Source: an uncultured Bacilli bacterium (GTDB lineage Bacteria > Bacillota_I > Bacilli_A > RF39 > UBA660). Taken from it: DNA of 64,000 nucleotides. Positions 1 to 64,000 of this stretch are shown piece by piece. The notes beneath the pieces were generated by a model, which saw nothing but the letters and a program-made list of their open reading frames with translations, had not been told where the DNA came from and did no database searches. The stretch spans positions 74,144 through 138,143 of the forward strand of contig CAKONI010000001.1 in NCBI GenBank assembly GCA_934097105.1, read 5' to 3'. Position numbers and translations under genes: made by a program. Positions within the stretch are counted from its first letter, which is position 1; each line of letters begins with the position of its first letter.

Positions 1-611
1 CTTTTGCTGTTTTCTTTAGGGAGTTTTATTTCTTTTATGGTTTCCATTTCTAAATTTAGGGTTTTTATAGCTTTTTGTGCTTCTTTTAGTTCTTCGTCTA
101 TATTTGATTTTAATAGTATAAAATAACCATTTTTTTTGGGAAGTTGGCATGCTAATTCTAGTAATATGTTTGTTTTTGCTACTGCTCGTGATGTTACTAT
201 GTCGAAGTTTTCTTCTTTGTAGTCTTCTATTCTTGATGTTACTGTTTTTATGTCTTTTAGATTAAGAGTTTTTATTACTTGATTTAAGAAGTTTATTCTT
301 TTTTCTAATGAGTCTAGTAGTGTTATTTTTAGATGAGGATATACTATTTTTAGGACTATTCCTGGGAAGCCTGCGCCTGTTCCTATGTCTATTATGTTTA
401 GATTTTGGTTTAGATCTATTACTTGTGCTATTGTTAGGCTATCGTAAAAATGTTTTAGATAAACTTCTTGTTTTTCGGTTATTCTTGTTAGATTTAGGTT
501 TTTGTTTGTTTCTATCAACATTTCATAGTATTTTTCTAAATCTTTTAACTGGTTTTTTGTGATTTTTATATTTAATTTTTCTAAATTTTCTATAAATTCT
601 TTTTCTGTCAT
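1..611 (-). CDS. rsmG: 16S rRNA m7G527 methyltransferase RsmG (GidB); C-terminus runs off the window edge
   Basis: My reverse-strand translation from the ATG at 611-609 gives [44 protein letters not shown]...[16 protein letters not shown], which contains the SAM-binding GxGxG. There is an ATGA start/stop overlap with mnmG, and the mnmG-rsmG order is conserved. Confidence 0.88.
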
Positions 612-2470
612 TTTTGCTCCTTTTTAAGATAAATCATTAGGACTGCGATATCACTTGGGTTTACTCCACTTATTCTCATTGCTTGTCCGATTGAGGTTGG
701 TTTTATTTTGTTTAGTTTTTCTCTTGCTTCTAGGGCTAAATTGTCTACTTTTTTGTAATCTATTTTTTCATCTAATTTTATATTTTCATATTCTTTTTGT
801 TTTTTTGCTTCTTCTTGTTCTTTTTTTATGTATCCATCATATTTTGCTATTATTTCTACTTCTTCTTGTTCTTTTTGATTATATTTTTTTGTTAGGAATG
901 TTTCTAATTTTTCTATTGTTACATTTGGCCTTTTTAATAGATTGAATAATGATATTTTGTCTGTGATTTTATTTATATTGTTATTTTCTAAAATTTCATT
1001 TATTTTTTTTGTGGGTGTTATTTCTTGATTTAGTTCTTTTAGGAGACTTTCTATGTTTTCTTTTTTTGTTTTAAATTTTTTGTAGTCTTCTTCGGTTACT
1101 AGTCCGATTTGTTTTCCATATTCAGTTAGTCTTAAGTCTGCGTTGTCGTCTCTTAATAGAAGACGATATTCTGCGCGAGATGTTAATAGTCTATATGGTT
1201 CTTTTGTTCCTTTTGTTACTAAATCATCTATTAGGACTCCGATGTAGGCTTCGTCTCTTCTTAAAATTAGTGGATTTTTTCCTTTTATTTTTTGATTTGC
1301 ATTTATTGCAGCGATTAGACCTTGGCATGCTGCTTCTTCGTAACCACTTGTTCCGTTTATTTGTCCTGCAGTGTATAGATTTTCTACTAGTTTTGTTTCT
1401 AGTGTTCTTTTTAAGTCTCTTGGATCTATTGCATCGTATTCTATTGCGTAGGCATATTTTAAAATTTCTGCATTTTCTAGTCCTGGTAAAGATTTTACCA
1501 TTTTTTCTTGAACGTCTTTTGGCATGCTTGAAGAGAAACCTTGAATGTATATTGTGTCGTATTGTTTACTTTCTGGTTCTAGGAATAATTGGTGTCTTTC
1601 TTTGTCGCTGAATCTTACTATTTTATCTTCGATTGATGGACAATATCTTGGGCCAATACCTTCGGCGTATCCTCCATACATTGCTGATTTTTTTAAGTTT
1701 TCATTTATTATTTTGTGTGTTTCTTTGGTTGTGTATATTAAATAACAATTTTCTTGATTTTTTGGATCGTATTTTATATCTTCTTGATAGGAAAATGTTA
1801 AGGGTAGGGGAGAGCCTGGTTCTATTTGTGTTTTGGAGTAGTCTATTGTGTCTTTTTTTATTCTTGGAGGGGTTCCTGTTTTTAGTCTTTGGAGAGTGAA
1901 TCCTATTTTTTCTAGATCTTTACTTAAATTAAGTTCTGTTTCTTCTCCGTGTGGTCCTTCCTTTTTTTTGGTACTTCCTATTAGTATATTTGAATTTAGA
2001 TAGGTTCCGGTTGTTAGAATTACTGCTTTTGCTTTTATTTCTTCTTTTTCTCTTGTAATTATTCCGTTTATTTTATTATTCTTTACAATTAGATGTTCTA
2101 CAAGTGTTTCTTTGATTGTAAGATTTTCTTGATTTTTTATCGTATTTATCATGTTTTTCTGATATTCTACTTTGTCTATTTGTGCACGTAGAGCCCAGAC
2201 TGCTGGTCCTTTTCTTGTATTTAATTTTTTTATTTGTAAAATAGATTTGTCAGTGTTTTTGGCCATTTCTCCGCCTAGAGCGTCTATTTCTCTTACAACG
2301 ATTCCTTTTGCTGGTCCGCCGATTGATGGGTTACATGGGGCATCTGCGATATTGTTTATATTTCCTGTTACTAATAAGGTTTTATTATTAAGTCTTGCTG
2401 ATGCGAGTGCGGCTTCACATCCAGCATGACCTCCGCCTACTATAATTATGTCATAATTCATTTTTTCCAC
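608..2470 (-). CDS. mnmG: tRNA uridine-5-carboxymethylaminomethyl modification enzyme MnmG (GidA)
   Basis: 620 aa ORF with N-terminal FAD fold [17 protein letters not shown] and [11 protein letters not shown], aligning full length with the GidA family. Confidence 0.97.
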
Positions 2471-2542
2471 CTCTTTTAAATCGTTTGTAGTATAGCATAT
2501 TTTTTTTATTTTAACAATAGAAAAGGTATTTATGTAATATTT

Positions 2543-2576
2543 AAAAAATCTACACTTAAGAAAGATTGTGTAGATC
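2543..2576 (-). terminator. Rho-independent terminator downstream of the ABC exporter gene
   Basis: Perfect 8-bp stem ATCTACAC/GTGTAGAT (2548-2555 / 2568-2575) followed on the minus strand by a T6 run (A-run 2543-2548 on plus). Confidence 0.6.
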
Positions 2577-2727
2577 TTTATTTAAAGGATTATTCCTATT
2601 ATAATAACTATTAATGTGATTGCTAAGAAAGCGATTATTTCTTTTTTGAGAATTGCTTTATATTTTTGATATTCTTATTTCTATTTCTTTATTCATGGTA
2701 AATCCTCCTGGAAAAGAAGTTTGTTTT

Positions 2728-4410
2728 TTAATTTTTATATAAGGTTTTATATTTCTCATTTGTTTTTATTAATTTGTTATGGGAACCTGTTGCTACTACT
2801 GTTCCTTTTTCTAATAGATATATTTTGTCTGAATCTATTATAGTTGATAGTCTGTGCGCTATTGTTATTATTGTGTGATCTTTTGATACTTTTTGGATTT
2901 GTTCTTGTATTTCTTTTTGTGTAATATTGTCTAGTGCTGAGGTTGCTTCATCGAATAGAATTATTTTACTTTGCTTTAAAATTGCTCTTGCAATGGCTAG
3001 TCTTTGTCTTTGACCTCCGGATAGATTTATTCCGCCTTCTTCTAGTAGCGTGTTATATCCTTCTGGTAGGCTTTCTATATAATTATGAATTTGTGCTTGT
3101 TTACAAGCTTCTTTCATTTCTTTGTCTGTTATTTTTCTATCTATTAATTTTAGATTTTCTTTTATTGTTAAGTTAAATATATAAGGATTTTGAGTTATTA
3201 TTGATATGTTATTTCTTAATGAATCTTCAGTTAAATCTTTTATATCTATATCGTCTATTGTTATTTTTCCTGTGTAATTATCATATGTTTTGGTTAATAG
3301 ATTAAATATTGTACTTTTTCCACTGCCACTTTTTCCTACGAGTGCAATGTTTTGATTTTCTTTTATTTCTAGTGATATATTTTTTAATACTTTTGTTTTT
3401 GTATAGGCGAAACTTACATTTTCAAATTTTATATTTCCTTTTGGATTTTTTAGGGTTTTTTTACCATATTTTTCTACAGGGTATTTTTCTTCGTTAAATA
3501 GTTCTTTTATTCTTTCTTTGGCTACTTTATAGTTTACTAAATACTCTTTTAGGGATGTGTAACTTAATACTAATCCAAAGATGTTTGTTTTATACATAAA
3601 TATTATTAGAAATCCTGTTAGGGTTATTTGATTTATTTTTATTAGATATATTCCCATTGCTAGGACTGCGAATGTTATTATTGCTTGCATTACTTCTGTT
3701 GTACTGTAAATTGATATTCTTAAGTCTGATGATTTGGTTTCTAATTTATTTCTTTTATCTAATGAGTCTCCGGCAATGTTTGTAAATTTTTTTGTTATGT
3801 TTAATAATTTTATGTCTTTTATGCCTTTTAGGACTTCATTTAGTATTGTTCCGTTTTTATCAGCGGTTTGCATTATTTCTTTATTTACTTTTTCATATTT
3901 TTTATAGGCTGCTTTTTCATATACGTATATTATTATTAATCCTAGTAAGAAGACTAGTCCTATGTAGATGTTTAGGAAAAATACATATATTAACATTGCT
4001 AGTTCTTTTATCATTGAGAACATGCTATACTGAACTATGTTAAATACATCATTTATGGCATTTGGATCTGTTTTTATTCTTTCTTGAAAATAGCCTGATG
4101 ATGTTTTATCGAAGTTTGTTGCTTTCATTTTGAATATTTGTTTTAGCATGTCTAGTCTGATGTTGTATAGAAGACTTTCTCTTATTTTCATTGATGAGTG
4201 ATTACTTATTTTACCTAGTACTGATTTTATTATTGTTATTAGTAATAGTGATAGAGAGAATGTAAATGCTAATTTTATATTTAACTTTGTTAGGTTTGTT
4301 AAAATATTAGCGTTTATTACTGGTATTAATACACTTATTGCTGTTGTTAGTAGTAATAGTATTGTATAAATTATTATTTTTGATTTTATTTTTGATAGAT
4401 ATTTTTTCAT
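2728..4410 (-). CDS. ABC exporter, fused permease/ATPase half-transporter (MsbA/bacteriocin-exporter type)
   Basis: 560 aa with an N-terminal six-helix TMD followed by an NBD carrying Walker A GKSGSGKST, signature LSGGQRQR and Walker B ILFDEATSALD. Confidence 0.85.
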   Translation of the reverse strand: MKKYLSKIKSKIIIYTILLLLTTAISVLIPVINANILTNLTKLNIKLAFTFSLSLLLITIIKSVLGKISNHSSMKIRESLLYNIRLDMLKQIFKMKATNFDKTSSGYFQERIKTDPNAINDVFNIVQYSMFSMIKELAMLIYVFFLNIYIGLVFLLGLIIIYVYEKAAYKKYEKVNKEIMQTADKNGTILNEVLKGIKDIKLLNITKKFTNIAGDSLDKRNKLETKSSDLRISIYSTTEVMQAIITFAVLAMGIYLIKINQITLTGFLIIFMYKTNIFGLVLSYTSLKEYLVNYKVAKERIKELFNEEKYPVEKYGKKTLKNPKGNIKFENVSFAYTKTKVLKNISLEIKENQNIALVGKSGSGKSTIFNLLTKTYDNYTGKITIDDIDIKDLTEDSLRNNISIITQNPYIFNLTIKENLKLIDRKITDKEMKEACKQAQIHNYIESLPEGYNTLLEEGGINLSGGQRQRLAIARAILKQSKIILFDEATSALDNITQKEIQEQIQKVSKDHTIITIAHRLSTIIDSDKIYLLEKGTVVATGSHNKLIKTNEKYKTLYKN

Positions 4411-4435
4411 ATGTACCTCTTATTCTTTTTTATTT

Positions 4436-5779
4436 TTATTTTCCTACACAAAAGTTTTTGAATAGGTTATCTAGTAGTTCTTCGGTGTATGTTTCTCCGA
4501 TTACTTCTCCAAGTGTTTGCCATATTACTTTTAGATCTATTTCTATTATATCTATTGGGCTTTCATTTTTTAGGCCTTCTTTTATGCTTGTTATGTTTTC
4601 TTTACAATTTTCTATTTTTTGGAGTTGTTCTATTGTTGAAACGTAGTAAAAATCATTTGTTTTTATTTTGTCTAGATTAAATAGTTCTTTTATTTTATCT
4701 GTTAGTGGTTTTAGACCATTTTCTTCTTGGGTGTTTGTTTTTACTATGTTTTTATCTTTTATATCTATATTTGTTTTTAAATCTGATTTATTTATTACTA
4801 TTATTCTTTGTTTTTGGCTTGTGTTTTTTATTAAATTTTTATCTTCTTGTGTTAGTTTTTCGTTGTTGTTTAGTACTAGGAGAATTAAATCTGCTTTTTC
4901 TATTGCTTTTTTTGATTTTTCTACTCCGATTTGTTCTACTATATCTTTTGTGTCTCTTATTCCGGCGGTATCTATGAGGTTTAGATTTATTCCTTCTAGG
5001 GTTAGGTTTGCTTCGACTATGTCTCTTGTTGTTCCTGGGATATTAGTTACTATGGCTTTTTCTTCTTGTATTAGTTTGTTTAGAATACTGCTTTTTCCAA
5101 CGTTAGGGCGTCCTACTATTGCTATATTTATTCCATTTGTTATTAATTTACTGTTTTTGGAATTTTCAATAATTTGATTTAAGTCTTGTTCTATGGTGTT
5201 TATTTCTTGTTTTATTTTGCTTGTTGTTATTTCTTCGATGTCTTGATATTCTGGGTAGTCTATATTTACTTCAATGTTACTTATTAGTTGTACTAATTTT
5301 TCTCTTAAGTTTTTTATTTTGCTTGTTGTTGTTCCGGTTAGATTATTTATTACTATTTGTCTTGCTTTGTCTGTTTTTACGTTTATTAAATCGTTTACTG
5401 CTTGGGATTTGGTTAAGTCTATTCGGCCGTTTAAAAATGCTCTTTTTGTGAATTCTCCAGGTTCTGCTAATCTTATTCCTTGTTTTAGTAAAAGTTCTAG
5501 GACTTTTTTTGTGGTTGCTATTCCTCCGTGGCAGTTTATTTCTACTGTGTCTTCGGTTGTAAATGTTTTTGGGGATTTCATTATTGTAATTAGTACTTCG
5601 TCTATTATTTGATTTTTTTCTTTTATGTAACCATAGTTTACTGTATGAGATTTTTTGTTTAATAAATTTATATTTGTTATTTTATTTACTTTTTCTATTG
5701 CTTCTTTTCCGCTTACTCTTATTATGGATATTGCTCCCACTCCAAGAGTTGTTGAAATTGCTGTGATACAATCGTTCAT
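4436..5779 (-). CDS. mnmE: tRNA modification GTPase MnmE (TrmE/ThdF)
   Basis: 447 aa with G1 GRPNVGKSS, G3 DTAGIR and the C-terminal CVGK motif. Confidence 0.96.
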   Translation of the reverse strand: MNDCITAISTTLGVGAISIIRVSGKEAIEKVNKITNINLLNKKSHTVNYGYIKEKNQIIDEVLITIMKSPKTFTTEDTVEINCHGGIATTKKVLELLLKQGIRLAEPGEFTKRAFLNGRIDLTKSQAVNDLINVKTDKARQIVINNLTGTTTSKIKNLREKLVQLISNIEVNIDYPEYQDIEEITTSKIKQEINTIEQDLNQIIENSKNSKLITNGINIAIVGRPNVGKSSILNKLIQEEKAIVTNIPGTTRDIVEANLTLEGINLNLIDTAGIRDTKDIVEQIGVEKSKKAIEKADLILLVLNNNEKLTQEDKNLIKNTSQKQRIIVINKSDLKTNIDIKDKNIVKTNTQEENGLKPLTDKIKELFNLDKIKTNDFYYVSTIEQLQKIENCKENITSIKEGLKNESPIDIIEIDLKVIWQTLGEVIGETYTEELLDNLFKNFCVGK

Positions 5780-5811
5780 AGTTCCTCCTTTACATTATAG
5801 AAAAAAGAAGA

Positions 5812-6423
5812 TTATTCTTCTTCTTTTGGTGTGATTACTACATGACGTTTTGGTCCTTCTTCTTCAGAATGGGTTTCTACGTTTGTCCAATTTGTTAAAG
5901 CGTTGTGTACTAATCTTCTTTCATAAGCATTCATAGGTTCTAGGTGCGCTTCTACTTTTGTTTTTGCTACTTCTTTTGCTATTTGTTTTATTTGTCTTTC
6001 TAATTTTATTCTTTTTTTGTTTTTATAATCGTTTACATCTAATTGAAATTTGTAATATTCTCCAACTTGGCTATTTACCATTTGATGAGTTATTGTTTGA
6101 AGAGCCTCGATTGTTTTGCCATTTTTTCCTATTAAGACTGAGGCGTCTTGCGCTAATAGGTTGAATAAAGGCATATTTTCTCTTTTTTTCATTTCTATTT
6201 TTACGTCTATTCCCATTAATTTTGTTATGTTTTGCAAGTAACTTTTTATTTCTTGGTTTAGTTCATATTTTGTTATTGCCTCGATTTCTATTTTTGTACC
6301 AAGTAATTTCTTTTTTGATCTTTTCATTCCTATGAATAGTTCATCTTCAGTTGCATTTAATGTTTCTTTTGCTTTTTCTAAGGCTTCTTCTTCAGTTTTT
6401 CCTATAAATGTTTGTATTTTCAT
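5812..6423 (-). CDS. jag: Jag/KhpB RNA-binding protein (KH + R3H domains)
   Basis: 203 aa with a KH-like core (LIGKNGKTIEALQ) and C-terminal R3H (ERRLVHNAL). It sits directly after yidC, as spoIIIJ-jag does in Bacillus. Confidence 0.85.
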   Translation of the reverse strand: MKIQTFIGKTEEEALEKAKETLNATEDELFIGMKRSKKKLLGTKIEIEAITKYELNQEIKSYLQNITKLMGIDVKIEMKKRENMPLFNLLAQDASVLIGKNGKTIEALQTITHQMVNSQVGEYYKFQLDVNDYKNKKRIKLERQIKQIAKEVAKTKVEAHLEPMNAYERRLVHNALTNWTNVETHSEEEGPKRHVVITPKEEE

Positions 6424-7346
6424 GCTTTTTTTCTCCTTCCTATGGCTAAATTTTGGAATATTGTAAATAATGATGTTGTTATCCAGTAAAATGCGATTGC
6501 TGTTGGTAGTGTAAATGACATAAATCCTATGAATATTGTCATTCCTGTTGTCATCATTTTTTGTTGTTTGGCCATTTGATCATTCATTGCCATTGAAGGG
6601 TTTAGTTTATATGAGAAGTATGTTGCGGCGATTAGTATTACGCATACTAGTATGTAATACCAGTGTCCTGTTGTCATTCCTACGAATGGGGTTGTTCCCA
6701 TGTTTAATCCTATAAATTGTTCTTCAAAGATTGCGGGAACTCTATTGATTGCTTCCCAAAATGCGAATAAGATTGGTAATTGAATGAAAGCAAATAGGCA
6801 CCCTGATAATGGTTTTATGTCATATTTTTTGTAAACCAGCATCATTTCTTGTCCTTTTTTTTGCATTGATTCATTATCTGTTTTACCTTGATATTTTTTT
6901 TCTATTCTATCTATTTCTGGTTTTGCATCTTTCATTTTTTCTGATTGAAGCATTGTTTTTCTTGTCATTGGGAATAAAATTAATCTTAATATTAATGTTA
7001 TTATTATGATTGATACTGCGGTTGAACCTACGAGCATTCCTATTTTTACTATGATGTATCCTAGTGGCCTTACGAAGAACGTATTCCATAATCCTTCATA
7101 TTTTCCAGATATTTTCATTTCTTTACATTCTGGTAATTTTTCTATGTTTACTTTATTTTCTTCATAGATTTTTAAGATTTCTTTGTCGGTTGGTCTACAT
7201 ATTATGTTTTCTGTAATTGTTTGACCTGTTTCTTCATTTTTTACTATTTTTCCGTCTTTATCTTTTAGGTTTTGTGTACATCCGGTTAAGGTTACTATTA
7301 ATAATATTAATACTAATATTTTAGTTATTTTTTTTGTTTTTTTCAT
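6420..7346 (-). CDS. yidC: Membrane protein insertase YidC (SpoIIIJ/YqjG-type lipoprotein)
   Basis: 308 aa with a lipobox LTGC after the signal helix and a multi-pass Oxa1/YidC core. The rnpA-yidC-jag order is conserved. Confidence 0.92.
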   Translation of the reverse strand: MKKTKKITKILVLILLIVTLTGCTQNLKDKDGKIVKNEETGQTITENIICRPTDKEILKIYEENKVNIEKLPECKEMKISGKYEGLWNTFFVRPLGYIIVKIGMLVGSTAVSIIIITLILRLILFPMTRKTMLQSEKMKDAKPEIDRIEKKYQGKTDNESMQKKGQEMMLVYKKYDIKPLSGCLFAFIQLPILFAFWEAINRVPAIFEEQFIGLNMGTTPFVGMTTGHWYYILVCVILIAATYFSYKLNPSMAMNDQMAKQQKMMTTGMTIFIGFMSFTLPTAIAFYWITTSLFTIFQNLAIGRRKKA

Positions 7347-7680
7347 TTACTTCTCCTTTTACTTGTTTAAATATTTTTATTACTTCTTTTTCCATTTGCT
7401 GATAAGTTAATTCTAATGCCGTTTTTCTTGCTATTAATATATAGTTTTGATTTGTTTCGTATATTTCTTTGTTATTATCTATTATTGATTTTATTCTTCT
7501 TTTTAATTTATTTCTTGTTACGGCATTTCCGATGTTTTTTGTAAATGTTATTCCAAATTTTGGTAAATTTTCATTGTTTTTTTCTTTATTTAATATGAAG
7601 TATTTTGTTGCTTTTCCATGTCTTTTTTTTATTATTCTACTAAAGTCTTTTGCTTTTTTCACTATATTTTGTTTTTTCAT
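7321..7680 (-). CDS. rnpA: Ribonuclease P protein component
   Basis: Basic protein containing GNAVTRNKLKRRIK (RNR-motif region). I prefer the ATG at 7680-7678, which is preceded by AAGAGG; the ORF-track start at 7698 is probably too long. Confidence 0.88.
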   Translation of the reverse strand: MKKQNIVKKAKDFSRIIKKRHGKATKYFILNKEKNNENLPKFGITFTKNIGNAVTRNKLKRRIKSIIDNNKEIYETNQNYILIARKTALELTYQQMEKEVIKIFKQVKGEVNEKNKKNN

Positions 7681-7695
7681 ATTACCTCTTATAAT

Positions 7696-7718
7696 CAAAA
7701 ATCCACTTTGAAGTGGAT
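7696..7718 (-). terminator. Hairpin plus T-run between rpmH and rnpA (attenuator/terminator candidate)
   Basis: Stem ATCCACT/AGTGGAT with a 4-nt loop, followed on the minus strand by T5. The hairpin arm reads TTATCCACT on the minus strand. Confidence 0.4.
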
Positions 7719-7722
7719 AATA

Positions 7723-7848
7723 TTATTTTGATAAGTTTTTTCTGCCTTTTCTTCTTCTTTTATTTATAATACCTGATTTAATACGAGCGAAAAAGCCATG
7801 TTTCTTTTTCATTTTTCTATTATTAGGTTGAAAAGTTCTTTTACTCAT
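7723..7848 (-). CDS. rpmH: 50S ribosomal protein L34
   Basis: Below the ORF-track cutoff. My translation is [41 protein letters not shown] (41 aa), with GGAGG 7 nt upstream. The position upstream of rnpA and divergent from dnaA is canonical. Confidence 0.93.
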
Positions 7849-7917
7849 GAATTGCACCTCCAAACTTAATCGCTATTATTATATAAAGAAAAGTAGGTAA
7901 TTGTCAACAATTTTTCA

Positions 7918-8072
7918 CTTATTAACAAAATTAATGTTTATTAACATCACAATTTTAACAATTGTTAATACTGTTAACAAAAAATTTGTTGAAATTTGTT
8001 GAAAAGTATTTTATAGTATATAAACAAAGGAAATTATATGTTAAAAACTTTGTTAATAAGTTTGTTAATAAA
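7918..8072. promoter_or_regulatory. Cluster of TTATTAACA / TGTTAATAA boxes upstream of dnaA (candidate DnaA-box variant; oriC left half and dnaA promoter)
   Basis: CTTATTAACA at 7918-7927, TTTATTAACA at 7937-7946, TGTTAATAC at 7963-7971, TGTTAATAAG at 8051-8060 and TGTTAATAAA at 8063-8072. Confidence 0.55.
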
Positions 8073-8154
8073 TTTTTTTAGTTTTCAAAATAGAAAAAAT
8101 GTATTACAATGTATTTAGGTTGTAATTTATACTTTTAAGTGGGGAGATGGTATT

Positions 8155-9537
8155 ATGGATAACAATTCTTTATGGCATAAAGTCCTTGATAATATTAGTA
8201 ATATAGTTGACCCTTTGTCATATAGAACCTGGTTTGAAAATATTGATTTTATTGATATTAAAGATGATTCTATTAGGTTAGTTGTTCCGGTTGTTTTGTA
8301 TAAAAATCATTTGGATAGAAATTATCGGGATATTATTTTGGAAGCGTTTAATAACTTATTAACAAAACCTGTTGATAACATAATTTATGTTTTAAAAGAA
8401 AATTTAGAAGACTTATTAAGTATTGAAAATAAGAATTGTTCTAATGAGAAATTTGATAATAGAGTTTTAGATGATGAATCTTTTGTTAATCATGTTTCTA
8501 ATTTAAAAAAAGACTATACTTTTGATTCTTTTGTAGTAGGAGAGTCTAATAAATTTGCTCAGGCGGCGGCGATGGCTGTTGCGGAAAATCCTGGTACTAT
8601 GTATAATCCTTTATTTATATATGGTAATAGTGGACTTGGTAAAACTCATTTGATGCATGCAATTGGTAATTATATTGAACAAAGGCATAAGAAAAAGGTT
8701 TTGTATGTTACTAGTGATGATTTTATGAATGATTTTACTGGTTTAATTAGAAAGAGTAATAATGATAATAATCTTAATTATATAGAGTTTTTTAAGAACA
8801 AATATAGAAATGTTGATGTTTTAATTATTGATGATATTCAATTTTTAGGGGGTGCTGAGAAGACTCAACAAGAATTTTTTCATACTTTTAATAACTTATA
8901 TAATGATAGTAAGCAAATTATTGTTTCTTCTGATAGGAGTCCTGAGGATTTAAAGGTTCTTGAGGATAGACTTAGAACTAGATTTGCATGGGGGCTTCAG
9001 GTTGATATTAGTCCTCCGGAGTTTAATCTTAAGGTTGCTATTATTAAGAAGATATTAAGAAGAGAAGATGTTAAATTAAATGATGATGTTATTTGTTATA
9101 TTGCTTCGAATGTTGGTAATGATGTAAGACAACTTGAGGGTGCTCTTACTAGACTTATTGCATATTCAGCAATTATGTGTGTTAGTAATATTACTGTTGA
9201 TTTTGCAATGGAGGCTTTAAAAGATTTTACTAAGAAAGACTTTATTACAGATCAAAATGATATTAGAAGAATTCAGAAAAATGTTGCTAGTTTTTATAAA
9301 ATTTCCTTTGAGGATATGAAGTCTAAAAAGAGGACTCCTAATCTTGCTATTCCTAGACAAGTTGCTATGTATTTGTGTAGAAAACTTACTGATGAATCTT
9401 TTGAGAGAATTGGTATTGAGTTTTCTGGAAAAAATCACGCTACTGTGATTCACGCTTGTAATAAAATTGAAAAAGAGATGGAAAGTAATAAAGATTTGAG
9501 GGATGCAATTGAGGATATAAAGAAGCAATTAACATAA
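8155..9537 (+). CDS. dnaA: Chromosomal replication initiator protein DnaA
   Basis: 460 aa with Walker A GNSGLGKTHL, Walker B LIIDDIQF and C-terminal domain IV (IPRQVAMYLCRKLT...GGKNHATVIHA). RBS GGGGAG. Confidence 0.98.
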   Translation: MDNNSLWHKVLDNISNIVDPLSYRTWFENIDFIDIKDDSIRLVVPVVLYKNHLDRNYRDIILEAFNNLLTKPVDNIIYVLKENLEDLLSIENKNCSNEKFDNRVLDDESFVNHVSNLKKDYTFDSFVVGESNKFAQAAAMAVAENPGTMYNPLFIYGNSGLGKTHLMHAIGNYIEQRHKKKVLYVTSDDFMNDFTGLIRKSNNDNNLNYIEFFKNKYRNVDVLIIDDIQFLGGAEKTQQEFFHTFNNLYNDSKQIIVSSDRSPEDLKVLEDRLRTRFAWGLQVDISPPEFNLKVAIIKKILRREDVKLNDDVICYIASNVGNDVRQLEGALTRLIAYSAIMCVSNITVDFAMEALKDFTKKDFITDQNDIRRIQKNVASFYKISFEDMKSKKRTPNLAIPRQVAMYLCRKLTDESFERIGIEFSGKNHATVIHACNKIEKEMESNKDLRDAIEDIKKQLT

Positions 9538-9549
9538 AAATGTTAAAAC

Positions 9550-9665
9550 TGTTAATAGTTATTAACAAGATATTTTATAAAAAAGTACTGATACATATAG
9601 AAAAAATGAGTTATTAACAATATTAACAGTAATAATATAAATAATAATATAAATATAAAAGAAAG
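9550..9665. promoter_or_regulatory. dnaA-dnaN spacer: box cluster plus AT-rich tract (candidate oriC right half / DUE)
   Basis: TGTTAATAG at 9550-9558 abuts TTATTAACA at 9559-9567, followed by TTATTAACA at 9611-9619 and ATATTAACA at 9620-9628. Then comes a pure A/T run of TAA/TAT triplets (gtaataatataaataataatataaatataaaag) at 9629-9665. Confidence 0.5.
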
Positions 9666-9676
9666 AAGGTTTTAAG

Positions 9677-10795
9677 ATGAAATTTAAAATTAAAAAAAAT
9701 TTATTGTTAGAAGCACTTAATAATGTTTCAAAGGCTATATCTAGTAAAAATATTATTCCGATACTTTCAGGGATAAAAGTTGAGGTTTTAAGTGATAAGT
9801 TAATACTTACGGCTTCAGATAATGATGTTACTATTCAAACTGTTTTGGAAAGTAGTGATAATTTAATAATTAATTCCACAGGAAGTATTGTTATTAAGGG
9901 TAAATATATTCTTGATATTATAAGGAAACTTGATGAGGATTTTGTTAATATTGAAATTGTAGATGATCATAAGATTATGATTTATACTGAAAATAGTAAG
10001 TTTAATCTAAATGGTATTGATGTTAGGGAATATCCTGATATTAGTTTTGACTTTTCTGGTAATTTTGTAAAGATGAGTTCTAATGATTTTAGGGAGATTG
10101 TAAACCAAACTAATTATGCTTGCTCACTTGATGAGGCTAGAATTGTACTTATGGGTGTTAATATTAAGGTTAATAAGAAAAAGTTTGAATGTAGTGCGAC
10201 TGATTCTTATAGGCTTGCGTTAAAGGAGTATGTTCTTGATGATGATTTTACTGGTGATATTGATGTTATTGTGCCAAGTAGAAATTTGAGTGAACTTTTA
10301 AAGGTTTTACCATCTTCTGATGATTCTTTTATTGAAATGTATTTCTTTAATAATAAGGTTATATTTAAGTTTGATAATATTGTTTTCCAATCTAGACTTA
10401 TTAGTGGTACATATCCAAATACTAAGAATTTAATACCTAGTGATTCTTTATTTGATTTAAAGATAAATACTAATTTATTTTATAATATGGTTGATAGGGC
10501 TAGTGTACTTAATAATGATAAGGATAATAATATTGTTACTTTGGAAATTAAGAATAATTTACTTAAGATTACTTCGATGTCTTTAGAGATTGGTAAGGCT
10601 CAAGAAAAGGTTAGTATTGATTGTGATAATGATATTAAAATTTCTTTTAGTAGTAAGTATATGCTTGATGCTCTTAGGACTATTAAGAGTGATGAAGTTA
10701 TTCTAACTTTTGTTGGGGAAATTAAGCCAATTTTAATTAGGGAGGAAAATAATAGTGATCTTATGTGTTTAATACTTCCTATTAGAACTTATTAA
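9677..10795 (+). CDS. dnaN: DNA polymerase III beta sliding clamp
   Basis: 372 aa with full-length beta-clamp organisation (MKFKIKKNLLLEALNNVSKAISSKNIIPILSGIK...), directly after dnaA. Confidence 0.96.
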   Translation: MKFKIKKNLLLEALNNVSKAISSKNIIPILSGIKVEVLSDKLILTASDNDVTIQTVLESSDNLIINSTGSIVIKGKYILDIIRKLDEDFVNIEIVDDHKIMIYTENSKFNLNGIDVREYPDISFDFSGNFVKMSSNDFREIVNQTNYACSLDEARIVLMGVNIKVNKKKFECSATDSYRLALKEYVLDDDFTGDIDVIVPSRNLSELLKVLPSSDDSFIEMYFFNNKVIFKFDNIVFQSRLISGTYPNTKNLIPSDSLFDLKINTNLFYNMVDRASVLNNDKDNNIVTLEIKNNLLKITSMSLEIGKAQEKVSIDCDNDIKISFSSKYMLDALRTIKSDEVILTFVGEIKPILIREENNSDLMCLILPIRTY

Positions 10796-10797
10796 TT

Positions 10798-10821
10798 AGT
10801 CAGTTTTGCTGACTTTTTTTA
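10798..10821 (+). terminator. Rho-independent terminator after dnaN
   Basis: Stem AGTCAG/CTGACT (10798-10803 / 10809-10814), 5-nt loop, T7 run. Confidence 0.7.
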
Positions 10822-10924
10822 TTATTTTTTTCTTTTTCTACAAATTTCTTGTTATTTCGATGTTTTTTGATGTTATATATATTATGCAGTTTAAAACTGT
10901 TATAAATTTTGGGGGGATTTTTGT

Positions 10925-11383
10925 ATGAAATATGAAATTAATGATGAGACTTTGGCTATTATTCCTTATTCTGATACTAAAACTAAGGTAATTGAGGTTA
11001 ATGATGAGTATGTAGTGGATTCTACTCCATATTCTATTATGGAACATAGTTGTGAGTATTTTGGAAGTTCACTTATGGGGAGAGTTAATGGTACAAGAAG
11101 TATTTTAGGTAGTATTTATAAAACACCTATTTTTGTTGAGGAATCGAAAAAACTTATTTTTTTTCCTACTGAGGCTATTGATTCTGCTAATGTTAGTTGG
11201 GTTTCTTACAGGAATATTAGTAATGTTGAGAAATTTAATAACAAATCTATTGTTAAATTTAATAATGGGAGTGTTGTAATTATTGATTGTCCTTATTTTT
11301 CTATTAGGAATCAAATTTTTAGGTGTAATATGCTTGAGTCTATTTCAAATTCTAGAAAATTAAGTGTTAAAAAAGACGATTAA
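10925..11383 (+). CDS. ComK-family (competence transcription factor-like) protein
   Basis: 152 aa. The segment LAIIPY...KVIE...YVVDSTPYSIMEHSCEYFGSSLMGRVNGT...YKTPIFVEESKKLIFFPT...NVSWVSY parallels B. subtilis ComK (IAVLPE...KIIE...PLQIVDRSCRFFGSSYAGRKAGT...HKPPIMVDPSNQIFLFPT...CGWISH). Confidence 0.55.
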   Translation: MKYEINDETLAIIPYSDTKTKVIEVNDEYVVDSTPYSIMEHSCEYFGSSLMGRVNGTRSILGSIYKTPIFVEESKKLIFFPTEAIDSANVSWVSYRNISNVEKFNNKSIVKFNNGSVVIIDCPYFSIRNQIFRCNMLESISNSRKLSVKKDD

Positions 11384-11499
11384 ATTTGTTAAAATCGTTT
11401 TTTTTTAGTCTTTTTTATGATATAATAGTATCGTAAGTACAGGAGTACTAGTTTAGGGAGTTGATGCTATTTTGGGGTGTTTTTTAATATTTATTTGAT

Positions 11500-14515
<3,016 letters not shown>

Positions 14516-14524
14516 GAGGTATTT

Positions 14525-16975
14525 ATGGAAGAGTTTAAAGATAGATTAGAAGAGAATAATATTGTCAATGAGATTGAGAATTCTTTTCTTGAGTATTCGA
14601 TGAGTGTTATTATTTCAAGAGCACTTCCTGATTTACGTGATGGTTTGAAGCCGGTTCATCGTAGAATTTTGTATTCTATGTATGAGTCTGGGTATACTCC
14701 TGATAAGCCTCATAAGAAGAGTGCTAGAATTGTTGGGGATGTTATGGGTAAGTATCATCCTCATGGGGATTCGAGTATTTATGATGCTATGGTAAGAATG
14801 GCACAGGATTTTAATTATAGGTATATGCTTGTTGATGGACATGGTAATTTTGGTAATATTGAGGGTTATGGCGCTGCAGCGATGCGTTATACTGAGTCTA
14901 GACTTTCTAAGATTTCTTTGGAACTTCTTAGAGATATTAACAAAAATACTGTTGATTTTGTTGATAACTTTGATGAATCTGAGAAAGAACCACAAATTTT
15001 ACCGTCTAGGTTTCCTAATATTCTGGTTAATGGTACGATGGGAATTGCTGTTGGTATGGCTACTAATATACCGCCTCATAATTTAGGAGAGGTTATTGAT
15101 GGTTGTGTTGCTTATATTGATAACAATGATATTACTGTCGCTGAACTTATGAATTATATTAAGGGCCCTGATTTTTCAACTGGTGCGATTATTTTGGGTA
15201 ATAGTGGTATTAGAAAGGCTTATGAAACAGGTAAGGGTAGTATTACTATAAGGAGTAAGGCTACTATTGTTGAAAAACATGGTAGGCAGTATATTGTTAT
15301 TGATGAGGTTCCTTATGGTGTTAATACGTCAGAACTTAAGAATAAGGTTGCTGAACTTGTTCATAATAAGGTAATTGATGGTATTTCTGATTATCATACT
15401 GATTTGAAAGAGGGAATTAAGATTACTATTACTTTGAAGAGGGATGCTAATGCTCAAATTGTTCTTAATAATTTGTATAAGCATACTCAGTTTCAAACTA
15501 ATTATGGTATTAACTTTTTGATGCTTGATAATGGTGTTCCTAAGAGTTTGGGTCTTAAGGATATTATTTCTAAGTATATTGATTATCAAAAGGAGATTAT
15601 TTATAGAAGAACTAAATTTGATTTAGATAAGGCTGAGAAAAGGGTTCATATATTAGAGGGTTTGAAGATTGCTCTTGATAATATTGATGAAATTATTAAA
15701 CTTTTGAAGGCTGCGAAGAATGATGATGTTGCTAGGGAAGGTTTGATGAGCAGATTTAGTCTTTCTGAAGCGCAGGCTAATGCTATTTTGGAAATGAAAC
15801 TTAGACGTTTGACTGGTTTGGAAAGAGAAAAAATTGAGAATGAACTTAATGAACTTTTGGAAAAGATTAAGGAGTATAGAGAAATTCTTGCTTCTGTTGA
15901 GAGAGTTTTGGCTATTATTAGGGAAGAACTTTTGGAAATTAAACAGAAGTATGCTGATGAGAGACGTACTGATATTGATATGACTGCTATTGATTATATT
16001 GAGGATGAATCTTTGATTCCTAATGATAAAGTCATGGTATCATTGACTAATAACGGATATATCAAACGTTTGTGTGTTGATACTTATAAATCTCAAAACC
16101 GTGGTGGTGTTGGAATTAAGGGTATGTCTGTTAATGAGGAGGATTTTGCTAAATTGTTAATAACTTGTAATTCTCATGATTATTTGTTGTTCTTTAGTAA
16201 TTTTGGCAAGGTTTATAGAGTTAAGTGTTATGAGATACCAGAATTTTCTAGGCAATCTAAGGGTGTACCTATTGTTAATATCTTACCTTTGGATAAGGAT
16301 GAGGTTGTTAATACTATTATTTCTGTTTCTAAGGATGATGAGTGTAGGTATTTGATGTTCTTCACGAAGTGTGGATTAGTTAAGCGTACGGATATTAATG
16401 AGTTTGATTCGATTCGTAAGGGAGGAAAGATTGCTATTGGTCTTAAGGAGAATGATCAACTTATTAGTGTTAAGAAGACTAATGGCGATGATGAGGTTAT
16501 AATTGCTTCTAATTCTGGACGTATGGTTAGATTTAATGAGAATGAGGTTCGTATTATGGGACGTAGTGCTTCTGGTGTTAAGGGTATTGAACTTGGCTCT
16601 TCACTTGTTATTGGTGCGGAGGTTGTTGATAAGTCTCAACTTGTTCTTGTCGTTACGGAAAAGGGTTATGGTAAGAAGACTGAGGTTGATGAATATAGGC
16701 TTACTCATAGAGGAAGTAAGGGCGTTAAGGCTTTGAATGTTACGGATAAGAATGGTTTGATTATTGGATTTAAGTCTGTTGTAGGTGACGAGGATATTAT
16801 TATTACTACTGATAGTGGTGTTGTAATTCGTTTGGATGTGTCTAAGGTATCTACTTTAAGACGTAATACTCAAGGAGTTAGATTAATGCATTTGAAGGAT
16901 CATCAAAAGGTTACTTCTGTAACTGTTACTGATAAGGCTGATGAGGATGAGCCTGCTGTAGAAGAGGAACACTAG
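14525..16975 (+). CDS. gyrA: DNA gyrase subunit A
   Basis: 816 aa with the QRDR region [13 protein letters not shown], the catalytic Tyr context [10 protein letters not shown] and C-terminal beta-pinwheel repeats. Confidence 0.98.
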
Positions 16976-16992
16976 ATAGTGTTCTTTTTTTT
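16965..16992 (+). terminator. Rho-independent terminator overlapping the gyrA stop codon
   Basis: Stem GAACAC/GTGTTC (16967-16972 / 16979-16984), a 6-nt loop containing the TAG stop, and a T8 run. Confidence 0.65.
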
Positions 16993-17014
16993 GGCAGAAA
17001 ATGGATTTTTATTA

Positions 17015-17030
17015 TGTTTCACGTGAAACA
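17015..17030. promoter_or_regulatory. parS site 1 (ParB/Spo0J binding)
   Basis: TGTTTCACGTGAAACA is a perfect 16-bp palindrome matching the Firmicute parS consensus. Confidence 0.85.
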
Positions 17031-17183
17031 TTTTTGAATAGCATTTTATAATGTTAAATATGTTTATTATTTTTAGAATAATTTTCTGTTGTTAATAAGT
17101 GTTAATAAGTATATTTTTCTGTTGTTTTTTACTAGGAAATTTAATTATTATAAATTTGTTATGTTTATTTTAAAGTTGATAAT

Positions 17184-17199
17184 GGTTTCACGTGAAACG
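17184..17199. promoter_or_regulatory. parS site 2
   Basis: GGTTTCACGTGAAACG; the central 14 bp are a perfect palindrome and both outer positions deviate from consensus. Confidence 0.7.
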
Positions 17200-17437
17200 T
17201 TTTAAAGTAGTTTGAAGTTATATATGTTTTTTCAAATTATTTTAGTTGTTGATTATTGTTAATAAGTTATTATTTCACATTTTATTTAGTATTTTTGTTT
17301 TTATTTTAATATTATAGTGATTTATATTTGCAAATTGGTTATTTATTTTGTAGTTGTATTTATGTTGAAATCTTTAATTGTTAGTGCATTTCATTTTAAT
17401 TCTACAGTTTTATTCGATTATTTGGCATGTTATTGTA

Positions 17438-17453
17438 TGTTTCACGTGAAACG
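17438..17453. promoter_or_regulatory. parS site 3
   Basis: TGTTTCACGTGAAACG, 15/16 to the palindromic consensus. Confidence 0.8.
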
Positions 17454-17679
17454 TTGTTATAAGCAATTACTTTATATGTTAGAAGTTTTGACTGTTATAT
17501 ATTCTATCTTTTTTTATTGTAGCCAAATGTTAATAAGTGTTGATAACTTATTTTGACTTTAATAATTGTTTTTTTAATTAGTATAATTATGAGATATTTG
17601 ATTAGTAATAGTTTATTTAGAAATGAATAAAAAATGTGTATTAAATACTTTTATGTTAATAGTTATAAAGAATAATAGA

Positions 17680-17695
17680 TGTTTCACGTGAAACA
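17680..17695. promoter_or_regulatory. parS site 4
   Basis: TGTTTCACGTGAAACA, 16/16. Confidence 0.85.
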
Positions 17696-17841
17696 TTCTA
17701 ATATAATATGTAACTATAGGTATATTTTTTTATAGAGGGTTTAATATTTGTGAATGGATTATTTATCTTATAGTTGTATTTATATTAAAAACTTTAATTG
17801 TTAATAATTACTTTTATTTAATTATTTAATTTTTTATTGTA

Positions 17842-17857
17842 TGTTTCACGTGGAACA
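17842..17857. promoter_or_regulatory. parS site 5
   Basis: TGTTTCACGTGGAACA, 15/16; the G variant is also found in known parS sites. Confidence 0.8.
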
Positions 17858-18119
17858 TTTAATTGTTTTGCATTTTAAAGTGTGTATTTTGCATAAGTAC
17901 GGTTGTAGAATTATTTTATATATTAATTTATGTTGAAAATAAGAATTTTTAATTTATATTATTTTTTTTTGTATTAGTATATTTATTATGTTTTTTTATA
18001 AAAAATAATGATTAGTTTTTGCTTATGATTGTTAAATTGTTTATAGTTAGAGATAATTTTTTAATTGTTAATAAGTATTTTCATTTATTTTATATTTATT
18101 CCAATTTTTGGTAAAAAAA

Positions 18120-18135
18120 TATTTCCCGGGAAATA
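18120..18135. promoter_or_regulatory. Noc-binding site (NBS) 1
   Basis: TATTTCCCGGGAAATA is a perfect palindrome equal to the published B. subtilis NBS core ATTTCCCGGGAAAT. It lies within a 35-bp direct repeat (18101-18135). Confidence 0.75.
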
Positions 18136-18317
18136 ATTGTAAATTTTGTAATTATTTGGATTTATAGATAAATATGTTTTTGTTAATAAGTTTTTTTATG
18201 TATGTTGTTATTATTTTGTTTAGTATTATTATTAATAGTTTTTAAGTTTTATAATTAATGGATTTGAATGTTGTAAGGTTATAATTTTTGTTATTGTTAA
18301 TTTTTATGAGAAAAAAA

Positions 18318-18346
18318 TTGACTTTTTTGTTATTTTATTTTATTAT
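18318..18346 (+). promoter_or_regulatory. sigma-A-type promoter of ffs
   Basis: TTGACT (18318-18323), 17-nt spacer, TATTAT (18341-18346). Confidence 0.55.
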
Positions 18347-18352
18347 TTTTTT

Positions 18353-18432
18353 GTGCAACACATATGGTTGAAACAGGTCAGGATCGGAAGATAGCAGCCT
18401 TAAGATCCTCTGTGTGTGTGCACTTTTTTTTT
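18353..18432 (+). ncRNA. ffs: Signal recognition particle RNA, short 4.5S-like form
   Basis: ACAGGTCAGGATCGGAAGATAGCAGCC matches the domain IV core AGGUCAGGUCCGGAAGGAAGCAGCC, with a compensatory AUC/GAU stem around the GGAA tetraloop. The 5' GUGCAACACA pairs with the 3' UGUGUGUGCAC, and it ends in a U9 run. Confidence 0.85.
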
Positions 18433-18467
18433 AGAATAATTTATTTTAATATTTGTGGAGGGTCTTT

Positions 18468-18887
18468 ATGGATAATATGTTTATGACTTTGGCGGTTGAA
18501 CAAGCAAAGATTGCATTGGAGCGTAATGAGGTGCCAGTGGGGGCAGTTATTGTTAAAAATGGAGAGGTTTTATTTTCTTCTTATAATAAAAAAAACCTTG
18601 AGAATGTTGCTGTTTTTCATGCTGAAATTTTGTGTATTATTGGTGCTTGTAAAAAACTAAATTCTTGGCATTTGGATGGATGTGAATTGTATGTTACTTT
18701 GAAACCATGTGACATGTGTTTATATGCTCTTGCTGAGGCTAGAGTTAGTTCAGTTTATTATTTGCTGGATAATAATTATAATGAAAATTTAAGTTCCAAT
18801 TATAATAAAATTGAATGTACTTTAATTCCTGATATTTACAAATATAGTACACTTTTGGGAGATTTTTTTAGTGATTTGAGAAAATAG
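18468..18887 (+). CDS. tadA: tRNA-specific adenosine deaminase TadA
   Basis: Zinc motifs HAE(ILCI) and PCDMC. I chose the ATG at 18468, which follows GGAGGG. Confidence 0.9.
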   Translation: MDNMFMTLAVEQAKIALERNEVPVGAVIVKNGEVLFSSYNKKNLENVAVFHAEILCIIGACKKLNSWHLDGCELYVTLKPCDMCLYALAEARVSSVYYLLDNNYNENLSSNYNKIECTLIPDIYKYSTLLGDFFSDLRK

Positions 18888-18891
18888 TATA

Positions 18892-18907
18892 TGTTTCACG
18901 TGAAACA
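18892..18907. promoter_or_regulatory. parS site 6
   Basis: TGTTTCACGTGAAACA, 16/16, located 5 nt after the tadA stop. Confidence 0.85.
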
Positions 18908-18933
18908 AAAATTACCAATTTTTGGTAAAAAAA

Positions 18934-18949
18934 TATTTCCCGGGAAATA
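18934..18949. promoter_or_regulatory. Noc-binding site (NBS) 2
   Basis: TATTTCCCGGGAAATA; the palindrome extends to AATATTTCCCGGGAAATATT. It lies within the second copy of the 35-bp repeat (18915-18949). Confidence 0.75.
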
Positions 18950-19068
18950 TTTTGCTATTTTTGGTAAAAATTGGTAATTATTTATTTTTGGAATATTTCT
19001 TTTTTTATTGTTTGTTTTTTTTCTTTGTGTTACAATATTTTTATTGTTTGTGAATGTGGGGTGTTATT

Positions 19069-20694
19069 TTGGATTATATTGCTTTGTATAGAAAGTATAG
19101 ACCTAAATCTTTTGATGAGGTATTTGGACAAAAATATGTTGTTGATATTTTGAAGAAGAGTATTGTTAATAATAGAATTTTTCATGCTTATTTGTTTTCT
19201 GGACCTAGAGGTACTGGTAAGACTACTATGGCTAAGTTATTTGCAAAACTTATTAATTGTGAAAATTTGAATGGTTATTTGGCTTGCAATGAATGTAATA
19301 GTTGTAAACTTATTAATGAAAAGGTTGATGCTGATATTATTGAAATTGATGCTGCTTCGAATAATGGCGTTGATGAGATTAGGAATATTTGTGATAAGGC
19401 GTCTTTACTTCCTAGTGTTTCTAAGTATAAGGTTTATATAATAGATGAGGTACATATGCTTTCTATTAGCGCTTTTAATGCATTGCTTAAAACTTTGGAG
19501 GAGCCTCCTAAACATGTTGTTTTTATTTTGGCTACAACGGAAATTCATAAAATTCCTGAGACTATTGTGTCTCGTTGTCAATGTTTTAATTTTGAAAGGT
19601 TATCTAATTCTGATGTTGTTGATTGCTTAAAGCATATTTCTGATAAGGAGAATTTTTCTATTTCTGATGAGGTGTTTAATATGATTTCTTCTTATTGTGG
19701 TGGGTGTATGCGTGATTCTATAGGTTTATTAGAAAAGTTATCTTTTTGTTCAGGTCCTGTTGATGCGAATGCTTTTAATGATGTTGTTGGTTTAGTTGAT
19801 ACTGATTTTTTATTGTCATTTATTAAAAGCATGTTTGAAAAAAATATATCTTCTGTTTTAGATTTGATTGACGATTTACAGAAATCTGGAAAAAATTTGA
19901 ATAATTTTGTTGTTCAAGTTATGAATTATATAAAGAAGTTGTTGATTGCTGATGATTGTATTTATAATAAGCGAGATTTAATTGATATTTTTTCTGGGTT
20001 TAATGATATTTTTTCTGATATGAAAAATTCTAGTAACGTATTTTTGTGTTTTCAGGCTGGAATTTTAAGAATTATTAATTCTCTTGATAATAATACTCGA
20101 AATGTTAATAATGATGTTGATGATAATGTTTTGAGTAAATCAGATGATAAGATTGAGCATGGAGATGTTAATAATGATAGTGATGATGTGGGTGAAGACA
20201 TCTCTACTGATAAGAAGATTACTGTTATAGACTTTTCTGATACTATTAATAATGCTTTTGCTCTTGCTGACAAATCTCTTAAGAATAATATTGTTTCTAA
20301 GTGGAATGGTTTTTATAATTATGTTCATAATAAAGAATTTTCTTCAGTTGTTTCGCTTTTGCTTGATGCTGAAGTTAGGGTAGTTGGTGAAAAGGATGTT
20401 ATATTATCGTCTGGGTATGATTCTGTTGTTGAAGGTGCGATTAGGAATATTGCTAAAGTAGAACTTTTGTTTAATTTGGTTATGGGAAAGTTTTACAATA
20501 TTGCTTTCATTCTTGATAATGAATGGGAAAAATATAAAGATAAATATATTTCTGATATTAAAAATGGAAAAATGTACAAATATAGGGAACATTTTTCTTC
20601 GAATGATGGTATAATTAGTAATGATGATGTTGCTTCAGATATTGTTAGTTCTGCTAAAGATATTTTTGGTGATGACATTGTTGAAATAAAATGA
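19069..20694 (+). CDS. dnaX: DNA polymerase III subunits gamma/tau
   Basis: YIALYRKYRPKSFDEV, Walker A GPRGTGKTT and a clamp-loader fold. I prefer the TTG at 19069 (GGGGTG 6 nt upstream) over the ORF-track ATG at 19054. Confidence 0.93.
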   Translation: MDYIALYRKYRPKSFDEVFGQKYVVDILKKSIVNNRIFHAYLFSGPRGTGKTTMAKLFAKLINCENLNGYLACNECNSCKLINEKVDADIIEIDAASNNGVDEIRNICDKASLLPSVSKYKVYIIDEVHMLSISAFNALLKTLEEPPKHVVFILATTEIHKIPETIVSRCQCFNFERLSNSDVVDCLKHISDKENFSISDEVFNMISSYCGGCMRDSIGLLEKLSFCSGPVDANAFNDVVGLVDTDFLLSFIKSMFEKNISSVLDLIDDLQKSGKNLNNFVVQVMNYIKKLLIADDCIYNKRDLIDIFSGFNDIFSDMKNSSNVFLCFQAGILRIINSLDNNTRNVNNDVDDNVLSKSDDKIEHGDVNNDSDDVGEDISTDKKITVIDFSDTINNAFALADKSLKNNIVSKWNGFYNYVHNKEFSSVVSLLLDAEVRVVGEKDVILSSGYDSVVEGAIRNIAKVELLFNLVMGKFYNIAFILDNEWEKYKDKYISDIKNGKMYKYREHFSSNDGIISNDDVASDIVSSAKDIFGDDIVEIK

Positions 20695-21011
20695 ATGGAG
20701 ATGATTTTATGAATATGCAAGCTTTAATGAAACAAGCACAAGCTATGCAAAAAGATATTAATAATATTAAAAATGAACTTGATAATTCTATTTTTGAAGG
20801 AAGTAGTTCTTTAGTGAAAGTATCTGTTAAGGGTAATAAAGAAATTGTTAAGGTTTCTATTCTTGATGATGCAAAGGAACTTATGGGGGATGATATTTCT
20901 ATGCTTGAGGATATGATTGTAGTTGCTTTGAATGATGCTTTTTCTAAGATTGATAAGAAAACTGAAGAAAAAATGGGTAAATATTCTAAGATGATGCCTG
21001 GGTTAATGTGA
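20691..21011 (+). CDS. ybaB: Nucleoid-associated protein YbaB/EbfC (YaaK)
   Basis: MNGDDFMNMQALMKQAQAMQKD...MPGLM parallels B. subtilis YaaK MRGGMGNMQKMMKQMQKMQKD...MPGLF. There is an ATGA overlap with the dnaX stop. An alternative start is 20709. Confidence 0.9.
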   Translation: MNGDDFMNMQALMKQAQAMQKDINNIKNELDNSIFEGSSSLVKVSVKGNKEIVKVSILDDAKELMGDDISMLEDMIVVALNDAFSKIDKKTEEKMGKYSKMMPGLM

Positions 21012-21012
21012 T

Positions 21013-21615
21013 ATGTTTCCTAATTCTATTAATAGTCTTATTGAATCTTTTAAGAAACTTCCTGGTGTGGGGCAAAAATCTGCAGAACGCATGGTTTTTT
21101 CTATTTTAAATAGTTTTGATGATTCGGATTACGAGGAGTTTTGTGATAGTTTAGTTAAAGTTAAGGATTCTGTTGGATATTGCTCGTCGTGTAATTGTTT
21201 GACTGATGGAGATATTTGTAATATATGTTCTGATAAGTCTAGAAAAAATGATGTACTTATGGTTGTTGAGTCTTCAAAGGATGTTTTTACTATTGAAAAA
21301 ATGGGTAATTTTGATGGATATTATTATGTTTTAGGCGGATTTATTTCGCCATTTGATAATATTGGTCCTGAGGACATTAATGTTTTTGGTCTTATTGAGA
21401 AAATTAAATCTTTGAGTGTTAAAGAGGTTGTTTTTGTAGTTAAGTCTTGTATTGAGGCTGATACAACTATTTTGTATATTAAGAGACTTTTAAAGGATGT
21501 TGATGTTTTAGTATCTAGAGTTGCAAATGGTATCCCTGTTGGTGCGGATGTTGATTATATTGATACTCTTACTCTTGAATCTGCTTTTAATAATAGGATG
21601 GAAGTTTTAGATTGA
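21013..21615 (+). CDS. recR: Recombination protein RecR
   Basis: 200 aa with helix-hairpin-helix KLPGVGQKSAERM, a C4 zinc finger CSSCNCLTDGDICNIC and a Toprim domain. Confidence 0.96.
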   Translation: MFPNSINSLIESFKKLPGVGQKSAERMVFSILNSFDDSDYEEFCDSLVKVKDSVGYCSSCNCLTDGDICNICSDKSRKNDVLMVVESSKDVFTIEKMGNFDGYYYVLGGFISPFDNIGPEDINVFGLIEKIKSLSVKEVVFVVKSCIEADTTILYIKRLLKDVDVLVSRVANGIPVGADVDYIDTLTLESAFNNRMEVLD

Positions 21616-21649
21616 TGTTTTTGACATAGAATTTTTTGAGGTGTTTTTC

Positions 21650-21829
21650 ATGAAAAAAAGATCTATGTTGTTTCGATCATTTATTCTTGCTCCTTTTATT
21701 ATATATATTTTTAATTTAATGGCGGTTAGTATTGACTTATATATACCTTTTAATTTGATTACAATTTCTATTGTTGGTTTTTTTGGTATTAGTGGTTTGT
21801 CGTTGTTGGTTGTCATTTTGTTGCTGTAG
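21650..21829 (+). CDS. bofA: BofA-family pro-sigma-K processing inhibitor
   Basis: SIDLYIPFNLITISIVGFFGISGLSLLVVILL parallels B. subtilis BofA SLGIHVPINLVTTAISGILGIPGIAALVVIKQ. It occupies the same position after recR as in Bacillus. Confidence 0.6.
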   Translation: MKKRSMLFRSFILAPFIIYIFNLMAVSIDLYIPFNLITISIVGFFGISGLSLLVVILLL

Positions 21830-21836
21830 AGGTGTT

Positions 21837-22727
21837 ATGTTAGAAAAGTATAAGGAATGTCAAATAAATTTTTATGATTATGTTATGTCTGCTCATGCTA
21901 GTGGAAGGCTTTCTCATGCTTATTTGATTGAAACTAACGGTGTTTCTTATGCTGAAGATTTAGCAATGGATTTTGTTAAGTTTTTGATTTGTAATGATTG
22001 CTATGATGAGAAAATTTGTAATCTTATTGATAAGAATAATTATTTTGGTTTTTTTAGATTTGATTGTTCTAATGATATAAAAAAAGATATGGTGTTGGAG
22101 TTAAAAAGAGATTTTGCTTATAAGTCTTATGATGGCAGGCGAATGGTTTATTTAATTGATGATGCTTCTAAACTTAATAAGTTTTCTGCGAATAGTTTAC
22201 TTAAATTTTTAGAGGAGCCGGAAGAGAATATTGTTGCTGTTTTTTTAGTTGATAATATTGGTACTGTTATTGATACGGTTGTTTCTCGTTGTCAGGTTGT
22301 TAGGCTTGTTAATAATAGTATTTTTAATTTTGATTCATTATTTAATTCTTTTGATAAAGAAGTTTTTAATTCTGATGAAAAAATTGATAGTTATAAAAAG
22401 CAATTTTTGAATTTTTACAATTCTTTTGAAATGGAAGGATATTCTGTTTTTTGTGATTCTGATATTTATTGTTTTGCTGATGTTTTGTATGAATTTTTTG
22501 TTTATGGTTATTTTTATTATTTAGATGTTTTAAATATGATTGTTGGAAGAAAATCTTCTTCGGATGTTTTGAGCGATGATATTTTAGGATATATTATTGA
22601 TAAAAATAGTGTTTATGATATAATATTTAAACTTAATGTTATTAATGATTTTATTTTGAAATTGCGTTATAATATTAATAGAAATTTGTTTATAGATAAT
22701 TTTATTGTATCTTTGGGAGGTATATGA
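21837..22727 (+). CDS. holB: DNA polymerase III delta-prime subunit
   Basis: The start is trimmed to MLEKYKECQ (AGAGGTG upstream). Contains RLSHAYLIE and LLKFLEEPEENIV. Confidence 0.85.
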   Translation: MLEKYKECQINFYDYVMSAHASGRLSHAYLIETNGVSYAEDLAMDFVKFLICNDCYDEKICNLIDKNNYFGFFRFDCSNDIKKDMVLELKRDFAYKSYDGRRMVYLIDDASKLNKFSANSLLKFLEEPEENIVAVFLVDNIGTVIDTVVSRCQVVRLVNNSIFNFDSLFNSFDKEVFNSDEKIDSYKKQFLNFYNSFEMEGYSVFCDSDIYCFADVLYEFFVYGYFYYLDVLNMIVGRKSSSDVLSDDILGYIIDKNSVYDIIFKLNVINDFILKLRYNINRNLFIDNFIVSLGGI

Positions 22728-22728
22728 A

Positions 22729-23508
22729 ATGAAAAAGGTTTTTGGTGTTAGTTTTTTTTCTAAAAATATTTGTTATTTTAATCTTTCTGATTTTAATGTT
22801 AAAAAGGGTGACTTTGTTGTTGCTGAAACTGATAGAGGTCTACAATTGGGTGAAGTAGTTACTAATGTATTTGATGTTGATGAGAGTAAACTTAATTTTG
22901 AAGTTTCTGATATTGTTAGAATTGCTACTGATTCTGATTTTTCTAGTTATGAGAAAAATGCTTCTGATTGTATTGAGGCTTTAGAAGATGCTAGAAGTTT
23001 TGTTCGTGAACTTAATCTTGAAATGATTGTTTTGGATGCCAATTATACTTTGGATAGAAAACAACTTGTTTTTAATTTTATGGCAGATGAGAGAGTTGAC
23101 TTTAGAGAACTTGCTAGAAAACTTGCTGGAATTTATAAAACTAGAATTGAACTTAGACAGATAGGAGTTAGAGATAAGGCTAAAGTTGTTGGTGGTTATG
23201 GACAATGTGGAAGAAAACTTTGTTGTAGTTCTTTCTTGGATAATATTAATAGTGTTTCTATAAATATGGCTAAGAATCAAGGGCTTGCACTTAATCCTCA
23301 AAAGATCAATGGAGTTTGTGGTAGACTTATGTGTTGCTTGTCTTATGAAAATGATTGTTATTCTCATTATAAAAAAGGTTTACCTAAGGTTGGTTCGAAA
23401 GTTTTTTATGATGGAAAAGAACGTAAAGTTATTTCTGTTGATGTTTTTAATAGAAGTTATAAACTTGAGGGTGATGATGCTCAGGTTATCGATGTTAAGG
23501 ATGTGTGA
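22729..23508 (+). CDS. ricT: PSP1-domain regulator RicT (YaaT)
   Basis: PSP1 C-terminal domain with the Cys cluster GQCGRKLCCSSFL...CGRLMCCLSYE. The ATG at 22729 lies 8 nt after GGGAGG. Confidence 0.88.
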   Translation: MKKVFGVSFFSKNICYFNLSDFNVKKGDFVVAETDRGLQLGEVVTNVFDVDESKLNFEVSDIVRIATDSDFSSYEKNASDCIEALEDARSFVRELNLEMIVLDANYTLDRKQLVFNFMADERVDFRELARKLAGIYKTRIELRQIGVRDKAKVVGGYGQCGRKLCCSSFLDNINSVSINMAKNQGLALNPQKINGVCGRLMCCLSYENDCYSHYKKGLPKVGSKVFYDGKERKVISVDVFNRSYKLEGDDAQVIDVKDV

Positions 23509-23510
23509 TT

Positions 23511-24062
23511 ATGAAGTTAATTGTAGGTCTTGGCAATCCTGGTCTTGAGTATGAGTATACTAGGCATAATGTTGGTTTTTTGGTGATAGATGCTTTTGCT
23601 AAAAAGTATGGATTATCATTTAAACAAAAATTTAATGGTCTTTATTCTGAACTTTTTATTGCTAATCAAAAGGTGTTGTTATTGAAACCTTTATCTTATA
23701 TGAATTTGTCTGGAGAGGTAGTGTTAAAATTTGCTGATTATTTTAATGTAGATGTTTCGGATATATTGGTTATAAGTGATGATTTAGATTTGCCTTTTGC
23801 TAAAATCAGATTGAGATTATTTGGTTCTTGTGGCGGACATAATGGTCTTAGAAATATAGAAAAAATGTTAAATAGTAATAAATTTAAGCGATTTAGGATT
23901 GGAATTTCTGGAAATAGAGGTTTTGATTCTAAAGATTATGTTCTTTCTAATTTTTCTAAGGAAGAACTAAATGTATTTAATGAAAAATTACCTATTTTTG
24001 TAACTGTTTTGGAAGAGTTTTGTACTGAAAATTTTGATATTGTTATGAACAAGTATAATTAG
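23511..24062 (+). CDS. pth: Peptidyl-tRNA hydrolase
   Basis: MKLIVGLGNPGLEYEYTRHNVGF and GGHNGLRNI. Confidence 0.95.
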   Translation: MKLIVGLGNPGLEYEYTRHNVGFLVIDAFAKKYGLSFKQKFNGLYSELFIANQKVLLLKPLSYMNLSGEVVLKFADYFNVDVSDILVISDDLDLPFAKIRLRLFGSCGGHNGLRNIEKMLNSNKFKRFRIGISGNRGFDSKDYVLSNFSKEELNVFNEKLPIFVTVLEEFCTENFDIVMNKYN

Positions 24063-24071
24063 GTGATATAT

Positions 24072-27000
24072 ATGAATTTATTTAATAGTTTAGTAAAATA
24101 TTCTTTTAAAAAAGATACTGGTTTTGTTAATTTAACTGCTGGTTTTTTTCTGCTACTTGTTAGGAAGATGTTTTTAGAAGGAAAACGTTCAATTCTTATT
24201 GTTACTTCGAATGGTTTTGAGGCAAGGAAATTGTACAATTCTTATAGTTGTTTTGAAAATTCATTTTTATTTGAGAATGATGATATATATGGTGATGAGA
24301 CGGTTGTAAGTCCAGAACTTTTGGTCGATAGAATTAATATTTTAAATGATCTTAGTTCTGGTGATAATGCTGTTGTTTTTACTGATGTTTCAGGTTATTT
24401 AAAAATTTTACCTGCAAAAAGTGAATTTAAGGATAAAAATTTTGATATTACTGTTGATATGGAAATTCCTTATGAGGATATTGTTAGTAAGTTTTCTGAC
24501 ATGGGATATGTTAGAGAGTCTTTTGTTTCTAAAACTGGTGAGTTTGCTCTCAGGGGATATGTTCTGGACATTTTTCCTATTAATAGTGAAAATCCTTTAA
24601 GAATTGAATTTTTTGGAGATTCTGTTTCTTCAATTCGTTATTTTGATGTTGATTCTCAACGTTCTTTATCTAATATTCTTGAATTTTCTATTTTTCCTTT
24701 TAATGAGGCATTTAAAATTAAAAGTAATCTTTATGAATATTTGGATAATCCTATTGTGATTTTTAAAGATTATGAACAAGTTAAATTTTGTTATGAGAAT
24801 ATGGTTTCTGATGCTTCTTTGTTTTCATATGATTTTAGTAGTTATTTTTATAATTTTGATGATATTTGTTTGAATGATGTTTTGTATTATTTTGATTTAG
24901 ATAATAAGGTTAGTTTTCAACTTGATGATATTGTTGATTTTTCTGTTAAGGCTGTACCGAATTTTTATGAGAATTTTGATGAGATTAACACTTTTGTTAA
25001 TAAGTGTATTTCGAATTTTAAAACTGTTGTTATTTTTGTTGATATTCCAAATTTTGGTGGTGTTTTAAATAAGTTTGATTTTGATTATGTTTTAACTAAT
25101 TTTTCTGATATTTATGATGGAAAAGTAAATATTATAAAAGGACCTTTTTGTGGTGGTTTTGAATCTTCTAAATATGTTGTTTTGACTAGTTCTGAACTTT
25201 TTAACAGAAAATCTGTTGCTTTAAAAAAGGTTAGGTTTAAAGATACTTCTAGAATAAAGGATTTGATGTCTTTAGAGATTGGTGATTATGTTGTGCATTA
25301 TTCTCATGGTATTGGGATTTATAATGGTATTAGATCTTTAAGTAAAAATGGCTTTACTTCTGATTATTTGGAAATTCTGTATGATAAGGGCGATAAGTTA
25401 TATGTTCCTGTTGCTAAATTAGATATTATTTCTAAGTATAATGGTAAAGATGGCTATGCTCCGAAAATTAACTCTTTAAATAGTACTGTGTGGGAAAAAA
25501 CAAAACGTAGAATTAGGGAAAAAATTAAATATGAATCTGAGAGAATTATTCGGGTTCAAGCAGAGAGAAGTTTGAAAAAGGGTTTTGCTTTTAGTAAGGA
25601 TATGCCACTTCAAGTAATGTTTGAGAATGAATTTATTTATGATGAGACACCTGATCAACTTAAGGCTATTAATGATATTAAGACTGATATGGAAAGCGTG
25701 ATTCCTATGGATAGGATATTGTGTGGCGATGTTGGTTACGGAAAAACTGAGGTTGCTTTTAGGGCAATGTTTAAAGCAGTTATGGATAATAAACAGGTAC
25801 TTTATCTTTGCCCTACAACGCTTTTGTCTAAACAACAATATGAGGTTGCACTTGAAAGATTTAAAAATTTTCCTGTTAATATTGGTATTTTAAATCGTTT
25901 TGTTAGTCAAAAGGATGTTGTGGATACTCTTAATAAATTGAAAAATGGGCAGTTGGATATTTTGTTTGGAACGCATAGAATTTTGAGTGATGATGTTATA
26001 TGCCATGATTTAGGCCTTTTAGTAATTGATGAAGAGCAACGTTTTGGTGTTGCACATAAAGAAAAAATAAAAGAAATGAAGTCTAATGTTGATGTTCTTA
26101 CTTTAACTGCTACGCCTATTCCTCGTACTTTGCAACTTGCTATTTTGGGAATTCGTAGTTTGTCTGTTATTGAAACTCCACCTTTAAATAGAAAACCTGC
26201 GGTTACTTATGTTACTGGTTATGACGAAAAACTTATTCGTGATGTTATTTTTAAAGAAGTTAGTCGTGGTGGTCAAGTTTTTATTTTGTATAATCGTGTT
26301 TCTGATATAGAGGTAAAACTTAATCATTTTAGGAGTTTGACTCCTGGTGTTACTTTTACTTGTGCACATGGTAGAATGGATAAAAATATATTTGAGGATG
26401 TTATAAATGACTTTGTTGATGGAAAGTTTGATGTTTTACTTTGTACGACTATAATTGAAACGGGTATTGATATTCCTAATGCTAATTCGTTGATAGTTTT
26501 GGATGCTGATAGATTTGGTCTTAGTCAACTTTATCAGATACGTGGTAGAGTAGGTAGGAGTGATAGACTTGCTTATGCTTATTTTATGTATGATAAGGGA
26601 AGAATTCTTACTGAAACTGCTGTTAAGAGGCTTAATGTTATTAAAGAGTATACTAAACTTGGAAGTGGATTTGCTATAGCAACTAGAGATTTGTCTATTC
26701 GTGGTGCAGGTGATATACTAGGTAGTGAGCAGGCTGGCTTTATTGATGCTGTCGGTATTGATTTGTATTTAAATATGTTAAATGAAGAAATTGCTAAACT
26801 TAAAGGTGAAGAGGTTGTTTCTGTTTCTGATGATGCACCTTTGATTAATATTTCTTCTCATGTTAAAGATAGTTATGTTGAAGATGAGGATGTTAAAATT
26901 TTAATTCATCGTCTTATTAATTCGATATCTGATGCTGGTGATTATGAAAAGGTTAAGGCTGAAATTGAGGATAGATTTGGTAAGGTAGATGAAGATCTTT

Positions 27001-27272
27001 TGGTGTATATGAATGAACAGTTATTTGAATTTTTTGTTAAGAAATTAGGAATTATTAAAGTTTTTGATAATAATAAGTATAGAGAGGTAATTTTTAACAA
27101 GGATTTTCTAAATAAGTTAAGTTTTGATGATGTTTTTATGAAATCTTTAGAGATTAATAAAAAGTTTAACTTTTCATATAAAAATAACATGCTTAGTGTT
27201 TCACTTATGTATAATAATTCAAGGAGACATATAGTGTTTGATTTTAATGATTTTTTTAGGGAACTTTTATAG
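24072..27272 (+). CDS. mfd: Transcription-repair coupling factor Mfd
   Basis: About 1066 aa with an RNAP-interacting CarD-like domain (GDYVVHYSHGIG), helicase motifs GDVGYGKTEVA and DEEQRFG, and the TRG motif region. Confidence 0.97.
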   Translation: MNLFNSLVKYSFKKDTGFVNLTAGFFLLLVRKMFLEGKRSILIVTSNGFEARKLYNSYSCFENSFLFENDDIYGDETVVSPELLVDRINILNDLSSGDNAVVFTDVSGYLKILPAKSEFKDKNFDITVDMEIPYEDIVSKFSDMGYVRESFVSKTGEFALRGYVLDIFPINSENPLRIEFFGDSVSSIRYFDVDSQRSLSNILEFSIFPFNEAFKIKSNLYEYLDNPIVIFKDYEQVKFCYENMVSDASLFSYDFSSYFYNFDDICLNDVLYYFDLDNKVSFQLDDIVDFSVKAVPNFYENFDEINTFVNKCISNFKTVVIFVDIPNFGGVLNKFDFDYVLTNFSDIYDGKVNIIKGPFCGGFESSKYVVLTSSELFNRKSVALKKVRFKDTSRIKDLMSLEIGDYVVHYSHGIGIYNGIRSLSKNGFTSDYLEILYDKGDKLYVPVAKLDIISKYNGKDGYAPKINSLNSTVWEKTKRRIREKIKYESERIIRVQAERSLKKGFAFSKDMPLQVMFENEFIYDETPDQLKAINDIKTDMESVIPMDRILCGDVGYGKTEVAFRAMFKAVMDNKQVLYLCPTTLLSKQQYEVALERFKNFPVNIGILNRFVSQKDVVDTLNKLKNGQLDILFGTHRILSDDVICHDLGLLVIDEEQRFGVAHKEKIKEMKSNVDVLTLTATPIPRTLQLAILGIRSLSVIETPPLNRKPAVTYVTGYDEKLIRDVIFKEVSRGGQVFILYNRVSDIEVKLNHFRSLTPGVTFTCAHGRMDKNIFEDVINDFVDGKFDVLLCTTIIETGIDIPNANSLIVLDADRFGLSQLYQIRGRVGRSDRLAYAYFMYDKGRILTETAVKRLNVIKEYTKLGSGFAIATRDLSIRGAGDILGSEQAGFIDAVGIDLYLNMLNEEIAKLKGEEVVSVSDDAPLINISSHVKDSYVEDEDVKILIHRLINSISDAGDYEKVKAEIEDRFGKVDEDLLVYMNEQLFEFFVKKLGIIKVFDNNKYREVIFNKDFLNKLSFDDVFMKSLEINKKFNFSYKNNMLSVSLMYNNSRRHIVFDFNDFFRELL

Positions 27273-27412
27273 TTCTTTTTTATTTTCAAATGGAAAAATT
27301 TACCATCTATGTAAAATACTTAGGAATATTATAATGTTTTTGGGATAAAAGTAGAAATGGTGAATAATTTTTATTTTTTTGCAAAAAATACTAGTGAAAG
27401 AGAGGTTTATAG

Positions 27413-27940
27413 ATGAAAACAATTGGGGTTGTTAGGCGTATAGATGATTTGGGAAGAGTCGTAATTCCTAAGGAAATCCGCAAGACACTTAAGATCAAGG
27501 ATGGCGAGTCAGTGGAGATTTTTATTGAAAGTGACAATATTGTTTTAAAAAAGTATCATCCTCTTGATGGAGTTCCTAACTTTTATAGGGATTATGTAGA
27601 GTCTATTCATTCTGAACTAGGTGGTAATGTTATGATTACTGATAGAGATAAAGTAGTTGCTATTTCTGGGGAGTTAAAGAAAGATTATTATGATAAACCT
27701 ATTTCCAAACAACTTGAAGATATTATTCATTCACGTTCTGTAGTTATTTGTAGAGAAAAATCTGCTGTAAGTATTGCACAAGATTATACTGTTAATGGTA
27801 GTTATGTAATTGCTCCAGTTATTTCTAATGGAGATGAGATAGGAGCAGTTATTATTTTGTTTATTAATAAATTAATTGATGATTTTAGTATAAAAACGGG
27901 AATTATTGCTTCAAAATTTTTGGGTAAGTATATTGAATAG
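27413..27940 (+). CDS. spoVT: Stage V sporulation protein T (AbrB-type N-domain + GAF-like C-domain)
   Basis: N-terminus GVVRRIDDLGRVVIPKEIRKTLKIKDGE (SpoVT/AbrB swapped hairpin). At 175 aa it matches SpoVT rather than AbrB in length, and it follows mfd as in Bacillus. Confidence 0.85.
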   Translation: MKTIGVVRRIDDLGRVVIPKEIRKTLKIKDGESVEIFIESDNIVLKKYHPLDGVPNFYRDYVESIHSELGGNVMITDRDKVVAISGELKKDYYDKPISKQLEDIIHSRSVVICREKSAVSIAQDYTVNGSYVIAPVISNGDEIGAVIILFINKLIDDFSIKTGIIASKFLGKYIE

Positions 27941-27967
27941 TTTTTATTTTTATGGTATAATTTTCTA

Positions 27968-28168
27968 AATGCGATGAAAGAAGGTTAAAATAGTTATTAT
28001 TTTTTAGAGAGTTTGTGTTTGGTGGAAACAAATATTTAATGCTATTTGGTATGACTTCTGGAGTTTGGGATTTTCCCCGGTTTAATCCGTTATTTTAATG
28101 AGATACTTATGTATAAAATAAGGTGGTACCACGGAATATTTCGTCCTTAAGAAATGTTTCTTTTTTTA
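27968..28168 (+). promoter_or_regulatory. T-box leader (Met specifier) controlling metG
   Basis: AGAGAG box at about 28006, distal-loop GGTGGAAAC, candidate specifier GGT-ATG-A at about 28049-28054, T-box AAGGTGGTACCACGG at 28120-28134, and a terminator hairpin with a T-run ending at about 28167. Confidence 0.85.
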
Positions 28169-28197
28169 TTGCATTAATTTATATGAGGTGATTTTTT

Positions 28198-29706
28198 ATG
28201 AAAGATAAGTTTTATATTAGTACGCCTATTTATTATCCTAGTTCTAATTTTCATATTGGGCATTGCTATACTACTGTTATTGCTGATTCTATTGCTAGAT
28301 ATAAGAGACTTTGTGGATATGATGTTTATTTTCAAACTGGTACTGATGAACATGGACAAAAAATTGAGAATAAGGCTAGGGAAGCAGGTGTTTCTCCAAA
28401 AGAATATGTTGATGAAATTATTTTGAATGCTAAGGATTTGTGGAAATCTTTGAATATTACTTATGATTATTTTATTAGAACTACAGATTCTAATCATGTT
28501 GTAGCAGTTCAAAAAATATTTGAGAAATTGTATAATCAGGGAGATATTTATAAGGGAGACTATACAGGTCTTTATTGTACTCCTTGTGAGTCTTTTTGGA
28601 CTGAAAGTCAACTTGTTTCTGGAAAATGTCCAGATTGTGGTCGTGAGGTTCATATGATTAAAGAAGAGGCATATTTCTTTAAATTATCTAAATATGCTGA
28701 TAAATTGATTGATTTTTATGATAAACATCCAAATTTTTTACTTCCTGTTTCTAGAAAAAACGAAATGATTAATAATTTTATTAAACCTGGACTTCAAGAT
28801 CTATGTGTTTCTCGTACTAGTTTTAAGTGGGGAATTCCTGTTACTTTTGATCCAGATCATGTTATTTATGTTTGGATTGATGCGCTTACGAATTATATTA
28901 CTTCTTTGGGATATCCTGATAAATTGGATGATAAATTTGCCAGATATTGGCCATGTGATTTGCACTTGGTGGGTAAAGAAATTGTTAGGTTTCATGCAAT
29001 AATATGGCCATGCATTTTGATGGCGCTTAATTTACCACTTCCAAAACAGATTTTTGGACATGGCTGGCTTATTGTAGATGGTGGTAAGATTTCTAAGTCA
29101 TTAGGAAATTATAAGGATCCTAGAGAGTATATTAATGCTTATGGGGTTGATGCAGTTAGATATTTTGTATTAAGGGAAGTTCCACTTGGTAGTGATGGTA
29201 ATTTTAGTGAAGAGGCTTTAGTAAATCGTATTAATGGAGATCTTGCAAATGTACTTGGTAATTTAGTTAATCGAACTATTTCTATGGCTAATAAGTATTT
29301 CGATGGTAAGGTTTCTAATAAGAAAAGTTATGAAGAAGATCAGGAGTTTTTGAACTGTATTGGTTCTTTATGTGACAAGGTTGATGAATCAATGAATAAT
29401 TATGAAATTAGCGTTTGCTTGGGTAACATTTTTGATGTTTTAAGAAGAAGTAATAAATATGTTGATGAAACTATGCCTTGGGTTTTATATAAGAATAATG
29501 ATTTGGAAAGATTAGAGGCTGTTTTATATAATTTACTTTATTCTATAAAAGTTTGTACTACGTTTCTTAGACCTTTTATTCCTGATACTTGTGATGAAAT
29601 TTTTAAACAACTTAATTTAGATTTTATTAGTTTTGATGATGTTTATAATGAAACTAATTTTAATGTAGGAAAAGCTTCTATTTTGTTTGAAAGAGTAGAA
29701 AATTAG
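28198..29706 (+). CDS. metG: Methionine--tRNA ligase (short form without the C-terminal tRNA-binding domain)
   Basis: 502 aa with the HIGH-region NFHIGHCY and a KMSKS-equivalent GKISKSLGN. Confidence 0.97.
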   Translation: MKDKFYISTPIYYPSSNFHIGHCYTTVIADSIARYKRLCGYDVYFQTGTDEHGQKIENKAREAGVSPKEYVDEIILNAKDLWKSLNITYDYFIRTTDSNHVVAVQKIFEKLYNQGDIYKGDYTGLYCTPCESFWTESQLVSGKCPDCGREVHMIKEEAYFFKLSKYADKLIDFYDKHPNFLLPVSRKNEMINNFIKPGLQDLCVSRTSFKWGIPVTFDPDHVIYVWIDALTNYITSLGYPDKLDDKFARYWPCDLHLVGKEIVRFHAIIWPCILMALNLPLPKQIFGHGWLIVDGGKISKSLGNYKDPREYINAYGVDAVRYFVLREVPLGSDGNFSEEALVNRINGDLANVLGNLVNRTISMANKYFDGKVSNKKSYEEDQEFLNCIGSLCDKVDESMNNYEISVCLGNIFDVLRRSNKYVDETMPWVLYKNNDLERLEAVLYNLLYSIKVCTTFLRPFIPDTCDEIFKQLNLDFISFDDVYNETNFNVGKASILFERVEN

Positions 29707-29713
29707 TAAAATG

Positions 29714-29745
29714 GAGTGTAAAGTTTTAATTTTATACTCTTTTTT
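29714..29745 (+). terminator. Rho-independent terminator after metG
   Basis: 9-bp stem GAGTGTAAA/TTTATACTC (one G-U pair), 8-nt loop, T6. Confidence 0.6.
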
Positions 29746-29827
29746 CTTGCTTTTTTGACACATTTGTTATTATAATTGACATGTAGTAAGAAGTTGCAGT
29801 TGAAAATTTTACGAAAGGAGAATTTGC

Positions 29828-29968
29828 ATGCTTTCAAGTACTAAGGCAGTAGTTAATGCACTTTTGGTAGTATTTTTTTTGACAATGGTGATTTTCTCAC
29901 CTAACATTATTGACTTTGCTTACTTTACATTTTTATTTTATTTTTTATGGAAGTTGAAGTTACTTTGA
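29828..29968 (+). CDS. Small hydrophobic protein (46 aa), hypothetical
   Basis: Below the ORF-track cutoff. AAAGGAG lies 8 nt upstream of the ATG. The sequence is MLSSTKAVVNALLVVFFLTMVIFSPNIIDFAYFTFLFYFLWKLKLL, with two predicted TM segments. Confidence 0.35.
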   Translation: MLSSTKAVVNALLVVFFLTMVIFSPNIIDFAYFTFLFYFLWKLKLL

Positions 29969-30019
29969 TACTTGTTATTAAGTATCTTTTTATTTTATAA
30001 TTATATTGGAGATGATTTT

Positions 30020-30766
30020 ATGTTAATTGATACACATTTGCATTTAGTTTTGGAAGATTATGATATTGATGAGGTTATTGCGAATGCTGAAGAAAATGGT
30101 GTTAAGTATTTAATTTTGGGTTCTAGTTCTGTAGATGACAATAAACTTAATATTGATTTGGCTTCTAGATATAATAATGTTTTTACTACGATTGGATATC
30201 ATCCTAGTGAGGCTAGTCTTATATCTGATAGGGATTTGTCTTTTTTAAAGAGTGCTGTAGAAAATGAGAAAGTTGTTGGAATTGGGGAAATCGGTTTGGA
30301 TTATCATTATGGAGATGAGGATAGAGATTTACAGATTTCACTTTTTAGAAAACAACTTGATATTGCACAGGAATATGATGTTCCTGTTGTAATCCATACT
30401 AGAGATGCTTTTTTAGATACATATAATATTTTGAAGGAGTATAAATTAAGGGGAGTTATTCATTGTTTTTCAGGTAGTTTAGAGACAGCAAAGATGTATA
30501 TGTCTTTAGGATATTACTTGGGTATCGGTGGAGTAGTTATGTTTAAAAATAGTAAACTTAAGGATGTTATTAGGGAAATAGGAATTTCTAAGGTTGTTTT
30601 TGAGACTGATTCTCCTTATTTATCACCTTTTAGAGGTGAAAAGAATGAGCCTTCTAATGTTAGATATATTTGTGATTTTGTTGCGGATTTGCTTGATATG
30701 TCTTCTTCTGAAGTGGAAAAAATTACTAGTTCTAATGCGACTGTTTTATTTGACTTACGTATATAA
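30020..30766 (+). CDS. tatD: TatD-family metal-dependent DNase/hydrolase (YabD)
   Basis: The start is trimmed to MLIDTHLHL (GGAGA upstream). Contains EIGLDYHY and VVIHTRDA...IHCFSG...FETDSPYL. Confidence 0.93.
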   Translation: MLIDTHLHLVLEDYDIDEVIANAEENGVKYLILGSSSVDDNKLNIDLASRYNNVFTTIGYHPSEASLISDRDLSFLKSAVENEKVVGIGEIGLDYHYGDEDRDLQISLFRKQLDIAQEYDVPVVIHTRDAFLDTYNILKEYKLRGVIHCFSGSLETAKMYMSLGYYLGIGGVVMFKNSKLKDVIREIGISKVVFETDSPYLSPFRGEKNEPSNVRYICDFVADLLDMSSSEVEKITSSNATVLFDLRI

Positions 30767-30803
30767 ATGTGTTAGAATATTCTGTAATTGAGAGGTGAGT
30801 TTT

Positions 30804-31418
30804 TTGGCTAAGAGAAAGTTAAAAAAGAATTTAGGCAAAAAGATTATTTCCGGCATTTTATATGTGACAGGTGTTTTACTTATTTGTGCTGGTGTTATAG
30901 GAGTTATCAGTTTTGATGATAAAAAAATGACTAGTAATGAGAGTGAAAATAATAATTTAAATAAATATGTTTCAACTAAGGAACTTGTGGCAACTTTTAG
31001 AGAACTTAATAAAAAGAATATAAATCCTATTATGTATAGTAGTTTTGGCGCTGCTGTTTATAATTCACAGTTTTATCCTACTAGTTTTGTGGGAAAGTTG
31101 GTTCATTATGGACCGGATTGTCCAGAATGTGGTGGACATTTAGGTTGTAATGGGCAAGATGCAAGAAATGGGAATATATATTATAATGATAAAGAATATG
31201 GTAAGGTTCGTATAGTTGCAATGAGTAGTGACATACCTTGTGGAAGTATGATTAGGATAAATGTCGATGCTTATGATAAGGATGGAATGTATGCTATTGT
31301 ACTAGATAGAGGTGTTAGTGGTCCTATGGTGGATTTACTTAAGACTAGTGCTTCAGCTAGTTCACCTGTTAGAACTGTTAATAATGTTACTTTTGATATA
31401 TTAAGGTATGGATATTAA
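30804..31418 (+). CDS. Membrane-anchored 3D-domain (RlpA-like/DPBB) protein, YabE-like position
   Basis: N-terminal basic segment and TM helix, a Cys-rich insert GPDCPECGGHLGCNG, and a C-terminal VRIVAMSSDIPCGSMIRINV...AIVLDRGVSGPMVDLL resembling 3D domains. I prefer the TTG at 30804, which follows AGAGGTGA. Confidence 0.45.
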   Translation: MAKRKLKKNLGKKIISGILYVTGVLLICAGVIGVISFDDKKMTSNESENNNLNKYVSTKELVATFRELNKKNINPIMYSSFGAAVYNSQFYPTSFVGKLVHYGPDCPECGGHLGCNGQDARNGNIYYNDKEYGKVRIVAMSSDIPCGSMIRINVDAYDKDGMYAIVLDRGVSGPMVDLLKTSASASSPVRTVNNVTFDILRYGY

Positions 31419-31527
31419 GACTATTTTTTAGTCTTTTTATTTTGTAAATATGTGTAAAGTTTTTTATCTTTATTTCTGGGTTTATGTTTAATTTTTTTTT
31501 TTTTTTGGAAAAGTTAAAAAAAACGTA

Positions 31528-31556
31528 TTGATTTTTATTTTTTGTTATAGTATGAT
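31528..31556 (+). promoter_or_regulatory. Promoter of module 1 (class A1/B1 genes)
   Basis: TTGATT, 17-nt spacer, TATGAT. The block ATTGATTTTTATTTTTTGTTATAGTAT is repeated almost exactly at 33019-33045. Confidence 0.5.
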
Positions 31557-31579
31557 TGTTATAGTAAAGGAGGATTTAT

Positions 31580-32215
31580 ATGGAAAATAGAGATAACAGT
31601 CAAAATAGTCAAAAAAGAATAATTTTGGCAGTATTAGGTGTTGCTATTTTAGTAGTTGCAGTTGTAGGAATATCGTTTGCAGCGTATAGCAGTTCAAAAA
31701 CTGGTAATGTAAATAAAGTTTCTACCGGTACTATTATGTTTAGTTATGCTGAACCTACTAATGGTATTAATATTCAAAATGCTACTTCTGTTTCTGATGA
31801 TGTTGGTAAAGCTGATCAAACAAATAAGTTTGATTTTACGGTTACCACAACTACAACTAATGCTTTAACTATTCCTTATGTTATTACTTTAACAAAGGAT
31901 GCTAATAATACATTACCTGATGAAGCTGTTAATGTTTATTTAACAAAAGGTGCTGAGAATACAGTTGTCAGAGATGTTACAAGCGTTTCTAGTTTGCCTA
32001 ATTATACTAGAGGATCAGATACGACTAACACTAAGTTATTAGCAGATAAAGATACTGGTGCTGTTCATACTCATGGCGATGCTACTGCTGATAATACCAT
32101 TTCAACTAGTTATACATTTAGAATGTGGGTTAATAGTAGTGCTGCTTTATCTGGAGATACGGCACAAACTTTTAAAGCATTTATTAATGTTGATTCAACT
32201 GTTAATGCACAATAA
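31580..32215 (+). CDS. Secreted protein with SipW-cognate (TasA-type) signal peptide, class A copy 1
   Basis: 211 aa with a charged head, a TM helix and then VGISFA|AYSS. It has VSTGTIMFSY after the predicted cleavage site and a C-terminal YTFRMWVNSS...FKAFINVDS. It is a paralog of 33070..33690. Confidence 0.7.
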   Translation: MENRDNSQNSQKRIILAVLGVAILVVAVVGISFAAYSSSKTGNVNKVSTGTIMFSYAEPTNGINIQNATSVSDDVGKADQTNKFDFTVTTTTTNALTIPYVITLTKDANNTLPDEAVNVYLTKGAENTVVRDVTSVSSLPNYTRGSDTTNTKLLADKDTGAVHTHGDATADNTISTSYTFRMWVNSSAALSGDTAQTFKAFINVDSTVNAQ

Positions 32216-32244
32216 TTTGAAATTTAAGAAAGGAGAAAAAATAT

Positions 32245-32967
32245 ATGGAAGATAATAAAAAAACTTTAGTTCTTTCGATCATTGGTATATTAGTTTTAGT
32301 TATAGCTGTAGTTGGTGTTTCATTTGCTATGTTTAGTTTTTCTGGAACTGGTACAAAAGAGAATGTTATTACAACAGGTACTGTTAGTTTAGATTTTTCT
32401 ACTGTTGAAGAAGGAACAGAAACTAATGTTATTAATGTTGATAATCAGTATCCTATGGATGATACTAATGGTGTTAGTTTAGCAAATATTACAAAATCGA
32501 AGGCAGATTTTAGTGTTAAAGCTAAGTATGATGCTGATATGACAATTAATTATGAAGTTGGTATTGTAGATATTAATAAAACTGGTGATATAACTGAAGG
32601 TGCTGAAACTATTCCTGAAAAAAATGTTAAAGTTATTTTGATTAATTCTACTACTGGAGAGGCTGTAGTTGGTAGTAAAGTTGGTGAAACCTATACTGGC
32701 GTTACTGTAGAAAGTTTAGCAAGTAAAAAAGGTGCTAAAAATTTAATAACTAATTATTATTTGGCTGGTGGATCTTTTACTAAGGGTGACAATTCAGACA
32801 AATATGCAATTTATGCTTATTTAGATAAAGATTATCAATTACCTGTTGACGCTACTAAGTCAACTACTGATAATGCTGGTACAGTAACTAGAACTAATGA
32901 AAGTAAGAAAACTACTAAGAAAGCTGAATTTAGTTTTAAACTAGTTGTTAAAGCAGCTCAAGCTTAA
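32245..32967 (+). CDS. TasA/camelysin-like secreted protein with SipW-cognate signal peptide, class B copy 1
   Basis: 240 aa with VGVSFA|MFSFSG. TTGTVSLDF and INVDNQYPMDD echo TasA ASGTLDLS and VNLSNLKPGD. The C-terminal AEFSFKLVVKAAQ echoes TasA IKLQFSFEATQ. Confidence 0.7.
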   Translation: MEDNKKTLVLSIIGILVLVIAVVGVSFAMFSFSGTGTKENVITTGTVSLDFSTVEEGTETNVINVDNQYPMDDTNGVSLANITKSKADFSVKAKYDADMTINYEVGIVDINKTGDITEGAETIPEKNVKVILINSTTGEAVVGSKVGETYTGVTVESLASKKGAKNLITNYYLAGGSFTKGDNSDKYAIYAYLDKDYQLPVDATKSTTDNAGTVTRTNESKKTTKKAEFSFKLVVKAAQA

Positions 32968-32971
32968 TTTG

Positions 32972-32998
32972 AAGGATGCATTATGCATCTTTTTTTGT
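32972..32998 (+). terminator. Rho-independent terminator after module 1
   Basis: Stem AAGGATGCA/TGCATCTTT with a 3-nt loop, followed by a T-run. Confidence 0.6.
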
Positions 32999-33019
32999 TT
33001 GATTTAATATATAAAATTA

Positions 33020-33048
33020 TTGATTTTTATTTTTTCTTATTGTATTAT
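33020..33048 (+). promoter_or_regulatory. Promoter of module 2 (class A2/B2 genes)
   Basis: TTGATT, 17-nt spacer, TATTAT; a near-identical block to 31527-31553. Confidence 0.5.
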
Positions 33049-33069
33049 TAATATAGTGAGGAGGATTTA

Positions 33070-33690
33070 ATGAAAAAGATAGAAAATAATTATGGGAAAA
33101 TGTTACTTTCGGTTTTGGGTGTTACAATTCTTACTGTTGCTGTTATTGGAATATCATTTGCGGCGTATGCTGGAACTAAAACTAGTGAAGTAAATAAGAT
33201 TTCTACGGGTACTATTACTTTTAGTTATGCTGAACCTACTAATGGAATTACTTTAAATAATGCTGTTCCTGTTAGTGATAGTGTTGGTAAACAATTGAAT
33301 AACACTTTTGATTTTACGGTTAATACGACTACTACTAATGCTTTAACTATTCCTTATGTTGTTACAATGACTAAAGCAAGTGCAACAGAGGGAGAACTTT
33401 GGCTTTCTGATAGTGATGTTACTGTTTATGTAACAAAAAATAATGATGATGTTGCTCTTCCTGAGACTAAGGTTTCTGATCTTACTACTTTTGATAGAAA
33501 TGGTGATTCTAGTAATACAAAGTTATTGTTTGATTCTAGTCATATTCATAATTCTGATGTTACTAATAATACTATTTCTACAAATTATACATTTAGAATG
33601 TGGGTTAATCAATCTGCCAATTTAGATGGTGTTGATAGTCATGTCTATAAGGTCTTTATTAATGTTGATTCTGCTATTAAGGGACAATAG
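33070..33690 (+). CDS. Secreted protein with SipW-cognate signal peptide, class A copy 2
   Basis: 206 aa with IGISFA|AYAG, ISTGTITFSYAEPTNGI and YTFRMWVNQS...YKVFINVDS. By eye it is more than half identical to 31580..32215. Confidence 0.7.
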   Translation: MKKIENNYGKMLLSVLGVTILTVAVIGISFAAYAGTKTSEVNKISTGTITFSYAEPTNGITLNNAVPVSDSVGKQLNNTFDFTVNTTTTNALTIPYVVTMTKASATEGELWLSDSDVTVYVTKNNDDVALPETKVSDLTTFDRNGDSSNTKLLFDSSHIHNSDVTNNTISTNYTFRMWVNQSANLDGVDSHVYKVFINVDSAIKGQ

Positions 33691-33709
33691 TGGTTTGTAG
33701 GAGGATGTT

Positions 33710-34432
33710 ATGAAAAATAAAAGAAATTTGATGATTTCTGTCTTTGCTATATTGATTTTAATTGTAGTTGTAATTGGTGTTTCATTTGCTATATTTAGTT
33801 TTTCTGGGACTGGAACTAAGGAGAATGTTATAACTACTGGTGTTGTTTCTTTAAATTTTGATGATGTTGAGGGAAGTACTGTTTCAAAGACTATTAATGT
33901 TGATAATGAATATCCTATGGATGATACTAATGGTGTTAATATTGATAATGTTAAGGCTAAGGCTGATTTTACTGTTAAGGCTGACTATAATGCAAATATG
34001 ACTGTTAATTATGAAATTGGTATTACGGATATTAATGAAAATATTGCTGATGAAATGGAACAAATTAGTTCTAATTATGTAAAAGTTATATTATTTGATG
34101 GCTCTGGTAAGATTTTGCTTGGAAATGCAGTTGGCTCTAATTTTTCTGGTGTTACTGTTGATAGTTTGAAATCTGTTGCTGGGCCAAATGGTTTAATTAA
34201 TAATTATTATTTGGCAAGTGGTTCATTTACTAATATTAATAAATCTGAGAAATATACTATGTATGCTTATTTAGATAAAGATTATCAATTACCTGTTGAT
34301 TCTACTCAAACTACGACTGATAATGGTGGTACAGTTAGTAGAAATAATGATGATGCTACAAGCAAGAGTAAGAAGACTACTAAGAGGGCAGAATTTAATT
34401 TTAAATTATTTATAAAGGCTGCTCAAGTTTAA
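33710..34432 (+). CDS. TasA/camelysin-like secreted protein, class B copy 2
   Basis: 240 aa with IGVSFA|IFSFSGTGTKENVITTG, DKDYQLPVD and AEFNFKLFIKAAQV. It is a paralog of 32245..32967. Confidence 0.7.
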   Translation: MKNKRNLMISVFAILILIVVVIGVSFAIFSFSGTGTKENVITTGVVSLNFDDVEGSTVSKTINVDNEYPMDDTNGVNIDNVKAKADFTVKADYNANMTVNYEIGITDINENIADEMEQISSNYVKVILFDGSGKILLGNAVGSNFSGVTVDSLKSVAGPNGLINNYYLASGSFTNINKSEKYTMYAYLDKDYQLPVDSTQTTTDNGGTVSRNNDDATSKSKKTTKRAEFNFKLFIKAAQV

Positions 34433-34459
34433 AAATGTGCATATTTTGTACATTTTTTT
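34433..34459 (+). terminator. Rho-independent terminator after module 2
   Basis: Stem ATGTGCA/TGTACAT (one G-U pair), 5-nt loop, T7. Confidence 0.55.
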
Positions 34460-34555
34460 GTGTTAATGTAAATTAAGTATAAAATTATTTATATTTTTCT
34501 TTTAAATTTAATTTTTTTGTGATAATATATTAGTATAGGTATGATAGGTGATTAT

Positions 34556-35380
34556 ATGAAAGATAAAGAGCGTAATATTTTTGAAGAAAAAAAAGTAATA
34601 GCGGATGAAGTTGCAGATGAAATATTAGCTGAGCGTAGTAATGATGATACGAGTTGTTTTCCTTTAATATTGATATTTTTGGTGTGTTTAGTATTTTTGA
34701 TTGCGTCGGTTTCTTTTGCTATATTTAATACTGTTGTCAATAATAATGCGGTTGATGTAGATATTAATGTTAATAAACCTGATGTAGATATCAATAAAAG
34801 ACCAAATAAAAATAATAATAATAAACCTGATAATAATGGAAATAATACTAATGGGAATAGTAATGACAATAGTAAAAATGATTCAAATAAAGATAATAAT
34901 TCTAAAAATCCATCAATAAGCAAGGATTTAGTTTTATTTACATTTAGTTCTGGTTCAAATTATATTAATATGCAAAATGTTTTTTCTATGTCTGATGTTG
35001 AAGGAATTGCTCTTAAAGGTGATAAAGAATACTTTGATTTTAATGTTTCTGCGTCACTAAATTCTAAGAAGAGAGGTTCAATTGTTTATGAAATCTCACT
35101 TGTACCTTTAAAGGATAATACTATTTCTGAAGATTTTATTAGAGTTTATTTGACTGAGAATGATTCACCTGTTTCTGTTTTAAGTGATAATGTTAGTAAT
35201 TTCTCGGATCTTCCAAAAAGTAAGTTTTCTTCGAATGGAAGAGTTATATACAAAAAAACTGTGAATTCTAGTTTTAATGGTAACTATGTATTTAAGATGT
35301 GGGTTTCTTCTAAGGCTGATTTTTCTAATGTTTCTAAAAAATTCGGTTGTCGTGTTATGGTGAATGCTTATTATAAATAA
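34556..35380 (+). CDS. Class A-related protein with long cytoplasmic head, SipW-type signal anchor and N/K/D-rich spacer
   Basis: ASVSFA|IFNT after the TM helix, then an approximately 55-aa low-complexity tract (NKPDVDINKRPNKNNNNKPDNNGNNTNGNSNDNSKNDSNKDNNSKNPS). The C-terminal YVFKMWVSSKADFS...RVMVNAYY is the class A signature. I chose the ATG at 34556, which follows TAGGTGA. Confidence 0.6.
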   Translation: MKDKERNIFEEKKVIADEVADEILAERSNDDTSCFPLILIFLVCLVFLIASVSFAIFNTVVNNNAVDVDINVNKPDVDINKRPNKNNNNKPDNNGNNTNGNSNDNSKNDSNKDNNSKNPSISKDLVLFTFSSGSNYINMQNVFSMSDVEGIALKGDKEYFDFNVSASLNSKKRGSIVYEISLVPLKDNTISEDFIRVYLTENDSPVSVLSDNVSNFSDLPKSKFSSNGRVIYKKTVNSSFNGNYVFKMWVSSKADFSNVSKKFGCRVMVNAYYK

Positions 35381-35395
35381 AAGAGGTTGATAAAT

Positions 35396-36031
35396 ATGCA
35401 TAAAGTTCTTAATAGAATTGCTAAAATTTTTTCTACTGCTATTTTTGTAGTTTTGGTGTTTATTATCGCACTGATTATTGGATATGTTATTAGAGTTAAT
35501 TATCTGTCTAAGAATGGTGATCTTGGAAAGGTTAATACTAACTTTTATACTATTTTGACTCAAAGTATGTATCCTACTATTAAGGCTGGAGATGTTGTTG
35601 TTACTTATAAGGATGATAAAGATAAATATAATGTCGGTGATGTTGTAACTTTTATTTCTGATTCTAATGGTGGAATTACTGTTACTCACCGTGTGGTTGA
35701 AGTTTACGAACTTAATGGTTATTATTCTTATGCTACAAAGGGTGATAATAATAACGCTAAAGATAGTGAGATGGTTAAGAGTGACAATGTTCTTGGAAAA
35801 GTTGTTTTGAAAATTCCAAAAATTGGGTACGCACAACAGTTTTTGGTTTCTAAAACTGGTTGGATTGCAGCAGTTCTGTTACCTTGTTTAGGTGTTGTAA
35901 TATATGACATTATGAAATTAGTGATGTCTATCTTTGGCAAGGGAAAGGGAAAAATAAAAGAAAGTGCAAGTACTATTGCTGCAAGAAAAAGATTAGAAGA
36001 GGTGGTTGATGATGATGACGGGGAAGAATAA
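35396..36031 (+). CDS. sipW: Signal peptidase I, SipW / ER-archaeal type
   Basis: Ser box TQSMYPTIKAGD, His box ITVTHRVVEV and ATKGDNNNAKD (the GDNN box typical of SipW/Sec11-type SPases), plus a C-terminal TM helix and acidic tail. The ATG at 35396 lies 9 nt after AAGAGG. Confidence 0.85.
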   Translation: MHKVLNRIAKIFSTAIFVVLVFIIALIIGYVIRVNYLSKNGDLGKVNTNFYTILTQSMYPTIKAGDVVVTYKDDKDKYNVGDVVTFISDSNGGITVTHRVVEVYELNGYYSYATKGDNNNAKDSEMVKSDNVLGKVVLKIPKIGYAQQFLVSKTGWIAAVLLPCLGVVIYDIMKLVMSIFGKGKGKIKESASTIAARKRLEEVVDDDDGEE

Positions 36032-36617
36032 TTTTTTGAGTAATGATGAATTTACTGAAGAGGTTGATGCTAATTCTTTGTATAGTTATGTAAATCAAAA
36101 TGATATTGTGGCTATTAAAAAACAGGCAAAAGTTAATGTTTTAATTTCTATAGCAATTACTTTTATTGTTATTGCTGTGCTTTTGTCTTTTATGGGCTTT
36201 TTCCTTCTTTATAAAGGAGGGGATTCTATTTTTATTAATTCATCTACTAAATATAATTTATTTGTTACTCATACAACTAGTACTTATGGTGGTGTTATTG
36301 ATTCTTTTAAGGATTATAATTCATCTGATACTGCTTATGTTTATAAGTTTAATGTTCAAAATAACAATAATGTTAGTTTAAAGTATGATGTTGTTCTTGA
36401 GAATCTATCTTTTTCTGAGGGTAGTAATTATAATTTAATTAATTATTCTTTACTTAACTTTGATAATGAAATGGCTATGGGTACTTTAGATAGTGTAAAA
36501 AGTTTTAAGTTGCTTTCTCGAGATATAGGTTCTAGTGTTTCTGATAATTATACTTTGAAGTTGTGGTCTAGTAGTTTTCCAAGTAGTTTTTCTTTTAAAA
36601 TTGATATTAATGTATAG
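36006..36617 (+). CDS. Class A-related membrane-anchored/secreted protein
   Basis: 203 aa with an approximately 40-aa cytoplasmic head and a TM helix ending LLSFMGFF. The C-terminal NYTLKLWSSSFPSSFSFKIDINV is the class A signature. It overlaps the sipW 3' end. Confidence 0.55.
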   Translation: MMMMTGKNNFLSNDEFTEEVDANSLYSYVNQNDIVAIKKQAKVNVLISIAITFIVIAVLLSFMGFFLLYKGGDSIFINSSTKYNLFVTHTTSTYGGVIDSFKDYNSSDTAYVYKFNVQNNNNVSLKYDVVLENLSFSEGSNYNLINYSLLNFDNEMAMGTLDSVKSFKLLSRDIGSSVSDNYTLKLWSSSFPSSFSFKIDINV

Positions 36618-36626
36618 GAGGTTATT

Positions 36627-37307
36627 ATGAAAAAGATGTTTGCGGAGTTTTTGGTTGTTTTTGCTGAATGTATTTTAGTTATTTGTTTGGCTTTTGTTTC
36701 TTTTATATTTGTTCTTAACATATATCATTATGAAGATATTTCTTATGTATATAATATTAAGCCTTCTGAAAGCAAGACTTATAATGATTTTAAGACTAGT
36801 ATTGATAAGTCTTCTAAAAAACTTAGTAAAGTAAAGGCAAATACTAGTGGAGCGTCTATGGCAATACATAGTGATTTGAAAAGTTGTTTTGATACTATTA
36901 AAAAGGGTTATTATTATAAGGATTTAGCGAATAAGGAAACTCTTGAAAGTAAGGATATTTATTATTCAAATCGTGATATTATTGATAATGTTAGTAACAA
37001 GTGTTTATTTAGAATTTCTTATGATATAGATTCTTTTAAGAAAAGTGAAAATTTTAATCATTCTTTTTCTGATATTTATGATGATATTGCAGATAAAAGA
37101 GATATTATTGTTTCTAATTCTGAATTTTTATTAAAACTTGAATATTCTAATAGTTCATATTCTTTTAGTACGCAAGATTTTAAATATGGAATTTTTAATA
37201 GAACTTCTAGTGAACTTTCTTTAACGTATAATAACTATAAAGTTGTTGCTTCGCTTCTTGATGATATTGTTGATTGGTATGTTTTAGAGTATGGAGGTAA
37301 TAGATAA
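36627..37307 (+). CDS. Single-pass membrane protein, hypothetical (locus accessory)
   Basis: 226 aa with RBS AGGAGG, an N-terminal TM anchor, and a Tyr/Ser/Asp-rich extracytoplasmic domain in which I recognise no motif. Confidence 0.5.
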   Translation: MKKMFAEFLVVFAECILVICLAFVSFIFVLNIYHYEDISYVYNIKPSESKTYNDFKTSIDKSSKKLSKVKANTSGASMAIHSDLKSCFDTIKKGYYYKDLANKETLESKDIYYSNRDIIDNVSNKCLFRISYDIDSFKKSENFNHSFSDIYDDIADKRDIIVSNSEFLLKLEYSNSSYSFSTQDFKYGIFNRTSSELSLTYNNYKVVASLLDDIVDWYVLEYGGNR

Positions 37308-37840
37308 TGAAGAAAGTTTTATGTAAGGTATTGAGTTTTCTTAAATATATTTTACTTATTGTAAGTTTTGGATTAGTATTTTATTGCCTTTTGACTACTT
37401 ATTCGAGACTTGAGAAACCTATTACAGATGGAATTAATGTTCTTCTACCATTTGGTCTTGTTTTAATTTGTTTTTTGGTTAGTTTAATTTCTAGAGCAAA
37501 ATATGTTTCTAAGAGTTTATTATTTAATTTTGTAGCAGTTTTTATTTTTGTTACTTCGATTATTGTTTGTCTTAGGGCAATGTATGATACTAATATGTTT
37601 TTGTACTTTAAATATGAAATAAACTTTAATCCTTCTTATTTTTCTGATAATTTGTCTTTTATATTAATGGAACTTTATATGTTGTTTGCAGCGAATGTTA
37701 TACTTCTTATTGCTAGTTTTGTTGATAAGGATAAGAAAAAGGTTGTTAGAAAAGAAGAAAAAACTAATGATGATTTAAAAAAGAAAAAAGTATATAATAT
37801 TACTGATGATGACGATTATAGTGATGAAGAGGGTGAGTAA
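37307..37840 (+). CDS. Four-helix integral membrane protein with K/D/E-rich tail, hypothetical (locus accessory)
   Basis: 177 aa. A TAATG overlap with the upstream gene suggests translational coupling. Confidence 0.5.
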   Translation: MKKVLCKVLSFLKYILLIVSFGLVFYCLLTTYSRLEKPITDGINVLLPFGLVLICFLVSLISRAKYVSKSLLFNFVAVFIFVTSIIVCLRAMYDTNMFLYFKYEINFNPSYFSDNLSFILMELYMLFAANVILLIASFVDKDKKKVVRKEEKTNDDLKKKKVYNITDDDDYSDEEGE

Positions 37841-37946
37841 AATTCTTCTTCTTTTTTTTATGTTTTTGTGGTAAGATTAATTTAATAATATTTTTAATTT
37901 TTTGAAGTGAGGTGTCTTTATCGGGTTTTGTTTCTCGAATTTGATT

Positions 37947-38735
37947 ATGAAAGAGTTTGATTTTAAGAAGAAATATGGACAAAATTTTCTTGTTGATAAG
38001 AATATTGTTAATAAAATAGTTTCTGGCTTTGATATAAAGAGTCCTTCTTATGCGTTGGAAATAGGTTGTGGTGATGGTAGGCTTACTTCTTTACTTTGTT
38101 CTAAGTTTGATAAGGTTTTGGGATATGAAATTGACGAAGATGTTAAAGAGCTACTTTATTCTAATTTGAAGCCTTTTTCTAATTATTCTATTATTTTTTC
38201 TGACTTTTTAACTTCTGATGTGAAAAAGGATTTAGGAGATGAAATTTCTAATTTATATGTGATTGCTAATTTACCTTATTATGTTACGACTCCTATTATT
38301 GAAAAACTTACTTTTTTAGATTTGCCTTTTCTTTTTATGAGATTTATGGTTCAAAAAGAGGTTGGTGAAAGATTTTGTGCTAAAGTTGGAAGTAAAAACT
38401 ATGGTTCTTTGACGGTTTTTTTGAATTATCATTATTGTGTTAAAAAAGATTTTGTTGTTAGTAGGAACTGTTTTTATCCTGTGCCTAATGTTGATAGTAT
38501 GGTTGTGTCCTTTTATAGAAAGGATAATAAAATTATGCTTAAAGATATTAACTTTTTTTATAAACTTGTTAGGGATAGTTTTAGATTTAAAAGAAAGACA
38601 TTGCGTAATAATTTAAAAGATTATGATCTTGATAAGATTTTGAATGTTTTGAAAGGTTATGGTTTTGATCTTTCTGTTAGGGCTGAACAACTTAGTGTTG
38701 AAATTTTTTGCGATATTGCTAATTGTTTAAGTTAG
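37947..38735 (+). CDS. rsmA: 16S rRNA (adenine1518/1519-N6)-dimethyltransferase RsmA (KsgA)
   Basis: KKYGQNFLVDKNIV and the SAM motif LEIGCGDGRLT. Confidence 0.95.
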   Translation: MKEFDFKKKYGQNFLVDKNIVNKIVSGFDIKSPSYALEIGCGDGRLTSLLCSKFDKVLGYEIDEDVKELLYSNLKPFSNYSIIFSDFLTSDVKKDLGDEISNLYVIANLPYYVTTPIIEKLTFLDLPFLFMRFMVQKEVGERFCAKVGSKNYGSLTVFLNYHYCVKKDFVVSRNCFYPVPNVDSMVVSFYRKDNKIMLKDINFFYKLVRDSFRFKRKTLRNNLKDYDLDKILNVLKGYGFDLSVRAEQLSVEIFCDIANCLS

Positions 38736-38782
38736 TTTCTATTTTATTTAGTTGTTGCATATAATTATTTTGAGGTGATTAT

Positions 38783-39574
38783 GTGCTTTTTAATATTGGA
38801 GATTTAGTTACTAGGAAGTCTTATAATAATGATATGGTTTTTAGGATTAAATCTTTTAAGGATAAGATGGTTGTACTAGAGGGAGTCAATATTCGGCTTA
38901 TTGCGGATGCGCCAGTTGATGATTTAGAAATATGTAAAGATTGTGTTGATGATATTACTAGTGATGATAGAGATTTATTTGATAATATGGGTGATTTACT
39001 TGATTTAAATAGGGATAATTATTTTTATTTGCCGGGTAAAATTTTACATATTGATGGTGATAAAAATTATCTTGATAGATGTATAGAATTTTATAAAAAT
39101 ATGAACATAGTTTGTTATGGAATTATTCTTAATGAGGGAGAAATTTCTAAAAAAATTAGGGGTTTACTGGATGATGTTAATCCTGATGTTTTGGTAATTA
39201 CTGGTCATGATGCGTATTATGATAGTGGGAATAAATATAATGATATTTCTAATTATAAGAATAGTAAAAATTTTGTTAATGCAGTTAAGGAAGCCAGAAA
39301 GTACGAGAAAGATCATGAAAAACTGGTTATTATTGCTGGAGCGTGTCAATCTGATTATGAGGAATTAATTAAGGCTGGTTCTAATTTTGCTTCGAGTCCT
39401 AAGAGAATTAATATTCATGCTTTGGATCCTGCGATTGTTGCTAGTTCTGTTTGTTTATCCAATAAAAGTCAACCAATAGATTTGTTTAAAATTTTGGATA
39501 GAACTAAATATGGTAAAGATGGTATGGGTGGAATTATTACTAATGGTATGATGTACGTGGGGTTTCCTAGATGA
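38783..39574 (+). CDS. yabG: Sporulation-specific protease YabG (peptidase U57)
   Basis: IGDLVTRKSYNNDMVFRI, PGKILHIDGD, PDVLVITGHD, IIAGACQS and GSNFASSP...IHALDP, aligning full length with YabG. GTG start after GAGGTGA. Confidence 0.85.
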   Translation: MLFNIGDLVTRKSYNNDMVFRIKSFKDKMVVLEGVNIRLIADAPVDDLEICKDCVDDITSDDRDLFDNMGDLLDLNRDNYFYLPGKILHIDGDKNYLDRCIEFYKNMNIVCYGIILNEGEISKKIRGLLDDVNPDVLVITGHDAYYDSGNKYNDISNYKNSKNFVNAVKEARKYEKDHEKLVIIAGACQSDYEELIKAGSNFASSPKRINIHALDPAIVASSVCLSNKSQPIDLFKILDRTKYGKDGMGGIITNGMMYVGFPR

Positions 39575-39777
39575 TAGAAAGAGTTAGAGATAAAATTTTT
39601 TCTTTTGAAGGGAAAAAAATTAAGTTTCGATATAATGGTAGCAGAAATCAGGTTGAAGAATTTGAGGGAGTAGTTACTAAATGTTATAATTATGTTTTTG
39701 TTGTGTTTACTAATGGTATTAATAAATCCTTTTCATATACTGATGTTTTGATTGGAACTTTGGAGGTTAATATTTAG
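39571..39777 (+). CDS. veg: Veg protein
   Basis: 68 aa. The C-terminal SFSYTDVLIGTLEV parallels B. subtilis Veg RVSYSYADILTETVEL, and it follows yabG as in Bacillus. Confidence 0.75.
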   Translation: MIERVRDKIFSFEGKKIKFRYNGSRNQVEEFEGVVTKCYNYVFVVFTNGINKSFSYTDVLIGTLEVNI

Positions 39778-39844
39778 TTTTTTATTTATTTTGAAAATAT
39801 TAGATGATTTTTGTGTAAATTTGGCAATATATGTTAAAAATCTA

Positions 39845-39874
39845 TTGACTTTTACCTGCTCTTTAAGATAAAAT
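39845..39874 (+). promoter_or_regulatory. Promoter upstream of spoVG
   Basis: TTGACT (39845-39850), 18-nt spacer, TAAAAT (39869-39874). Confidence 0.4.
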
Positions 39875-39915
39875 TAGTGTTAGAAGCAGGGTTGCTTTTA
39901 AAAAGGAGGATAAAG

Positions 39916-40176
39916 ATGAAGATTACATCAGTAAATGTACGTAAGGTTGAAAAGGAAGGCTCTCGTATGAAAGGAATTGCTTCAGTTTTAATTGATGATT
40001 GTTTTGCAATTCATGATATTCGTATTATTGAAGGAGATAATGGTTTGTTTATTGCTATGCCTAGCAGAAAAACAACTACTGGAGGATATCGTGATATAGC
40101 ACATCCTATTAACCCTGAAACACGTACTTTGTTTGAAGAATCTATTTTAGAAGCATTTAATACTGCTGAAGAATAG
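39916..40176 (+). CDS. spoVG: Septation/RNA-binding protein SpoVG
   Basis: [52 protein letters not shown], with RBS AAGGAGG. Confidence 0.93.
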
Positions 40177-40251
40177 TATATTAAAACACTTTATGTGTTT
40201 TTTTTTGAATATTTTTTTCTTTTTTTCATATATTTTATCAGGAGGAAAATT

Positions 40252-40536
40252 ATGGAAAAGTTTGCAGAAAATATAAGTTATAATCATGGAATTAGTATTA
40301 ATGAAAGGAAAATTATTTATGTGACTGGAGTTAACAAACTTGAAAGTTTTGATGAACAGGAATTTTTACTTGATACGAGTATGGGTTTTTTAGTTATAAA
40401 GGGTAATTCTTTGGAAATTATTAAATTGGATACTAAAGATGGAACTCTTGCTATTAAGGGAAGTTTTGATAGTATGTCTTATTTTGAAAATTTAAGGAAA
40501 TCTAAGTCTTCTTTCTTTGATAAGTTGTTTAAATGA
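40252..40536 (+). CDS. yabP: Sporulation protein YabP
   Basis: The start is trimmed to MEKFAEN (AGGAGG upstream). Contains ISINERKIIYVTGVNKLESFDEQEFLLDTSMGFLVIKGNSLEI, typical of the YabP/YqfC family. Confidence 0.7.
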   Translation: MEKFAENISYNHGISINERKIIYVTGVNKLESFDEQEFLLDTSMGFLVIKGNSLEIIKLDTKDGTLAIKGSFDSMSYFENLRKSKSSFFDKLFK

Positions 40537-40805
40537 TACTTTCGGAACAAATTTTTTCTTTACTTTTTTGTGTTTTTTTTGGTTTTGGATACTGCTTTGT
40601 TTTTTATATATTTAAGAAGTTTTTACTTTATGCTAAATACCATATTTTGTTTAATGTTTTTTTTAATTTGATTATGTCTATTTTATTTTTTATTGGTATA
40701 ATTCAAATTAATGATGGAACTTTGAGTTTGTATTATTTGTTGTTTGTTTTAATTGGTTTTTTACTTTTTAGACTATCATTTGTCACTTTTAAGTGTCAAA
40801 TATAG
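40533..40805 (+). CDS. yabQ: Spore cortex biosynthesis protein YabQ-like small membrane protein
   Basis: 90 aa with three TM helices and a 4-nt overlap with yabP. The call rests mainly on position and topology. Confidence 0.45.
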   Translation: MILSEQIFSLLFCVFFGFGYCFVFYIFKKFLLYAKYHILFNVFFNLIMSILFFIGIIQINDGTLSLYYLLFVLIGFLLFRLSFVTFKCQI

Positions 40806-40894
40806 TCTTATTTTATTGAAATTATTGAAATTATTTTTAATTTTTGTTATTATTTGTTATAAGATATGGTTTATAAGGTTATAGTCGGAGGTGT

Positions 40895-41197
40895 ATGATG
40901 GCAAGAGGAAAATCTAAATCAAAGAAAAAAAATTTTAAGAGAATTTTTTTTGTAACGTTGTTTTGCTTGGCAATAAATGGATATATTTTTTATTCTATAG
41001 GCTCTATATTTCAAGATGTTTATGTTATGAAACATGAGAAAGTGCAATTAGATAAAAAAATAGAAGATTTAAAAGAGGAAGAGGAAGTTTTGAAATCTGA
41101 AGTTAAAAAACTTAAAGATCCTGTGTATGTGGCTAAGTATGCTAGGGAAAAGTTTTTGTATTCTGGTGATAACGAATATATTATTAGAATGAAATAG
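40895..41197 (+). CDS. divIC: Septum formation initiator (DivIC/FtsB family)
   Basis: Basic N-terminus, a single TM helix, a coiled coil (QLDKKIEDLKEEEEVLKSEVKKLKD) and then PVYVAKYAREKF. Confidence 0.65.
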   Translation: MMARGKSKSKKKNFKRIFFVTLFCLAINGYIFYSIGSIFQDVYVMKHEKVQLDKKIEDLKEEEEVLKSEVKKLKDPVYVAKYAREKFLYSGDNEYIIRMK

Positions 41198-41271
41198 TAA
41201 ATTTGTACTATTTTTTTTCTATTGATTTGTTTTAGAAAATAGTTTAAAATATTGTGTTAAGTGGTGATTTA

Positions 41272-42591
41272 ATGAAAAAAGTTTTTGATTTTTTAGACAG
41301 TTATATTAATGATGGGGATACAGTTGTTTTAGGTTGTTCTGGAGGGCCTGATTCTATGGCGCTTATGGATATTTTGATTTCTTATAGAAAATCTAGAAAT
41401 ATTTCTATTGTTTGTGCTCATGTTAATCATAAGGTTAGGCGTGAAAGCGATGATGAGATGGTATGGCTTGAGAAGTTTTGTAATAAAAGAAATATCTTTT
41501 TTGAGAAAATGATTATTGAAAATTATGGTGATGATAATTTTCATAATGAGGCTAGGCATATAAGGTATGAATTTTTTGATTCTTTAGTGAGAAAGTATAA
41601 TGCTAATTATTTGATGACTGCTCATCATGGTGATGATTTAATGGAAACTATTTTGATGCGAATTGTCAGGGGTTCTACTTTGAGAGGCTATGGAGGATTT
41701 TCTAGTTGTGTTTCGAAAGGCACTTATTCTATATTGAGGCCTTTGGTTTTTGTAACTAAGGAAGATATACTTAGTTATAATAAAAAGAAAAAGATTGAGT
41801 ATGTTATTGATAATTCTAACTTTTCTAGTAAGTATACTAGAAATAGATATCGTAAAAGTGTTTTACCTTTTTTGAAGATTGAAGATAAAAATGTTCATTT
41901 AAAGTTTTTAAAATATAGCAATGAACTTATTGCTTCGGATGATTTTTTAAATAGTGAAACTAGTAAGATTTTTGATGAGGTGGTTACTGATAATCAAACT
42001 TCTATAAGTAAGTTTAAAAAAATTCACCCTTTTTTACAAAACAGGTTTATTAACATGCTACTTGAGGAATTTTATCAAGATGATCTTATATTAATTTCTG
42101 ATGTTCATACAGATTTGATTAAAGGTCTTATATATTCAAATAAGGCTAATAGTTTTGTATATTTACCAAATAATGTTAAGGTTGTTAAGAGTTATGATAA
42201 ACTTTCTTTTGTAAAAGAAACTGAACAAGTTGATCGTTATGAGATTGAACTTTCTGATTATGTTAATTTACCTAATGGTAAAAACATCAAATTTTTGGAG
42301 AAATCTGATGTTAATGATAATAATTTTTGTAGGTTAAATTCTGAAGATGTATGTTTGCCTCTTCAGGTTAGAACTAGAAAATCTGGGGATAGAATTAAGG
42401 TTAAGGGTCTTAATGGTACGAAAAAGATAAAGGATATTTTTATTGATTTGAAGATTCCTGTTAAACAAAGAGATTTATGGCCTGTTGTTGTGGATTCTAA
42501 GGATATTGTTGTTTGGCTTCCTGGTCTTAAAAAATCTAAATTTGATGTTCCAAAAAGTAAAAACTGTGATATAATACTTAAGTATTATTAA
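41272..42591 (+). CDS. tilS: tRNA(Ile)-lysidine synthase TilS
   Basis: PP-loop VLGCSGGPDSMAL, plus AHHGDDLMETILMR and a C-terminal TilS substrate-binding domain. Confidence 0.9.
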   Translation: MKKVFDFLDSYINDGDTVVLGCSGGPDSMALMDILISYRKSRNISIVCAHVNHKVRRESDDEMVWLEKFCNKRNIFFEKMIIENYGDDNFHNEARHIRYEFFDSLVRKYNANYLMTAHHGDDLMETILMRIVRGSTLRGYGGFSSCVSKGTYSILRPLVFVTKEDILSYNKKKKIEYVIDNSNFSSKYTRNRYRKSVLPFLKIEDKNVHLKFLKYSNELIASDDFLNSETSKIFDEVVTDNQTSISKFKKIHPFLQNRFINMLLEEFYQDDLILISDVHTDLIKGLIYSNKANSFVYLPNNVKVVKSYDKLSFVKETEQVDRYEIELSDYVNLPNGKNIKFLEKSDVNDNNFCRLNSEDVCLPLQVRTRKSGDRIKVKGLNGTKKIKDIFIDLKIPVKQRDLWPVVVDSKDIVVWLPGLKKSKFDVPKSKNCDIILKYY

Positions 42592-42603
42592 AGGGAGGAA
42601 ATT

Positions 42604-44478
42604 ATGAATAGAAAAAATAATAAAAAAAGTTTTATTTCGTATGCTATTATTTTATGTTTTTTAGCAAGTATATTCTTTGTTTATAACTCTTTAGGAAACA
42701 AGGAAAAAGTACTTACTTATAATGAATTTATAAATGATTTAAATGGAGGTAATGTTACTGAACTTGAAATTACACCGAAACAAAGTTCTGCGGTTTATTA
42801 TGTTACAGGTAAACTTGATGGCTATAAGAGTAATGAACGTTTTAAGTTAGTAGCGCCTTATTCTGATAGTGTTGTTTCTGATATTCTTTCTATTGCTAAG
42901 CAAAAAGAATCTCTTAAAATAACTGTTAATAAAGATCCAGAAAGTTCTTCATTTCTTAAAATTGTTGTTAACTTTTTACCATTTGTGTTAATTATTGGAT
43001 TTGCATTTTATTTCTTATCTAGACAGATGGGTGGTGCGAATAAGTCTTTTGATTTTGGTAAAAGTAAGGCTAAATTACATTCTGATAAGGACAAAGTTAC
43101 TTTTGATAATGTTGCGGGACTTGTTGAGGAAAAATATGAAGTTAAAGAACTTATTGATTTCTTGAAAAATCCTAAAAAATTCCAAAAATTAGGTGCTAGA
43201 ATTCCTAAGGGGGTGCTTTTAGTTGGGCCTCCAGGAACTGGTAAAACTTTACTTGCTCGTGCTGTTGCGGGAGAAGCCAATGTACCTTTTTATTATATCA
43301 GTGGTTCTGATTTTGTTGAACTTTTTGTTGGTGTAGGTGCAAGCCGTGTTCGTGATATGTTTAAGCAAGCGAAGCAAACTGCTCCATGTTTGATATTTAT
43401 TGATGAAATAGATGCTGTTGGACGTCAACGTGGTACTGGTCTTGGCGGTGGCCATGATGAAAGGGAACAAACACTTAATCAACTTCTTACAGAAATGGAT
43501 GGTTTTGGCGCTAATGAGGGAATAATTATTATAGCTGCAACTAATAGACCTGATGTTCTTGATCCTGCTCTTCTTAGACCTGGTAGGTTTGATAGGCAAG
43601 TTACTGTTTCTCTTCCTGATATTGGAGAAAGAGAAGCAATATTAAAAGTTCATGCTAAGAATAAGATTCTTGCTAAGGATGTTACTCTTAAGTATTTGGC
43701 TCGTAGGACTTCTGGTTTTAGTGGTGCTGATCTTGAAAATTTACTTAATGAGGCTGCGCTTCTTGCGGTTAGACGTGATAAGAGCGAAATTACTATGAGT
43801 GAGATTGATGAGGCTCATGATAGGGTTTTAATGGGACCTGCTAAAAAGAGTAGAAAAATTAGTGAAAAAGATAAGAAGATTACTGCTTATCATGAGGCTG
43901 GACATGTAGTTGCGGGTATGAAACTTGAAAATTCTAATATTGTTCAAAAGGTTACTATTATACCTCGTGGTATGGCTGGTGGTTATACTAATATTCAAAG
44001 TGAAGAAGAAAAAATGCATACTACTAAAAATGAACTTACTGAGACAATTTGTACATTTTTGGCTGGACGTGTTGCGGAACAACTTGTTTTTGACGACATA
44101 ACTACTGGTGCTGAAAATGATATTGAAAGGGCAACTAAAATTGCACGTTCTATGGTATGTGAATATGGAATGAGTGAACTTGGTCCTGTTCAATTGGAAC
44201 AAAGCGAATCTAGTGTTTTCTTAGGTAGAGATTATAATAAATCACGTAATTTTTCTGACCAAGTTGCGTTTGAAATTGATCAACAAATTAGAAAAATTAT
44301 AGATAGTTGTTATAAAAAAACTGAGAAGATTTTGAAGGATAATAAAAAGTTACTTGATTTGATTGCTGAAAACTTGGCTAAGTATGAAACTTTGACTAAG
44401 GAACAAATTGATTATTTGGTAAAAAATGGTAAAATGCCTTCTGAAGAATCTGATGATATTGAAGAAGAAAATAAATAA
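42604..44478 (+). CDS. ftsH: ATP-dependent zinc metalloprotease FtsH
   Basis: Walker A GPPGTGKT, Walker [10 protein letters not shown]-like (LIFIDEIDA), SRH and the zinc motif HEAGH. Confidence 0.98.
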
Positions 44479-44516
44479 AAGAAAGGTTACTTTCTTTTTT
44501 GTTTAGGAGTGTTTAT

Positions 44517-45497
44517 ATGGCTTTTGATTTTAGAGAGGAACTTAAGAAGAATAAAGTTTTATTAGCGCCGATGGCTGGTGTTTCTAATCCTGCTTATATT
44601 GAAATTGTGAGAGATATGGGTGTTTCTTTGTTTTGGACTGAACTTATTAGTGCTGAGGCAATTGTTAGAAATAATAAGAAAACTTTTGATATGCTTGATG
44701 GAATTGATAAGTTGGGTGTGAAAGTTGGAGTGCAAATTTTTGGTAGTTCACCTGATGTTATGGCGAAGGCTGCTAGTATTATTGTTTCTTCTTATGATGT
44801 TAGTTTTATTGATATTAATATGGGCTGTCCTGTTCCTAAGGTTGCAATTAAAAATAATGCTGGCAGTGCTCTTCTTCGTGATGTTGATAAGATTGGTAAA
44901 ATTGTTTCTAGTGTTTGTAAGGCTGTATCTGTTCCTGTTAGTGTTAAAATAAGAAGTGGTTGGGACTTTTCTAGTATAAATGCTCCTTTGGTTTCTAAGG
45001 TATGTGAAGAAAATGGTGCAAGTTGTATTGCAATTCATGCTAGGACAAGAAGCCAGGGTTATGGTGGAAGTGCTGATTGGAGTATAATTAAAGAAGTAAA
45101 GGATTCAGTTAAAATACCAGTAATTGGTAATGGAGATATTAAATCTTTTAGTGATGCTAAACGAATGCTTGATGAAACTGGTTGTGATGCTGTTATGATT
45201 GGTCGCGCTTCTTTAGGAAATCCTTGGATTTTTAGGGAGAGTTTGTTTTTTATAAATAATAATAGTTTTTTACCTAGACCTGGTTTTAGAGAAATTGTTG
45301 ATATGATAAAGAAACATTATTTTCTTCTTGAAGAAAATATGGGAGAAAAACGTGCTCTTTTAGAGATTAGAACTCATGCTTTGTGGTATATAAAGGGATT
45401 TCCTAATTGTAAAGGCTTTAAAGGAATGATTACTTCTGCTAATACTAAGGATGAATTTTTTGATATTTTGAATTTAATGTGTGAAGAAAATTTATAA
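44517..45497 (+). CDS. dusB: tRNA-dihydrouridine synthase
   Basis: LAPMAGVSNPAY, IDINMGCP and a Dus TIM barrel. The ATG at 44517 follows AGGAG. Confidence 0.9.
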   Translation: MAFDFREELKKNKVLLAPMAGVSNPAYIEIVRDMGVSLFWTELISAEAIVRNNKKTFDMLDGIDKLGVKVGVQIFGSSPDVMAKAASIIVSSYDVSFIDINMGCPVPKVAIKNNAGSALLRDVDKIGKIVSSVCKAVSVPVSVKIRSGWDFSSINAPLVSKVCEENGASCIAIHARTRSQGYGGSADWSIIKEVKDSVKIPVIGNGDIKSFSDAKRMLDETGCDAVMIGRASLGNPWIFRESLFFINNNSFLPRPGFREIVDMIKKHYFLLEENMGEKRALLEIRTHALWYIKGFPNCKGFKGMITSANTKDEFFDILNLMCEENL

Positions 45498-45512
45498 AAC
45501 GTTTAAATATTG

Positions 45513-47257
<1,745 letters not shown>

Positions 47258-47359
47258 TGAAGCCTTTTTTTCTTTTTTTTGAGGGAAATTGTTAATTTTT
47301 TACAGTTTTTTCTTTATTTTTTTTGATAAAAGTGTAATAATTATATTGGGAGGTATAAA

Positions 47360-48850
47360 ATGAAAAAAAATAATTTATTTAAGGCAGTAGGTATAGTCAT
47401 TCTTGCTTATGTATTGTTTTCATGGATAGTACCAATTATTTATGGTATTGTTGGCGCTGAAGGCGAAGTTTCTAAACAAATTGGAATTATTTCTATTTTT
47501 TCAGTTGTTCTTGAAACATTTTCAGGATTCGGATCTGTTATACTTTATGTACTGTTAGTAGGAGCATTTTATGGTGTTCTTAAAGTTACAGGTGCTTATG
47601 ATAAGATTATGAACAGTTTTATGAAGTTTGCTAGTGGCAAAGAACAAACTTTATTAATTGCAATTATGATTATTATGGCTCTTTTATCTTCATTTGCAGG
47701 ACTTGACTTAGGATTTTTAGTTGTTATTCCTTTCTTAATTGGATTTATTGTTAAGGTTGGATATAACAAACTAGTTGCTTTAAGTGCTACTGTAGGTTCT
47801 ATTATAATTGGTATGTATGGTGCTACATTTGCTGGTACTTTATATGGTTATAATAATGAAATTCTTAGTTTAAAGGCTACAGATCAACTTTTATTTAAAG
47901 TTATATTATTTGTACTTGGACTTGCCCTTTTAATTTTCTTTGTACTTATGTATTGTAAGAAAAATAATCTTGTTGGAGATGCTAGTAAGGCGCTTAAGGC
48001 TAATAGTACAAAGGAAAAGACTGTTAAGGCTTCTGCTAGTTCTAAATCTAGCAAGAAAAGTGTTAATGAAAAAGTTGCTAAAGATAAGAAGAATAAAACT
48101 ACTAAGGAACGTGGACCTGTTGGTGCAATTATTGTAAGTTCTATTATGTTACTTGTTATGATTTTAGGAACTATTTCTTGGAAATCTATGCTTGGAGTTA
48201 GTTCTTTTGAGAGTTTACATAAGAGTTGGACTGAACTTAAAATAGGTGGATTTGATATTCTTAATAAGATATTTGGTGGTATTGATGCTTTTGGTACTTG
48301 GAATACACCAGTTAGATTTCAAACTTATTCTATTTTATTAATTATTGCTATGATTATTATTTCAATTATTTACAGAACAAGTGTTAAGGATACTTTTGAG
48401 GGATTTGTAGATGGTATTAAATCATTTGTTGTTCCTGCAATTATTACTATTTTGGCTTGTTCAGTGTTTGTATTTGTATATTATAATCCTGTAATAACTC
48501 CAGTTACTCAATTATTGCTTACTGCGACTGATGAGTTTAATGTTGCTCTTTCAGGTATTTATACAATTATTAATAGTGCGGTTTATGTTGATTATTATTA
48601 CTTTGCCAATGCTGTACTTTATTCTATTGCATCTGTATATGAAGATAGTGCAGTCTTATCAATAATCAGTGTAATGTTTGCTAACTTATATAGTTTAGTA
48701 ATGTTAGTTGCTCCAACTAGTGTATTATTGCTTATAGGATTATCTATTAGTGATGTTGAATATACTTCTTGGATTAAGTATATTTGGAAACTTGCACTTG
48801 CATTATTACTATTATCATTCATAGTTTTTGTAATAATGTTATTAGTTTAA
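47360..48850 (+). CDS. Multi-pass membrane protein, YfcC/DcuC-like putative transporter with K/S-rich cytoplasmic loop
   Basis: 496 aa with more than 10 TM helices. N-terminal half motifs (VLLVGAFYGVLKVTGAYDK, LLSSFAGL) resemble the YfcC family. This assignment is tentative. Confidence 0.4.
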   Translation: MKKNNLFKAVGIVILAYVLFSWIVPIIYGIVGAEGEVSKQIGIISIFSVVLETFSGFGSVILYVLLVGAFYGVLKVTGAYDKIMNSFMKFASGKEQTLLIAIMIIMALLSSFAGLDLGFLVVIPFLIGFIVKVGYNKLVALSATVGSIIIGMYGATFAGTLYGYNNEILSLKATDQLLFKVILFVLGLALLIFFVLMYCKKNNLVGDASKALKANSTKEKTVKASASSKSSKKSVNEKVAKDKKNKTTKERGPVGAIIVSSIMLLVMILGTISWKSMLGVSSFESLHKSWTELKIGGFDILNKIFGGIDAFGTWNTPVRFQTYSILLIIAMIIISIIYRTSVKDTFEGFVDGIKSFVVPAIITILACSVFVFVYYNPVITPVTQLLLTATDEFNVALSGIYTIINSAVYVDYYYFANAVLYSIASVYEDSAVLSIISVMFANLYSLVMLVAPTSVLLLIGLSISDVEYTSWIKYIWKLALALLLLSFIVFVIMLLV

Positions 48851-48970
48851 GAGGACGGTTGTTCTCTTTTTTTGTTTTAAAGTACTTTTTTTGTAAATAG
48901 TACTTTTTTGTTGATTAGTTTTATATTTTTTTTCTCATTATATGAATAGAATAATAATGGGAGGATGAAT

Positions 48971-51253
48971 ATGTTTTCTAAATTTGATGAAGAAGCAAAG
49001 AAAGTACTTTTAAATATGCAGAAAGAGATGATTAGTTTGAAACATCCTTATATTGGTAGTGAACATTTACTTTTGTCTTTACTTAAGTATGGTAATAAAG
49101 ATTTTGTTGATAAGTTTTCTTCTTTTGGGGTTACTTATGATTCTTTTAAGGAAGAACTTATTTCGGTTGTGGGGGTTGGCAAGAGTTCTAATGAGTTTTA
49201 TTTGTATACTCCTCTTTTGCGTACTATTTTGGAGTCTGCCGGAATGGATAGTTCTGATAAGGGGAAAAAGTTTGTTGATACGGGAGATTTGTTTTTTTCT
49301 CTTTTTGAGGAGGGCGAAGGAGTTGCGATTAGAATACTTTTGGGCATGAATGTTGATGTTGATGCTTTGTATGATAGTTTTTGTGTTAGTAAAAAGAGTC
49401 GTAATGTTAAACTTATGGTTGAGTCTTTTGGTGTTAATTTGAATGATAAATGTAAACGTGGAGAAATTGATCCTGTTATTGGACGTGAAAAGGAAATAGC
49501 AAGGCTTATTCAAATTTTGTCTCGTAGGACTAAAAATAATCCTCTTCTTTTGGGAGAGGCTGGAGTTGGTAAGACTGCAATTGTTGAGGAACTTGCTAGA
49601 GTTATTAATTCTTCTTCTTTTTCTAAACTTTCTAATAAGAAACTTATTTCTGTTTCGATGGCTAGTTTAGTTGCGGGGACAAAATATCGTGGTGAATTTG
49701 AGGAAAGATTGGAAAAGATTATTCGTGAACTTGAAGAAAATGATGATGTTATCTTATTTATTGACGAAATTCACACTTTAGTGGGTGCAGGTGGTGCGGA
49801 GGGTGCAATTGATGCTTCTAATATACTTAAACCTGCTCTTGCTCGTGGTAAGATTAAAATTATTGGGGCTACTACTATTTCTGAGTATAAAGAGTTTATC
49901 GAAAATGATAAGGCGTTGTCGCGTAGATTTCAAACTATTTTGGTTGAAGAACCTGATGTTTCCGCAACTAAGGATATTTTGTTTAAGTTAAGACCTATTT
50001 ATGAGTCTTATCATAATGTTAAGATAAGTGATAAGGTTTTAAATGAAATCGTTACTTTGTCTAATAGATATATTTATGATAGAAAAATGCCTGATAAGGC
50101 TATTGATGTATTGGATGAGGTTTGTTCTAGGGTTTCTGTTTTGTCTTTTAAAAACAATGATATTATGGATATTAATGAGAGAATTGAGAAACTTAAGAGT
50201 TTAAAGAATGAATCTATTGTTAATAACAATTTTAATGATGCTTTTTTGTATAAGAAGTCTGAGATGATTTTGGAAGATAAGAAAAATAAATTGGAACTTA
50301 AAAATATTAATAATTCTTTGATTAAGGTTACTTCGAATGACGTATGTAAGGTTGTTGAAGAAAGATCAAAGATTCCTATTTATAGAAATTCTTTTAAGGT
50401 TTTGGATAATCTTAAAAAGTCCCTTTCTTCGGTAGTTTATGGACAGGATAAGGCTATTAATACTATTTGTGATGCTTTTAAGAAAAGATGTTTTTCTTCT
50501 TCTGAAAGTGTTAAACCTATGTCATTTTTGTTTTTGGGTTCTACTGGTGTTGGGAAGACGATGCTTGCTAAAGAATATGGTAAGGTTATTTATGGGGATA
50601 ATATTATTCGTGTTGATATGAGTGAGTTTAAGGAAGGGCATTCTATTAGTAAAATGATTGGTTCTCCTCCTGGATATGTTGGATATTCTGATAATAAGAA
50701 TGTTTTTGAACAAGTTAAGGATAATCCATATTCTCTTATTATTTTGGATGAGATTGAAAAGGGTAGTAGAGAGGTTATTAACTTATTTTTACAAATTTTG
50801 GATGAGGGGTATGCTAAAAATAGTAAGGGTGAAAAGATTAATTTTTTAAATACAACTATTATCATGACATCTAATTTGGGTTCTAACAAGAATAGTATTG
50901 GCTTTAATGGTACTATATCTTTTGAAGATGTTTATAATTTCTTTGGAATTGAGTTTGTTAATAGGATTAGTAGTGTAGTTGAGTTTAATAAGATTAGTGA
51001 TTTAGTTTGTGCTAAACTTGTTAGGAATAAACTTTCCTTTATAAGAAAATATTATAAGGAAAAAGGTGTTTTTTGTTCTTTTTCTAATAAACTTATTTCT
51101 GAAATTTTGAAGTTGTGTGATTATGAAAAGTATGGTGCTAGGAAAGTTAATTGTGTTATTGAGCAAAACTTGGAGACTGTTATTATTGATCGGATGCTTT
51201 GTGGTGATAGTAAAATTAGAATTGATAGTATTATTAAAAATATGGTTGTTTGA
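48971..51253 (+). CDS. clpC: ATP-dependent Clp protease ATP-binding subunit ClpC-like (class I AAA+)
   Basis: Clp_N repeats ([13 protein letters not shown]...[10 protein letters not shown]) and two AAA modules ([12 protein letters not shown]; [12 protein letters not shown]). I prefer the second ATG because GGGAGG abuts the first. Confidence 0.88.
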
Positions 51254-51309
51254 GAAAGGTTGTATTACTTTCTTTTTTTTGCTATAATATGGGAAAAGGA
51301 GTGCTTTAT

Positions 51310-52734
51310 ATGAAAAAAGTAAGAACTAGATTTGCTCCGAGTCCAACGGGGTATATGCATATTGGAAATTTGAGGACTGCAATTTTTGAATATCTTATTG
51401 CAAAGAAAAATAGGGGGGATTTTATTCTTAGAATAGAAGATACTGATCAAAATAGGGAAGTTGCTGGTGCGGTTGATTTTATTTATGATACTCTTTCTTT
51501 ATGTGGTTTTTCTATTGATGAAGGGCCTAATAATGAGGGTGAGTGTGGGCCATATGTTCAAAGTATGAGAAAAGATATATATATGGAGTATGCTTTAAAA
51601 CTTGTTGAAATGGGAAAGGCCTATTATTGTTTTTGTTCTGAGGATAGACTTAATGAACTTAGGGAGATTGCTAATCTTAATAAGATTCCTTTTATGTATG
51701 ATGGTCATTGTAAGAGTTTAAGTGATAAGGAAATTAAGGAAAGACTTGCTAGGGGAGATAAGTATGTTATTCGTCAATCTATGCCTAAAGAGGGTAAAAC
51801 TGTTGTTAATGATTTGATTTATGGCGAAGTTGTGATTGATAATAGTGTTTTAGAGGATCAAATTTTGATTAAGTCTGATGGTTTTCCTACGTATAATTTT
51901 GCGAATGTTATTGATGATCATTTAATGGATATTACACATGTTGTTAGAGGAAAGGAATATTTGGATCAGACTGCTAAATATAATTTATTATATGATGCAT
52001 TTGGTTGGGAAAAGCCTTGTTATATTCATGTTGCTATGGTTCTTGGGGAAGATGGCACTAAACTTAGCAAGAGAAATGGTGATGCTTCTTTTATGGATTT
52101 ATATAAAGATGGTTATTTGCCTGCGGCTATTGTTAATTATTTAGTTCTTCTTGGATGGAGTCCTAGTAGTAACAAGGAAATTTTTTCAATGGATGAGTTG
52201 ATTAATGAGTTCGATCCTTCTAGAATTGGTAAATCTGCAAGTAGTTATGATATTAAGAAACTTAATTGGGTTAATGCGCATTATATTAAGGGTCTTAGTG
52301 ATGATGATTATTGTAAGTTTGTTATTCCTTTTTTGGAAGAGGCTTATGATCTTAGTGATAAGAGTGAGGAATGGATTAGGCATTTAGCACTTATTTATAA
52401 AAATCATATTAGTTATGGAAAGGAAATTGTTTCTTTAGTTAAGTTGTTTTTTGAAGATGGTGCGAAGTTAGATGATGAATGCAAAAGTTTTATGGATGAA
52501 AATGATGTGTCTTCGGTTATTTCTTGTTTTAAAGAGGAAATTTCTAATATCGATGAGTGGAATGTTGAAAATATTTGTTTGGCTATTAATAATACTAAGG
52601 AGAAGACTTCTGCTTGTGGTAAGATGCTTTACATGCCAATTAGGATAAAGGTTTCTTATCAAATGCATGGTCCTGAACTTGGAGATACTATTTATCTTTT
52701 AGGTAAGGAAAAGGTTTTAGAACGTTTGGGGTGA
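51310..52734 (+). CDS. gltX: Glutamate--tRNA ligase
   Basis: The start is trimmed to MKKVRTRFAPSPTGYMHIGN (AAGGAG upstream), with KLSKRNG as the KMSKS motif. Confidence 0.96.
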   Translation: MKKVRTRFAPSPTGYMHIGNLRTAIFEYLIAKKNRGDFILRIEDTDQNREVAGAVDFIYDTLSLCGFSIDEGPNNEGECGPYVQSMRKDIYMEYALKLVEMGKAYYCFCSEDRLNELREIANLNKIPFMYDGHCKSLSDKEIKERLARGDKYVIRQSMPKEGKTVVNDLIYGEVVIDNSVLEDQILIKSDGFPTYNFANVIDDHLMDITHVVRGKEYLDQTAKYNLLYDAFGWEKPCYIHVAMVLGEDGTKLSKRNGDASFMDLYKDGYLPAAIVNYLVLLGWSPSSNKEIFSMDELINEFDPSRIGKSASSYDIKKLNWVNAHYIKGLSDDDYCKFVIPFLEEAYDLSDKSEEWIRHLALIYKNHISYGKEIVSLVKLFFEDGAKLDDECKSFMDENDVSSVISCFKEEISNIDEWNVENICLAINNTKEKTSACGKMLYMPIRIKVSYQMHGPELGDTIYLLGKEKVLERLG

Positions 52735-52738
52735 TTTA

Positions 52739-54127
52739 ATGAAATTATATAATACTCTTACTAGAAAAATAGATGATTTTTCTACATATGAGGATGGTAT
52801 TGTTAGGATGTATACTTGTGGTCCGACTGTGTATCATTATGCTCATATTGGTAATTTAAGGACTTATATTATGGAGGATGTTCTTGAGAAGTCTTTATCT
52901 TTTCTTGGGTATAGAGTTGAGCGCGCTATGAATATTACTGATGTTGGGCATCTTTCTAGTGATGGCGATACTGGTGATGATAAGATGGTGAAGGGCGCTA
53001 AAAGAGAAAATAAAACTGTTATGGATATTGCTAAGTTTTATACGGAGGCGTTTTTTAAGGACTGTGAACTGTTAAATATTAAAAAACCTGATATTGTTGT
53101 GCCTGCTACTAGTCTTATTGATGAGTATATTAAGATGATTTCAGTTTTACTTGAAAAGGGTTTTGCTTATAAATCTGGTGAGAATGTTTATTTTGATACT
53201 TCTAAACTTAAAGAATATTATGTTTTGACGAATCATTCTGATGATAGTTTACTTGTTGGGGTTCGTGATGATGTTGGTGAAGATAAAAATAAAAAAAATA
53301 AAACTGATTTTGTTTTGTGGTTTACTAAATCTAAGTTTGATAATCAAGAACTTAAATGGGATTCTCCTTGGGGTATTGGATATCCTGGGTGGCATATTGA
53401 GTGTTCTGCGATTTCGCTTAAGTATTTAGGAGAGCATTTGGATATTCATTGTGGTGGAGTTGATAATATTTTTCCTCATCATACTAATGAGATTGCACAG
53501 ACGGAGTCTTTCATTGGGCATGCTTGGTGCAGGTACTGGTTTCATGTTGAACATTTAAATGATGATACTGGTAAAATGAGTAAGAGTAAGGGTGATTTTT
53601 TGACTTTATCTTTGCTTATGGATAAGGGTTATAATCCTCTTGTTTATAGAATGTTTTGTTTATCTTCTCATTATAGAAAGCAACTTTTGTTCTCTTATGA
53701 TTCTCTTGATGGTTTTAGTAATGCTTATGAGAAATTAAAGAAGAGAGTTTTGAGTTTAACGGATGAGGGAGAGATTTCTAATACTGAGAAGTATATTAAT
53801 GCTTTTAAGGATAATATTAATAATGATCTTAATACTTCAATGATGCTTACTACTTTGTATGATTGTCTTAAGGCTGATGATTTAAGTGATGCTTCTAAGA
53901 AGTATTTAGTGGGATTATTTGACTCAGTTTTAGGTCTTGACTTATTAACAAAAGATGTTAAAAAGTCTTTGGTTGATGAGGAGTTTATTAATGAAAAGAT
54001 TGAGGAAAGACAAGTTTGTAAGGGAAATAAGGATTATTCTAAGGCTGATGAGATTCGTGATGAACTTCTTTCTATGGGAATTAGGCTTATAGATACTAAA
54101 GATGGGACAAAATATGAAATTTTATAG
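52739..54127 (+). CDS. cysS: Cysteine--tRNA ligase
   Basis: CGPTVYHYAHIGN, the zinc-ligand context HIECS and KMSKSKG. Confidence 0.97.
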   Translation: MKLYNTLTRKIDDFSTYEDGIVRMYTCGPTVYHYAHIGNLRTYIMEDVLEKSLSFLGYRVERAMNITDVGHLSSDGDTGDDKMVKGAKRENKTVMDIAKFYTEAFFKDCELLNIKKPDIVVPATSLIDEYIKMISVLLEKGFAYKSGENVYFDTSKLKEYYVLTNHSDDSLLVGVRDDVGEDKNKKNKTDFVLWFTKSKFDNQELKWDSPWGIGYPGWHIECSAISLKYLGEHLDIHCGGVDNIFPHHTNEIAQTESFIGHAWCRYWFHVEHLNDDTGKMSKSKGDFLTLSLLMDKGYNPLVYRMFCLSSHYRKQLLFSYDSLDGFSNAYEKLKKRVLSLTDEGEISNTEKYINAFKDNINNDLNTSMMLTTLYDCLKADDLSDASKKYLVGLFDSVLGLDLLTKDVKKSLVDEEFINEKIEERQVCKGNKDYSKADEIRDELLSMGIRLIDTKDGTKYEIL

Positions 54128-54135
54128 GAGGTATT

Positions 54136-54813
54136 ATGGATAGTATTATTTATTTATTGTTTTTTATATCTTTTGCGATTACTTTGATTGCACAAATTTT
54201 GGTTAGTGCTAGATATAGTAAGTATTCTAAAATTACGAATAGCAAAGGTTTGACTGGGTTTGATGTTGCTAAGAAGATTTTGGAAAAGAATGATTTAGGA
54301 GATATTTATGTAGTTGAAACTAAGGGTTATTTGTCTGATCATTATGATCCTGGGCATAATGTTATTAGACTTTCTCATGGGGTTTTTCATGGTGAAAGTT
54401 TGAGCGCTGCTGCTATTGCGGCTCATGAGGTAGGACATGCTATTCAGAAAAAACAGGGCAACTTTTTTATGAAAATTCGTAGTTTTATATTTCCTGTTGT
54501 TAATTTTTCTTCTAAGTTTGGTTATATTGCTATATTAATAGGACTTATTTTTGGGTATATGAGGTTATTTTATTTAGGAATTTTTATGCTTTTTGTTATT
54601 TTGTTTTTCCAACTTGTTACGCTTCCTGTTGAGTTTGACGCGTCTAGAAGGGCTATGGCTAATTTAGAAAAGTATAATATTCTTCTTGCTGATGAAAAAC
54701 GTGGCGCTAGAAAGGTTTTAGTGGCTGCGGCACTTACGTATGTTGCTAGTTTAGTTACTACTCTTCTTGAAATTTTTAGACTTCTTTTAGTTGTAATGGG
54801 TAATAGAGATTAA
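54136..54813 (+). CDS. Membrane zinc metallopeptidase, YugP family
   Basis: 225 aa with the HEVGHAIQ zinc motif and flanking TM helices. Confidence 0.75.
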   Translation: MDSIIYLLFFISFAITLIAQILVSARYSKYSKITNSKGLTGFDVAKKILEKNDLGDIYVVETKGYLSDHYDPGHNVIRLSHGVFHGESLSAAAIAAHEVGHAIQKKQGNFFMKIRSFIFPVVNFSSKFGYIAILIGLIFGYMRLFYLGIFMLFVILFFQLVTLPVEFDASRRAMANLEKYNILLADEKRGARKVLVAAALTYVASLVTTLLEIFRLLLVVMGNRD

Positions 54814-54815
54814 TT

Positions 54816-55169
54816 ATGCTGTTACAACTTTCTTTTTTGGGTGATGCGGTTTTTGAACTTATGGTGAGAGAATATGCTATTTCCTTGAATATTGTTAAAC
54901 TTAAGGATTTACAGAAGTTTACACTTGATTTTGTCACTGCTAAAAAACAGGCTTATTTTACTCAAATTCTTATACAAAATGGGTATTTAACTGGTGAAGA
55001 GGTAGATTTAATTAGACGTGGGCGTAATGTTAAAACAAGAAAAAGTCCTAAAAATTGTGATGTGATTACATATAAGTATGCGACTGCTTTTGAAATTTTG
55101 ATTGGTTTTTTATATAAAAATGATAGGGAAAGGCTTAATGAGATTTTTGATTTGATTAAAAAAATGTAA
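54816..55169 (+). CDS. mrnC: Mini-ribonuclease 3
   Basis: LSFLGDAVFELMVREY is the RNase III signature. The approximately 117-aa length and the position after cysS match Bacillus yazC. Confidence 0.8.
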   Translation: MLLQLSFLGDAVFELMVREYAISLNIVKLKDLQKFTLDFVTAKKQAYFTQILIQNGYLTGEEVDLIRRGRNVKTRKSPKNCDVITYKYATAFEILIGFLYKNDRERLNEIFDLIKKM

Positions 55170-55182
55170 AGGATGTAGTTTT

Positions 55183-55878
55183 ATGATTATATATGGTAAG
55201 AATAGTTGTTATGAATATTTAAAAAAAGGTTTAAAAGTGAAAAAATTATATTTGGACAGGAATTTTAGTGACAAAAAGATAATTTCCCTAATGGAAAATT
55301 TAAATATCAGGCCTTGTTTCTATACCAAATTTGAATTAGACCGACTTGCAAATGAAAATCATCAAGGTATAATTATAGATGCAGGAGATTATAGATATGC
55401 TGATCTTGATGATATAGTTAGTTCTGATAATGGATTTGTTGTGATTCTTGATCATATTACTGATCCTCATAATTTTGGGGCAATTATTAGAACTTGTGTT
55501 GCAGCGGGTGTTGATGGTATTATTATTCCTAAGGATAGAAGTGTTAGTGTTAATTCTACTGTTATGAAAACTAGTGTTGGAATGGCTCTTAATATTAAGA
55601 TATGTATGGTTACTAATATTAATCATGCTATTAGGTATTTAAAGGATAAGAATTACTGGATTTATGCTGCTGATATGAGTCATACTAAATATACGGATGT
55701 TAGTTATTCTGGTAATGTTGCACTCATTATTGGAAATGAGGGTAAAGGTGTTAGTGATCTTGTTATAAAATCTTCAGATTATGTTGTTTCTATTCCTCTT
55801 GCAGAAAATGTTGATAGTTTAAATGCTTCAGTGGCTGCAGGAATTTTGATTTATGAGGTGGTGAGGCAAAGAAATTAG
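55183..55878 (+). CDS. rlmB: 23S rRNA (guanosine-2'-O)-methyltransferase RlmB (SpoU/TrmH family)
   Basis: HQGIII...ILDHITDPHNFGAIIRT...LIIGNEGKGVS...IPL...SLNASVAAGILIYE. Confidence 0.88.
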   Translation: MIIYGKNSCYEYLKKGLKVKKLYLDRNFSDKKIISLMENLNIRPCFYTKFELDRLANENHQGIIIDAGDYRYADLDDIVSSDNGFVVILDHITDPHNFGAIIRTCVAAGVDGIIIPKDRSVSVNSTVMKTSVGMALNIKICMVTNINHAIRYLKDKNYWIYAADMSHTKYTDVSYSGNVALIIGNEGKGVSDLVIKSSDYVVSIPLAENVDSLNASVAAGILIYEVVRQRN

Positions 55879-55887
55879 GGAGGTTTT

Positions 55888-56454
55888 ATGGTTTATAATG
55901 ATTTTGAACTTGTTTATATGGTTGGAGAAAGTGAGGAGGTACTTTCTTTACTTATAAGTAAGTATGAGCCTTTGTTTAGGAAAATTGCTAATTCTTTTGT
56001 AGATAAGTATCCATTAAAGGGACTTAATGTTGAGGATATTGTGCAACAGTGCAGAATTATTATTTGTAAGGCTGTTGATACTTTTAGTGATTCTAATGAT
56101 GTTATATTTTATACTTATTTACTTGCTTGTTTAAAAAGAGGATTATCGAGTTATTGTAGGACTTTGATTAAAAGGCCTGATACAGTTTTTTATATGGGTG
56201 ATGAGAATTACGAGAATTCTAAGGAGTTTGTTAGTTCTTGTGATTCATTTGAGTTATGTAGTGATTTTGAATTTTTTCTTGCTCTAATTACTTTTAAGCA
56301 TAATCTTTCTTTTTTGGATTCGTGTATTTTTGAACTTCGTTATAATGGTTTTTCTTACAAGGATATTGCATCTTTGTTGGATACTAATGTAAAAAAGGTT
56401 GACAATTCTTTATTTTTTACTAGAAAAAAACTGGAAAAGTATTTTTCATTTTAA
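55888..56454 (+). CDS. Sigma-70 family factor, SigH-like by position (divergent)
   Basis: 188 aa with a region 2-like segment (DFELVYMV...LLISKYEPLFRKIANSF) and a region 4-like HTH (FSYKDIASLLDTNVKKVDNSLFFTRKKL). Its position after mrnC-rlmB matches sigH in Bacillus. Confidence 0.6.
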   Translation: MVYNDFELVYMVGESEEVLSLLISKYEPLFRKIANSFVDKYPLKGLNVEDIVQQCRIIICKAVDTFSDSNDVIFYTYLLACLKRGLSSYCRTLIKRPDTVFYMGDENYENSKEFVSSCDSFELCSDFEFFLALITFKHNLSFLDSCIFELRYNGFSYKDIASLLDTNVKKVDNSLFFTRKKLEKYFSF

Positions 56455-56493
56455 TTTTTTGTGTTATACTTGTTATGATAGGAAGGGTAGACT

Positions 56494-57123
56494 ATGGATA
56501 ATACGATTTCACTTAGACAATTTATTGATAGAAGAGATGAATTTGATAATATTAGGATCAATACTTTTTGTCGTCTAATGAAGAAGGTTTCTTCGGCAAT
56601 TGATAAAGAGGAAAATAATATTATAAGAATTAATTTAGATGAAATTCGTATTAATGTTCTTACTGGTGATATAATATTTCCTAGTAATTTATTAAATGAT
56701 GGGGGAAATTCTTTTAAAACAGTTGCAGGTTTTAATACTGGTGTTGGTTTGATGGCCGATAGAAAGAGTTCTTTGGAGCACAAAAGAATATCATTTGCAC
56801 TTATGTTTTTAGGATGGTATTGTAATGATGATAGGAGTGCTATTATTAGTGATATTAATGTTTTAGAGAATTTTGATTACTATATGAGTAAGGTACCTAG
56901 TTGGTTACAGGACTATTTTATTGCTGTTTTTAAGAGAATGGACTATAATATTTCTTTTTCTGATTATTATGATAAAAACTTTACTGAGGATGTTAAAAAT
57001 AATATAAAAAACTCTTTTAAAGAGTATAATTTACCTGATGAACAACTTAAAAGTATTATGAAAGTTGTTATGAAAAAGGCAGATAATATGGTGTTTAGGG
57101 GTGAGAATAATGGACAGATTTAA
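56494..57123 (+). CDS. Hypothetical cytoplasmic protein
   Basis: 209-aa ORF with host-like T/G-rich codon usage and no motif I recognise. Confidence 0.5.
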   Translation: MDNTISLRQFIDRRDEFDNIRINTFCRLMKKVSSAIDKEENNIIRINLDEIRINVLTGDIIFPSNLLNDGGNSFKTVAGFNTGVGLMADRKSSLEHKRISFALMFLGWYCNDDRSAIISDINVLENFDYYMSKVPSWLQDYFIAVFKRMDYNISFSDYYDKNFTEDVKNNIKNSFKEYNLPDEQLKSIMKVVMKKADNMVFRGENNGQI

Positions 57124-57547
57124 TGATAGATGGGAAGAAGATATGAAAAAGTCTATTCCAAGGAGTACTGATTATGTTAAGGCAAAACTTGCAACGGAAC
57201 TTGAACTTTACAGAGTGGGTAATTCTGTAATTAAAGATAGTGTGAATAAAATTGAAAATGCGGGAACTGATAATCAAAATAATGCTTTTTCAAATGATAA
57301 GAGATTAGTTAGAACTATGAATCCAAATATGAATGGTAATAACAATTCTTTTAATAATAATTCTTTTGATACTTCTAATATTTATGATAGCAATCCTTTA
57401 TCTGGTTTTGGTGGTGTTAGTAACGATGAGGCAAGTGGAAAGAATTTTTATGGAAGTGGTTACTCTACAGCTTTAATTTTATCTTTTACGGCAGCACTTG
57501 TTTTCTTAGTTTTTCTAGTTTGTTTACTTTTTGCTAATTATTTTTAG
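57110..57547 (+). CDS. Hypothetical tail-anchored membrane protein with N-rich disordered middle
   Basis: The ATG at 57110 follows GGGGTGAG and overlaps the upstream gene. It has an N-terminal helical segment, an N/S-rich linker and a single C-terminal TM (ALILSFTAALVFLVFLVCLLFANYF). Confidence 0.5.
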   Translation: MDRFNDRWEEDMKKSIPRSTDYVKAKLATELELYRVGNSVIKDSVNKIENAGTDNQNNAFSNDKRLVRTMNPNMNGNNNSFNNNSFDTSNIYDSNPLSGFGGVSNDEASGKNFYGSGYSTALILSFTAALVFLVFLVCLLFANYF

Positions 57548-57628
57548 AGATTATGTCTCTTTTTTTGTGTTTTTTCTTTAATTTTTTCTTATTTAATGTT
57601 AAAATATTATCTTGAGGAGATGATTTTT

Positions 57629-60130
57629 ATGTCATTATTTAGAAAAGTATTTGATTTTGATGAAAAAGAACTTAGAAGATTTGAAAAAATTGCTTGTCAA
57701 ATTGATGCGCTTGATGAAGAATATTCTAAACTTTCTGATGAAGAACTTAAAAATAAGACTGGTTTATTTAAGAAAAGAATTGCTGAGGGTGAAACTTTAG
57801 ATGATATAGTTGTTGAGGCTTTTGCTACCGCTAGAGAGGCATGTTTTAGGGTTATTGGAGAAAAACCTTATCATGTACAACTTTTAGGTGGTTTGGCTCT
57901 TCATTTCGGTAATATTTCTGAAATGAAAACTGGTGAGGGAAAGACACTTACTTCTGTTCTTCCTGCTTATTTGAATGCACTTGATGGTAGAGGTGTTCAT
58001 ATTGTTACTGTAAATGAATATCTTGCTGAACGTGATTCTAAATGGATGGGTCAAATTCATAAATTTTTGGGTCTTACTGTAGGACTTAATCGTCGTGATT
58101 TAAGCGCTAAGGAAAAAAGAGAACAATATGATTGTGATATTTTATATTCCACTAATAACGAAATAGGATTTGATTATCTTCGTGATAATATGGCTATTAA
58201 AAAAGAGGATCGCGTGCAACAACGTGGACTTAATTATGCAATTGTCGATGAAGTTGATTCTATTTTGATTGATGAGGCGCGTACACCTTTAATTATTTCT
58301 GGTGGTTATTTAGAAAATAAAAATTTGTATAACCAAGCAGATAGTTTTGCAAAGACTCTTAAGGAAAATGATGGATATGTGTATGATGCTAAACTTAAGA
58401 GGACTAATCTTGATGAAAGTGGTTTTAAAAAGGCTGAAAAATACTTTAAGGTTGATAATTTATATGATGTTAATAATTCTACTTTAGTACATTTTATAAA
58501 TCAGGCTTTACATGCTAACTTTTCTATGAAAAGAGATTTTGATTATGTTGTTAATGATGGAAAAATTGTAATTGTTGACCAATTTACTGGTCGTTTGATG
58601 CCAGGTCGTGCATTTAGTGATGGTTTGCATCAAGCAATTGAAGCTAAAGAAGGTGTTGAGATTCAACAAGAAACTAGAACTTTGGCTACCATTACTTTCC
58701 AAAATTTATTTAGAATGTATAAGAAACTTTCTGGTATGACTGGTACTGCTAAAACTGAGGAAGAAGAATTTAGAGAAATTTACAATATGTACGTTATATG
58801 TATTCCTACGAATAAACCTGTTATTCGTGTTGATATGCCAGATATTATTTATGCAAGTAAAAAGTCTAAATATAAGGCAATAATTAATGAAATTGCTGAG
58901 AGACATAAGAAAGGGCAACCTGTTCTTGTGGGTACTATTGCTATTGAAACTAGTGAGGAAATTAGTTCTTTATTGAAGAAAAAGGGTATACCTCATGAAG
59001 TTTTAAATGCTAAGAATCATGCTCGTGAGGCTGAAATTATTTCTAAGGCTGGTGAAAAAGGTTCTGTTACGATTGCTACTAATATGGCTGGTCGTGGTAC
59101 TGATATTAAACTTGGTGAAGGTGTTAAAGAACTTGGTGGTTTATGTGTAATTGGTACTGAAAGACATGAGTCTCGTCGTATTGATAACCAATTGCGTGGA
59201 CGTTCTGGACGTCAAGGTGATCCTGGCTATACTCAATTTTATATTGCTATGGATGATGAACTTATGATTCGTTTTGGTTCTGAAAAGATAAAGAATCTTT
59301 TACAAAGTACTGGAATTGATGAGGGCATGGCTATTAGAAGTAAAATGTTTACTAGGTCTGTTGCTTCTGCACAAAAAAGAGTTGAAGGTAATAACTACGA
59401 TACTCGTAAGACAATTTTGCAATATGATGATGTTATGAATAGACAAAGAGAACTTATTTATGGTAAGAGAAACCTTATTTTAGATAGTGAATCAATTCAT
59501 GAAGAAATTCTTAAGGGAATGTATAATCATGTTGCGGATTTAATTGAATCTCATGCTGGGGAAGATGAAAAGTTAGAAAAAGAAGATATTAAGGATATTT
59601 GTGAATATGTTAATTCTAGTTTGCTTAGAAAAAATATTGATGAAGAATTCTTTAAGGATAAATCTATTGATAATATTATTGATGGTATTACTGAGCTTAT
59701 TGTTTCTGAATATGAGGAAAAAATTAAAGAAATACCTGATGAAGTTGCTAATGAATTTGAAAAAGTTATTGCACTTAATGTTATTGATAAGTACTGGATG
59801 GAACAAATTAATACTATGGCTCATTTAAAAGAGGGAATTTTCTTAAGAAGTTATGCTCAAGATAATCCTCAAAGGGCTTATACTGAAGAAGGTTTTGATT
59901 TGTTTGATACTATGATGGAAAATATTGATAAGTATACTACTTTGTACCTTCTTAATGCTGAAATTAGGCAAAATATTGAAAGAAAGCAAGTTGCTAAGAG
60001 CCAATCTACTAATGAATCTACTGAAAAAGGTAAGGGGCATACTATTAAAAAGGGTAAAAAAGTTGGTAGAAATGATCTTTGTCCTTGTGGAAGTGGGAAA
60101 AAATATAAAAATTGTTGTGGTAAAAATTAA
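57629..60130 (+). CDS. secA: Preprotein translocase ATPase SecA
   Basis: The start is trimmed to MSLFRKVFD (GAGGAG upstream). It has DEAD motor motifs (MKTGEGKTL, DEVDSILIDEARTPLIISG) and a C-terminal zinc finger CPCGSGKKYKNCCG. Confidence 0.98.
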   Translation: MSLFRKVFDFDEKELRRFEKIACQIDALDEEYSKLSDEELKNKTGLFKKRIAEGETLDDIVVEAFATAREACFRVIGEKPYHVQLLGGLALHFGNISEMKTGEGKTLTSVLPAYLNALDGRGVHIVTVNEYLAERDSKWMGQIHKFLGLTVGLNRRDLSAKEKREQYDCDILYSTNNEIGFDYLRDNMAIKKEDRVQQRGLNYAIVDEVDSILIDEARTPLIISGGYLENKNLYNQADSFAKTLKENDGYVYDAKLKRTNLDESGFKKAEKYFKVDNLYDVNNSTLVHFINQALHANFSMKRDFDYVVNDGKIVIVDQFTGRLMPGRAFSDGLHQAIEAKEGVEIQQETRTLATITFQNLFRMYKKLSGMTGTAKTEEEEFREIYNMYVICIPTNKPVIRVDMPDIIYASKKSKYKAIINEIAERHKKGQPVLVGTIAIETSEEISSLLKKKGIPHEVLNAKNHAREAEIISKAGEKGSVTIATNMAGRGTDIKLGEGVKELGGLCVIGTERHESRRIDNQLRGRSGRQGDPGYTQFYIAMDDELMIRFGSEKIKNLLQSTGIDEGMAIRSKMFTRSVASAQKRVEGNNYDTRKTILQYDDVMNRQRELIYGKRNLILDSESIHEEILKGMYNHVADLIESHAGEDEKLEKEDIKDICEYVNSSLLRKNIDEEFFKDKSIDNIIDGITELIVSEYEEKIKEIPDEVANEFEKVIALNVIDKYWMEQINTMAHLKEGIFLRSYAQDNPQRAYTEEGFDLFDTMMENIDKYTTLYLLNAEIRQNIERKQVAKSQSTNESTEKGKGHTIKKGKKVGRNDLCPCGSGKKYKNCCGKN

Positions 60131-60209
60131 TGAATTTTTAGAAAGTAAAGTTTGTGAAAATTATCAATTGTTGATGAAATGTTTATGATTTACTTACAAA
60201 ATATTGAAA

Positions 60210-60246
60210 TAAAGATGTCACTTAGAAATAATTTGTTGACATCTTT
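60210..60246 (+). terminator. Hairpin downstream of secA (weak terminator candidate)
   Basis: Perfect 10-bp stem AAAGATGTCA/TGACATCTTT with a 16-nt loop and a short T4 tail. Confidence 0.4.
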
Positions 60247-60269
60247 TAAATTTAAAAAAGAGGTAAATA

Positions 60270-60929
60270 ATGGAAGGAAAAAATAATATAGTAATATATC
60301 AATTAGATGATGGTAAAGCAAAAAATAGATGTAAAATTTGAGGATGAAACAGTATAGCTATTACAGTAACAGATGGCTGAATTTTTCTCTACTTCAAGAA
60401 CTAACATAATTGAACATATAAATAATATATATGAAGAAGAATTAGATAAAAATTCAATATGTCAAAATTTCCGACAAGTTCGAAAAGAAGGGAATAGAAT
60501 GGTTAATAGAGAAATTCCATATTACAATTTAGATATGATTATATCTTTAGGATATAGAATAAAATTTAAAGTTGCTACTAATTTTAGAAGATGGGTGACG
60601 GAAAGATTAAAGGAGTATATGATTAAATGGTTTGCTATGGATGATGAAAGATTTAAAGACAATGGTGGGGTAATTATTGGAAATAATTGCTTATTAGAGT
60701 TAAAAATATAAGAACATCTGAAAAAGTATTATATAGACAAGTTTTTGTTTAGTACTGGACAAAAGTTATTTGTTGGTTCGAGTACAGTTAGTCATAATAA
60801 AATGATTGAAAGGGCAAAAGATGAATATAAGAAACATCAAGTAAAAACAATGAGTCCGGTGAAAAAGAATATTTAGAAATATTAAAAATAATGAGCAATA
60901 AAATTGATGATAAAACAAAGAATGAATAG
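60270..60929 (+). pseudogene. RhuM-family (virulence-associated) gene remnant: frameshifts, in-frame stops and an internal deletion
   Basis: Fragments are MEGKNNIVIYQLDDGKAK / KIDVKFEDETV*LLQ*QMAEFFSTSRTNIIEHINNIYEEELDK...FRQVRKEGNRMVNREIPYYNLDMIISLGYRIKF...RLKEYMIKWFAMDDERFKDNGG, then a jump to the C-terminal ...HNKMIERAKDEYKKHQ...SPV/EKEYLEILK. A TAG sits where homologs have Trp. Confidence 0.75.
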
Positions 60930-60989
60930 AGTGTATCATATAGGTGTACTTTATTTTTATATGTAAATCACAGATAATGAGAGTGATAA

Positions 60990-61150
60990 AATGATTAGTA
61001 TAAGAAAAAGAGACAATGTATATTGATTTTGTTTGAAGTAGGAGAAATGGAAAATGATTAACAAAAAATGGTTTTAAGACAACGAATGAAGCATATACTG
61101 TATTGATGAATTCATTAATGGCGTAACAAATGTAGAATGTACTAAGGAGG
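60990..61150 (+). pseudogene. Possible remnant of a tyrosine-integrase N-terminus (arm-binding region)
   Basis: Broken frames read MISIRKRDNVY.. and ..NGFKTTNEAYTVLMNSLMA, resembling the KRGN-x-Y...GFKTKKEA start of phage/ICE integrases. There are multiple stops. The evidence is weak. Confidence 0.3.
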
Positions 61151-61209
61151 GTGTAATAGTGGTATATGAAAAGTGCAGAGAATCATAAAGATAAATTTTT
61201 TTGTGAAAT

Positions 61210-61492
61210 TTGCAAAATCATAAAAAAAGTGTTATAATTTAGACATATTTTAAATCAGTGATTTGGAGAAGTAAATATTTATGAAATTTATAGAAAGCAG
61301 CTGGTTGATGGAAAGTTGTAATGGATGAATATTGAATGGACCAAAGAGAGTTTTTCAGAAATTAATTAAAGTATGAAAAATCGGGAGATTCTACCCGTTA
61401 TCAAGTGAACATATATGATGGTATATGAAATGAAACTATTATTGGGTGGCACAAGATTCTTGTCTTAATTTTTAGGACTGGAATCTTTTTTA
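61210..61492 (+). promoter_or_regulatory. Promoter plus T-box leader (Trp specifier) controlling trpS
   Basis: TTGCAA, 17-nt spacer, TATAAT (61210-61238). Candidate specifier GAA-UGG-A with UGG at 61337-61339, AGAGAG at about 61345, T-box TTGGGTGGCACAAG at 61442-61455, and terminator AGATTC...GAATC with T6 (61454-61491). Confidence 0.75.
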
Positions 61493-61593
61493 TTTATAAG
61501 GAGATGGTAGTATGAAAAAGAATGTGAAACGATGGTGCAAGTTATATTAATCATTGATTTAAAATATAAAATTATAAGAAAGAGGGAAAAAAT

Positions 61594-62586
61594 ATGAAAA
61601 TAATGATTACAGGTGTAAGACCTACAGGTAGTATAACTTTAGCAAATTATATTGGAGGTATAAGGGGATTTATAGAGCAACAACATAAATATAACTCTTT
61701 AATATTTATTGCTGATATTCATGGGTTAACAACTTATATTAATCCAAAGAAAATAAGAAACAATATTTTAGATATTACAGCAATGTATATGGCTTGTGGA
61801 ATAGATACTAATAATACAGCATTATTTATGCAAAGTGATGTATTGGAACATTGCAATTTAGGATTTTTAATGTCATTTCAATGTAGTGTTGGAGAATTAT
61901 CTAGAATGACACAATTTAAATCAAAAAGGCAACAACTAGGAAAAAGTGAAAAGGATATGGGATTATTTATATATCCAACTTTAATGGCAGCGGATATATT
62001 ATTATATGATGCTGAAATAGTACCTGTTGGTGCAGATCAAAGACAACACATTGAAAAAACTAGAGATTTTGGAGAAAGATTTAATAATATATATGGTAAT
62101 ATTTTTAAATTACCAGAATATCAGATACCAAAAATAGGTGCAAAAATAATGAATTTACAAGATCCAAGTATTAAAATGAGTAAGTCTGCTCCAAAGGATG
62201 ATAAAGGAACAATCTTTATGTTAGATGATATAGAAATAACAAGAAAGAAGATAATGTCTGCTTGTACAGATAGTGAAGGTAAAGTTTATTATGATGAAGA
62301 TAATAAACCAGGGATATCTAATCTAATATCTTTAGTTTGCGTAGTTAATAATATGACAATAGAAGAAGCAAATCAAAAATATAGAGATTATAATTACAAA
62401 GATTTCAAAATTGAAGTTGCTGATAGTGTTTGTAATTTTATTAAAAATATTCAAAACAAGTTTTATAAATATAGAAATGATGAACAATACTTAAAAGAAA
62501 TCTTAACTAATGGGGCTAACAAGGCTAGAATACTTGCTTCTAAAAAAATGGCTATTGTTAAAGAAAAAGTTGGCTTGAAAATATAA
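61594..62586 (+). CDS. trpS: Tryptophan--tRNA ligase
   Basis: 330 aa with GVRPTGSITLANYIGG (TIGN-type HIGH region), GADQRQHIE and KMSKS. Codon usage is A-ending, unlike its neighbours. Confidence 0.95.
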   Translation: MKIMITGVRPTGSITLANYIGGIRGFIEQQHKYNSLIFIADIHGLTTYINPKKIRNNILDITAMYMACGIDTNNTALFMQSDVLEHCNLGFLMSFQCSVGELSRMTQFKSKRQQLGKSEKDMGLFIYPTLMAADILLYDAEIVPVGADQRQHIEKTRDFGERFNNIYGNIFKLPEYQIPKIGAKIMNLQDPSIKMSKSAPKDDKGTIFMLDDIEITRKKIMSACTDSEGKVYYDEDNKPGISNLISLVCVVNNMTIEEANQKYRDYNYKDFKIEVADSVCNFIKNIQNKFYKYRNDEQYLKEILTNGANKARILASKKMAIVKEKVGLKI

Positions 62587-62733
62587 TTAAAGTGTAATTA
62601 ACTTGTAAAGTTGCCTGTTATAATAATTTTATAACTCATAAATTCTTACTTTTTTGTTATAAAGATGTTATAATTTGTATGAGAGATAATATGAAGAGAA
62701 GAGAACTAAAAAAGGAAAGAAAAAAATAGAATT

Positions 62734-62970
62734 TTGAGGTTGAAATTAACAGAGGGTAATATAGATGATGTTTATAAATCTTTACCTAAGATAGTAAAAG
62801 TGTGTAATAAGAAATATAAAATAGAACTTTTTTATAATAATGATTTTGTGCTTACTAAATGTTTTTTTACTAATAGGCAAAAAGATATATTGCAATTTAG
62901 TTATTGGATTCCGAAAGAACTTATTATTGAAAAATTAGTTAAATCTTCTAAAAGATTTTTAAAAGTATGA
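62734..62970 (+). CDS. Hypothetical protein (78 aa), possibly 5'-truncated by a frameshift
   Basis: ORF with a TTG start and no RBS. An ATG with a basic N-terminus (62691) lies in another frame, separated by an A7 run. Confidence 0.3.
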   Translation: MRLKLTEGNIDDVYKSLPKIVKVCNKKYKIELFYNNDFVLTKCFFTNRQKDILQFSYWIPKELIIEKLVKSSKRFLKV

Positions 62971-63096
62971 TAAGTATATGGCTTATTTGTAAAAATAATA
63001 TTTAAGTGTTTTGAAAATAGTAAACAATTAGATGATATTGAGATTAAAAATTGATATAATGTTTATGCTAAAAGTTAATAATTTAGTAAAATACTA

Positions 63097-63286
63097 TTGA
63101 CATATTAACGAACAAGTCATAAAATAATGTCTGTAAGCAATTTTATATTGTTTACAAGAGTTTGTGGTGTTATTATTTTGAATATCAATGTTTGAGTTTA
63201 TTTACTTTATTTTTGATATTCATCTATCTATGAATTTGTTCATAGGTGCAACTGAGCATGTATTTATTATGTGTTCAGTTTTTTTG
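63097..63286 (+). ncRNA. Orphan promoter-to-terminator unit (about 155 nt): candidate sRNA or 22-aa hydrophobic peptide
   Basis: TTGACA (63097-63102), 17-nt spacer, TAAAAT (63120-63125). A 9-bp terminator stem (63251-63259 / 63271-63279) is followed by T8. An internal ATG at 63127 encodes MSVSNFILFTRVCGVIILNINV with no RBS. Confidence 0.3.
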
Positions 63287-63339
63287 TTTGTATTTTTTAG
63301 AAAATAGTGTATAATATTTTTAGAATTGGAGGATTTTGT

Positions 63340-64000
63340 ATGGAAATTTGTGATGTTAAAAAAAGATATAATGAACTTTTAGAAAAAATTAATGTTTTAT
63401 GGAGGTCACTTTGAAGTTGATTCTAAATTGAAAGAAATAGAATCTTTGGAAGTTATTTCTAATGAACCATCTTTTTGGAATGATAGTGATAATGCTAAGG
63501 AAGTTATGCTTAAGATTAGTAATCTTAAGTCTATTACTGATAATATTGTTGCTTTAAAAAAGGATATTCTTGATAATTTGGATATTTTGTCTTTACTTAT
63601 GGATGAAATGGATGAGGATCTTTTTTCTTCTGTTTGTGATGATGTTTCTGTTTTTGAAGAGAGAGTTTCTAAACTTGAACTGGAACTTTTGTTTTCTGGA
63701 GAATATGATCATTCTAATTGTATACTTGAAATTCATTCTGGTGCTGGTGGTACTGAGGCTTGTGATTGGGCTTCTATGCTTTTTAGAATGTATACTAGAT
63801 GGTGTGAAAGTAAAAACTATAAGGTAGAGGTGCTTGATTATTTGGATGGCGATGAGGCTGGACTTAAGAGTGCTAGTATTCTGGTGAAGGGTTTTAATGC
63901 TTATGGTCATTTAAAGTGTGAAAAGGGTGTTCATAGATTGGTTCGTTTGTCTCCTTTTGATTCTAATAATAAGAGGCATACTTCTTTTGCTTCGGTTGAT
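63340..64000 (+). CDS. prfB: Peptide chain release factor 2, requires +1 programmed frameshift at 63409-63414; 3' end off window
   Basis: Frame 0 reads MEICDVKKRYNELLEKINVLWRSL then TGA. Frame +1 from 63413 reads EVDSKLKEIESLEVISNEPSFWND...EIHSGAGGTEACDWASMLFRMY...VHRLVRLSPFDSNNKRHTSFASVD. Confidence 0.93.
63401..63414 (+). promoter_or_regulatory. prfB +1 frameshift cassette
   Basis: Internal SD-like GGAGG (63401-63405), a 3-nt spacer TCA, and the slippery CTT followed by the in-frame TGA (63409-63414). The architecture is the same as E. coli AGGGGG-TAT-CTT-TGA. Confidence 0.9.

Follow-up and report, generated by a model that had tools for sequence, protein, structure and literature searches.

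The strand composition of this 64,000-nucleotide stretch of DNA from an uncultured gut bacterium of the Bacilli (the window) does not switch at dnaA, where the genes diverge; instead, the plus strand carries an excess of G and T on both sides. The reading that we consider best, at a probability of roughly 40%, is that replication initiates at the dnaA origin and that only the rightward fork is productive. All three explanations raised by the first-pass annotation, an origin further to the left, extremely asymmetric replichores and unidirectional replication, are live options.

Gene order and strand composition around dnaA

Gene identities in the window come from NCBIfam and Pfam matches together with the genes called on the contig. 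The left-arm block (1..7848) lies on the minus strand and, according to NCBIfam and the genes called on the contig of the window itself, consists of a partial rsmG (1-611), mnmG (608-2461), an ABC exporter (2728-4410), mnmE (4436-5779), jag (5812-6423), yidC (6420-7346), rnpA (7321-7680) and rpmH (7723-7848). On the plus strand, full-length dnaA (8155..9537; TIGR00362, 510 bits) is followed by dnaN (9677-10795), a ComK-like ORF (10925-11383), recF (11500-12603), gyrB (about 12521-14515) and gyrA (14525-16975), and essentially every gene of the right arm (8155..60130) is encoded on this strand, based on Pfam and per-ORF skews. The order of the right-arm genes is Bacillus-like and origin-proximal (dnaX, recR, holB, pth, mfd, spoVT, metS and ksgA, and further yabG, divIC, tilS, ftsH, lysS, clpC, gltX, cysS and a sigH-like gene); an 844-aa plus-strand ORF at 57596-60130 had been labelled a putative secA, which agrees with its translation. 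Bacillus-like origin-proximal synteny is retained in both arms. To the left of dnaA, the minus strand carries 60 of 68 genes (88%), and these genes are therefore head-on to the fork direction implied by the skew.

The two arms differ in the composition of their sense strands, which is A+C-rich at silent sites, and lagging-like, in the left-arm block but G+T-rich in the right arm, where dnaA and each gene from dnaN to gyrA are leading-like. We chose four-fold degenerate sites to remove amino-acid effects. On the sense strand, these sites hold 559 A, 99 C, 10 G and 82 T in the left genes, compared to 963 A, 130 C, 428 G and 3914 T in the right genes (chi-square 1493, p ~ 0). Read on the plus strand, the fractions to the left and right of dnaA are.745 and.72 for T,.109 and.177 for A,.132 and.079 for G, and.013 and.024 for C. 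Third positions behave similarly: in six minus-strand left genes the plus-strand GC3 skew is +0.24 to +0.90 and the AT3 skew is -0.53 to -0.65 (-0.24 to -0.90 and +0.53 to +0.65 on the sense strand), while in 18 plus-strand right genes the corresponding plus-strand values are +0.46 to +0.81 and -0.31 to -0.59, with +0.67 and -0.44 for dnaA and +0.75 to +0.81 and -0.45 to -0.59 for the plus-strand dnaN-gyrA block (9677..16975). The sense-strand third-position biases of the two gene sets, rather than being equal, are opposite. First codon positions of the left genes are also shifted in the same lagging-like sense, and the suggestion that the left origin-flanking genes have a long-term lagging-strand composition is borne out at third, four-fold and first positions. 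The left-arm genes appear to have been copied 'backwards' over a very long time.

The cumulative G-C and T-A curves are monotonic in the window, with a minimum at position 1 for both and maxima near the right end (63949 and 59281, respectively); neither curve has an extremum at 7.9-9.7 kb of the 64-kb window, where an origin at dnaA had been expected to place one. Third positions, four-fold sites and cumulative curves all agree with the first-pass annotation that composition does not switch at dnaA, and its hand counts are exact (positions 1-60, T34 A9 G10 C7; 961-1020, T37 A12 G8 C3; 12901-12960, T22 A10 G23 C5). The G+T excess that it described for the plus strand persists to ~60.1 kb, but past this point the T excess is gone (AT skew +0.07) and only the G excess is retained. 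The slope of the raw GC skew does change at ~8 kb, from +0.05 on the left to +0.38 on the right, and the raw AT skew goes from -0.40 to -0.11, because a sense-strand effect of gene orientation (G, ~ +0.16; A, ~ +0.15) adds to a constant strand term (~ +0.24 GC and ~ -0.25 AT).

Extent of the polarity in the species, genus and family

In contigs of the same species, the polarity is unbroken from about -58 kb to +64 kb (window coordinates), and its leftward part, by way of rsmG, UDG, prfA, mreB, ddl and uvrA, is independent of gene strand; any origin to the left in this species is more than 66 kb away from dnaA. The polarity is likewise unchanged at three loci on one long-read contig of a sister species, which extend from about -108 kb to +217 kb and lie about 87-108 kb to the left of dnaA, about 20-40 kb to the left (the left-arm UDG locus) and about 210-217 kb to the right. 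The sampled extent corresponds to between roughly one quarter and one half of a chromosome; chromosomes or contigs in the family measure 1.34 Mb, 1.04 Mb and 0.71 Mb.

Comparison with relatives, which the first-pass annotation had proposed, yielded the same pattern in each of the nine genus-level species for which both flanks could be evaluated. Among 55 family-level species, 27 are window-type, 4 are mirror-type, 7 are canonical and 17 are weak, such that the window type is more frequent than any other state across the wider family. The favoured direction of the polarity matches the direction in which the box-pair and trinucleotide module between dnaA and dnaN points. Besides weak canonical switches at dnaA, no clean origin-type switch was found in ~330 family loci. 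The polarity is old, being genus-wide and common in the family, and the divergent gene orientation at dnaA is ancestral; the head-on left-arm genes have kept this orientation since before the genus diverged. Relatives include genomes labelled Ca. Faecimonas, Onthousia and Coprovivens and many 'Bacilli/Tenericutes bacterium' MAGs.

In three clade species the conserved smc-sigA-dnaG block has a leading-like composition and in two others a lagging-like one, which indicates that blocks do change replication direction. In three family members (L213, L217 and L227) dnaA lies among co-oriented genes with no divergence, and in some members it does not adjoin rpmH; the neighbourhood of dnaA is thus not fixed in the family.

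Conserved origin elements at dnaA

The rpmH <- | -> dnaA dnaN synteny includes non-coding spacers of 291 bp and 139 bp that flank dnaA. The rpmH-dnaA spacer (7864..8154) contains putative dnaA promoters and a cluster of candidate DnaA boxes of the variant TTATTAACA / TGTTAATAA (at 7919, 7938, 7962-7980, 8051 and 8063); boxes and promoter-like blocks are conserved in an alignment of 11 genus-level sequences, which represent 10 distinct species and a second locus of one species. The dnaA-dnaN spacer (9538..9676, plus strand) holds an origin-unwinding-type module, in which the tandem box pair GTTATTAACAATATTAACAG (9610-9629) is directly followed by the A-centred trinucleotide run TAATAATATAAATAATAATATAAATATAAA (9630-9659) and then by the dnaN ribosome-binding site; the trinucleotides resemble DnaA-trio repeats, and the sequence beside dnaN is AT-rich. 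This module hardly varies among 16 genus-level species, with no case of decay or loss found among them, and its architecture is retained across all family classes; in one relative (L008), GTTATCCACATTATCCACAC occupies the equivalent position.

No perfect TTATCCACA boxes were found, the variant TTATTAACA being present at the homologous positions. There are 30 matches to TTATTAACA against 3.85 expected (an 8-fold excess), and 17 of the 30 fall between 7919 and 18189. We infer that TTATTAACA is this lineage's variant of the DnaA box, to which DnaA would bind. Seven exact copies (17090 to 18189) lie in the non-coding region that follows gyrA on the plus strand (16976..18346; 1.4 kb, 21% GC), together with parS sites at 17015, 17438, 17680 and 17842 and a weaker one at ~17185; another parS is at 18892. 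In all, parS gave five matches versus 0 expected, and the parS cluster adjoins the dnaA region. Two palindromes resembling Noc-binding sites, TATTTCCCGGGAAATA, are at about 18121 and 18934. There is no skew switch in this parS-bearing region (16976..18346).

The trinucleotide run is A-rich although its host strand is 72-75% T at neutral sites. Such an A-rich run on a T-rich strand and the near-invariance of the module despite saturated silent sites point to selection, and hence to function; on this sequence evidence, strong purifying selection acts on the oriC elements at dnaA. Conservation of the module makes abandonment of the origin less easy to accept and one-way replication more credible.

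The bipartite oriC of the Bacillus subtilis type has DnaA-box clusters upstream of dnaA and, between dnaA and dnaN, a box pair with DnaA-trios and an AT-rich unwinding element. The arrangement closely resembles it in its gene order on each side, in the box clusters in both spacers, in the tandem box pair that leads directly into A-centred trinucleotides and then the start of dnaN, and in the nearby parS and Noc-site-like elements. It differs in that the box consensus has drifted to TTATTAACA, in that no rRNA operon follows gyrA in the window and, chiefly, in that strand composition is not inverted at the origin.

A proposed single productive fork and the alternatives

In the reading that we favour, replication would still start at the conserved DnaA-dependent origin flanking dnaA, and the productive fork would move in the dnaA-to-dnaN direction only, the leftward fork never being established or coming to a halt after no more than a few hundred bases. 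All of the left arm would be copied by the rightward-travelling fork arriving from the left, and the plus strand would be the exposed lagging-strand template on both sides of dnaA, gaining C-to-T and A-to-G changes everywhere to give one continuous G+T-rich polarity. This reading supposes that the conserved module probably still fires, that fork direction is what the skew would report, that the leftward fork was presumably lost and that the rightward fork may travel the whole way round the chromosome. It is consistent with the lack of a skew switch at dnaA by any measure, the leftward run of the polarity to about -58 kb with agreement of the sister-species loci, the uniformity of the evaluable genus-level species (9/9) and the preponderance of window-type family members (27 versus 4 mirror-type and 7 canonical). 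The near-invariant dnaA-dnaN module and conserved upstream box cluster, the clustering of excess TTATTAACA at the origin beside the parS sites, and the lack of a clean origin-type switch elsewhere in ~330 family loci also argue for it, and there is a precedent among related wall-less Bacilli (Mycoplasma).

Several observations weigh against a single productive fork. Among natural main chromosomes with DnaA origins, we know of none that replicates one way. About half of the genome would be head-on, including rpsF, rpsR, rplI, rpmE, rpmH and rpsB as well as infC-rplT, prfA and dnaB, and yet the ancestral orientation of these genes predates the divergence of the genus and has been retained. A skew switch could lie outside the sampled quarter to half of the chromosome, the mirror-type relatives require a separate explanation, and the differences in the smc-sigA-dnaG block between species imply that rearrangements also shift blocks between compartments. 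Conservation of the module could stem from regulation of dnaA and dnaN rather than from initiation. Moreover, nothing near the origin was recognised as a barrier element, an RTP/Tus-like gene or a dif site. No Pfam family of a plasmid-type Rep initiator or a Tus/RTP-like barrier occurs among the left-arm genes and the scanned window ORFs (10 ORFs had no match, and several right-end ORFs, including the 844-aa one, were left out of the scan), and no dif-like site occurs in the window, the left-arm loci, the clade loci or the aligned rpmH-dnaA spacer, a search that a divergent dif would escape. Finally, surveys of monotonic skew name no genuine Firmicutes chromosome: the monotonic-skew ('rolling circle') genomes listed in PMC8941118 and PMC7111523 include no Firmicutes, and the 'Firmicutes' entries seen in the survey table of PMC7858055 are Listeria records of 570-810 kb labelled as plasmids.

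Known cases offer partial parallels. Pseudoalteromonas chromids are described as large replicons that replicate unidirectionally, their direction being read from the skew with coverage as a check (Xie et al. 2021, PMC7858055), and share with our loci a constant skew sign across the origin, here over the sampled stretches only; however, these chromids are plasmid-derived with plasmid-type replication, while here a main chromosome carries dnaA, dnaN and a classical oriC. Mycoplasma capricolum and M. mycoides are relatives of the window lineage in the low-GC Bacilli/Mollicutes radiation. For the former, the title of Miyata & Fukumura 1997 (cited in PMC1798306) refers to forks that progress asymmetrically just after initiation; for M. 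mycoides SC, PMC1798306 mentions that the skew is abnormal where oriC is expected and offers unidirectional replication as a speculation. Those cases involve transient asymmetry or noisy skew in single species, whereas here the polarity is extreme and clean, extends over tens to hundreds of kb and is found in many species.

The main rival, which we rate only a little below the favoured reading, places the active origin to the left of dnaA, at a distance of more than 66 kb and probably of over 100 kb, with ordinary bidirectional replication proceeding from there. The dnaA locus would then sit within the rightward replichore, the box clusters at dnaA would serve dnaA/dnaN regulation or mark a dormant origin, and the left-arm orientation would be inherited from a time when the origin was at dnaA. 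This accounts equally well for the continuous polarity, and a dnaA gene off the shift point is documented elsewhere: in nearly 20% of sequenced chromosomes, the distance between dnaA and the skew shift point exceeds 5% of the chromosome, and in about 100 chromosomes the replichores are three-fold asymmetric (SkewDB, PMC8941118). In having dnaA off the compositional switch, our loci resemble this recognised minority of genomes (PMC8941118; Chen et al. 2020, PMC7111523), but differ from them in a skew among the strongest imaginable, in a conserved oriC module at dnaA and in gene orientation that runs counter to the skew throughout the left arm as sampled. The unfixed dnaA neighbourhood (L213, L217 and L227, and rpmH not always adjacent) and the differing polarity of the smc block among clade species also favour a displaced origin, and a stretch of ~325 kb with a single polarity is compatible with one replichore in a genome of 1.0-1.3 Mb. 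Nevertheless, the sequence reached contains neither an origin-type switch nor a second module of boxes and trinucleotides, and an abandoned module should decay at saturated divergence, rather than being near-invariant in 16 species. Two intact DnaA-dependent origins should both fire, resulting in a switch at dnaA. The 27:4 excess of window over mirror types, together with the 9/9 genus-level species, would need shared ancestry or a conserved new site, and the parS cluster adjoins dnaA.

It is improbable that replication is canonical and bidirectional from dnaA, with the asymmetry due to a chromosome-wide, strand-specific process unrelated to fork direction, such as a recurrent single-stranded phase of one particular strand. 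Gene orientation that diverges at dnaA (88% of 68 left genes on the minus strand and essentially all called right ORFs on the plus strand to ~60 kb), Bacillus-like origin-proximal synteny on both arms and the conserved origin module would all suit such a process, as would the unusually large asymmetry (four-fold AT skew 0.6-0.74, GC skew 0.5-0.8). Asymmetry of this size is nearer to that of animal mitochondrial DNA than to that of typical bacteria. However, left-arm genes of either strand share the plus-strand composition, as a replication-type strand effect predicts, and to our knowledge no bacterial mechanism marks one physical strand on both replichores. A transcription-linked bias was rejected, because left and right genes are opposite in sense-strand composition.

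Independent assemblies and four-fold-site counts effectively refute the idea of an artefact or a recent event, be it misassembly, a recent inversion of the segment or codon usage taken for strand skew. Raw GC skew alone (+0.05 left versus +0.38 right) is open to misreading, and metagenome contigs can be chimeric; one contig of the sister species has a junction that looks suspicious, at an IS copy. However, independent assemblies of different samples agree exactly at the rpmH|dnaA junction and in its flanks, and arrangement and skew repeat in the 9/9 genus-level species that could be evaluated and in dozens of species of the family. Inversion leaves the sense-strand composition of a gene as it was, and the left genes have fully reached equilibrium at four-fold sites. 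A canonical origin with a gene-orientation term cannot yield the same sign on both sides, because that term would need to both exceed and trail the replication term.

If initiation at dnaA with one productive rightward fork is the correct reading, it may extend to a whole lineage of uncultured gut Bacilli, although we propose this only tentatively: their main chromosome would be replicated one way from a conserved DnaA-dependent oriC, with the terminus beside the origin. Roughly half of the genes in such a lineage, many ribosomal-protein genes included, would be permanently head-on to replication.

Strand composition on either side of dnaA

The plus strand of the window does not change its compositional bias at dnaA. 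The first-pass annotation had proposed this from three hand counts on the plus strand, which were exact on recount, and from an apparently opposite sense-strand composition of the genes on the two sides. Indeed, the cumulative curves of G-C and T-A climb monotonically from the first position of the window, without an extremum at dnaA, and the two gene sets are opposite in sense-strand composition at four-fold sites. The counts are A559 C99 G10 T82 for six left genes and A963 C130 G428 T3914 for 48 right ORFs (chi-square 1493, left versus right). Read on the plus strand, the left and right fractions are.745 and.72 for T,.109 and.177 for A,.132 and.079 for G, and.013 and.024 for C. Plus-strand third-position skews of individual genes are likewise equal in sign and size on either side of dnaA.

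The sliding profile of the window, which has a GC content of ~28%, does change at 8 kb: to the left, the plus strand has a GC skew of ~+0.05 to +0.10 and an AT skew of ~-0.40, and to the right, a GC skew of ~+0.40 and an AT skew of ~-0.10. The slope of the raw skew changes here because the genes flip strand, which contributes an additive orientation term, while the strand term does not flip; the sense strand is slightly rich in G and A. We considered a compositional discontinuity at oriC and dropped it, as genes of the same orientation in the two arms differ only slightly. Past an 844-aa ORF with its end at 60130, the stretch 60131-63400 has lost the T excess (AT skew ~+0.07) and kept the G excess. 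This segment, with a short 112-aa ORF and a 330-aa ORF (AT3 ~0), looks like DNA of recent acquisition or recent rearrangement.

The gene identities in the first-pass annotation were confirmed, and the Bacillus-type origin-proximal order is classical on both flanks. The rpmH-to-rsmG block is canonical apart from a 560-aa MsbA-like ABC exporter between mnmE and mnmG (2728-4410, minus strand). The interval between dnaN and recF, which in Firmicutes usually holds a small S4-like RNA-binding protein, encodes a small ComK-family protein (10925-11383, plus strand; Pfam ComK, 1e-36). In the right arm, which is otherwise Bacillus-like, an ordinary T-box leader (27965-28151) lies ahead of the methionyl-tRNA synthetase gene, and ten consecutive plus-strand ORFs of 177-279 aa at 30795-37840, with no Pfam match, could form a lineage-specific tandem protein family.

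Extent and recurrence of the single polarity

Using exact-protein look-ups, we recovered more of the window's own contig and conspecific contigs (95.6% nucleotide identity). Leftward from rsmG, the gene order is a long Noc-like ParB gene, parA, parB, mscS, abgT, ychF, a P-type ATPase gene, rpsF, ssb, rpsR, rplI and dnaB, followed by rlmH, UDG, prfA, prmC, spoIIR, murA, rpmE, rpiB, mreB, hpf, ddl, uvrB and uvrA. The Noc/ParB-like gene adjoining rsmG (12601-13923 of locus L035, left of the window) is unusually long (440-450 aa), and the parA-parB pair after it is normal. At silent sites, the plus strand is G+T-rich to window coordinate ~-58 kb, regardless of gene strand. The minus strand carries 60 of the 68 genes called left of dnaA, which places them head-on to forks moving as the skew implies; on the right, essentially every gene is on the plus strand.

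This composition recurs in the left block of a sister species (UDG 86% identical), whose long-read contig (ERZ28750334 contig_4657, 857 kb) was sampled at three places through copies of an IS30-like element. Distances in this species are measured from a dnaA position estimated from gene spacing in the window species, with collinearity assumed. On this scale, the polarity is the same ~87-108 kb to the left, in the infC-rplT, rpsB-tsf-frr, pgk-tpiA and spo0A region, where 15 of 18 genes are head-on, at the UDG locus ~20-40 kb to the left, and in the co-oriented smc-sigA-dnaG block ~210-217 kb to the right. Near 221.7 kb of contig_4657 (locus L148), a truncated IS copy marks a transition from strong skew on the smc side (1-9300) to near-neutral composition on the ruvAB-spoVA side (11196-20800), with gene strand unchanged. 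The junction, which we rejected as a clean terminus, may reflect a chimeric join of long reads, recent transfer or a boundary of an unusual kind. The 396-aa IS30-like transposase (loci L138-L148) is identical in genomes of very different skew strength and is itself near-neutral (sense GC3 -0.09, AT3 -0.23), evidence that it has spread among species recently.

We classified the loci of relatives by four-fold sites and discarded a classification by GC3, which is misleading because the obligatory ATG and TGG codons raise its baseline above zero. A DnaA-centred scan of species-representative genomes yielded genus-level relatives (DnaA 74-87% identical), and the switch was absent in all nine species with both flanks evaluable (plus-strand AT4 -0.29 to -0.52 on the left and -0.37 to -0.73 on the right). 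A gyrA-centred scan added 55 species that are more distant and share the synteny: 27 lack the switch as the window does, 4 are mirror-type, 7 are canonical with modest skew in every case, and 17 are weak. A family member with a complete chromosome of 1.34 Mb (OZ007025.1) is of the mirror type. A canonical origin together with a gene-orientation term cannot yield the same sign on both sides, and thus the strand-constant term is real. Among ~330 loci, we found no clean switch from strong to opposite strong skew; the only hits were L206, with a canonical switch of modest size at dnaA, and L148, with its odd junction. Two loci called mirror-type (L017, L009) were withdrawn, as dnaA is not adjacent to rpmH in either, and an origin-type switch near a glycosyltransferase gene (L082, L090, L121) was dropped, being absent at four-fold sites. 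The lineage carries the sporulation genes spoIIR, gerQ, spoIIIAH, spo0A, sigF, spoVA, spoVT, yabG and yabP (L044, L048, L140, L148), although the labels of several of its MAGs read Tenericutes or Mycoplasma.

Conserved elements of the origin region

Perfect TTATCCACA DnaA boxes are absent from the window, and with one mismatch allowed the 29 matches (26 expected) are unclustered; this box was set aside for a lineage variant, TTATTAACA, which occurs 30 times against 3.85 expected, 17 of them within 7919-18189. The spacer between dnaA and dnaN follows a layout conserved in the family: a tandem pair of boxes leads into an A-centred trinucleotide run, and the ribosome-binding site of dnaN comes last. 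This module reads GTTATCCACATTATCCACAC in a relative (L008) and GTTATTAACAATATTAACAG at the equivalent position in the window (9610-9659). It is almost invariant in 16 genus-level species, and species of the canonical, mirror and window types all retain its architecture. Neutral sites on the strand that carries the A-rich run are otherwise 72-75% T, a contrast that speaks for selection. From the conservation of the module we infer its origin function. The rpmH-dnaA spacer holds conserved box triplets and promoter-like blocks; in two clade species (L158/L258 and L163), an extra insertion of ~600-730 bp, apparently with an ORF on the dnaA strand, lies between rpmH and the DnaA-box cluster.

A non-coding region of 1.4 kb and 21% GC follows gyrA (16976-18346), at the position that an rRNA operon occupies in B. 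subtilis. It contains seven exact TTATTAACA boxes (plus strand, TTGTTAATAAGT), a Noc-site-like palindrome, TATTTCCCGGGAAATA, and, by pattern scan, four parS sites of the TGTTTCACGTGAAACA type and a weaker one near 17185; the scan gave 5 parS matches in the window against 0 expected. A small SRP RNA (18347-18432), an ordinary feature, directly precedes a tadA-like deaminase gene, beyond which lie a further parS and a second Noc-site-like palindrome (18888-19053). Because of the conserved module, the clustered boxes, the parS sites and the Noc-site-like palindromes, the dnaA locus looks like a maintained, classical origin region. Searches for dif with B. subtilis, E. coli and generic consensus patterns over the window, left-arm, sister and clade loci returned chance matches or IS ends only, and the spacers adjoining a Xer-like gene held nothing.

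Models of replication and their consequences

The opposite sense-strand composition of the two gene sets excludes a transcription-linked bias. With the plus strand behaving as the exposed lagging-strand template on both sides of dnaA, we infer that forks have long passed rightward across the whole region. Our leading explanation, to which we give a probability of about 0.4, is that initiation would occur at the dnaA origin with the rightward fork alone productive, such that replication would be effectively unidirectional and the terminus would adjoin the origin. Consistent with this model are the conservation of the putative unwinding-type module, the bias toward this module's own direction, the failure to find another switch in the loci reached, and the large size of the head-on compartments; on L138, another contig of the same sample, most genes are likewise head-on.

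We rank second, with only slightly lower probability, a displaced active origin lying over 100 kb leftward of dnaA; the dnaA locus would then fall within one replichore. There is precedent for this, as in nearly 20% of chromosomes dnaA lies away from the shift point (SkewDB, PMC8941118); dnaA neighbourhoods vary within the family, and the single-polarity span sampled is still compatible with one replichore in a genome of 1.0-1.3 Mb. The dnaG-sigA-trmK-smc block is leading-like in three clade species (L230, L233, L235) and lagging-like in two (L237, L232), and thus blocks move between compartments and composition re-equilibrates quickly; this does not discriminate between a displaced origin and one-way replication from dnaA. 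The contigs of the three leading-like loci end just past smc, which suggests a repeat at that point. A strand-specific process unrelated to replication is improbable, and an artefact is scarcely credible, with some probability left unassigned to any of these explanations; the rpmH-dnaA junction is identical across independent assemblies.

Unidirectional replication has been deduced from skew and confirmed by coverage in Pseudoalteromonas chromids (PMC7858055). A genuine Firmicutes chromosome is absent from the published lists of monotonic skew: the RefSeq genomes listed by Chen et al. (PMC7111523) include no Firmicutes, and the Firmicutes among the entries shown from the unidirectional-replicon survey (PMC7858055) are Listeria records labelled plasmids. 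For M. mycoides SC, one report (PMC1798306) describes abnormal skew at oriC and speculates on unidirectional replication; among its references is a 1997 paper on M. capricolum whose subject is the asymmetrical progression of forks immediately after initiation. In contrast to all of these systems, the clade described here combines an extreme, clean skew in many species with a conserved oriC and a conflict with gene orientation.

Under either model, many essential, highly expressed genes have been head-on since before the genus diverged, which is unexpected for a PolC-type Firmicute. Skew usually inverts at a DnaA origin, and the essential and highly expressed genes of Firmicutes are usually co-oriented with replication; both rules are broken clade-wide, not in a single odd genome. 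One-way replication would make this the first main chromosome so replicated, and a natural experiment in tolerating genome-wide conflict between replication and transcription. A moved origin would show that an apparently intact oriC module can outlast its role as the main origin and that essential genes spanning 60-100+ kb can remain head-on for very long. In either case, for these abundant gut organisms, origin calls based on dnaA or on boxes will be wrong, as will coverage-based estimates of growth rate that assume a symmetric origin-terminus layout, and checks of MAG assembly by skew will misfire.

Follow-up and report, generated by a model that had tools for sequence, protein, structure and literature searches.

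The region from 17015 to 18949 of the window (the whole 64,000-nt stretch of DNA that was analysed) carries six parS sites around ffs and tadA downstream of gyrA, and its sequence suggests, with a probability of about 0.85, that it serves as the centromere-like ParB loading region of the chromosome. This reading is based on the match of the sites to the parS consensus, their uniqueness within ~84 kb, the synteny of the array in dozens of species, and the ParA, ParB and Noc-type genes of conspecific contigs. The array, a mostly non-coding stretch of ~1.9 kb, is a clade-conserved centromere of a known kind whose layout is an unusual composite. Origin-proximal clusters of parS were already known; what is new is the combination of parS, Noc-binding sites (NBS) and DnaA-box-like motifs, together with a Noc-like protein that lacks the membrane helix.

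Comparison of the six sites with the 16-bp parS consensus TGTTTCACGTGAAACA (PMC7383237) gave scores of 16/16 for three copies, 15/16 for two and 14/16 for one, and reproduced all the coordinates and match counts of the first-pass annotation of this DNA (Table 1). Copies 2 and 3 deviate from the consensus only at its two ends, positions 1 and 16, which leaves the 14-bp core GTTTCACGTGAAAC perfect in five of the six copies. In dinucleotide-preserving shuffles, 0.01 matches with up to two mismatches are expected per window, and six matches were reached in none of 100 shuffles. No additional parS match was found in the 64-kb window even when up to three mismatches were allowed, and none at a limit of two to three mismatches in ~20 kb further left covered by conspecific contigs, which makes the sites unique to the array within ~84 kb around dnaA. 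The first-pass annotation had named a repeat dispersed around the chromosome as one outcome that would contradict it, and the 16-mer occurs neither in the remaining ~62 kb of the window nor in those ~20 kb. Five copies lie within 843 bp (17015-17857) of the gene-free gyrA-ffs spacer, as it had reported, the 1.37 kb given there being 1371 bp. The distances between successive copies (169, 254, 242, 162 and 1050 bp) are irregular. Its core reading of a dense intergenic centromere near dnaA is supported by these results; it overlooked two perfect NBS and seven DnaA-box-like motifs, with which the stretch is not a pure parS array.

Table 1. Coordinates of the array elements, repeats and neighbouring genes in the window.
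Feature	Position	Strand	Remarks
Four TTATTAACA boxes upstream of dnaA	7919-8071	.	At 7919, 7938, 8051 and 8063
Two TTATTAACA boxes in the 139-bp dnaA-dnaN spacer	9559-9619	+	Adjoin an AT-rich stretch
gyrA	14525-16975	+	NCBIfam; anchors the array on its left in every relative (conserved)
gyrA-ffs spacer	16976-18346	.	17% GC, gene-free; parS 1-5, NBS1, seven DnaA-box-like motifs
parS copy 1	17015-17030	.	TGTTTCACGTGAAACA, 16/16; gyrA stop 39 nt before
Two adjacent TTATTAACA 9-mers	17090-17108	-	17090-17098 and 17100-17108
parS copy 2	17184-17199	.	GGTTTCACGTGAAACG, 14/16; 14-bp core perfect
TTATTAACA 9-mer	17257-17265	-	DnaA-box-like
Degenerate ~410-bp higher-order repeat, copy 1	17313-17455	+	Ends in parS3
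parS copy 3	17438-17453	.	TGTTTCACGTGAAACG, 15/16; core perfect
TTATTAACA 9-mer	17528-17536	-	DnaA-box-like; followed by TTATCAACA at 17538-17546
parS copy 4	17680-17695	.	16/16
Degenerate ~410-bp higher-order repeat, copy 2	17733-17859	+	Ends in parS5; 73-82% identity to copy 1
TTATTAACA 9-mer	17799-17807	-	DnaA-box-like
parS copy 5	17842-17857	.	TGTTTCACGTGGAACA, 15/16; one core change, A12G
TTATTAACA 9-mer	18066-18074	-	DnaA-box-like
47-nt repeat, copy 1	18101-18147	+	CCAATTTTTGGTAAAAAAATATTTCCCGGGAAATA...; carries NBS1
NBS1	18120-18135	.	TATTTCCCGGGAAATA, 16/16; in the gyrA-ffs spacer
TTATTAACA 9-mer	18181-18189	-	DnaA-box-like
ffs (small SRP RNA gene)	18347-18432	+	Rfam; between array members
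tadA (tRNA adenosine deaminase)	18468-18887	+	NCBIfam; between parS5/NBS1 and parS6/NBS2
parS copy 6	18892-18907	.	16/16; 4 nt past tadA stop, dnaX 146 nt on
47-nt repeat, copy 2	18915-18961	+	Carries NBS2; 89% identity between copies
NBS2	18934-18949	.	16/16; 26 nt after parS copy 6
dnaX	19054-20694		NCBIfam/Rfam identification of neighbours

The elements of the gyrA-ffs spacer follow the order P-D-D-P-D-P-D-P-D-P-D-N-D (P, parS; D, DnaA-box-like motif; N, NBS). A search for hidden RNA genes in the spacer found none but the SRP RNA, whose likely promoter TTGACT-17-TATTAT lies at 18318-18346. The sole open reading frame of the spacer (79 aa, 17317-17556) matched no family and is taken to be spurious. 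It is highly improbable that the palindromes act as operators of an unrelated transcription factor, or as terminators of gyrA and tadA, to regulate ffs, tadA or dnaX. Although parS1 begins 39 nt past gyrA, parS6 begins 4 nt past tadA and other regulators use CACGTG-centred palindromes, no terminator-like structure was predicted at the palindromes, and a loop-less 8+8 palindrome without a T-run would make a poor intrinsic terminator. Moreover, the five copies in the gene-free spacer show no positioning relative to any promoter, and a different binder is unnecessary because of the 16/16 parS match and the parS-type ParB encoded nearby.

Analysis of the repeat structure revealed flanks common to parS1, parS3 and parS5 and separate flanks common to parS2 and parS4, while NBS2 is flanked by 25-nt inverted arms (18907-18931 and 18958-18982). 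Tandem Repeats Finder detected no regular tandem array with one ParB site per unit in the window. Two conspecific assemblies show no difference in the spacer, the 3 and 10 SNPs over the 8.4-kb locus all falling outside it.

To place the array in its clade, 80 gyrA loci of related uncultured gut Bacilli species were compared, with parS counted at up to one mismatch. All 284 parS sites found lie downstream of gyrA at a distance of at most 2.5 kb, and the remaining 1.24 Mb contains none. At least two sites follow gyrA in 56 of the 71 informative related loci, with a maximum of 12, another three species from the same sub-clade carry 6-8 sites each, and no other word recurs in as many spacers as the parS core 9-mer (70 of 81). 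Furthermore, all 120 matches of an unbiased scan for parS-NBS adjacency carry gyrA/tadA/dnaX/recR/SRP markers. In the relatives the sites are arranged in strict tandem units of 37-136 bp, and both the length and the flanks of the unit are entirely different from genus to genus. Regular tandem arrays of ParB sites were found in L049, L046, L010, L022 and L066; L066 has 11 head-to-tail units of ~53 bp with one ParB site each, and strict units in which NBS and parS alternate are exemplified by the 8 x 64 bp array of L049, where the variant of parS copy 5, TGTTTCACGTGGAACA, is the main unit. The earlier description of the array as plasmid-centromere-like thus suits the relatives with such units but not the window, with its irregular spacing and no array detected. 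The degenerate ~410-bp repeat of the window and the strict tandem units of the relatives suggest that local duplication makes the array expand and contract.

These repeats also bear on whether the 16-mers lack a function, being either a miniature mobile element or a neutral repeat that unequal crossing-over or slippage has amplified locally in AT-rich junk DNA. The extended flanks common to copies, the likeness of the array to a degenerate ~410-bp duplication, the perfect tandem arrays of relatives with copy numbers from 2 to 12, and the many MAG contigs ending inside the array would be in keeping with this origin, which we nevertheless regard as barely credible. The cores that recur are an exact ParB consensus and, as its companion, an exact Noc consensus, both are kept though unit length and flanks vary between genera, and the locus is a single fixed syntenic one, as the adjacency scan showed. 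The absence of copies elsewhere argues against mobility.

The parB gene of the genome lies outside the window, and the sequences of ParB, ParA and the Noc-like protein were taken from conspecific contigs, which were reached through near-identical homologues. As expected from their extent, neither the window nor the gyrA loci gave a tblastn match for ParB. In conspecific contig L195 (MnmG 98% identical), genes for a Noc-like protein of 450 aa, a ParA of 261 aa and a ParB of 291 aa directly follow rsmG, standing immediately to its left as the first-pass annotation had anticipated. Four specificity positions, including the Noc-type Q173/K179(K184)/R201, have been defined (PMC7383237). ParB reads GKSRSHITNILGVLHL...TMGHAR and has R, I, H and G at these positions (parS type), whereas the Noc-like protein reads GKSQSAIANKLRLLNL...SERHAR and has Q, K, N and R (Noc type); the GERR and ENLQR motifs are kept in both, the latter as ENLQRE in ParB. 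The genome of the species hence encodes a ParB with parS-type residues and CTP-binding motifs, with ParA adjacent, and a ParB paralogue with Noc-type recognition residues. The other outcome that would have contradicted the first-pass annotation, a genome devoid of any ParB/Spo0J homologue, is thus not borne out. Taken with the consensus match and the conservation after gyrA, the conspecific ParB supports the proposed identity of the sites as ParB/Spo0J parS. The distance from parB to the array is ~20-27 kb, with no parS within parB or the intervening DNA of the conspecific contigs. Operons of the type noc(QKxR)-parA-parB(RMxG) occur throughout the clade, QK.R types predominate among the noc-like genes, and several genomes have parB and gyrA on one contig, ~15-20 kb apart. 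In a parS-only group, where noc loss was examined against NBS-free arrays, parAB stands in another context without rsmG.

The Noc-like protein of L195 scored 300.9 bits on TIGR04285, just below the NCBIfam Noc cut-off of 315. It starts 16 residues ahead of the PNRFQPR motif, with an in-frame stop 4 codons upstream of the ATG, and no N-terminal amphipathic membrane-targeting helix is present in it; short N-termini likewise occur in L081, L089 and L091. Both NBS of the window are perfect matches to the 16-bp palindromic consensus TATTTCCCGGGAAATA (PMC7383237), against a chance expectation of 0.36 matches at up to three mismatches, and within the ~84 kb covered both lie inside the parS array. In the relatives, the array zone accounts for 128 of the 161 NBS, at a density of 0.85/kb against 0.027/kb outside, and the gap between parS and NBS in tandem units is 8-33 bp, compared with 26 bp at parS6/NBS2 in the window. 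Nucleoid occlusion requires the N-terminal amphipathic helix of Noc (bioRxiv 10.1101/2021.02.11.430593). A Noc that has lost this helix and whose sites gather at the centromere probably serves some purpose different from nucleoid occlusion.

A tentative extension, which we consider possible although less than probable, is that the centromere is a two-paralogue device of a kind not described before, in which ParB and a helix-less, linker-expanded, re-purposed Noc are loaded from interleaved parS and NBS, with DnaA boxes added in the same spacer. Noc would then have exchanged nucleoid occlusion for a part in the assembly or regulation of the origin-proximal partition complex. It could obstruct ParB clamps, condense together with them, or restrain DnaA, the last as is reported for Noc of S. 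aureus. The literature searched, an incomplete collection, yielded no earlier account of arrays in which parS and NBS are interleaved.

The third element of the composite is the 9-mer TTATTAACA, which differs from the canonical box TTATNCACA by one fixed mismatch (C6 to A) and has T at the free position. The canonical TT[AT]TCCACA box is found nowhere in the window, nor does TTATNCACA with one mismatch allowed reveal a DnaA-box cluster there, whereas the motif clustered in the spacer is the same as that of the genome's own dnaA region. TTATTAACA flanks dnaA in the window (six observed against 0.11 expected), in L002 and in L321-L323, where canonical boxes are absent, and it co-varies with the DnaA changes P423E/D433N/T435A at three base-contact residues. 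From this co-variation and the four boxes upstream of dnaA, TTATTAACA is probably the DnaA box of this lineage, replacing the canonical box around dnaA.

These boxes raise the alternative that the spacer serves mainly to bind DnaA at clustered boxes, whether for titration in the manner of datA and DBCs or as a piece of a replication origin, and that the parS sites are secondary passengers. The spacer holds seven boxes in a single orientation against 0.21 expected, the motif also flanks dnaA, the GC content is just 17%, the homologous spacer of distant relatives has canonical TT[AT]TCCACA boxes, some abutting parS, and the DBCs of B. subtilis are origin-proximal and synergistic with Spo0J (PMC3245932). 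On the other side, 55 boxes were counted in the array zone of 77 loci, a low and uneven occurrence across the clade beside the near-universal parS, and GC skew is +0.42 to +0.46 to the left as well as to the right of the spacer, with no switch as at an oriC, which argues against an origin and led us to reject the spacer as the true one. We consider this alternative unlikely; it is compatible with the parS reading, from which it differs in emphasis rather than identity. Offsets of +/-16-18 between DnaA box and parS recur in at most 4 loci each across genera, and with this weak recurrence we make no claim of a fixed spacing. Neither GC3 nor AT3 skew changes sign at dnaA in the lineage, and no switch is reached within ~28 kb to the left of it; the term origin-proximal is therefore justified by the neighbouring genes and not by skew.

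For the ParB loading region itself, analogy with B. subtilis and Caulobacter implies that ParB dimers would nucleate on each parS, bind CTP, become closed sliding clamps and spread to the flanks, so that six loading sites in 1.9 kb should feed a single large partition complex. ParA would move this complex, and, by inference from the same systems, the complex would probably load SMC at the array. The two perfect NBS should load the Noc-type paralogue at the parS array, and the seven TTATTAACA motifs alternating with parS probably make the spacer a DnaA-binding cluster too, like the DBCs of B. subtilis and datA of E. coli, by which we propose that segregation would be coupled to initiation control.

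The closest known system is Spo0J(ParB)-parS-Soj of B. subtilis, with which the array shares the identical 16-bp consensus TGTTTCACGTGAAACA, a ParB with parS-type specificity residues, the gene order rsmG-noc-parA-parB and the neighbourhood of dnaA. In B. subtilis the parS sites lie mostly within genes, including spo0J itself, whereas the array here has six sites in 1.9 kb of non-coding DNA and none in parB. Of the ~ten sites of B. subtilis, eight are oriC-proximal (PMC3245932), and clustered origin-proximal parS have been described in Pseudomonas aeruginosa (four) and in Streptomyces coelicolor and Listeria innocua (20-23) (PMC7333895). The array resembles the latter clusters in having several ParB loading sites near dnaA/oriC, with a species-dependent copy number. 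It differs from them in being tighter (162-254 bp, and down to 37-bp periods in relatives), in being wholly intergenic and fixed at the gyrA-ffs-tadA junction clade-wide, and in the interleaving of parS with NBS and DnaA-box motifs. Among plasmids, the centromere sopC of plasmid F consists of 12 tandem repeats of 43 bp, and the strict head-to-tail units of L066 and L049, with one ParB site each, are similar to it. In contrast to plasmid centromeres, the array is chromosomal, only a degenerate higher-order repeat is left in the irregular window, and many units of relatives hold a second, different site, the NBS.

Likewise, the perfect TATTTCCCGGGAAATA sites, the Noc-type Q/K/R residues, the Noc-like C-terminal domain and the gene adjoining rsmG correspond to the Noc-NBS system of Bacillus and Staphylococcus, whereas the NBS here are concentrated beside parS instead of scattered, and the protein has a ~230-aa Q/N/P-rich linker and no amphipathic helix. 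As in the DBCs of B. subtilis (PMC3245932, PMC2533591) and datA of E. coli, a dense intergenic cluster of DnaA-box-like 9-mers lies near dnaA, and a functional interplay of DBCs with Spo0J/Soj is known. Here, however, the box is the lineage variant TTATTAACA rather than TTATNCACA, it alternates with parS, and no adjoining gene is obviously regulated by it.

Both ParB and Noc slide on DNA as clamps gated by CTP, each with a specificity of its own, and parS and NBS at 8-33 bp from each other would force encounters between the two proteins. Interactions between the paralogues, such as roadblocks, mixed condensates or division of labour, would thus become testable in vitro on short synthetic DNAs. 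The reason for the clustering of parS and for the variation of its number is regarded as an open question (PMC7333895), for which the clade offers a natural series of 2-12 parS at a fixed locus, from irregular to perfect tandem and with or without Noc sites. In practical terms, the array is a frequent break point of MAG contigs and often breaks the MAG assemblies of these genomes.

A mismatch-tolerant search of the 64-kb window for TGTTTCACGTGAAACA, the ParB/Spo0J-binding parS consensus, revealed exactly six matches at two or fewer mismatches against a chance expectation of 0.01 per window, and loosening the threshold to three mismatches gave no additional match in the 64 kb. The 14-bp core is perfect in five of the six copies, since the mismatches of parS2 and parS3 fall only on outermost bases. 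The search and the gene calls agreed with the six copies, coordinates, match counts and spacer placement described in the first-pass annotation, which was accurate because five sites lie in the gyrA-ffs spacer and the sixth just after tadA; however, that annotation overlooked, in the same stretch, two perfect Noc-binding 16-mers (NBS, TATTTCCCGGGAAATA) and a cluster of the 9-mer TTATTAACA. Both 16-mer consensus sequences are those of Jalal et al. (PMC7383237).

Features of the array region, with gene identities assigned by NCBIfam and Rfam (window positions unless a contig is named; single numbers are the positions of 16-mers or 9-mers)
Feature	Position	Remarks
rsmG, partial	left edge	window ends within rsmG
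mnmG, ABC transporter, mnmE, jag, yidC, rnpA		after rsmG, minus strand
TTATTAACA around dnaA	7919-8071 and 9559-9619	
dnaA	8155-9537	
TTATTAACA within dnaA	8356	
dnaN, 152-aa ORF, recF, gyrB		in that order between dnaA and gyrA
gyrA	14525-16975	
Spacer	16976-18346	1371 bp, 17% GC, between gyrA and SRP RNA
parS1	17015	0 mismatches to TGTTTCACGTGAAACA
parS2	17184	2 mismatches, both at outermost bases
parS3	17438	1 mismatch, at outermost base
parS4	17680	0 mismatches
parS5	17842	1 mismatch, one core change
NBS1	18120	
SRP RNA (ffs)	18347-18432	Rfam
tadA	18468-18887	
parS6	18892	0 mismatches; 4 nt 3' of tadA
NBS2	18934	
dnaX, ybaB, recR		in that order, beyond tadA
Noc-type gene	L195:12601-13953 (conspecific contig)	~0.1-1.5 kb left of window start

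No regular tandem repeat was detected in the window array. Flanks are common to parS1, parS3 and parS5 and to parS2 and parS4, suggesting that these sites derive from a degenerate ~410-bp duplication, and both NBS copies are embedded in a 47-nt repeat. The sole convincing promoter in the stretch lies upstream of ffs, no terminators were predicted in it, and an Rfam search of it found no RNA besides the SRP RNA. The spacer was the same as the window's over 2078 bp in two other conspecific assemblies. A small palindrome (ACCAATTTTTGGT / CCAATTTTTGG), which may form a structure or bind another protein, precedes both NBS copies, and NBS2 is flanked by 25-nt inverted arms that are 84% complementary (18907-18982).

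A GyrA-based scan with one genome per species yielded 80 loci, all from uncultured gut Bacilli (variously labelled Erysipelotrichaceae, Tenericutes, Candidatus Faecimonas, Onthousia and Coprovivens) and with a closest GyrA identity of 84%. At no more than one mismatch, 284 parS sites were found within 2.5 kb downstream of gyrA and none in the other 1.24 Mb of these loci. Two or more parS were present at 56 of the 71 informative loci (median 4 per locus, maximum 12), and 48 of the 71 carried at least one NBS in the array zone, where NBS density was 0.85/kb versus 0.027/kb outside. The parS core was the commonest 9-mer shared among spacers (70 of 81), followed by the NBS core (~50 of 81). Many genomes have strict tandem arrays in which parS and NBS alternate, such as that of locus L049 with eight 64-bp units, each composed of an NBS, 10 bp and a parS; other units have periods of 56, 62, 84 or 136 bp, and some genomes hold parS-only arrays with 37-53-bp periods. 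An unbiased scan for parS and NBS cores 9-39 bp apart, run across all 185,579 species genomes, matched at least 120 stretches, and every one of those listed came from the same type of metagenome-assembled genome, with gyrA, tadA, dnaX, recR or SRP markers, which strongly suggests that this adjacency is exclusive to the clade.

Many contigs of such genomes end 100-700 bp after gyrA, within the parS/NBS array (L004, L005, L014, L020, L022, L023, L028, L048, L062, L067, L071 and others), and in isolate RGIG5090 the second half stands at the start of a separate contig (L200). Assemblies in this clade break systematically at the array. A solitary, mostly perfect NBS recurs ~6.5-8.4 kb downstream of gyrA in many relatives (L009, L013, L024, L027, L031, L035, L041, L072-L078), and the window's only match resembling it, at 39026, has three mismatches.

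The window's MnmG has counterparts of 98-99% identity in public assemblies, one of which provides a conspecific 361-kb contig (L195/L320) that reads leftwards rsmG, a 450-aa ParB-family protein, a 261-aa ParA, a 291-aa ParB and mscS, followed further left by rpsF-ssb-rpsR and dnaC. The parB and noc/soj genes anticipated left of rsmG were thus seen there, with parB ~2.4-3.2 kb beyond the window's left end and ~20 kb from the array. At the four residue positions that decide between parS and NBS specificity (PMC7383237), the 291-aa ParB carries R, I, H and G, the parS type, and the 450-aa protein carries Q, K, N and R, the NBS type. The latter scored 300.9 bits on the NCBIfam Noc model (cut-off 315) and has a Noc-like C-terminal domain preceded by a ~230-aa Q/N/P-rich low-complexity linker. 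The protein has no amphipathic membrane helix at its N-terminus, and a stop codon lies in frame four codons upstream of the ATG. Relatives L081, L089 and L091 showed equally short N-termini and the same linker-bearing architecture (385-516 aa), and noc(QKxR)-parA-parB(RMxG) operons are the rule across the clade. On the conspecific contigs, the ~20 kb adjoining the window's left end contain no parS, NBS or TTATTAACA.

The 9-mer TTATTAACA occurs 30 times in the window versus 3.9 expected and is clustered in two places: non-coding DNA on both sides of dnaA holds six copies (0.11 expected), and the spacer holds seven, all in the same orientation (0.21 expected). The order along the spacer is parS, box, box, parS, box, parS, box, parS, box, parS, box, NBS, box. 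The canonical DnaA box TT[AT]TCCACA is absent from the 64-kb window, and likewise from L001-L003 and L321-L323 save one copy in L002; wherever the dnaA region is covered (window, L002, L321-L323), TTATTAACA replaces it there. More distant relatives have canonical boxes on either side of dnaA and, in some cases, in the spacer after gyrA as well. Of the six DnaA residues that contact bases (R399, P423, D433, H434, T435 and H439; PMC2533591, PMC7561715), three are altered, namely P423E, D433N and T435A in E. coli numbering, and the genomes with altered contacts are exactly those with TTATTAACA in place of canonical boxes. This E/N/A signature was present in 117 of the 120 best DnaA homologues listed from a 5.8-billion-protein collection (76-99% identity), the other three being unscored because the search pattern did not match them, and P/D/T(S) is retained in 58 more distant relatives, B. 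subtilis and E. coli. Since the motif co-varies with the residue changes, we read the seven spacer copies as putative DnaA boxes, and judging from these sequences a lineage-wide switch in DnaA-box specificity appears to have occurred.

The window's sub-clade (window, L195/L320, L321-L323) shows no switch in strand composition at dnaA; the plus strand is G/T-rich on either side, because GC3 skew is +0.5 to +0.9 in plus-strand genes to the right and -0.1 to -0.9 in minus-strand genes to the left, traced over ~28 kb that cover rpsF-ssb-rpsR and dnaC. About 40 more distant relatives showed the normal sign switch. Possible explanations are an active origin at another site and effectively one-directional replication across the region, so that the array is termed origin-proximal from its gene neighbourhood only.

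The existence of the sites, their uniqueness within the window and the ~20 kb to its left, their conservation and the presence of cognate proteins are directly established. ParB biology (reviewed in PMC7333895) further suggests that ParB would nucleate at parS, bind CTP, close to a clamp and slide; by analogy, several loading sites in 1.9 kb would form one large complex, segregated by ParA and loading SMC. The Noc-type paralogue would similarly occupy the two NBS, loading there as a CTP clamp. Noc depends on its amphipathic helix to bind the membrane and to bring about nucleoid occlusion (bioRxiv 10.1101/2021.02.11.430593), and because this helix is missing and the Q/N/P-rich linker is long, the paralogue's role may differ from classical occlusion. 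The predicted DnaA-box cluster resembles the DBCs of B. subtilis, which are origin-proximal and synergistic with Spo0J/Soj in restraining initiation (PMC3245932); S. aureus Noc likewise restrains initiation (PMC5540599). These parallels make a combined segregation and initiation-control hub plausible.

Origin-proximal parS clusters and variable copy number (1 to 20-23, with four clustered sites in Pseudomonas; PMC7333895) are textbook, so the array belongs to a known kind. As far as our searches reach, no literature description was found of a dense array that is confined to intergenic DNA and stays at gyrA-ffs-tadA throughout a clade, of systematic parS/Noc-site interleaving up to strict alternating tandem units, of a Noc without membrane helix, or of DnaA boxes added to a parS/NBS array.

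Among the neighbouring genes, the 152-aa ORF between dnaN and recF (10925-11383) has no NCBIfam match in the window, and the ORFs at the corresponding position in L321-L323 have a Pfam ComK annotation (PF06338), an unusual gene type in a slot typically occupied by yaaA/rlbA. The mnmE-mnmG interval is variable (window 2471-4410; L195 6503-9880; L321 2719-6205): it holds an MsbA-like ABC transporter in the window, an additional CYTH-domain gene and 313-aa ORF in L195, and an additional TraG/VirD4-like coupling protein and AraC-type regulator, which look like a mobile-element remnant, in sister species. From tatD to ksgA/rsmA (30795-37840) run ten consecutive ORFs of 177-279 aa without Pfam match, five of them mutually paralogous at 24-60% identity and starting with a membrane anchor or signal-like segment; the SMYPT motif of ORF 35387-36031 recalls type I signal peptidases, possibly of a SipW/TasA-like cluster. 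An ordinary T-box leader (27965-28151; Rfam RF00230, 95 bits) lies 5' of metG (28198-29706).

Follow-up and report, generated by a model that had tools for sequence, protein, structure and literature searches.

Comparable Described Systems

Among the closest described systems are the biofilm fiber operons tapA-sipW-tasA of B. subtilis and sipW-tasA/calY of B. cereus, each of which encodes a dedicated archaeal/ER-type signal peptidase amid the proteins it processes. The TasA operon makes one major subunit and the accessory membrane or wall-proximal protein TapA. An aromatic P2' residue makes TasA a substrate specific to SipW rather than to LepB (PMC10269814). Residues 28-61 of TasA contain the donor strand, the hinge and the self-complementing strand (PMC9674648). 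In C. perfringens, the SipW matrix operon sipW-bsaA-bsaB-bsaC encodes several TasA-like proteins that form membrane-anchored oligomers, and the polymer is proposed to dock and grow on a monomer still tethered by its signal peptide before cleavage (PMC11580942). Archaeal bundling pili (AbpA/AbpB), archaeal threads, chaperone-usher pili and type V pili are also built of jellyroll or Ig-like subunits with a donated N-terminal strand.

The locus described here shares several properties with the TasA operons: a dedicated peptidase among its substrates, signal peptides that end in small-aromatic-Ala | Ala-aromatic (SFA|AF/AY versus TWA|AF in TasA), an N-terminal region that aligns collinearly with the donor strand, hinge and self-complementing strand of TasA, a small jellyroll-like beta-sandwich mature domain, an accessory membrane protein (A4/M1 in place of TapA), and no sortase or LPXTG motif. 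It differs in having five predicted cleavable paralogs and one predicted uncleavable one, two additional membrane proteins (M1 and M2), a fixed origin-proximal position throughout its lineage, and adhesin-domain fusions. The bsa operon likewise combines SipW with several paralogous secreted beta-sandwich proteins, but BsaA and BsaB are recognizable remote TasA homologs, unlike the proteins of this locus. An N-K isopeptide bond with a catalytic E locks BsaA, whereas classes A and B show no evident invariant Lys or triad of this kind, and nothing in the locus is comparable to BsaC, a vWA protein that needs type IV pilus proteins. With AbpA/AbpB and the other donor-strand filaments, the locus shares signal-peptidase-I-type processing and extra single-pass membrane proteins with beta-rich ectodomains, but it has no detectable sequence or fold relation to them and no usher or chaperone. 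ABP loci lack a dedicated peptidase, whereas this one always has it. Sortase pili and LPXTG systems are functional analogs only. They too have tandem major and minor subunit genes beside a processing enzyme, adhesin-domain paralogs and a basal anchoring subunit, for which A4 is the candidate here. Unlike them, the locus has no LPXTG motif, C-terminal anchor or sortase in the window (the whole 64,000-nucleotide stretch analyzed), and a signal peptidase would process its products at the N-terminus.

Organization of the Locus

Nine co-directional genes occupy positions 31580-37840 of the + strand, and all nine open reading frames lie at the coordinates given below. The operon adjoins the replication origin and, besides SipW, encodes six paralogous, unannotated export proteins together with two membrane proteins of orphan families. 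A1 (31580..32215, +, 211 aa) has an N-terminal transmembrane signal peptide ending VGISFA|AY, followed by a beta-sandwich domain, and belongs to class A (HMM E 1e-76; 267 homologs, all unnamed). B1 (32245..32967, +, 240 aa), with a signal peptide ending VGVSFA|MF, represents class B (HMM E 1.5e-92; 231 homologs). Their paralogs follow as A2 (33070..33690, +, 206 aa, 54% identity with A1, IGISFA|AY) and B2 (33710..34432, +, 240 aa, 60% identity with B1, IGVSFA|IF). A3 (34556..35380, +, 274 aa) belongs to a third subfamily and consists of a cytoplasmic N-extension of ~40 aa, a transmembrane segment ending ASVSFA|IF, an N/K-rich low-complexity linker and the family beta-domain. SipW (35396..36031, +) precedes A4 (36006..36617, +, 203 aa), a divergent family member with a cytoplasmic N-terminus of ~40 aa and a transmembrane helix. 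The last two genes encode M1 (36627..37307, +, 226 aa), a bitopic protein, and M2 (37307..37840, +, 177 aa), a protein with four transmembrane segments by hydropathy and a charged C-terminal tail; each is an orphan family. The reading frames of A3 and SipW open earlier, at 34541 and 35387, and the ribosome-binding-site context favors the shorter starts. The spacing is +6 nt for A3-SipW, -26 nt (an overlap) for SipW-A4, +9 nt for A4-M1 and -1 nt for M1-M2. These distances support translational coupling from A3 to M2, including the coupling of the two 3'-terminal genes proposed in an earlier sequence-only reading of this DNA.

That reading had also placed the locus among Bacillus-like neighbors without a sortase or prepilin peptidase and with host-like codon usage. 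The flanking genes metG, tatD, rsmA and yabG are confirmed by scores above the NCBIfam cut-offs, as are spoVG and yabP; veg (31.7 bits), yabQ (29.6 bits) and a spoVT-like gene near the cassette fall below theirs. Neither a sortase nor a prepilin peptidase was found among the ~30 flanking ORFs scanned. Codon usage of the locus correlates with that of the flanks at r=0.983, against 0.987 for a flank split-half control, in agreement with the earlier description.

Several candidate regulatory sites are present. Promoter-like sites lie upstream of A1 (31528..31556, +; TTGATT-17-TATGAT, a weak match at 9/12 consensus positions) and before A2 (33020-33048); both come from a consensus scan only, and such sites are common in the AT-rich DNA of this locus. 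A terminator-like hairpin directly 3' of B1 (32971..33003, +) has a 10-bp stem, a 3-nt loop and a T-rich tail, making attenuation after the first A-B pair possible. The B2-A3 gap contains a second hairpin followed by a U-run (34431..34457, +; 11-bp stem AAAAAUGUGCA...UGUACAUUUUU), a possible terminator or attenuator, in a gap whose overall structure is not significant (z -1.4). Such sites 3' of the A-B pairs are as expected for over-expressed major subunits. A weak terminator-like hairpin with a 5-bp stem is found between M2 and rsmA (37921..37938, +) with low confidence.

The Peptidase and the Export Proteins

The assignment of the peptidase to the SipW/ER type is upheld. SipW scores 105.1 bits against TIGR02228 (cut-off 51.85), and its SMYP, THRV and KGDNN boxes align with the catalytic SMEP, VHRV and KGDNN of human SEC11A (PDB 7P2P). 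The Ser/His pair is present, and with the Asp it makes an intact catalytic triad in this alignment. Hydropathy peaks at residues 17-35 and 154-183 mark N- and C-terminal transmembrane segments, the latter followed by an acidic tail. By sequence, the protein is a bona fide SipW/Sec11-type peptidase.

The six export proteins had been divided into two families. Profile comparison instead joins them in one superfamily (hhalign probabilities of 99.9% for A-B, 100% for A-A3 with E 3.5e-45, 95.3% for A-A4 and 97.3% for A3-A4) with four orthologous subfamilies, A, B, A3 and A4; the former "class A" mixed three of these. The superfamily comprises 2,647 clusters at 50% identity (E<=1e-10) and is without any Pfam or NCBIfam model. 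Some long paralogs bear C-terminal LRR, Big_2 or glycine-rich passenger domains.

In the A and B proteins, the N-terminal transmembrane signal peptide ends with G(V/I)SFA. At the locus, the junction motifs are as originally quoted, and five of the six proteins have G(V/I)SFA and then x plus an aromatic residue. The sixth, A4, lacks a cleavage motif, so the proposal of SipW-type signal peptides stands for five proteins and fails for A4. Of the non-redundant homologs, 186/216 in class A and 39/39 in class B have S[FWY]A, and P2' is aromatic in 160/186 and 39/39 of these carriers, respectively. The motif is not due to chance. Many A3 orthologs lack a canonical site. In A4 orthologs, S[FWY]A appears in 6/64, never at the end of the transmembrane segment, and the N-terminal strand motif in 2/64, while the beta-core and C-terminal strands are retained. 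A4 is invariably co-encoded with SipW. The absence of the motif from A4 and its presence in the others argue that it is functional in the others. A4 is a tentative candidate for an uncleaved membrane anchor.

M1 lies 3' of A4 in nearly all cassettes. Its alignment shows a conserved N.YH after the transmembrane segment, two conserved Cys and a C-terminal W..E.GG. M2 has invariant residues R34/L35/K37, P48, R90/D94/M97 and N108, and a genome scan found it only within the cassette's own lineage. Neither protein has Pfam or PDB relatives.

Structure Models and the Relation to TasA

AF2 models of A1 and B1 have pLDDT values of 76 and 76.6 and pTM of 0.70-0.71, with the A1 core above 85. The core combines 52-57% conservation per column with pLDDT 86-89. 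The first ~25 mature residues are more conserved (62-85% per column) and have pLDDT of only ~33-56. This segment, AF/Y-S-x-S...N-x-I-x-T-G-T-I/V, shows no confident packing on its own domain. A flexible linker, together with the small depth of the alignment (38 sequences), could account for its low pLDDT. The hydrophobic helix reaches 93-95% conservation per column, which exceeds what cleavage needs and could mean that the helix is retained.

The export proteins had been called TasA-style, and homology to TasA is not supported. PF12389/Peptidase_M73 gave no match at E<=1. TIGR04088 scores A1 at 13.7 bits, under its 19-bit cut-off, and at E<=1 matches 4/38 class A members (best E 0.0049) and 0/38 class B members. 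Against a 111-sequence TasA/CalY profile, hhalign aligned only 59 N-terminal columns with 48% probability, placing class A residues ~11-70 collinear with the TasA-family signal peptide and residues 28-61; the probability fell to <0.3% without the signal peptide and was 0.4% in global mode. The proteins resemble TasA only in the SipW-type signal peptide and N-terminal switch region, and they cannot be called TasA homologs on this basis. The C-terminal resemblance to TasA once proposed for class B is recovered by no alignment. PDB searches with the class A and class B profiles gave no match. Foldseek searches with the AF2 models returned only generic jellyroll or beta-sandwich matches (best E 1.4e-3, TM <=0.41), with TasA, CalY and AbpA absent from the top 50. 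The modeled fold class, a jellyroll-like beta-sandwich, is compatible with TasA, but membership in the TasA/camelysin fold is not demonstrated. In neither sequence nor fold did these comparisons yield a significant match to TasA, CalY, AbpA or any pilin, and the beta-sandwich is as similar to CBMs and adhesin domains as it is to pilins.

Distribution and Synteny

The cassette [1-7 A/B-type genes]-(A3)-SipW-A4-M1-M2 is present in ~100 species-level MAGs with constant order and strand. Its hosts are uncultured small-genome gut Bacilli, including 'Mycoplasma sp. CAG:611', 'Clostridium sp. CAG:451' and Ca. Onthousia. The nine genes of the present locus are real and are better described as a conserved seven-gene cassette to which a second A-B pair has been added by tandem duplication. 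Flanks were checked for the first 38 loci, and in these the cassette sits in the same slot, between the tatD/3D-domain gene and rsmA-yabG. Because the slot is constant, the cassette is ancestral and not mobile, and the earlier term accessory system does not hold for a cassette that is syntenic across the lineage. In every locus with enough flank (~100 species-level genomes), SipW lies directly downstream of A/B/A3-type genes, with an A3 ortholog immediately upstream of it in most. The proposed linkage of the families to sipW therefore holds for the cassette; some dispersed extra paralogs have no adjacent SipW. Dispersed expansion reaches 11 family loci in one MAG. The related orders RFN20 and ML615J-28 reportedly have no sortases (srtA/B), and some lineages in related orders are both peptidoglycan-deficient and sortase-free (PMC10868615).

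Models of Function

It is likely that the locus encodes a SipW-dependent system of exported surface proteins. We lean toward a vertically inherited, lineage-specific operon that makes surface structures from SipW-dependent mature beta-sandwich proteins of ~20 kDa. Polymerization by donor-strand exchange, proposed by analogy, is a plausible and less secure part of this explanation. The A and B proteins would be exported by Sec and cut by SipW after Ala. Cleavage would expose the conserved N-terminal segment, which could be donated as a strand to the following subunit, in the manner of TasA and BsaA, with A and B as major and A3 as minor fiber subunits. A4, without a cleavage site or N-terminal strand, may stay in the membrane as an acceptor-only anchor that tethers the fiber, a role that the bsa model, with its tethered monomer, would make natural. 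The long LRR, Big_2 and glycine-rich paralogs may carry adhesive passengers on the fiber scaffold. M1 and M2 might form a platform in the membrane and act as chaperone, nucleator or partner of the anchor, as suggested purely by their co-occurrence with SipW and A4.

SipW-processed proteins may instead remain monomers, serving as secreted or loosely wall-associated adhesins, a coat or S-layer-like covering, or matrix components, with tandem paralogs providing antigenic or functional diversity and A4, M1 and M2 being unrelated membrane partners or retention factors. The equal closeness of the fold to CBMs or adhesin domains and to pilins, the variable copy number with dispersed paralogs, the LRR/Big_2 fusions and the failure of profile, PDB and hhalign comparisons to find homology to fiber subunits all agree with this view. 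It is nevertheless unlikely, as it leaves without explanation both a mature N-terminus that is highly conserved yet unpacked in the monomer model and the constant co-encoding of SipW with a cleavage-less, strand-less A4. Moreover, the characterized SipW-operon substrate families, TasA, CalY and BsaA, all polymerize (PMC11580942, PMC9674648). Strong conservation of the helix, far above the needs of Sec targeting or cleavage, fits with uncleaved signal anchors, i.e., type II membrane proteins that display beta-sandwich ectodomains on thin-walled or wall-deficient, sortase-poor Bacilli, as do A4, the many A3 orthologs without a canonical site and the peptidoglycan-deficient, sortase-free lineages in related orders (PMC10868615). 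SipW would then be the cell's general signal peptidase or act on some members only. This is improbable given the invariant small-x-Ala (-3/-1) at the helix end with P1'/P2' residues like those of the TasA cut site, and the positional locking of SipW to family genes in ~100 genomes. A spore-surface role, with coat-associated proteins or an appendage of the spore in place of a vegetative fiber, would suit the sporulation-type neighbors immediately around the cassette (yabG, yabP and spoVG above cut-off, yabQ just below its own and the spoVT-like gene below) and would recall the original account of TasA as spore coat-associated (PMC9674648). We regard it as very improbable: the flanks are the conserved Bacillus origin-proximal order into which the cassette is inserted, an adjacency that is uninformative about regulation, and MAGs that bear the label Tenericutes/Mycoplasma also have the cassette.

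If SipW were the sole signal peptidase I of these reduced genomes, its presence in the operon would be less specific. In summary, the cassette is probably a cell-surface fiber or adhesin-display system of these Bacilli.

Gene organization and chromosomal context

The window takes in the replication origin. mnmG, an ABC exporter gene, mnmE, jag and yidC lie on the minus strand and are followed by dnaA, dnaN and recF on the plus strand (608-12603). About 23 kb from dnaA, and in the same orientation, nine ORFs run head to tail on the plus strand (31580-37840). These encode the exported proteins A1 (31580-32215), B1 (32245-32967), A2 (33070-33690), B2 (33710-34432) and A3 (34556-35380), the signal peptidase SipW (35396-36031), the further exported-type protein A4 (36006-36617), and the membrane proteins M1 (36627-37307) and M2 (37307-37840). 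The A3 and SipW ORFs open at 34541 and 35387, and ribosome-binding-site context prefers the starts at 34556 and 35396 that the sequence-only reading had chosen. The spacing is +6 nt between A3 and SipW, -26 between SipW and A4, +9 between A4 and M1, and -1 between M1 and M2. A terminator-like hairpin (32971-33003) follows B1, and a hairpin with a U-run (34431-34457) follows B2. The nine-gene locus described earlier is borne out, with the corrections given below.

Both flanks follow a Bacillus-like order: dnaX, recR, holB, ricT, pth, mfd, a spoVT-like gene, T-box-metG and tatD on the 5' side, and rsmA, yabG, veg, spoVG, yabP, yabQ, tilS, ftsH, dusB, lysS, a clpC-like gene, gltX, cysS, rlmB, a sigH-like gene and secA on the 3' side. 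The T-box leader (27965-28151; 95 bits) lies directly upstream of metG, and a small SRP RNA is found at 18347-18432 (56.5 bits). Four ORFs among the annotated housekeeping genes have no NCBIfam match: 47360-48850 (496 aa), 54136-54813 (225 aa), 56494-57123 (209 aa) and 30795-31418 (207 aa). The last is the ORF earlier labelled "yabE", a putative 3D-domain gene. Sporulation-associated genes flank the cassette (27413-27940, 38783-39574 and 39877-40805). YabG, YabP and SpoVG score above their cut-offs, YabQ just under, and the SpoVT-like AbrB-family protein under its cut-off. The organism may still be capable of sporulation.

The SipW peptidase

SipW matches TIGR02228, the NCBIfam model of the archaeal/ER-type signal peptidase I, with 105.1 bits (cut-off 51.85, E 3.2e-30) over residues 17-175 of its 214 aa. 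It scores 102.7 bits against NF046067, the Bacillus SipW equivalog, under the cut-off of 190. The enzyme belongs to the class of Bacillus SipW without being its orthologue. Among solved structures it aligns with human SEC11A and SEC11C, and its catalytic residues are in register with those of SEC11A (7P2P): Ser in SMYP/SMEP, His in THRV/VHRV and Asp in KGDNN/KGDNN. Ser, His and Asp thus occur where bacterial enzymes have a Ser-Lys dyad, which confirms the earlier assignment to the SipW/ER type. All three residues are kept in 32 orthologues, and the enzyme looks functional. At one locus (L010:4618-5262) SipW is broken into two ORFs, which could reflect a frameshift, a pseudogene or an assembly error.

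One superfamily of candidate substrates

All-against-all BLASTP among the window proteins finds A1 and A2 54% identical and B1 and B2 60% identical, joins A and B by their N-terminal halves (E 1e-8 to 1e-10) and A3 to A (E 6e-11), and joins A4 to none. Profiles of ortholog alignments from related loci reach further in hhalign, linking A with B (probability 99.9%, E 2e-37), A with A3 (100%, E 3.5e-45), A with A4 (95%, E 2e-8) and A3 with A4 (97%, E 2e-11); M1 and M2 match none of the locus profiles. The locus therefore encodes four orthologous subfamilies (A, B, A3 and A4) of a single superfamily, and the A-B pair is tandemly duplicated in the window genome. The earlier division into two families does not survive this comparison, as its class A had mixed A, A3 and A4.

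The superfamily is large and has no Pfam or NCBIfam model. A HMMER search with a combined A+B profile against 1.84 billion representatives returned 5,684 clusters at 50% identity with E<=1e-3, 2,647 with E<=1e-10 and 420 with E<=1e-30. Many members are 500-1,561 aa long and carry the module at the N-terminus, as in L037:16001-17650, L057:2133-5495 and the proteins P0451, P0486 and P0404. The passengers include BspA-type LRRs, an ALK/LTK-type glycine-rich domain (PF12810, E 7e-41) and, in P0486, four Big_2 stretches; the passenger of most long members has no known domain. One 1,120-aa member lies inside a cassette, and another of 1,561 aa is without a known domain. In A3, an N/K/D-rich low-complexity linker (residues ~65-125, window 34700-34900) separates the signal peptide from the conserved domain. 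A conserved cytoplasmic VAD.VADEIL motif precedes the TM helix in A3 orthologues, and A4 also has a cytoplasmic N-extension, of ~40 aa.

Signal peptide and N-terminal module

Motifs were counted over non-redundant homologues. In class A, S[FWY]A stands at the helix end in 186 of 216 proteins (six examples listed show T/A variants), followed by Ala at P1' in 161 and Phe/Tyr at P2' in 160. All 39 class B proteins have S[FWY]A at the helix end, with Met at P1' in 35 and Tyr/Phe at P2' in 39. The motif occupies this position in 18 of 47 A3 proteins, the remainder being of an ISMA/TF type. Only 6 of 64 A4 proteins contain it, mostly away from the helix end (median position 96). The strand motif N.[IVLF].[TSA]G[TSQN][ILV] is present in 191/216 class A, 32/39 class B, 26/47 A3 and 2/64 A4 proteins. 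In A4 orthologues the beta-core is preserved, together with the C-terminal Y.LKLW...F.FKI.I strands. An aromatic P2' residue is reported to be what directs TasA to SipW and makes LepB cleave it poorly (PMC10269814).

A SipW-type layout is present, with a basic n-region, a hydrophobic helix, small-aromatic-Ala, x-aromatic, an ...N.x.xGT(L/I) block and an adjoining sipW, as judged by motif statistics, collinear hhalign alignment with the TasA family and adjacency in about 100 genomes. The SipW-cognate signal model TIGR04088 fits A1 end to end over its 34 positions with 13.7 bits, short of the cut-off of 19. At E<=1 it is matched by 4 of 38 class A members (best E 0.0049) and 0 of 38 class B members.

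Conservation is distributed unevenly along the proteins. In the class A and B alignments, per-column identity is 93-95% in the hydrophobic helix and cleavage site, 62-85% in the first ~25 mature residues (pLDDT ~33-56) and 52-57% in the folded core (pLDDT 86-89). The conserved helices lie at 31616-31681 and 32263-32328. Their conservation is far beyond the needs of Sec targeting or cleavage. Such conservation points to a contact within the membrane that depends on sequence and involves SipW, M1 or M2, or else to a helix that is retained.

Relation to TasA and other surface proteins

None of the six window proteins has a Pfam match at E<=1, PF12389 (Peptidase_M73) included, and NF046066 was reached by only 1 of 38 class A homologues (E 0.0016). 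PF12389 was carried by 120 of 120 TasA homologues retrieved. The B. subtilis TasA sequence used for comparison agrees with PDB 8AUR throughout its mature part (residues 28-261). The A and B profiles matched no PDB sequence. In hhalign, class A aligned with a shallow TasA profile at 73% probability and with a 111-sequence PF12389 profile at 48% (E 1.9e-4), in the first case over the N-terminus only and in the second over 59 N-terminal columns only. The aligned pieces are the signal peptide, the cleavage site (SFA/AF with TWA/AF), N.I.TGTI with N.FAAGTLDL, and I.L.NA.P with F.LSNLKP. Class B, in an identical register, reached 3.5%. Once the signal peptides were taken off, the probability fell below 0.3%, and in global mode it was 0.4%. 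The class A alignment falls on TasA residues 28-61, which comprise the donor strand, hinge and self-complementing strand that are rearranged in fibre formation (PMC9674648).

In the AF2 models of A1 and B1 (pLDDT 76, pTM 0.70-0.71), a low-confidence linker joins the helix at the N-terminus to an all-beta domain. Foldseek searches of the PDB returned only generic jellyrolls and beta-sandwiches, including CBMs, birnavirus VP2, PapG/FimG pilin domains and adhesin domains (best E 1.4e-3, TM <=0.41); TasA, CalY and AbpA were not among the best 50 matches. Membership of the TasA/camelysin family is not supported: the Pfam, NCBIfam, PDB profile, hhalign and Foldseek comparisons leave only an N-terminal likeness driven by the signal peptide. 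The earlier description of the substrates as TasA-style holds only for the N-terminal module. A SipW-type N-terminal module is common to these proteins and TasA, and the models are compatible with one broad fold class, but homology of the mature domain to TasA is not demonstrable.

Other families were also set aside. Viral structural relatives were sought in BFVD, which gave only weak jellyroll matches. Type IV pilins and pseudopilins do not fit, because the cleavage motif comes after and not before the hydrophobic helix; the weak PilV/BasC matches of some homologues cover the TM segment only. A sortase pilus or LPXTG protein was rejected on the single, N-terminal hydrophobic segment and by C-termini that end ...NVDSTVNAQ or ...VVKAAQA without LPXTG. 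No sortase, prepilin peptidase or assembly ATPase is found among the window ORFs scanned, and the earlier remark that neither of the first two is nearby stands. Unlike C. perfringens BsaA, which has an isopeptide lock, class A and B show no invariant Lys or N-E-K triad on inspection of their alignments.

The membrane proteins M1 and M2

M1 is bitopic; N.YH is conserved beyond its helix, as are two Cys, and W..E.GG stands at the C-terminus. M2 crosses the membrane four times, and its R34/L35/K37, P48, R90/D94/M97 and N108 are invariant. Neither has relatives in Pfam or the PDB. Weak matches of M2 to DUF6057 and TgpA_N are inconsistent among members and were discarded. In the genome scan, M2 is found only in this lineage.

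Distribution and inheritance

At 90% identity, word-indexed searches yielded 267 clusters for A and 231 for B. Each is unnamed and lacks a Pfam domain, and the sources are metagenomes or "Bacilli bacterium" MAGs. One genome from each of 185,579 species was then scanned. The scan yielded 38 loci with the class B profile, 31 with the M2 profile and, with the class A profile, 191 relatives, 80 of them retained. A cultured host was sought with these three profiles, and the carriers were MAGs only, among them a closed 1.52-Mb chromosome. Host labels include Bacilli, Tenericutes and Mycoplasma sp. ("Mycoplasma sp. CAG:611", "Clostridium sp. CAG:451", Candidatus Onthousia). By names such as CAG-611, these MAGs would belong to RF39/RFN20-like GTDB orders; NCBI taxonomy places Ca. 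Onthousia only as Bacilli incertae sedis. We found no literature on SipW in RF39, RFN20 or Tenericutes. As far as these searches show, the system is confined to uncultured reduced-genome gut Bacilli. Contigs with Bacilli synteny in bins labelled Lachnospiraceae, Bacteroidaceae or Muribaculaceae (L005, L008, L021, L037, L051, L053, L098 and L126) are probably mis-binned in public MAGs.

A single architecture, [1-7 A/B-type genes]-(A3)-SipW-A4-M1-M2, recurs at the mapped loci of about 100 species-level genomes, with the gene order unchanged and all genes on a single strand. The association of the families with sipW is upheld by this ordered cassette. Exceptions are few. A4 was undetected in eight loci of the first scan (L019, L020, L021, L023, L026, L028, L029 and L037, the last from a genome that recurs as L098), and L038 has the minimal form A-A-A3-SipW. 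L038 (4237-6846), in a Mycoplasmatota MAG, is the most divergent locus; rsmA follows directly, and A4, M1 and M2 are undetected. Some MAGs carry many dispersed family copies without their own SipW. Lapin-012 bin84 has at least 11 separate family loci (L091, L093, L099, L105, L108, L111, L117, L119, L121, L123 and L125), most without an adjoining SipW; this scattered expansion of paralogues recalls families of variable surface proteins.

The flanks of the first 38 loci place the cassette, wherever the contigs are long enough, between metG-tatD-(3D-domain gene) and rsmA-yabG-veg-spoVG, and the flanking orthologues are 50-77% identical. Since it occupies the same slot between conserved flanks, the cassette is ancestral and vertically inherited, and the earlier label of an accessory system needs correcting. 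A mobile or accessory island was likewise rejected, because the slot is identical in relatives and there is no composition break: G+C (0.25-0.30) and GC skew are like those of the neighbouring DNA, and codon usage is as host-like as first described (r=0.983 against the flanks, control 0.987). Phage and plasmid searches gave no homologue.

A model for assembly and its alternatives

SipW, A4, M1 and M2 are co-encoded, and the substrates form one superfamily with passenger-domain fusions. A conserved cleavage-type motif is present in A, B and most A3 proteins and absent from A4. The earlier pairing of SipW with cognate substrates is right, and fibre formation is plausible. The A, B and A3 proteins would be exported by Sec and then cleaved by SipW after SFA. 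The freed conserved N-terminus would serve as the donor strand, polymerising A and B as major and A3 as minor subunits, a step to which the uneven conservation along the proteins lends indirect support. Being apparently uncleavable and strand-less, A4 would stay behind in the membrane and act as an anchor that only accepts strands. Such a role agrees with the model for C. perfringens, where membrane-anchored BsaA oligomers dock onto a still-tethered monomer before SipW cleavage (PMC11580942). M1 and M2 would form a membrane platform.

In its full form, this proposal makes several claims jointly: that the cassette builds an unrecognised class of Gram-positive surface filament, ancestral and near-universal in reduced-genome gut Bacilli (RF39/RFN20-like); that no relation to TasA can be demonstrated for its superfamily (>2,600 clusters at 50% identity); that SipW cleavage licenses donor-strand polymerisation with A4 as the membrane anchor; and that M1 and M2 are a new assembly platform. 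We advance this combination tentatively, at less than even confidence. Family members might instead be surface proteins that SipW processes and that do not polymerise, which we consider rather unlikely, though to be taken seriously. That the N-terminal helices are uncleaved signal anchors is favoured by their 93-95% per-column identity; set beside the cleavage-type motif at the helix end in classes A and B, we judge it improbable. A role as a spore-surface component seems very improbable indeed.

Implications for the surface of gut Bacilli

Bacilli of the RF39/RFN20 type are widespread in the gut and rumen, and to our knowledge nothing is known of their cell surface. RFN20 and ML615J-28 are reported to lack srtA/B, and "reduced surface protein expression" was inferred for them from the absence of sortase (PMC10868615). 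The cassette appears to be a SipW-dependent system for the surface or matrix, in which a large unannotated superfamily is joined by two orphan membrane proteins. It extends the principle of SipW plus cognate substrates past recognisable TasA homologues, and the cleavable and uncleavable paralogues offer a concrete, testable model of fibre anchoring without sortase. Curated models for these families would annotate thousands of "hypothetical proteins" in gut metagenomes. The cassette is a strong candidate for the means by which these Bacilli construct their surface and adhere to hosts or particles. If the filament proposal is true, the structure would stand in for sortase pili in this lineage and be its chief means of displaying adhesins, with LRR, Big_2 and glycine-rich passengers, toward the host gut.

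Follow-up and report, generated by a model that had tools for sequence, protein, structure and literature searches.

The question raised by this locus is why a gene for tryptophanyl-tRNA synthetase (TrpRS), trpS, lies between secA and prfB in a gut bacterium, an uncultured member of the RF39 group with extreme strand bias, and whether it is the native gene, a replacement for it, or an addition to it. The 64,000-nucleotide stretch of DNA that was analyzed is referred to here as the window. The favored explanation, considered probable on balance, is an accessory, strain-variable insert at a hotspot 3′ of secA, in which an eroded element carries a trpS module that likely supplies a second, inducible TrpRS.

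Extent and composition of the insert

Insert limits were set by blastn and by alignment to two contigs of the same species, L037 and L038, both of which align with the window as far as 60253 and then from 62583 onward. The stretches at 60131-60253 and 62583-63300 therefore lie outside the strain-specific insert (Table 1), contrary to the original prediction of a foreign island running from 60131 to 63300. The first stretch holds the secA terminator and the second a small open reading frame (ORF), a promoter/terminator unit, and the prfB promoter; both are common to strains in which the site is empty, and the first is host DNA. The island had also been said to split secA from prfB, and trpS was indeed inserted between them, but the two genes were not adjacent beforehand, as the spacing in the empty site is already 1.35 kb.

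Table 1. Features of the secA-prfB region, in window coordinates
Feature	Coordinates	Strand	Basis or remarks
secA	57596..60130	+	Pfam SecA domains
secA terminator hairpin AAGATGTCA...TGACATCTTTT	60211..60250	+	By inspection; host DNA
Inserted segment	60254..62582	+	2329 bp, strain-specific, in place of 55 bp of empty site
rhuM-family pseudogene	60322..60843	+	Three pieces, two frames, large internal deletion
Tyrosine integrase N-terminal remnant	60955..61140	+	tblastn
Module promoter	61210..61238	+	TTGCAA, 17 nt, TGxTATAAT; consensus scan
Trp T-box leader	61249..61470	+	Rfam RF00230
T-box terminator hairpin plus U-run	61453..61492	+	RNAalifold
Leader ORF MKKNVKRWCKLY*	61512..61550	+	AAGGAG upstream; Trp codon 61533-61535
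trpS, tryptophanyl-tRNA synthetase, 330 aa, intact	61594..62586	+	TIGR00233, PF00579
78-aa ORF	62734..62970	+	In-frame internal-deletion derivative of 213-aa Cys-rich ORF; outside insert
Native promoter, ~160-nt structured RNA, and terminator	63097..63292	+	Upstream of prfB
prfB 5′ part	63340..64000	+	By inspection

Among the 45 host genes on the plus strand that code for 100 aa or more, T makes up 0.40-0.68 of third codon positions (T3) and A 0.16-0.37 (A3), with a mean A3-T3 of -0.365 (sd 0.084, maximum -0.03). The extreme T-rich bias is absent from trpS and the DNA 5′ of it: the third positions of trpS have A3 0.44 and T3 0.42, an A3-T3 of +0.02 (z = 4.6 against the 45 host genes), and the same measure deviates by z = 4.9 in the rhuM fragment and z = 3.3 in the 78-aa ORF. 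In codon usage, trpS lies at a distance of 0.248 from the host pool, versus 0.115 ± 0.035 for host genes (z = 3.8), and ATA, ACA, and CCA occur 67, 30, and 21 times per 1000 codons in trpS versus 15, 6, and 4 in the host. AT skew is positive over ∼59.3-62.9 kb, strongly so from ∼60.0 kb. Codon statistics thus separate trpS from the host genes, and both the A-rich shift and the unusual codon choice that had been predicted are confirmed, the latter for these three codons; that the inserted DNA is foreign to the host genome is supported.

The flanks are native. The end of secA (last 35-45 nt) codes for the SEC-C motif CGSGKKYKxCCGK at 60086-60120, and hairpins homologous to the secA terminator are present at other RF39 loci. 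The small ORF was predicted as an island gene, possibly frameshifted; it is present, but it lies outside the insert and arose by in-frame loss of about 353 bp from a 213-aa Cys-rich ORF that is intact in L037, L038, and a third same-species contig, L094, and that sits between secA and prfB in the empty-site strains. The orphan promoter-terminator unit likewise exists but is not part of the island: it occurs in L037, L038, and L094, strains keeping the native spacer, and is 97-98% identical among same-species strains. Its promoter (TTGACA-17-TAAAAT) scores 11/12 and its terminator, at 63250-63280 plus a T-run, is the sole terminator-like site found in the region, both by consensus scan; the structured RNA has a folding z-score of -6.9. 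Beyond it, prfB has the programmed +1 frameshift site CTT TGA at 63409-63414, after GGAGG, and the full gene on contig L001 codes for PCRF and RF-1 domains.

Remains of a mobile element

The predicted remnant of an integrative element, with a decayed rhuM gene and a scrap of integrase, was recovered in the 5′ part of the insert. With the intact RhuM proteins of L016 and L039 as tblastn queries, rhuM pieces were located at 60322-60654, 60675-60743, and 60775-60843; the RhuM profile PF13310 matches in one frame at positions 1-70 of 252 only, the rest being frameshifted or deleted. The integrase remnant matches residues 3-61 of L019 orf173 (tblastn, 43% identity, E = 2e-6) and residues 8-30 of the L013 integrase, which has Phage_integrase and SAM-like domains.

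Two observations at the borders count against the favored explanation. The insert starts 3 nt past the secA terminator hairpin, not within the secA 3′ end, and the search for att-like direct repeats at the island borders gave only chance-level AT-rich matches. No second SEC-C-coding repeat was found in the window, the one copy being the secA 3′ end itself. Elements with an intact tyrosine-integrase gene and flanking direct repeats occur in relatives L011, L016, L017, L019, L089, and L095; the window holds an integrase scrap of ∼60 codons and no direct repeats at the borders.

Strain variation at the site

Three states of the site were seen within the species. The site is empty in L037 and L038, whose SecA is 100% identical and whose flanks are 97.2-97.6% identical to the window; in L095 an intact integrase element of another kind occupies the 3′ end of secA; and the site holds the island in the window and in L094. 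In three sister species (SecA 88%, 85%, and, as far as the contig reaches, 83% identical), the site has other cargo, which in one of them is a threonyl-tRNA synthetase island at the secA 3′ end. The nearest relatives, namely same-species L037 and L038 and the three sister species, thus lack a trpS between secA and prfB. The secA-trpS-prfB order is not a single accident, since it is common in distant RF39 lineages (L020, L021, L064, and L078); this recurrence identifies the site as a recurrent integration hotspot.

L094 is an independent assembly from another sample, with the same island and the same two junctions, and its flanks are 98.97% and its module 98.9-99.3% identical to the window. The apparently truncated TrpRS of L094 was traced to a scaffold gap (a run of N) and is not a pseudogene. 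L094 bears on whether a metagenome assembler joined a trpS module of some other RF39 species into the contig. In favor of such a join, co-occurring RF39 species share the conserved module, and the right junction coincides with the end of conservation. The left junction, however, falls in non-conserved DNA, ∼970 bp away from the conserved block; both junctions recur in L094, with module and flanks alike ∼1% different from the window; and a further contig carries a protein identical to the window TrpRS. An assembly artefact is therefore given next to no credence.

The trpS module

The sole intact part of the insert is a unit of promoter, T-box, leader ORF, and trpS; the predicted promoter, T-box, and trpS were each identified, by consensus scan, RF00230, and TIGR00233, respectively. 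The TrpRS is a full-length match to the equivalog model (308 bits, cut-off 177) and aligns end-to-end with Geobacillus stearothermophilus TrpRS over residues 1-328 at 45% identity (tblastn). As predicted, it is the only trpS within the 64 kb. Of the catalytic residues, KMSKS, D132, M129, H43, and Q147 are kept, while TLAN replaces the TIGN motif and R replaces Q9; substitutions Q9R, G17A, K148R, and F5I are family-wide. Indolmycin contacts H43, D132, and Q147 of TrpRS (bioRxiv 10.64898/2026.03.23.713518), and these residues are unchanged here. Between the two island strains, trpS has 7 synonymous and 2 non-synonymous differences, which indicates purifying selection.

The module promoter scores 10/12 with an extended -10, and its position is kept across 18 family members. 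The T-box scores 77.2 bits (E = 3.7e-16) over the full model, 1-219, which is below the RF00230 gathering score of 93 and counts against the favored explanation; its homolog in L008 scores 95.2 bits. The Trp specifier UGG is at 61337-61339, and GAA-UGG (61334-61339) is invariant in 18 homologs. The bulge reads UGGC, within the GGUGGC of the T-box sequence, and is complementary to the tRNA 3′ end; its C would pair with the tRNA-Trp discriminator, G73. The terminator has 12 pairs over 14 sequences, with compensatory changes in 2 of them (UA to CG in 5). No tRNA gene was found within the 64-kb window.

A leader ORF of 8-17 codons with a Shine-Dalgarno sequence, an invariant K-R-W core, and 1-3 Trp codons is present in 23/23 family loci, among which it varies at synonymous sites, and it was not found in the outgroup L027. 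Between its stop and the following start codon are 25-45 nt. The idea that an RNA switch connects the leader ORF with the start of trpS was considered and dropped: no conserved RNA structure joining the ORF to the trpS ribosome-binding site was found, and one weak AU-rich pairing, of UAAUCAUUG with CAAUGAUUA, was folded in L010 and can be read in the window. A Trp-sensing role for the ORF is conjectural for that reason.

As read from the sequence, uncharged tRNA-Trp would pair with the UGG specifier and UGGC bulge and switch the T-box terminator to read-through, upon which the leader ORF and trpS would be transcribed and the TrpRS would charge tRNA-Trp. The leader Trp codon may serve as a second, ribosome-based gauge of the Trp-tRNA supply.

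Probable movement of the module among RF39 species

Across RF39 species with SecA identities of only 63-85%, the 1.37-kb module keeps an identity of 84-99%. Its limits are sharp (61205/61228 to 62573/62591 in the window), and secA DNA is ∼70% identical between the same loci. Between L010 and L015, SecA has 69% amino acid identity and a synonymous-codon identity of 0.54, and trpS 98% and 0.98; between L011 and L016, the values are 77% and 0.60 for SecA and 99% and 1.00 for trpS. TrpRS similarity is thus decoupled from SecA similarity across loci. Substitutions found solely in the window copy of the module number 52, among them 8 A>T, 6 T>A, 9 T>C, and 3 C>T; they show no T bias, which argues for a short residence in the host genome.

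Near-identical tracts between loci start at the secA 3′ repeat. SEC-C-coding repeats, in 2-5 copies 3′ of secA, occur in L011, L012, L015-L017, L019, L039-L041, L051, L052, L054, L055, L064, L087, and L089; they vary at synonymous sites and bound successive small tyrosine-integrase elements. Integrases flank trpS at many of the relatives' loci, where the module usually adjoins secA in arrays of small elements. Such arrays apparently gather at the secA 3′ end, which codes for the SEC-C zinc motif and seems to act as a repeated attachment site; we know of no described use of this 3′ end as an integration target. Family members 77-80% identical lie between a large serine recombinase and a MobV relaxase: L044-L049 have the recombinase, the relaxase, and then the cargo gene, and in L044 and L045 a TnpV gene follows a second serine recombinase downstream of trpS. 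In L022, trpB-trpS lies downstream of the leader. Judging from these relatives, the module probably passes from one RF39 species to another as cargo beside the 3′ end of secA, within tyrosine-integrase arrays bounded by SEC-C repeats, and elsewhere on elements with a serine recombinase and MobV relaxase. An origin of the TrpRS in phages or plasmids was dropped, as IMG/VR, INPHARED, and PLSDB held no close relative and all matches were below 60% identity.

Vertical inheritance, with secA-trpS-prfB ancestral in RF39 and deleted in the empty-site strains, would fit the frequency of secA-trpS(-prfB) in other lineages (L010-L021, L064, and L078) and the homology of the secA hairpin before their T-box promoter to the hairpin before the insert. 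It is nevertheless very unlikely, in that TrpRS is 86-93% identical to those lineages versus 63-70% for SecA, the module is unameliorated where the 45 other plus-strand genes are all T3-biased, and the sister species have no trpS at the site. The empty site also has 55 bp that are missing from the window and is therefore not a simple deletion product.

Second enzyme or replacement

Since same-species strains and sister species live without a trpS at this site, the inserted trpS is probably an addition to a trpS elsewhere in the genome and not the sole copy, and the word "auxiliary" has the absence of the island from close relatives as its basis. Selection may maintain such a second TrpRS for its benefit at times when the resident enzyme fails to keep tRNA-Trp charged. 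The term is not intrinsic to the module, which may be the only trpS in RF39 species that have it beside secA.

The insert may instead be a xenologous replacement, in which the native gene was lost after acquisition and the inserted trpS is the sub-lineage's only TrpRS. This is regarded as possible, if rather improbable. RF39 genomes are small and prone to shed redundant genes, trpS is under purifying selection between carriers whose adjoining rhuM/integrase debris has diverged by ∼6%, and no native host trpS was found among the 44 loci of a JGI metagenome scan, none of which has the host T3 of ∼0.6. Against this, acquisition was recent (∼1% divergence between carriers, no amelioration), and same-species strains 97% identical in the flanks must encode trpS elsewhere. 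That searches turned up no second trpS of this genome or species counts against the extra-copy reading. The own-genome search covered the 64 kb window plus 10 kb of the 185 kb contig, and from such a limited part of the genome the failure to locate a native trpS is not evidence of absence. Abundant TrpRS family members were rejected as the native gene, their contexts being mobile elements rather than host-like genomes, and an amino-acid-composition heuristic gave no discrimination.

A further suggestion, which is unlikely, is that the module is a transferable resistance determinant against a gut-made TrpRS inhibitor or tryptophan analog. The family-wide active-site changes (Q9R, TIGN to TLAN, and K148R) would make the TrpRS insensitive, and the double sensor would restrict trpS expression to times when the resident TrpRS is blocked. 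The near-identical copies across RF39 and on serine-recombinase/MobV elements of other gut contigs would then be accounted for. If the enzyme is insensitive to TrpRS inhibitors, gut communities would already harbor a mobile resistance gene, which would bear on plans to develop such inhibitors as drugs.

Relation to known systems

Horizontal transfer and duplication of aminoacyl-tRNA synthetase (aaRS) genes are well known, and the island by itself is therefore ordinary. Three features go further: a complete trpS module, regulatory and coding parts together, moves as a unit of its own among gut bacteria that are uncultured and genome-reduced; a Trp T-box is paired with a conserved Trp-codon leader ORF; and the secA 3′ end is an apparent attachment site for element arrays. 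Duplication of aaRS genes is frequent, with 25,913 cases in 26,837 genomes (PMC4787780), and Bacillus thrZ and tyrZ are extra aaRS genes that a T-box silences until the main enzyme can no longer keep its tRNA charged (Putzer 1992, cited in PMC4787780). These are fixed chromosomal paralogs, whereas the window trpS is strain-variable and nearly identical across species. In Streptomyces, a second trpS beside the housekeeping one (S. coelicolor trpRS1, S. griseus SGR_3809) is induced through a Trp-codon leader when Trp-tRNA charging fails (PMC6804068; Kitabatake 2002 and Vecchione & Sello 2010, as listed in PMC4787780). The window trpS shares the Trp-codon leader, its status as second copy being that of a candidate, and differs in lying in a horizontally moving module; the Streptomyces genes lie on the chromosome, are controlled by ribosome-mediated attenuation instead of a T-box, and have proven indolmycin resistance.

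To our knowledge, the B. subtilis anti-TRAP operon is the only case described previously in which a Trp T-box is paired with a conserved leader ORF containing Trp codons. In that operon, rtpA, the T-box is followed by a short Trp-codon leader ORF, and transcription and translation can thus both respond to uncharged tRNA-Trp (PMC4027176 and its references 11 and 12). The window module has the same pairing, but its downstream gene is trpS (trpB-trpS in L022) rather than anti-TRAP, its leader stop does not abut the ribosome-binding site as in rtpA, and its leader, known here from sequence alone, has the core K-R-W(W/C).

The mupA/ileS2 genes are mobile aaRS cargo beside a resident enzyme, as members of the window TrpRS family are aaRS cargo on mobile elements; mupA is plasmid-borne with a proven mupirocin phenotype, whereas PLSDB, INPHARED, and IMG/VR hold no plasmid, phage, or viral copy of the TrpRS family. 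A trpS of Enterococcus faecalis labeled as plasmid-borne was dropped as a precedent, its neighbors being of chromosomal type (spxA, mecA, and pepF). Integrative elements are known to enter the 3′ ends of housekeeping genes, bring a replacement 3′ end, and form ICE/IME/CIME accretion arrays, which the secA 3′-end repeats bounding successive tyrosine-integrase elements in relatives resemble; the window island differs in having no secA repeats and in its place after the terminator.

The mobilizable transposons Tn4451 and Tn4453 have a large serine recombinase, TnpX, a Mob relaxase, TnpZ, and the cargo catP. L044-L049 are alike in combining serine recombinase, MobV relaxase, and cargo, with TnpV in L044/L045, and the trpS module occupies the cargo slot of integrative/mobilizable elements as resistance genes do in Tn4451-type elements. 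Their cargo is T-box-trpS rather than catP, and they are relatives, not the window's own context; their recombinases have at most 34% identity, over part of the protein, to known plasmid-borne ones.

The trpS islet between secA and prfB

The interval between secA (57596-60130) and prfB (from 63340) had been predicted to hold a foreign island at 60131-63300, splitting the two genes and carrying the window's only trpS. The observation in this original prediction is real, although its boundaries required correction, and its interpretation was partly right. Junction alignment with two same-species strains with an empty site (L037 and L038, identified through SecA homologues and 100% identical in SecA) confines the insert to 60254-62582, with a 97% match over 50001-60253 that resumes at 62583. 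The insert places 2329 bp where the empty site has 55 bp, starts 3 nt past the hairpin that terminates secA, and runs to the stop codon of trpS, and no target duplication was found at its junctions by alignment with the empty site.

In both empty-site strains, the secA-prfB interval holds only a 213-aa Cys-rich ORF (L037:10789-11430), which is intermediate in composition (third-codon-position fractions A3 0.37, T3 0.48) and has no match in Pfam or NCBIfam. The small ORF at 62734-62970, previously thought to be possibly frameshifted, does exist, but it is an in-frame internal deletion of this 213-aa ORF. Likewise, the supposed orphan promoter-terminator unit at 63097-63292 is present but is native DNA, 97-98% identical in L037, L038, and L094, the three same-species contigs that keep the native secA-prfB spacer. 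It lies immediately before the prfB promoter and comprises a near-consensus promoter followed by a ∼160-nt RNA with four hairpins and an intrinsic terminator at its end. This RNA is much more stably folded than shuffled controls (z = -6.9), has no Rfam match, is not conserved in the 88% sister species, and is a candidate for a small RNA or a leader of prfB.

The same island occurs in L094, from a different sample, where the flanks are 98.97% and the trpS module 98.9-99.3% identical to the window; because module and flank identities are alike, the island was acquired once, in an ancestor of both carriers. Between the two carriers, trpS has seven synonymous and two non-synonymous differences, and the rhuM/integrase debris is ∼6% different. 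An apparent truncation of trpS in L094 was rejected, as it reflects a run of N. A third state is seen in the same-species contig L095 (GCA_030525225.1), which has an intact tyrosine integrase and other cargo directly past secA and whose homology to the window stops 6 nt before the secA stop. Sister species with 88% and 85% SecA identity have other compositionally foreign cargo here and no trpS, and in a species with 83% SecA identity the contig ends ∼0.7 kb past secA, with a single ORF there.

Contents and composition

The predicted parts, including rhuM, an integrase scrap, and a promoter/T-box/trpS unit, were recovered with Pfam, NCBIfam, and Rfam, and trpS is the sole such gene within the 64-kb window. 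The T-box scores below the Rfam gathering score of 93, the homologous copy in contig L008 scores above it (95.2 bits), and the bulge reads UGGC. The encoded TrpRS and the G. stearothermophilus enzyme align over their full length. Read from sequence, the unit is an intact TrpRS gene, predicted to be regulated by a T-box with a Trp specifier.

Features of the islet and of the trpS module within it
Feature	Position	Strand	Evidence
rhuM-family fragment (ORF)	60373-60711	+	RhuM profile positions 1-70 of 252 only
Further rhuM pieces	60675-60743 (other frame), 60775-60843 (past large deletion)	+	Comparison with intact RhuM of related loci
Integrase scrap	60955-61140	+	Matches N-terminus of tyrosine integrases adjoining trpS in related loci
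Module promoter	61210-61238	+	TTGCAA-17-TGxTATAAT
T-box leader	61249-61470	+	Rfam, 77.2 bits, E = 3.7e-16, full model
T-box specifier UGG	61337-61339	+	Invariant in 18 homologues
T-box terminator	61453-61492	+	Compensatory changes support hairpin
Leader ORF	61512-61550	+	Strong Shine-Dalgarno sequence; MKKNVKRWCKLY
trpS	61594-62586	+	TIGR00233 full-length equivalog, 308 bits vs cut-off 177

The compositional claim also held, as trpS departs from the T-rich third-position bias of the host (A3 0.44, T3 0.42, A3-T3 +0.02, against a host mean of -0.365 ± 0.084 for 45 genes, z = 4.6). Its codon-usage distance to the host pool is 0.248, compared with 0.115 ± 0.035 for host genes, and ATA, ACA, and CCA codons are 4-5 times as frequent as in host genes. 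The rhuM fragment (z = 4.9) and the small ORF at 62734-62970 (78 aa, z = 3.3) are likewise outliers. Among the 52 substitutions found only in the window copy of the module, there is no excess towards T, and this copy has therefore been only briefly under the host mutational bias.

Mobility of the trpS module

The closest TrpRS proteins (86-93% identity) all come from RF39-type MAGs, namely 'Mycoplasma sp. CAG:877', Candidatus Onthousia, and 'uncultured Bacilli/Tenericutes', whose SecA proteins are only 63-70% identical to that of the window. DNA similarity forms a sharply bounded block, from 61205/61228 to 62573/62591 in the window, which coincides exactly with the promoter, T-box, leader ORF, and trpS (∼1.37 kb) and is 84-99% identical between loci where secA is ∼70% identical. 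Between contigs L010 and L015, SecA is 69% identical in amino acids with a saturated synonymous-codon identity of 0.54, whereas the corresponding trpS values are 98% and 0.98; between L011 and L016, they are 77% and 0.60 for SecA and 99% and 1.00 for trpS. These contrasts show recent interspecies transfer, not slow evolution.

In most RF39 loci the module lies directly past secA, and prfB then follows in several of them (L020, L021, L064, and L078). Dozens of contigs have other family members, 77-80% identical. Some of these are cargo flanked by a large serine recombinase and a MobV relaxase, with a TnpV gene in the adjacent element of L044/L045, and others have IS elements as neighbours. Known plasmids, phages, and viral contigs yielded no copy. 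In a variant seen in L022 (8465-10993) and also in L086 and L092, the T-box/leader ORF is followed first by trpB (tryptophan synthase beta, TIGR00263, 584 bits) and then by trpS. This T-box-trpB-trpS operon suggests that a genome-reduced lineage salvages indole.

Repeat arrays at the secA 3′ end

In RF39 loci (L011, L012, L015, L016, L017, L019, L039-L041, L051, L052, L054, L055, L064, L087, and L089), the final 35-45 nt of secA recur downstream of the gene as two to five direct repeats, which encode the SEC-C motif CGSGKKYKxCCGK and a stop codon, with synonymous differences between copies. One small element, in many cases with a tyrosine integrase, ends at each repeat, and the near-identical tracts of L010/L015 and of L011/L016 start at such a repeat. 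The same arrays are present in L039-L041, which are sister species of the host, and in RF39 the 3′ end of secA appears to serve as an attachment site that is reiterated.

In one of these sister species (L040:10490-17368, SecA 85% identical), two elements bounded by the repeats follow secA. The first encodes a ThrRS that is short at its N-terminus (511 aa, TIGR00418, 522 bits) together with a GNAT acetyltransferase, and the second encodes an ABC exporter. All of this cargo is compositionally foreign and resembles a self-resistance set, and the ThrRS is a second case of aaRS cargo at the secA hotspot.

Possible functions of the inserted trpS

A native host trpS was not found in the contexts of abundant family members or in a JGI metagenome scan (44 loci), which would fit replacement of the native gene by the inserted one, a less likely reading. 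Other members of the species and genus do without a trpS at this place and must therefore have a native one elsewhere, and acquisition was recent; for these reasons we infer that the inserted trpS is an additional copy.

Resistance to a TrpRS inhibitor is a speculative role for trpS here. Changes relative to canonical TrpRS are found family-wide (Q9R, TIGN to TLAN, K148R, and F5I), and H43, D132, and Q147, reported as indolmycin contacts (bioRxiv 10.64898/2026.03.23.713518), are unchanged in the window TrpRS. Streptomyces has auxiliary TrpRS genes that confer resistance (PMC6804068), and duplicated aaRS genes are generally common (PMC4787780). The position of the gene as cargo on mobilisable elements is suggestive of a resistance role and proves nothing. 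The island is of an ordinary kind, a hotspot islet with an accessory aaRS gene. Its moderate interest comes from the discrete mobile T-box/leader/trpS module, from the spread of that module among RF39 species and to mobilisable elements, and from the attachment arrays at the 3′ end of secA.

A Trp-codon leader ORF

The short ORF between the T-box terminator and trpS was not among the originally predicted parts. It is present in 23 of 23 family loci, with 8-17 codons, one to three Trp codons, synonymous variation, and an invariant K-R-W core, which extends to K-R-W(W/C). It is kept in L022, where trpB is inserted before trpS, and is absent from the nearest outgroup, L027. A search for conserved RNA structure that would account for its action found none, and the ORF may give a second reading of Trp-tRNA, through the ribosome. 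The combination of a Trp T-box and a leader peptide with Trp codons resembles the B. subtilis anti-TRAP operon, in which transcription and translation both respond to uncharged tRNA-Trp (PMC4027176).

Strand composition of the host genome

The window lies within an ENA metagenome contig of 185 kb and has the gene order of a Firmicute, dnaA-dnaN-recF-gyrBA near 8 kb and then gltX-cysS-...-sigH-secA-prfB-secE-nusG-rplKAJL-rpoB. The +1 frameshift site usual for prfB is present, so the host reads TGA as stop. Strand asymmetry is extreme, with T3 ∼0.6 and C3 ∼0.02 in leading-strand genes; plus-strand genes of at least 100 aa have T3 ∼0.55-0.68 and A3 ∼0.16-0.30, one small gene excepted, and five minus-strand genes at 608-7346 have A3 ∼0.64. 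Because the bias switches at ∼7.4-8.1 kb, adjoining dnaA (8155, plus strand), the replication origin is probably near this point. Most other RF39 loci examined have ordinary composition (A3 ∼0.45, T3 ∼0.40), and the extreme bias is therefore specific to the host lineage.

Outside the island, only one plus-strand gene comes near island composition, the DivIC-family gene at 40895-41197 (A3 0.37, T3 0.40), which is the least T-biased host gene. A second T-box, at 27965-28151, exceeds the gathering score with 95 bits and precedes a methionyl-tRNA synthetase gene (28198-29706) with host-like composition.
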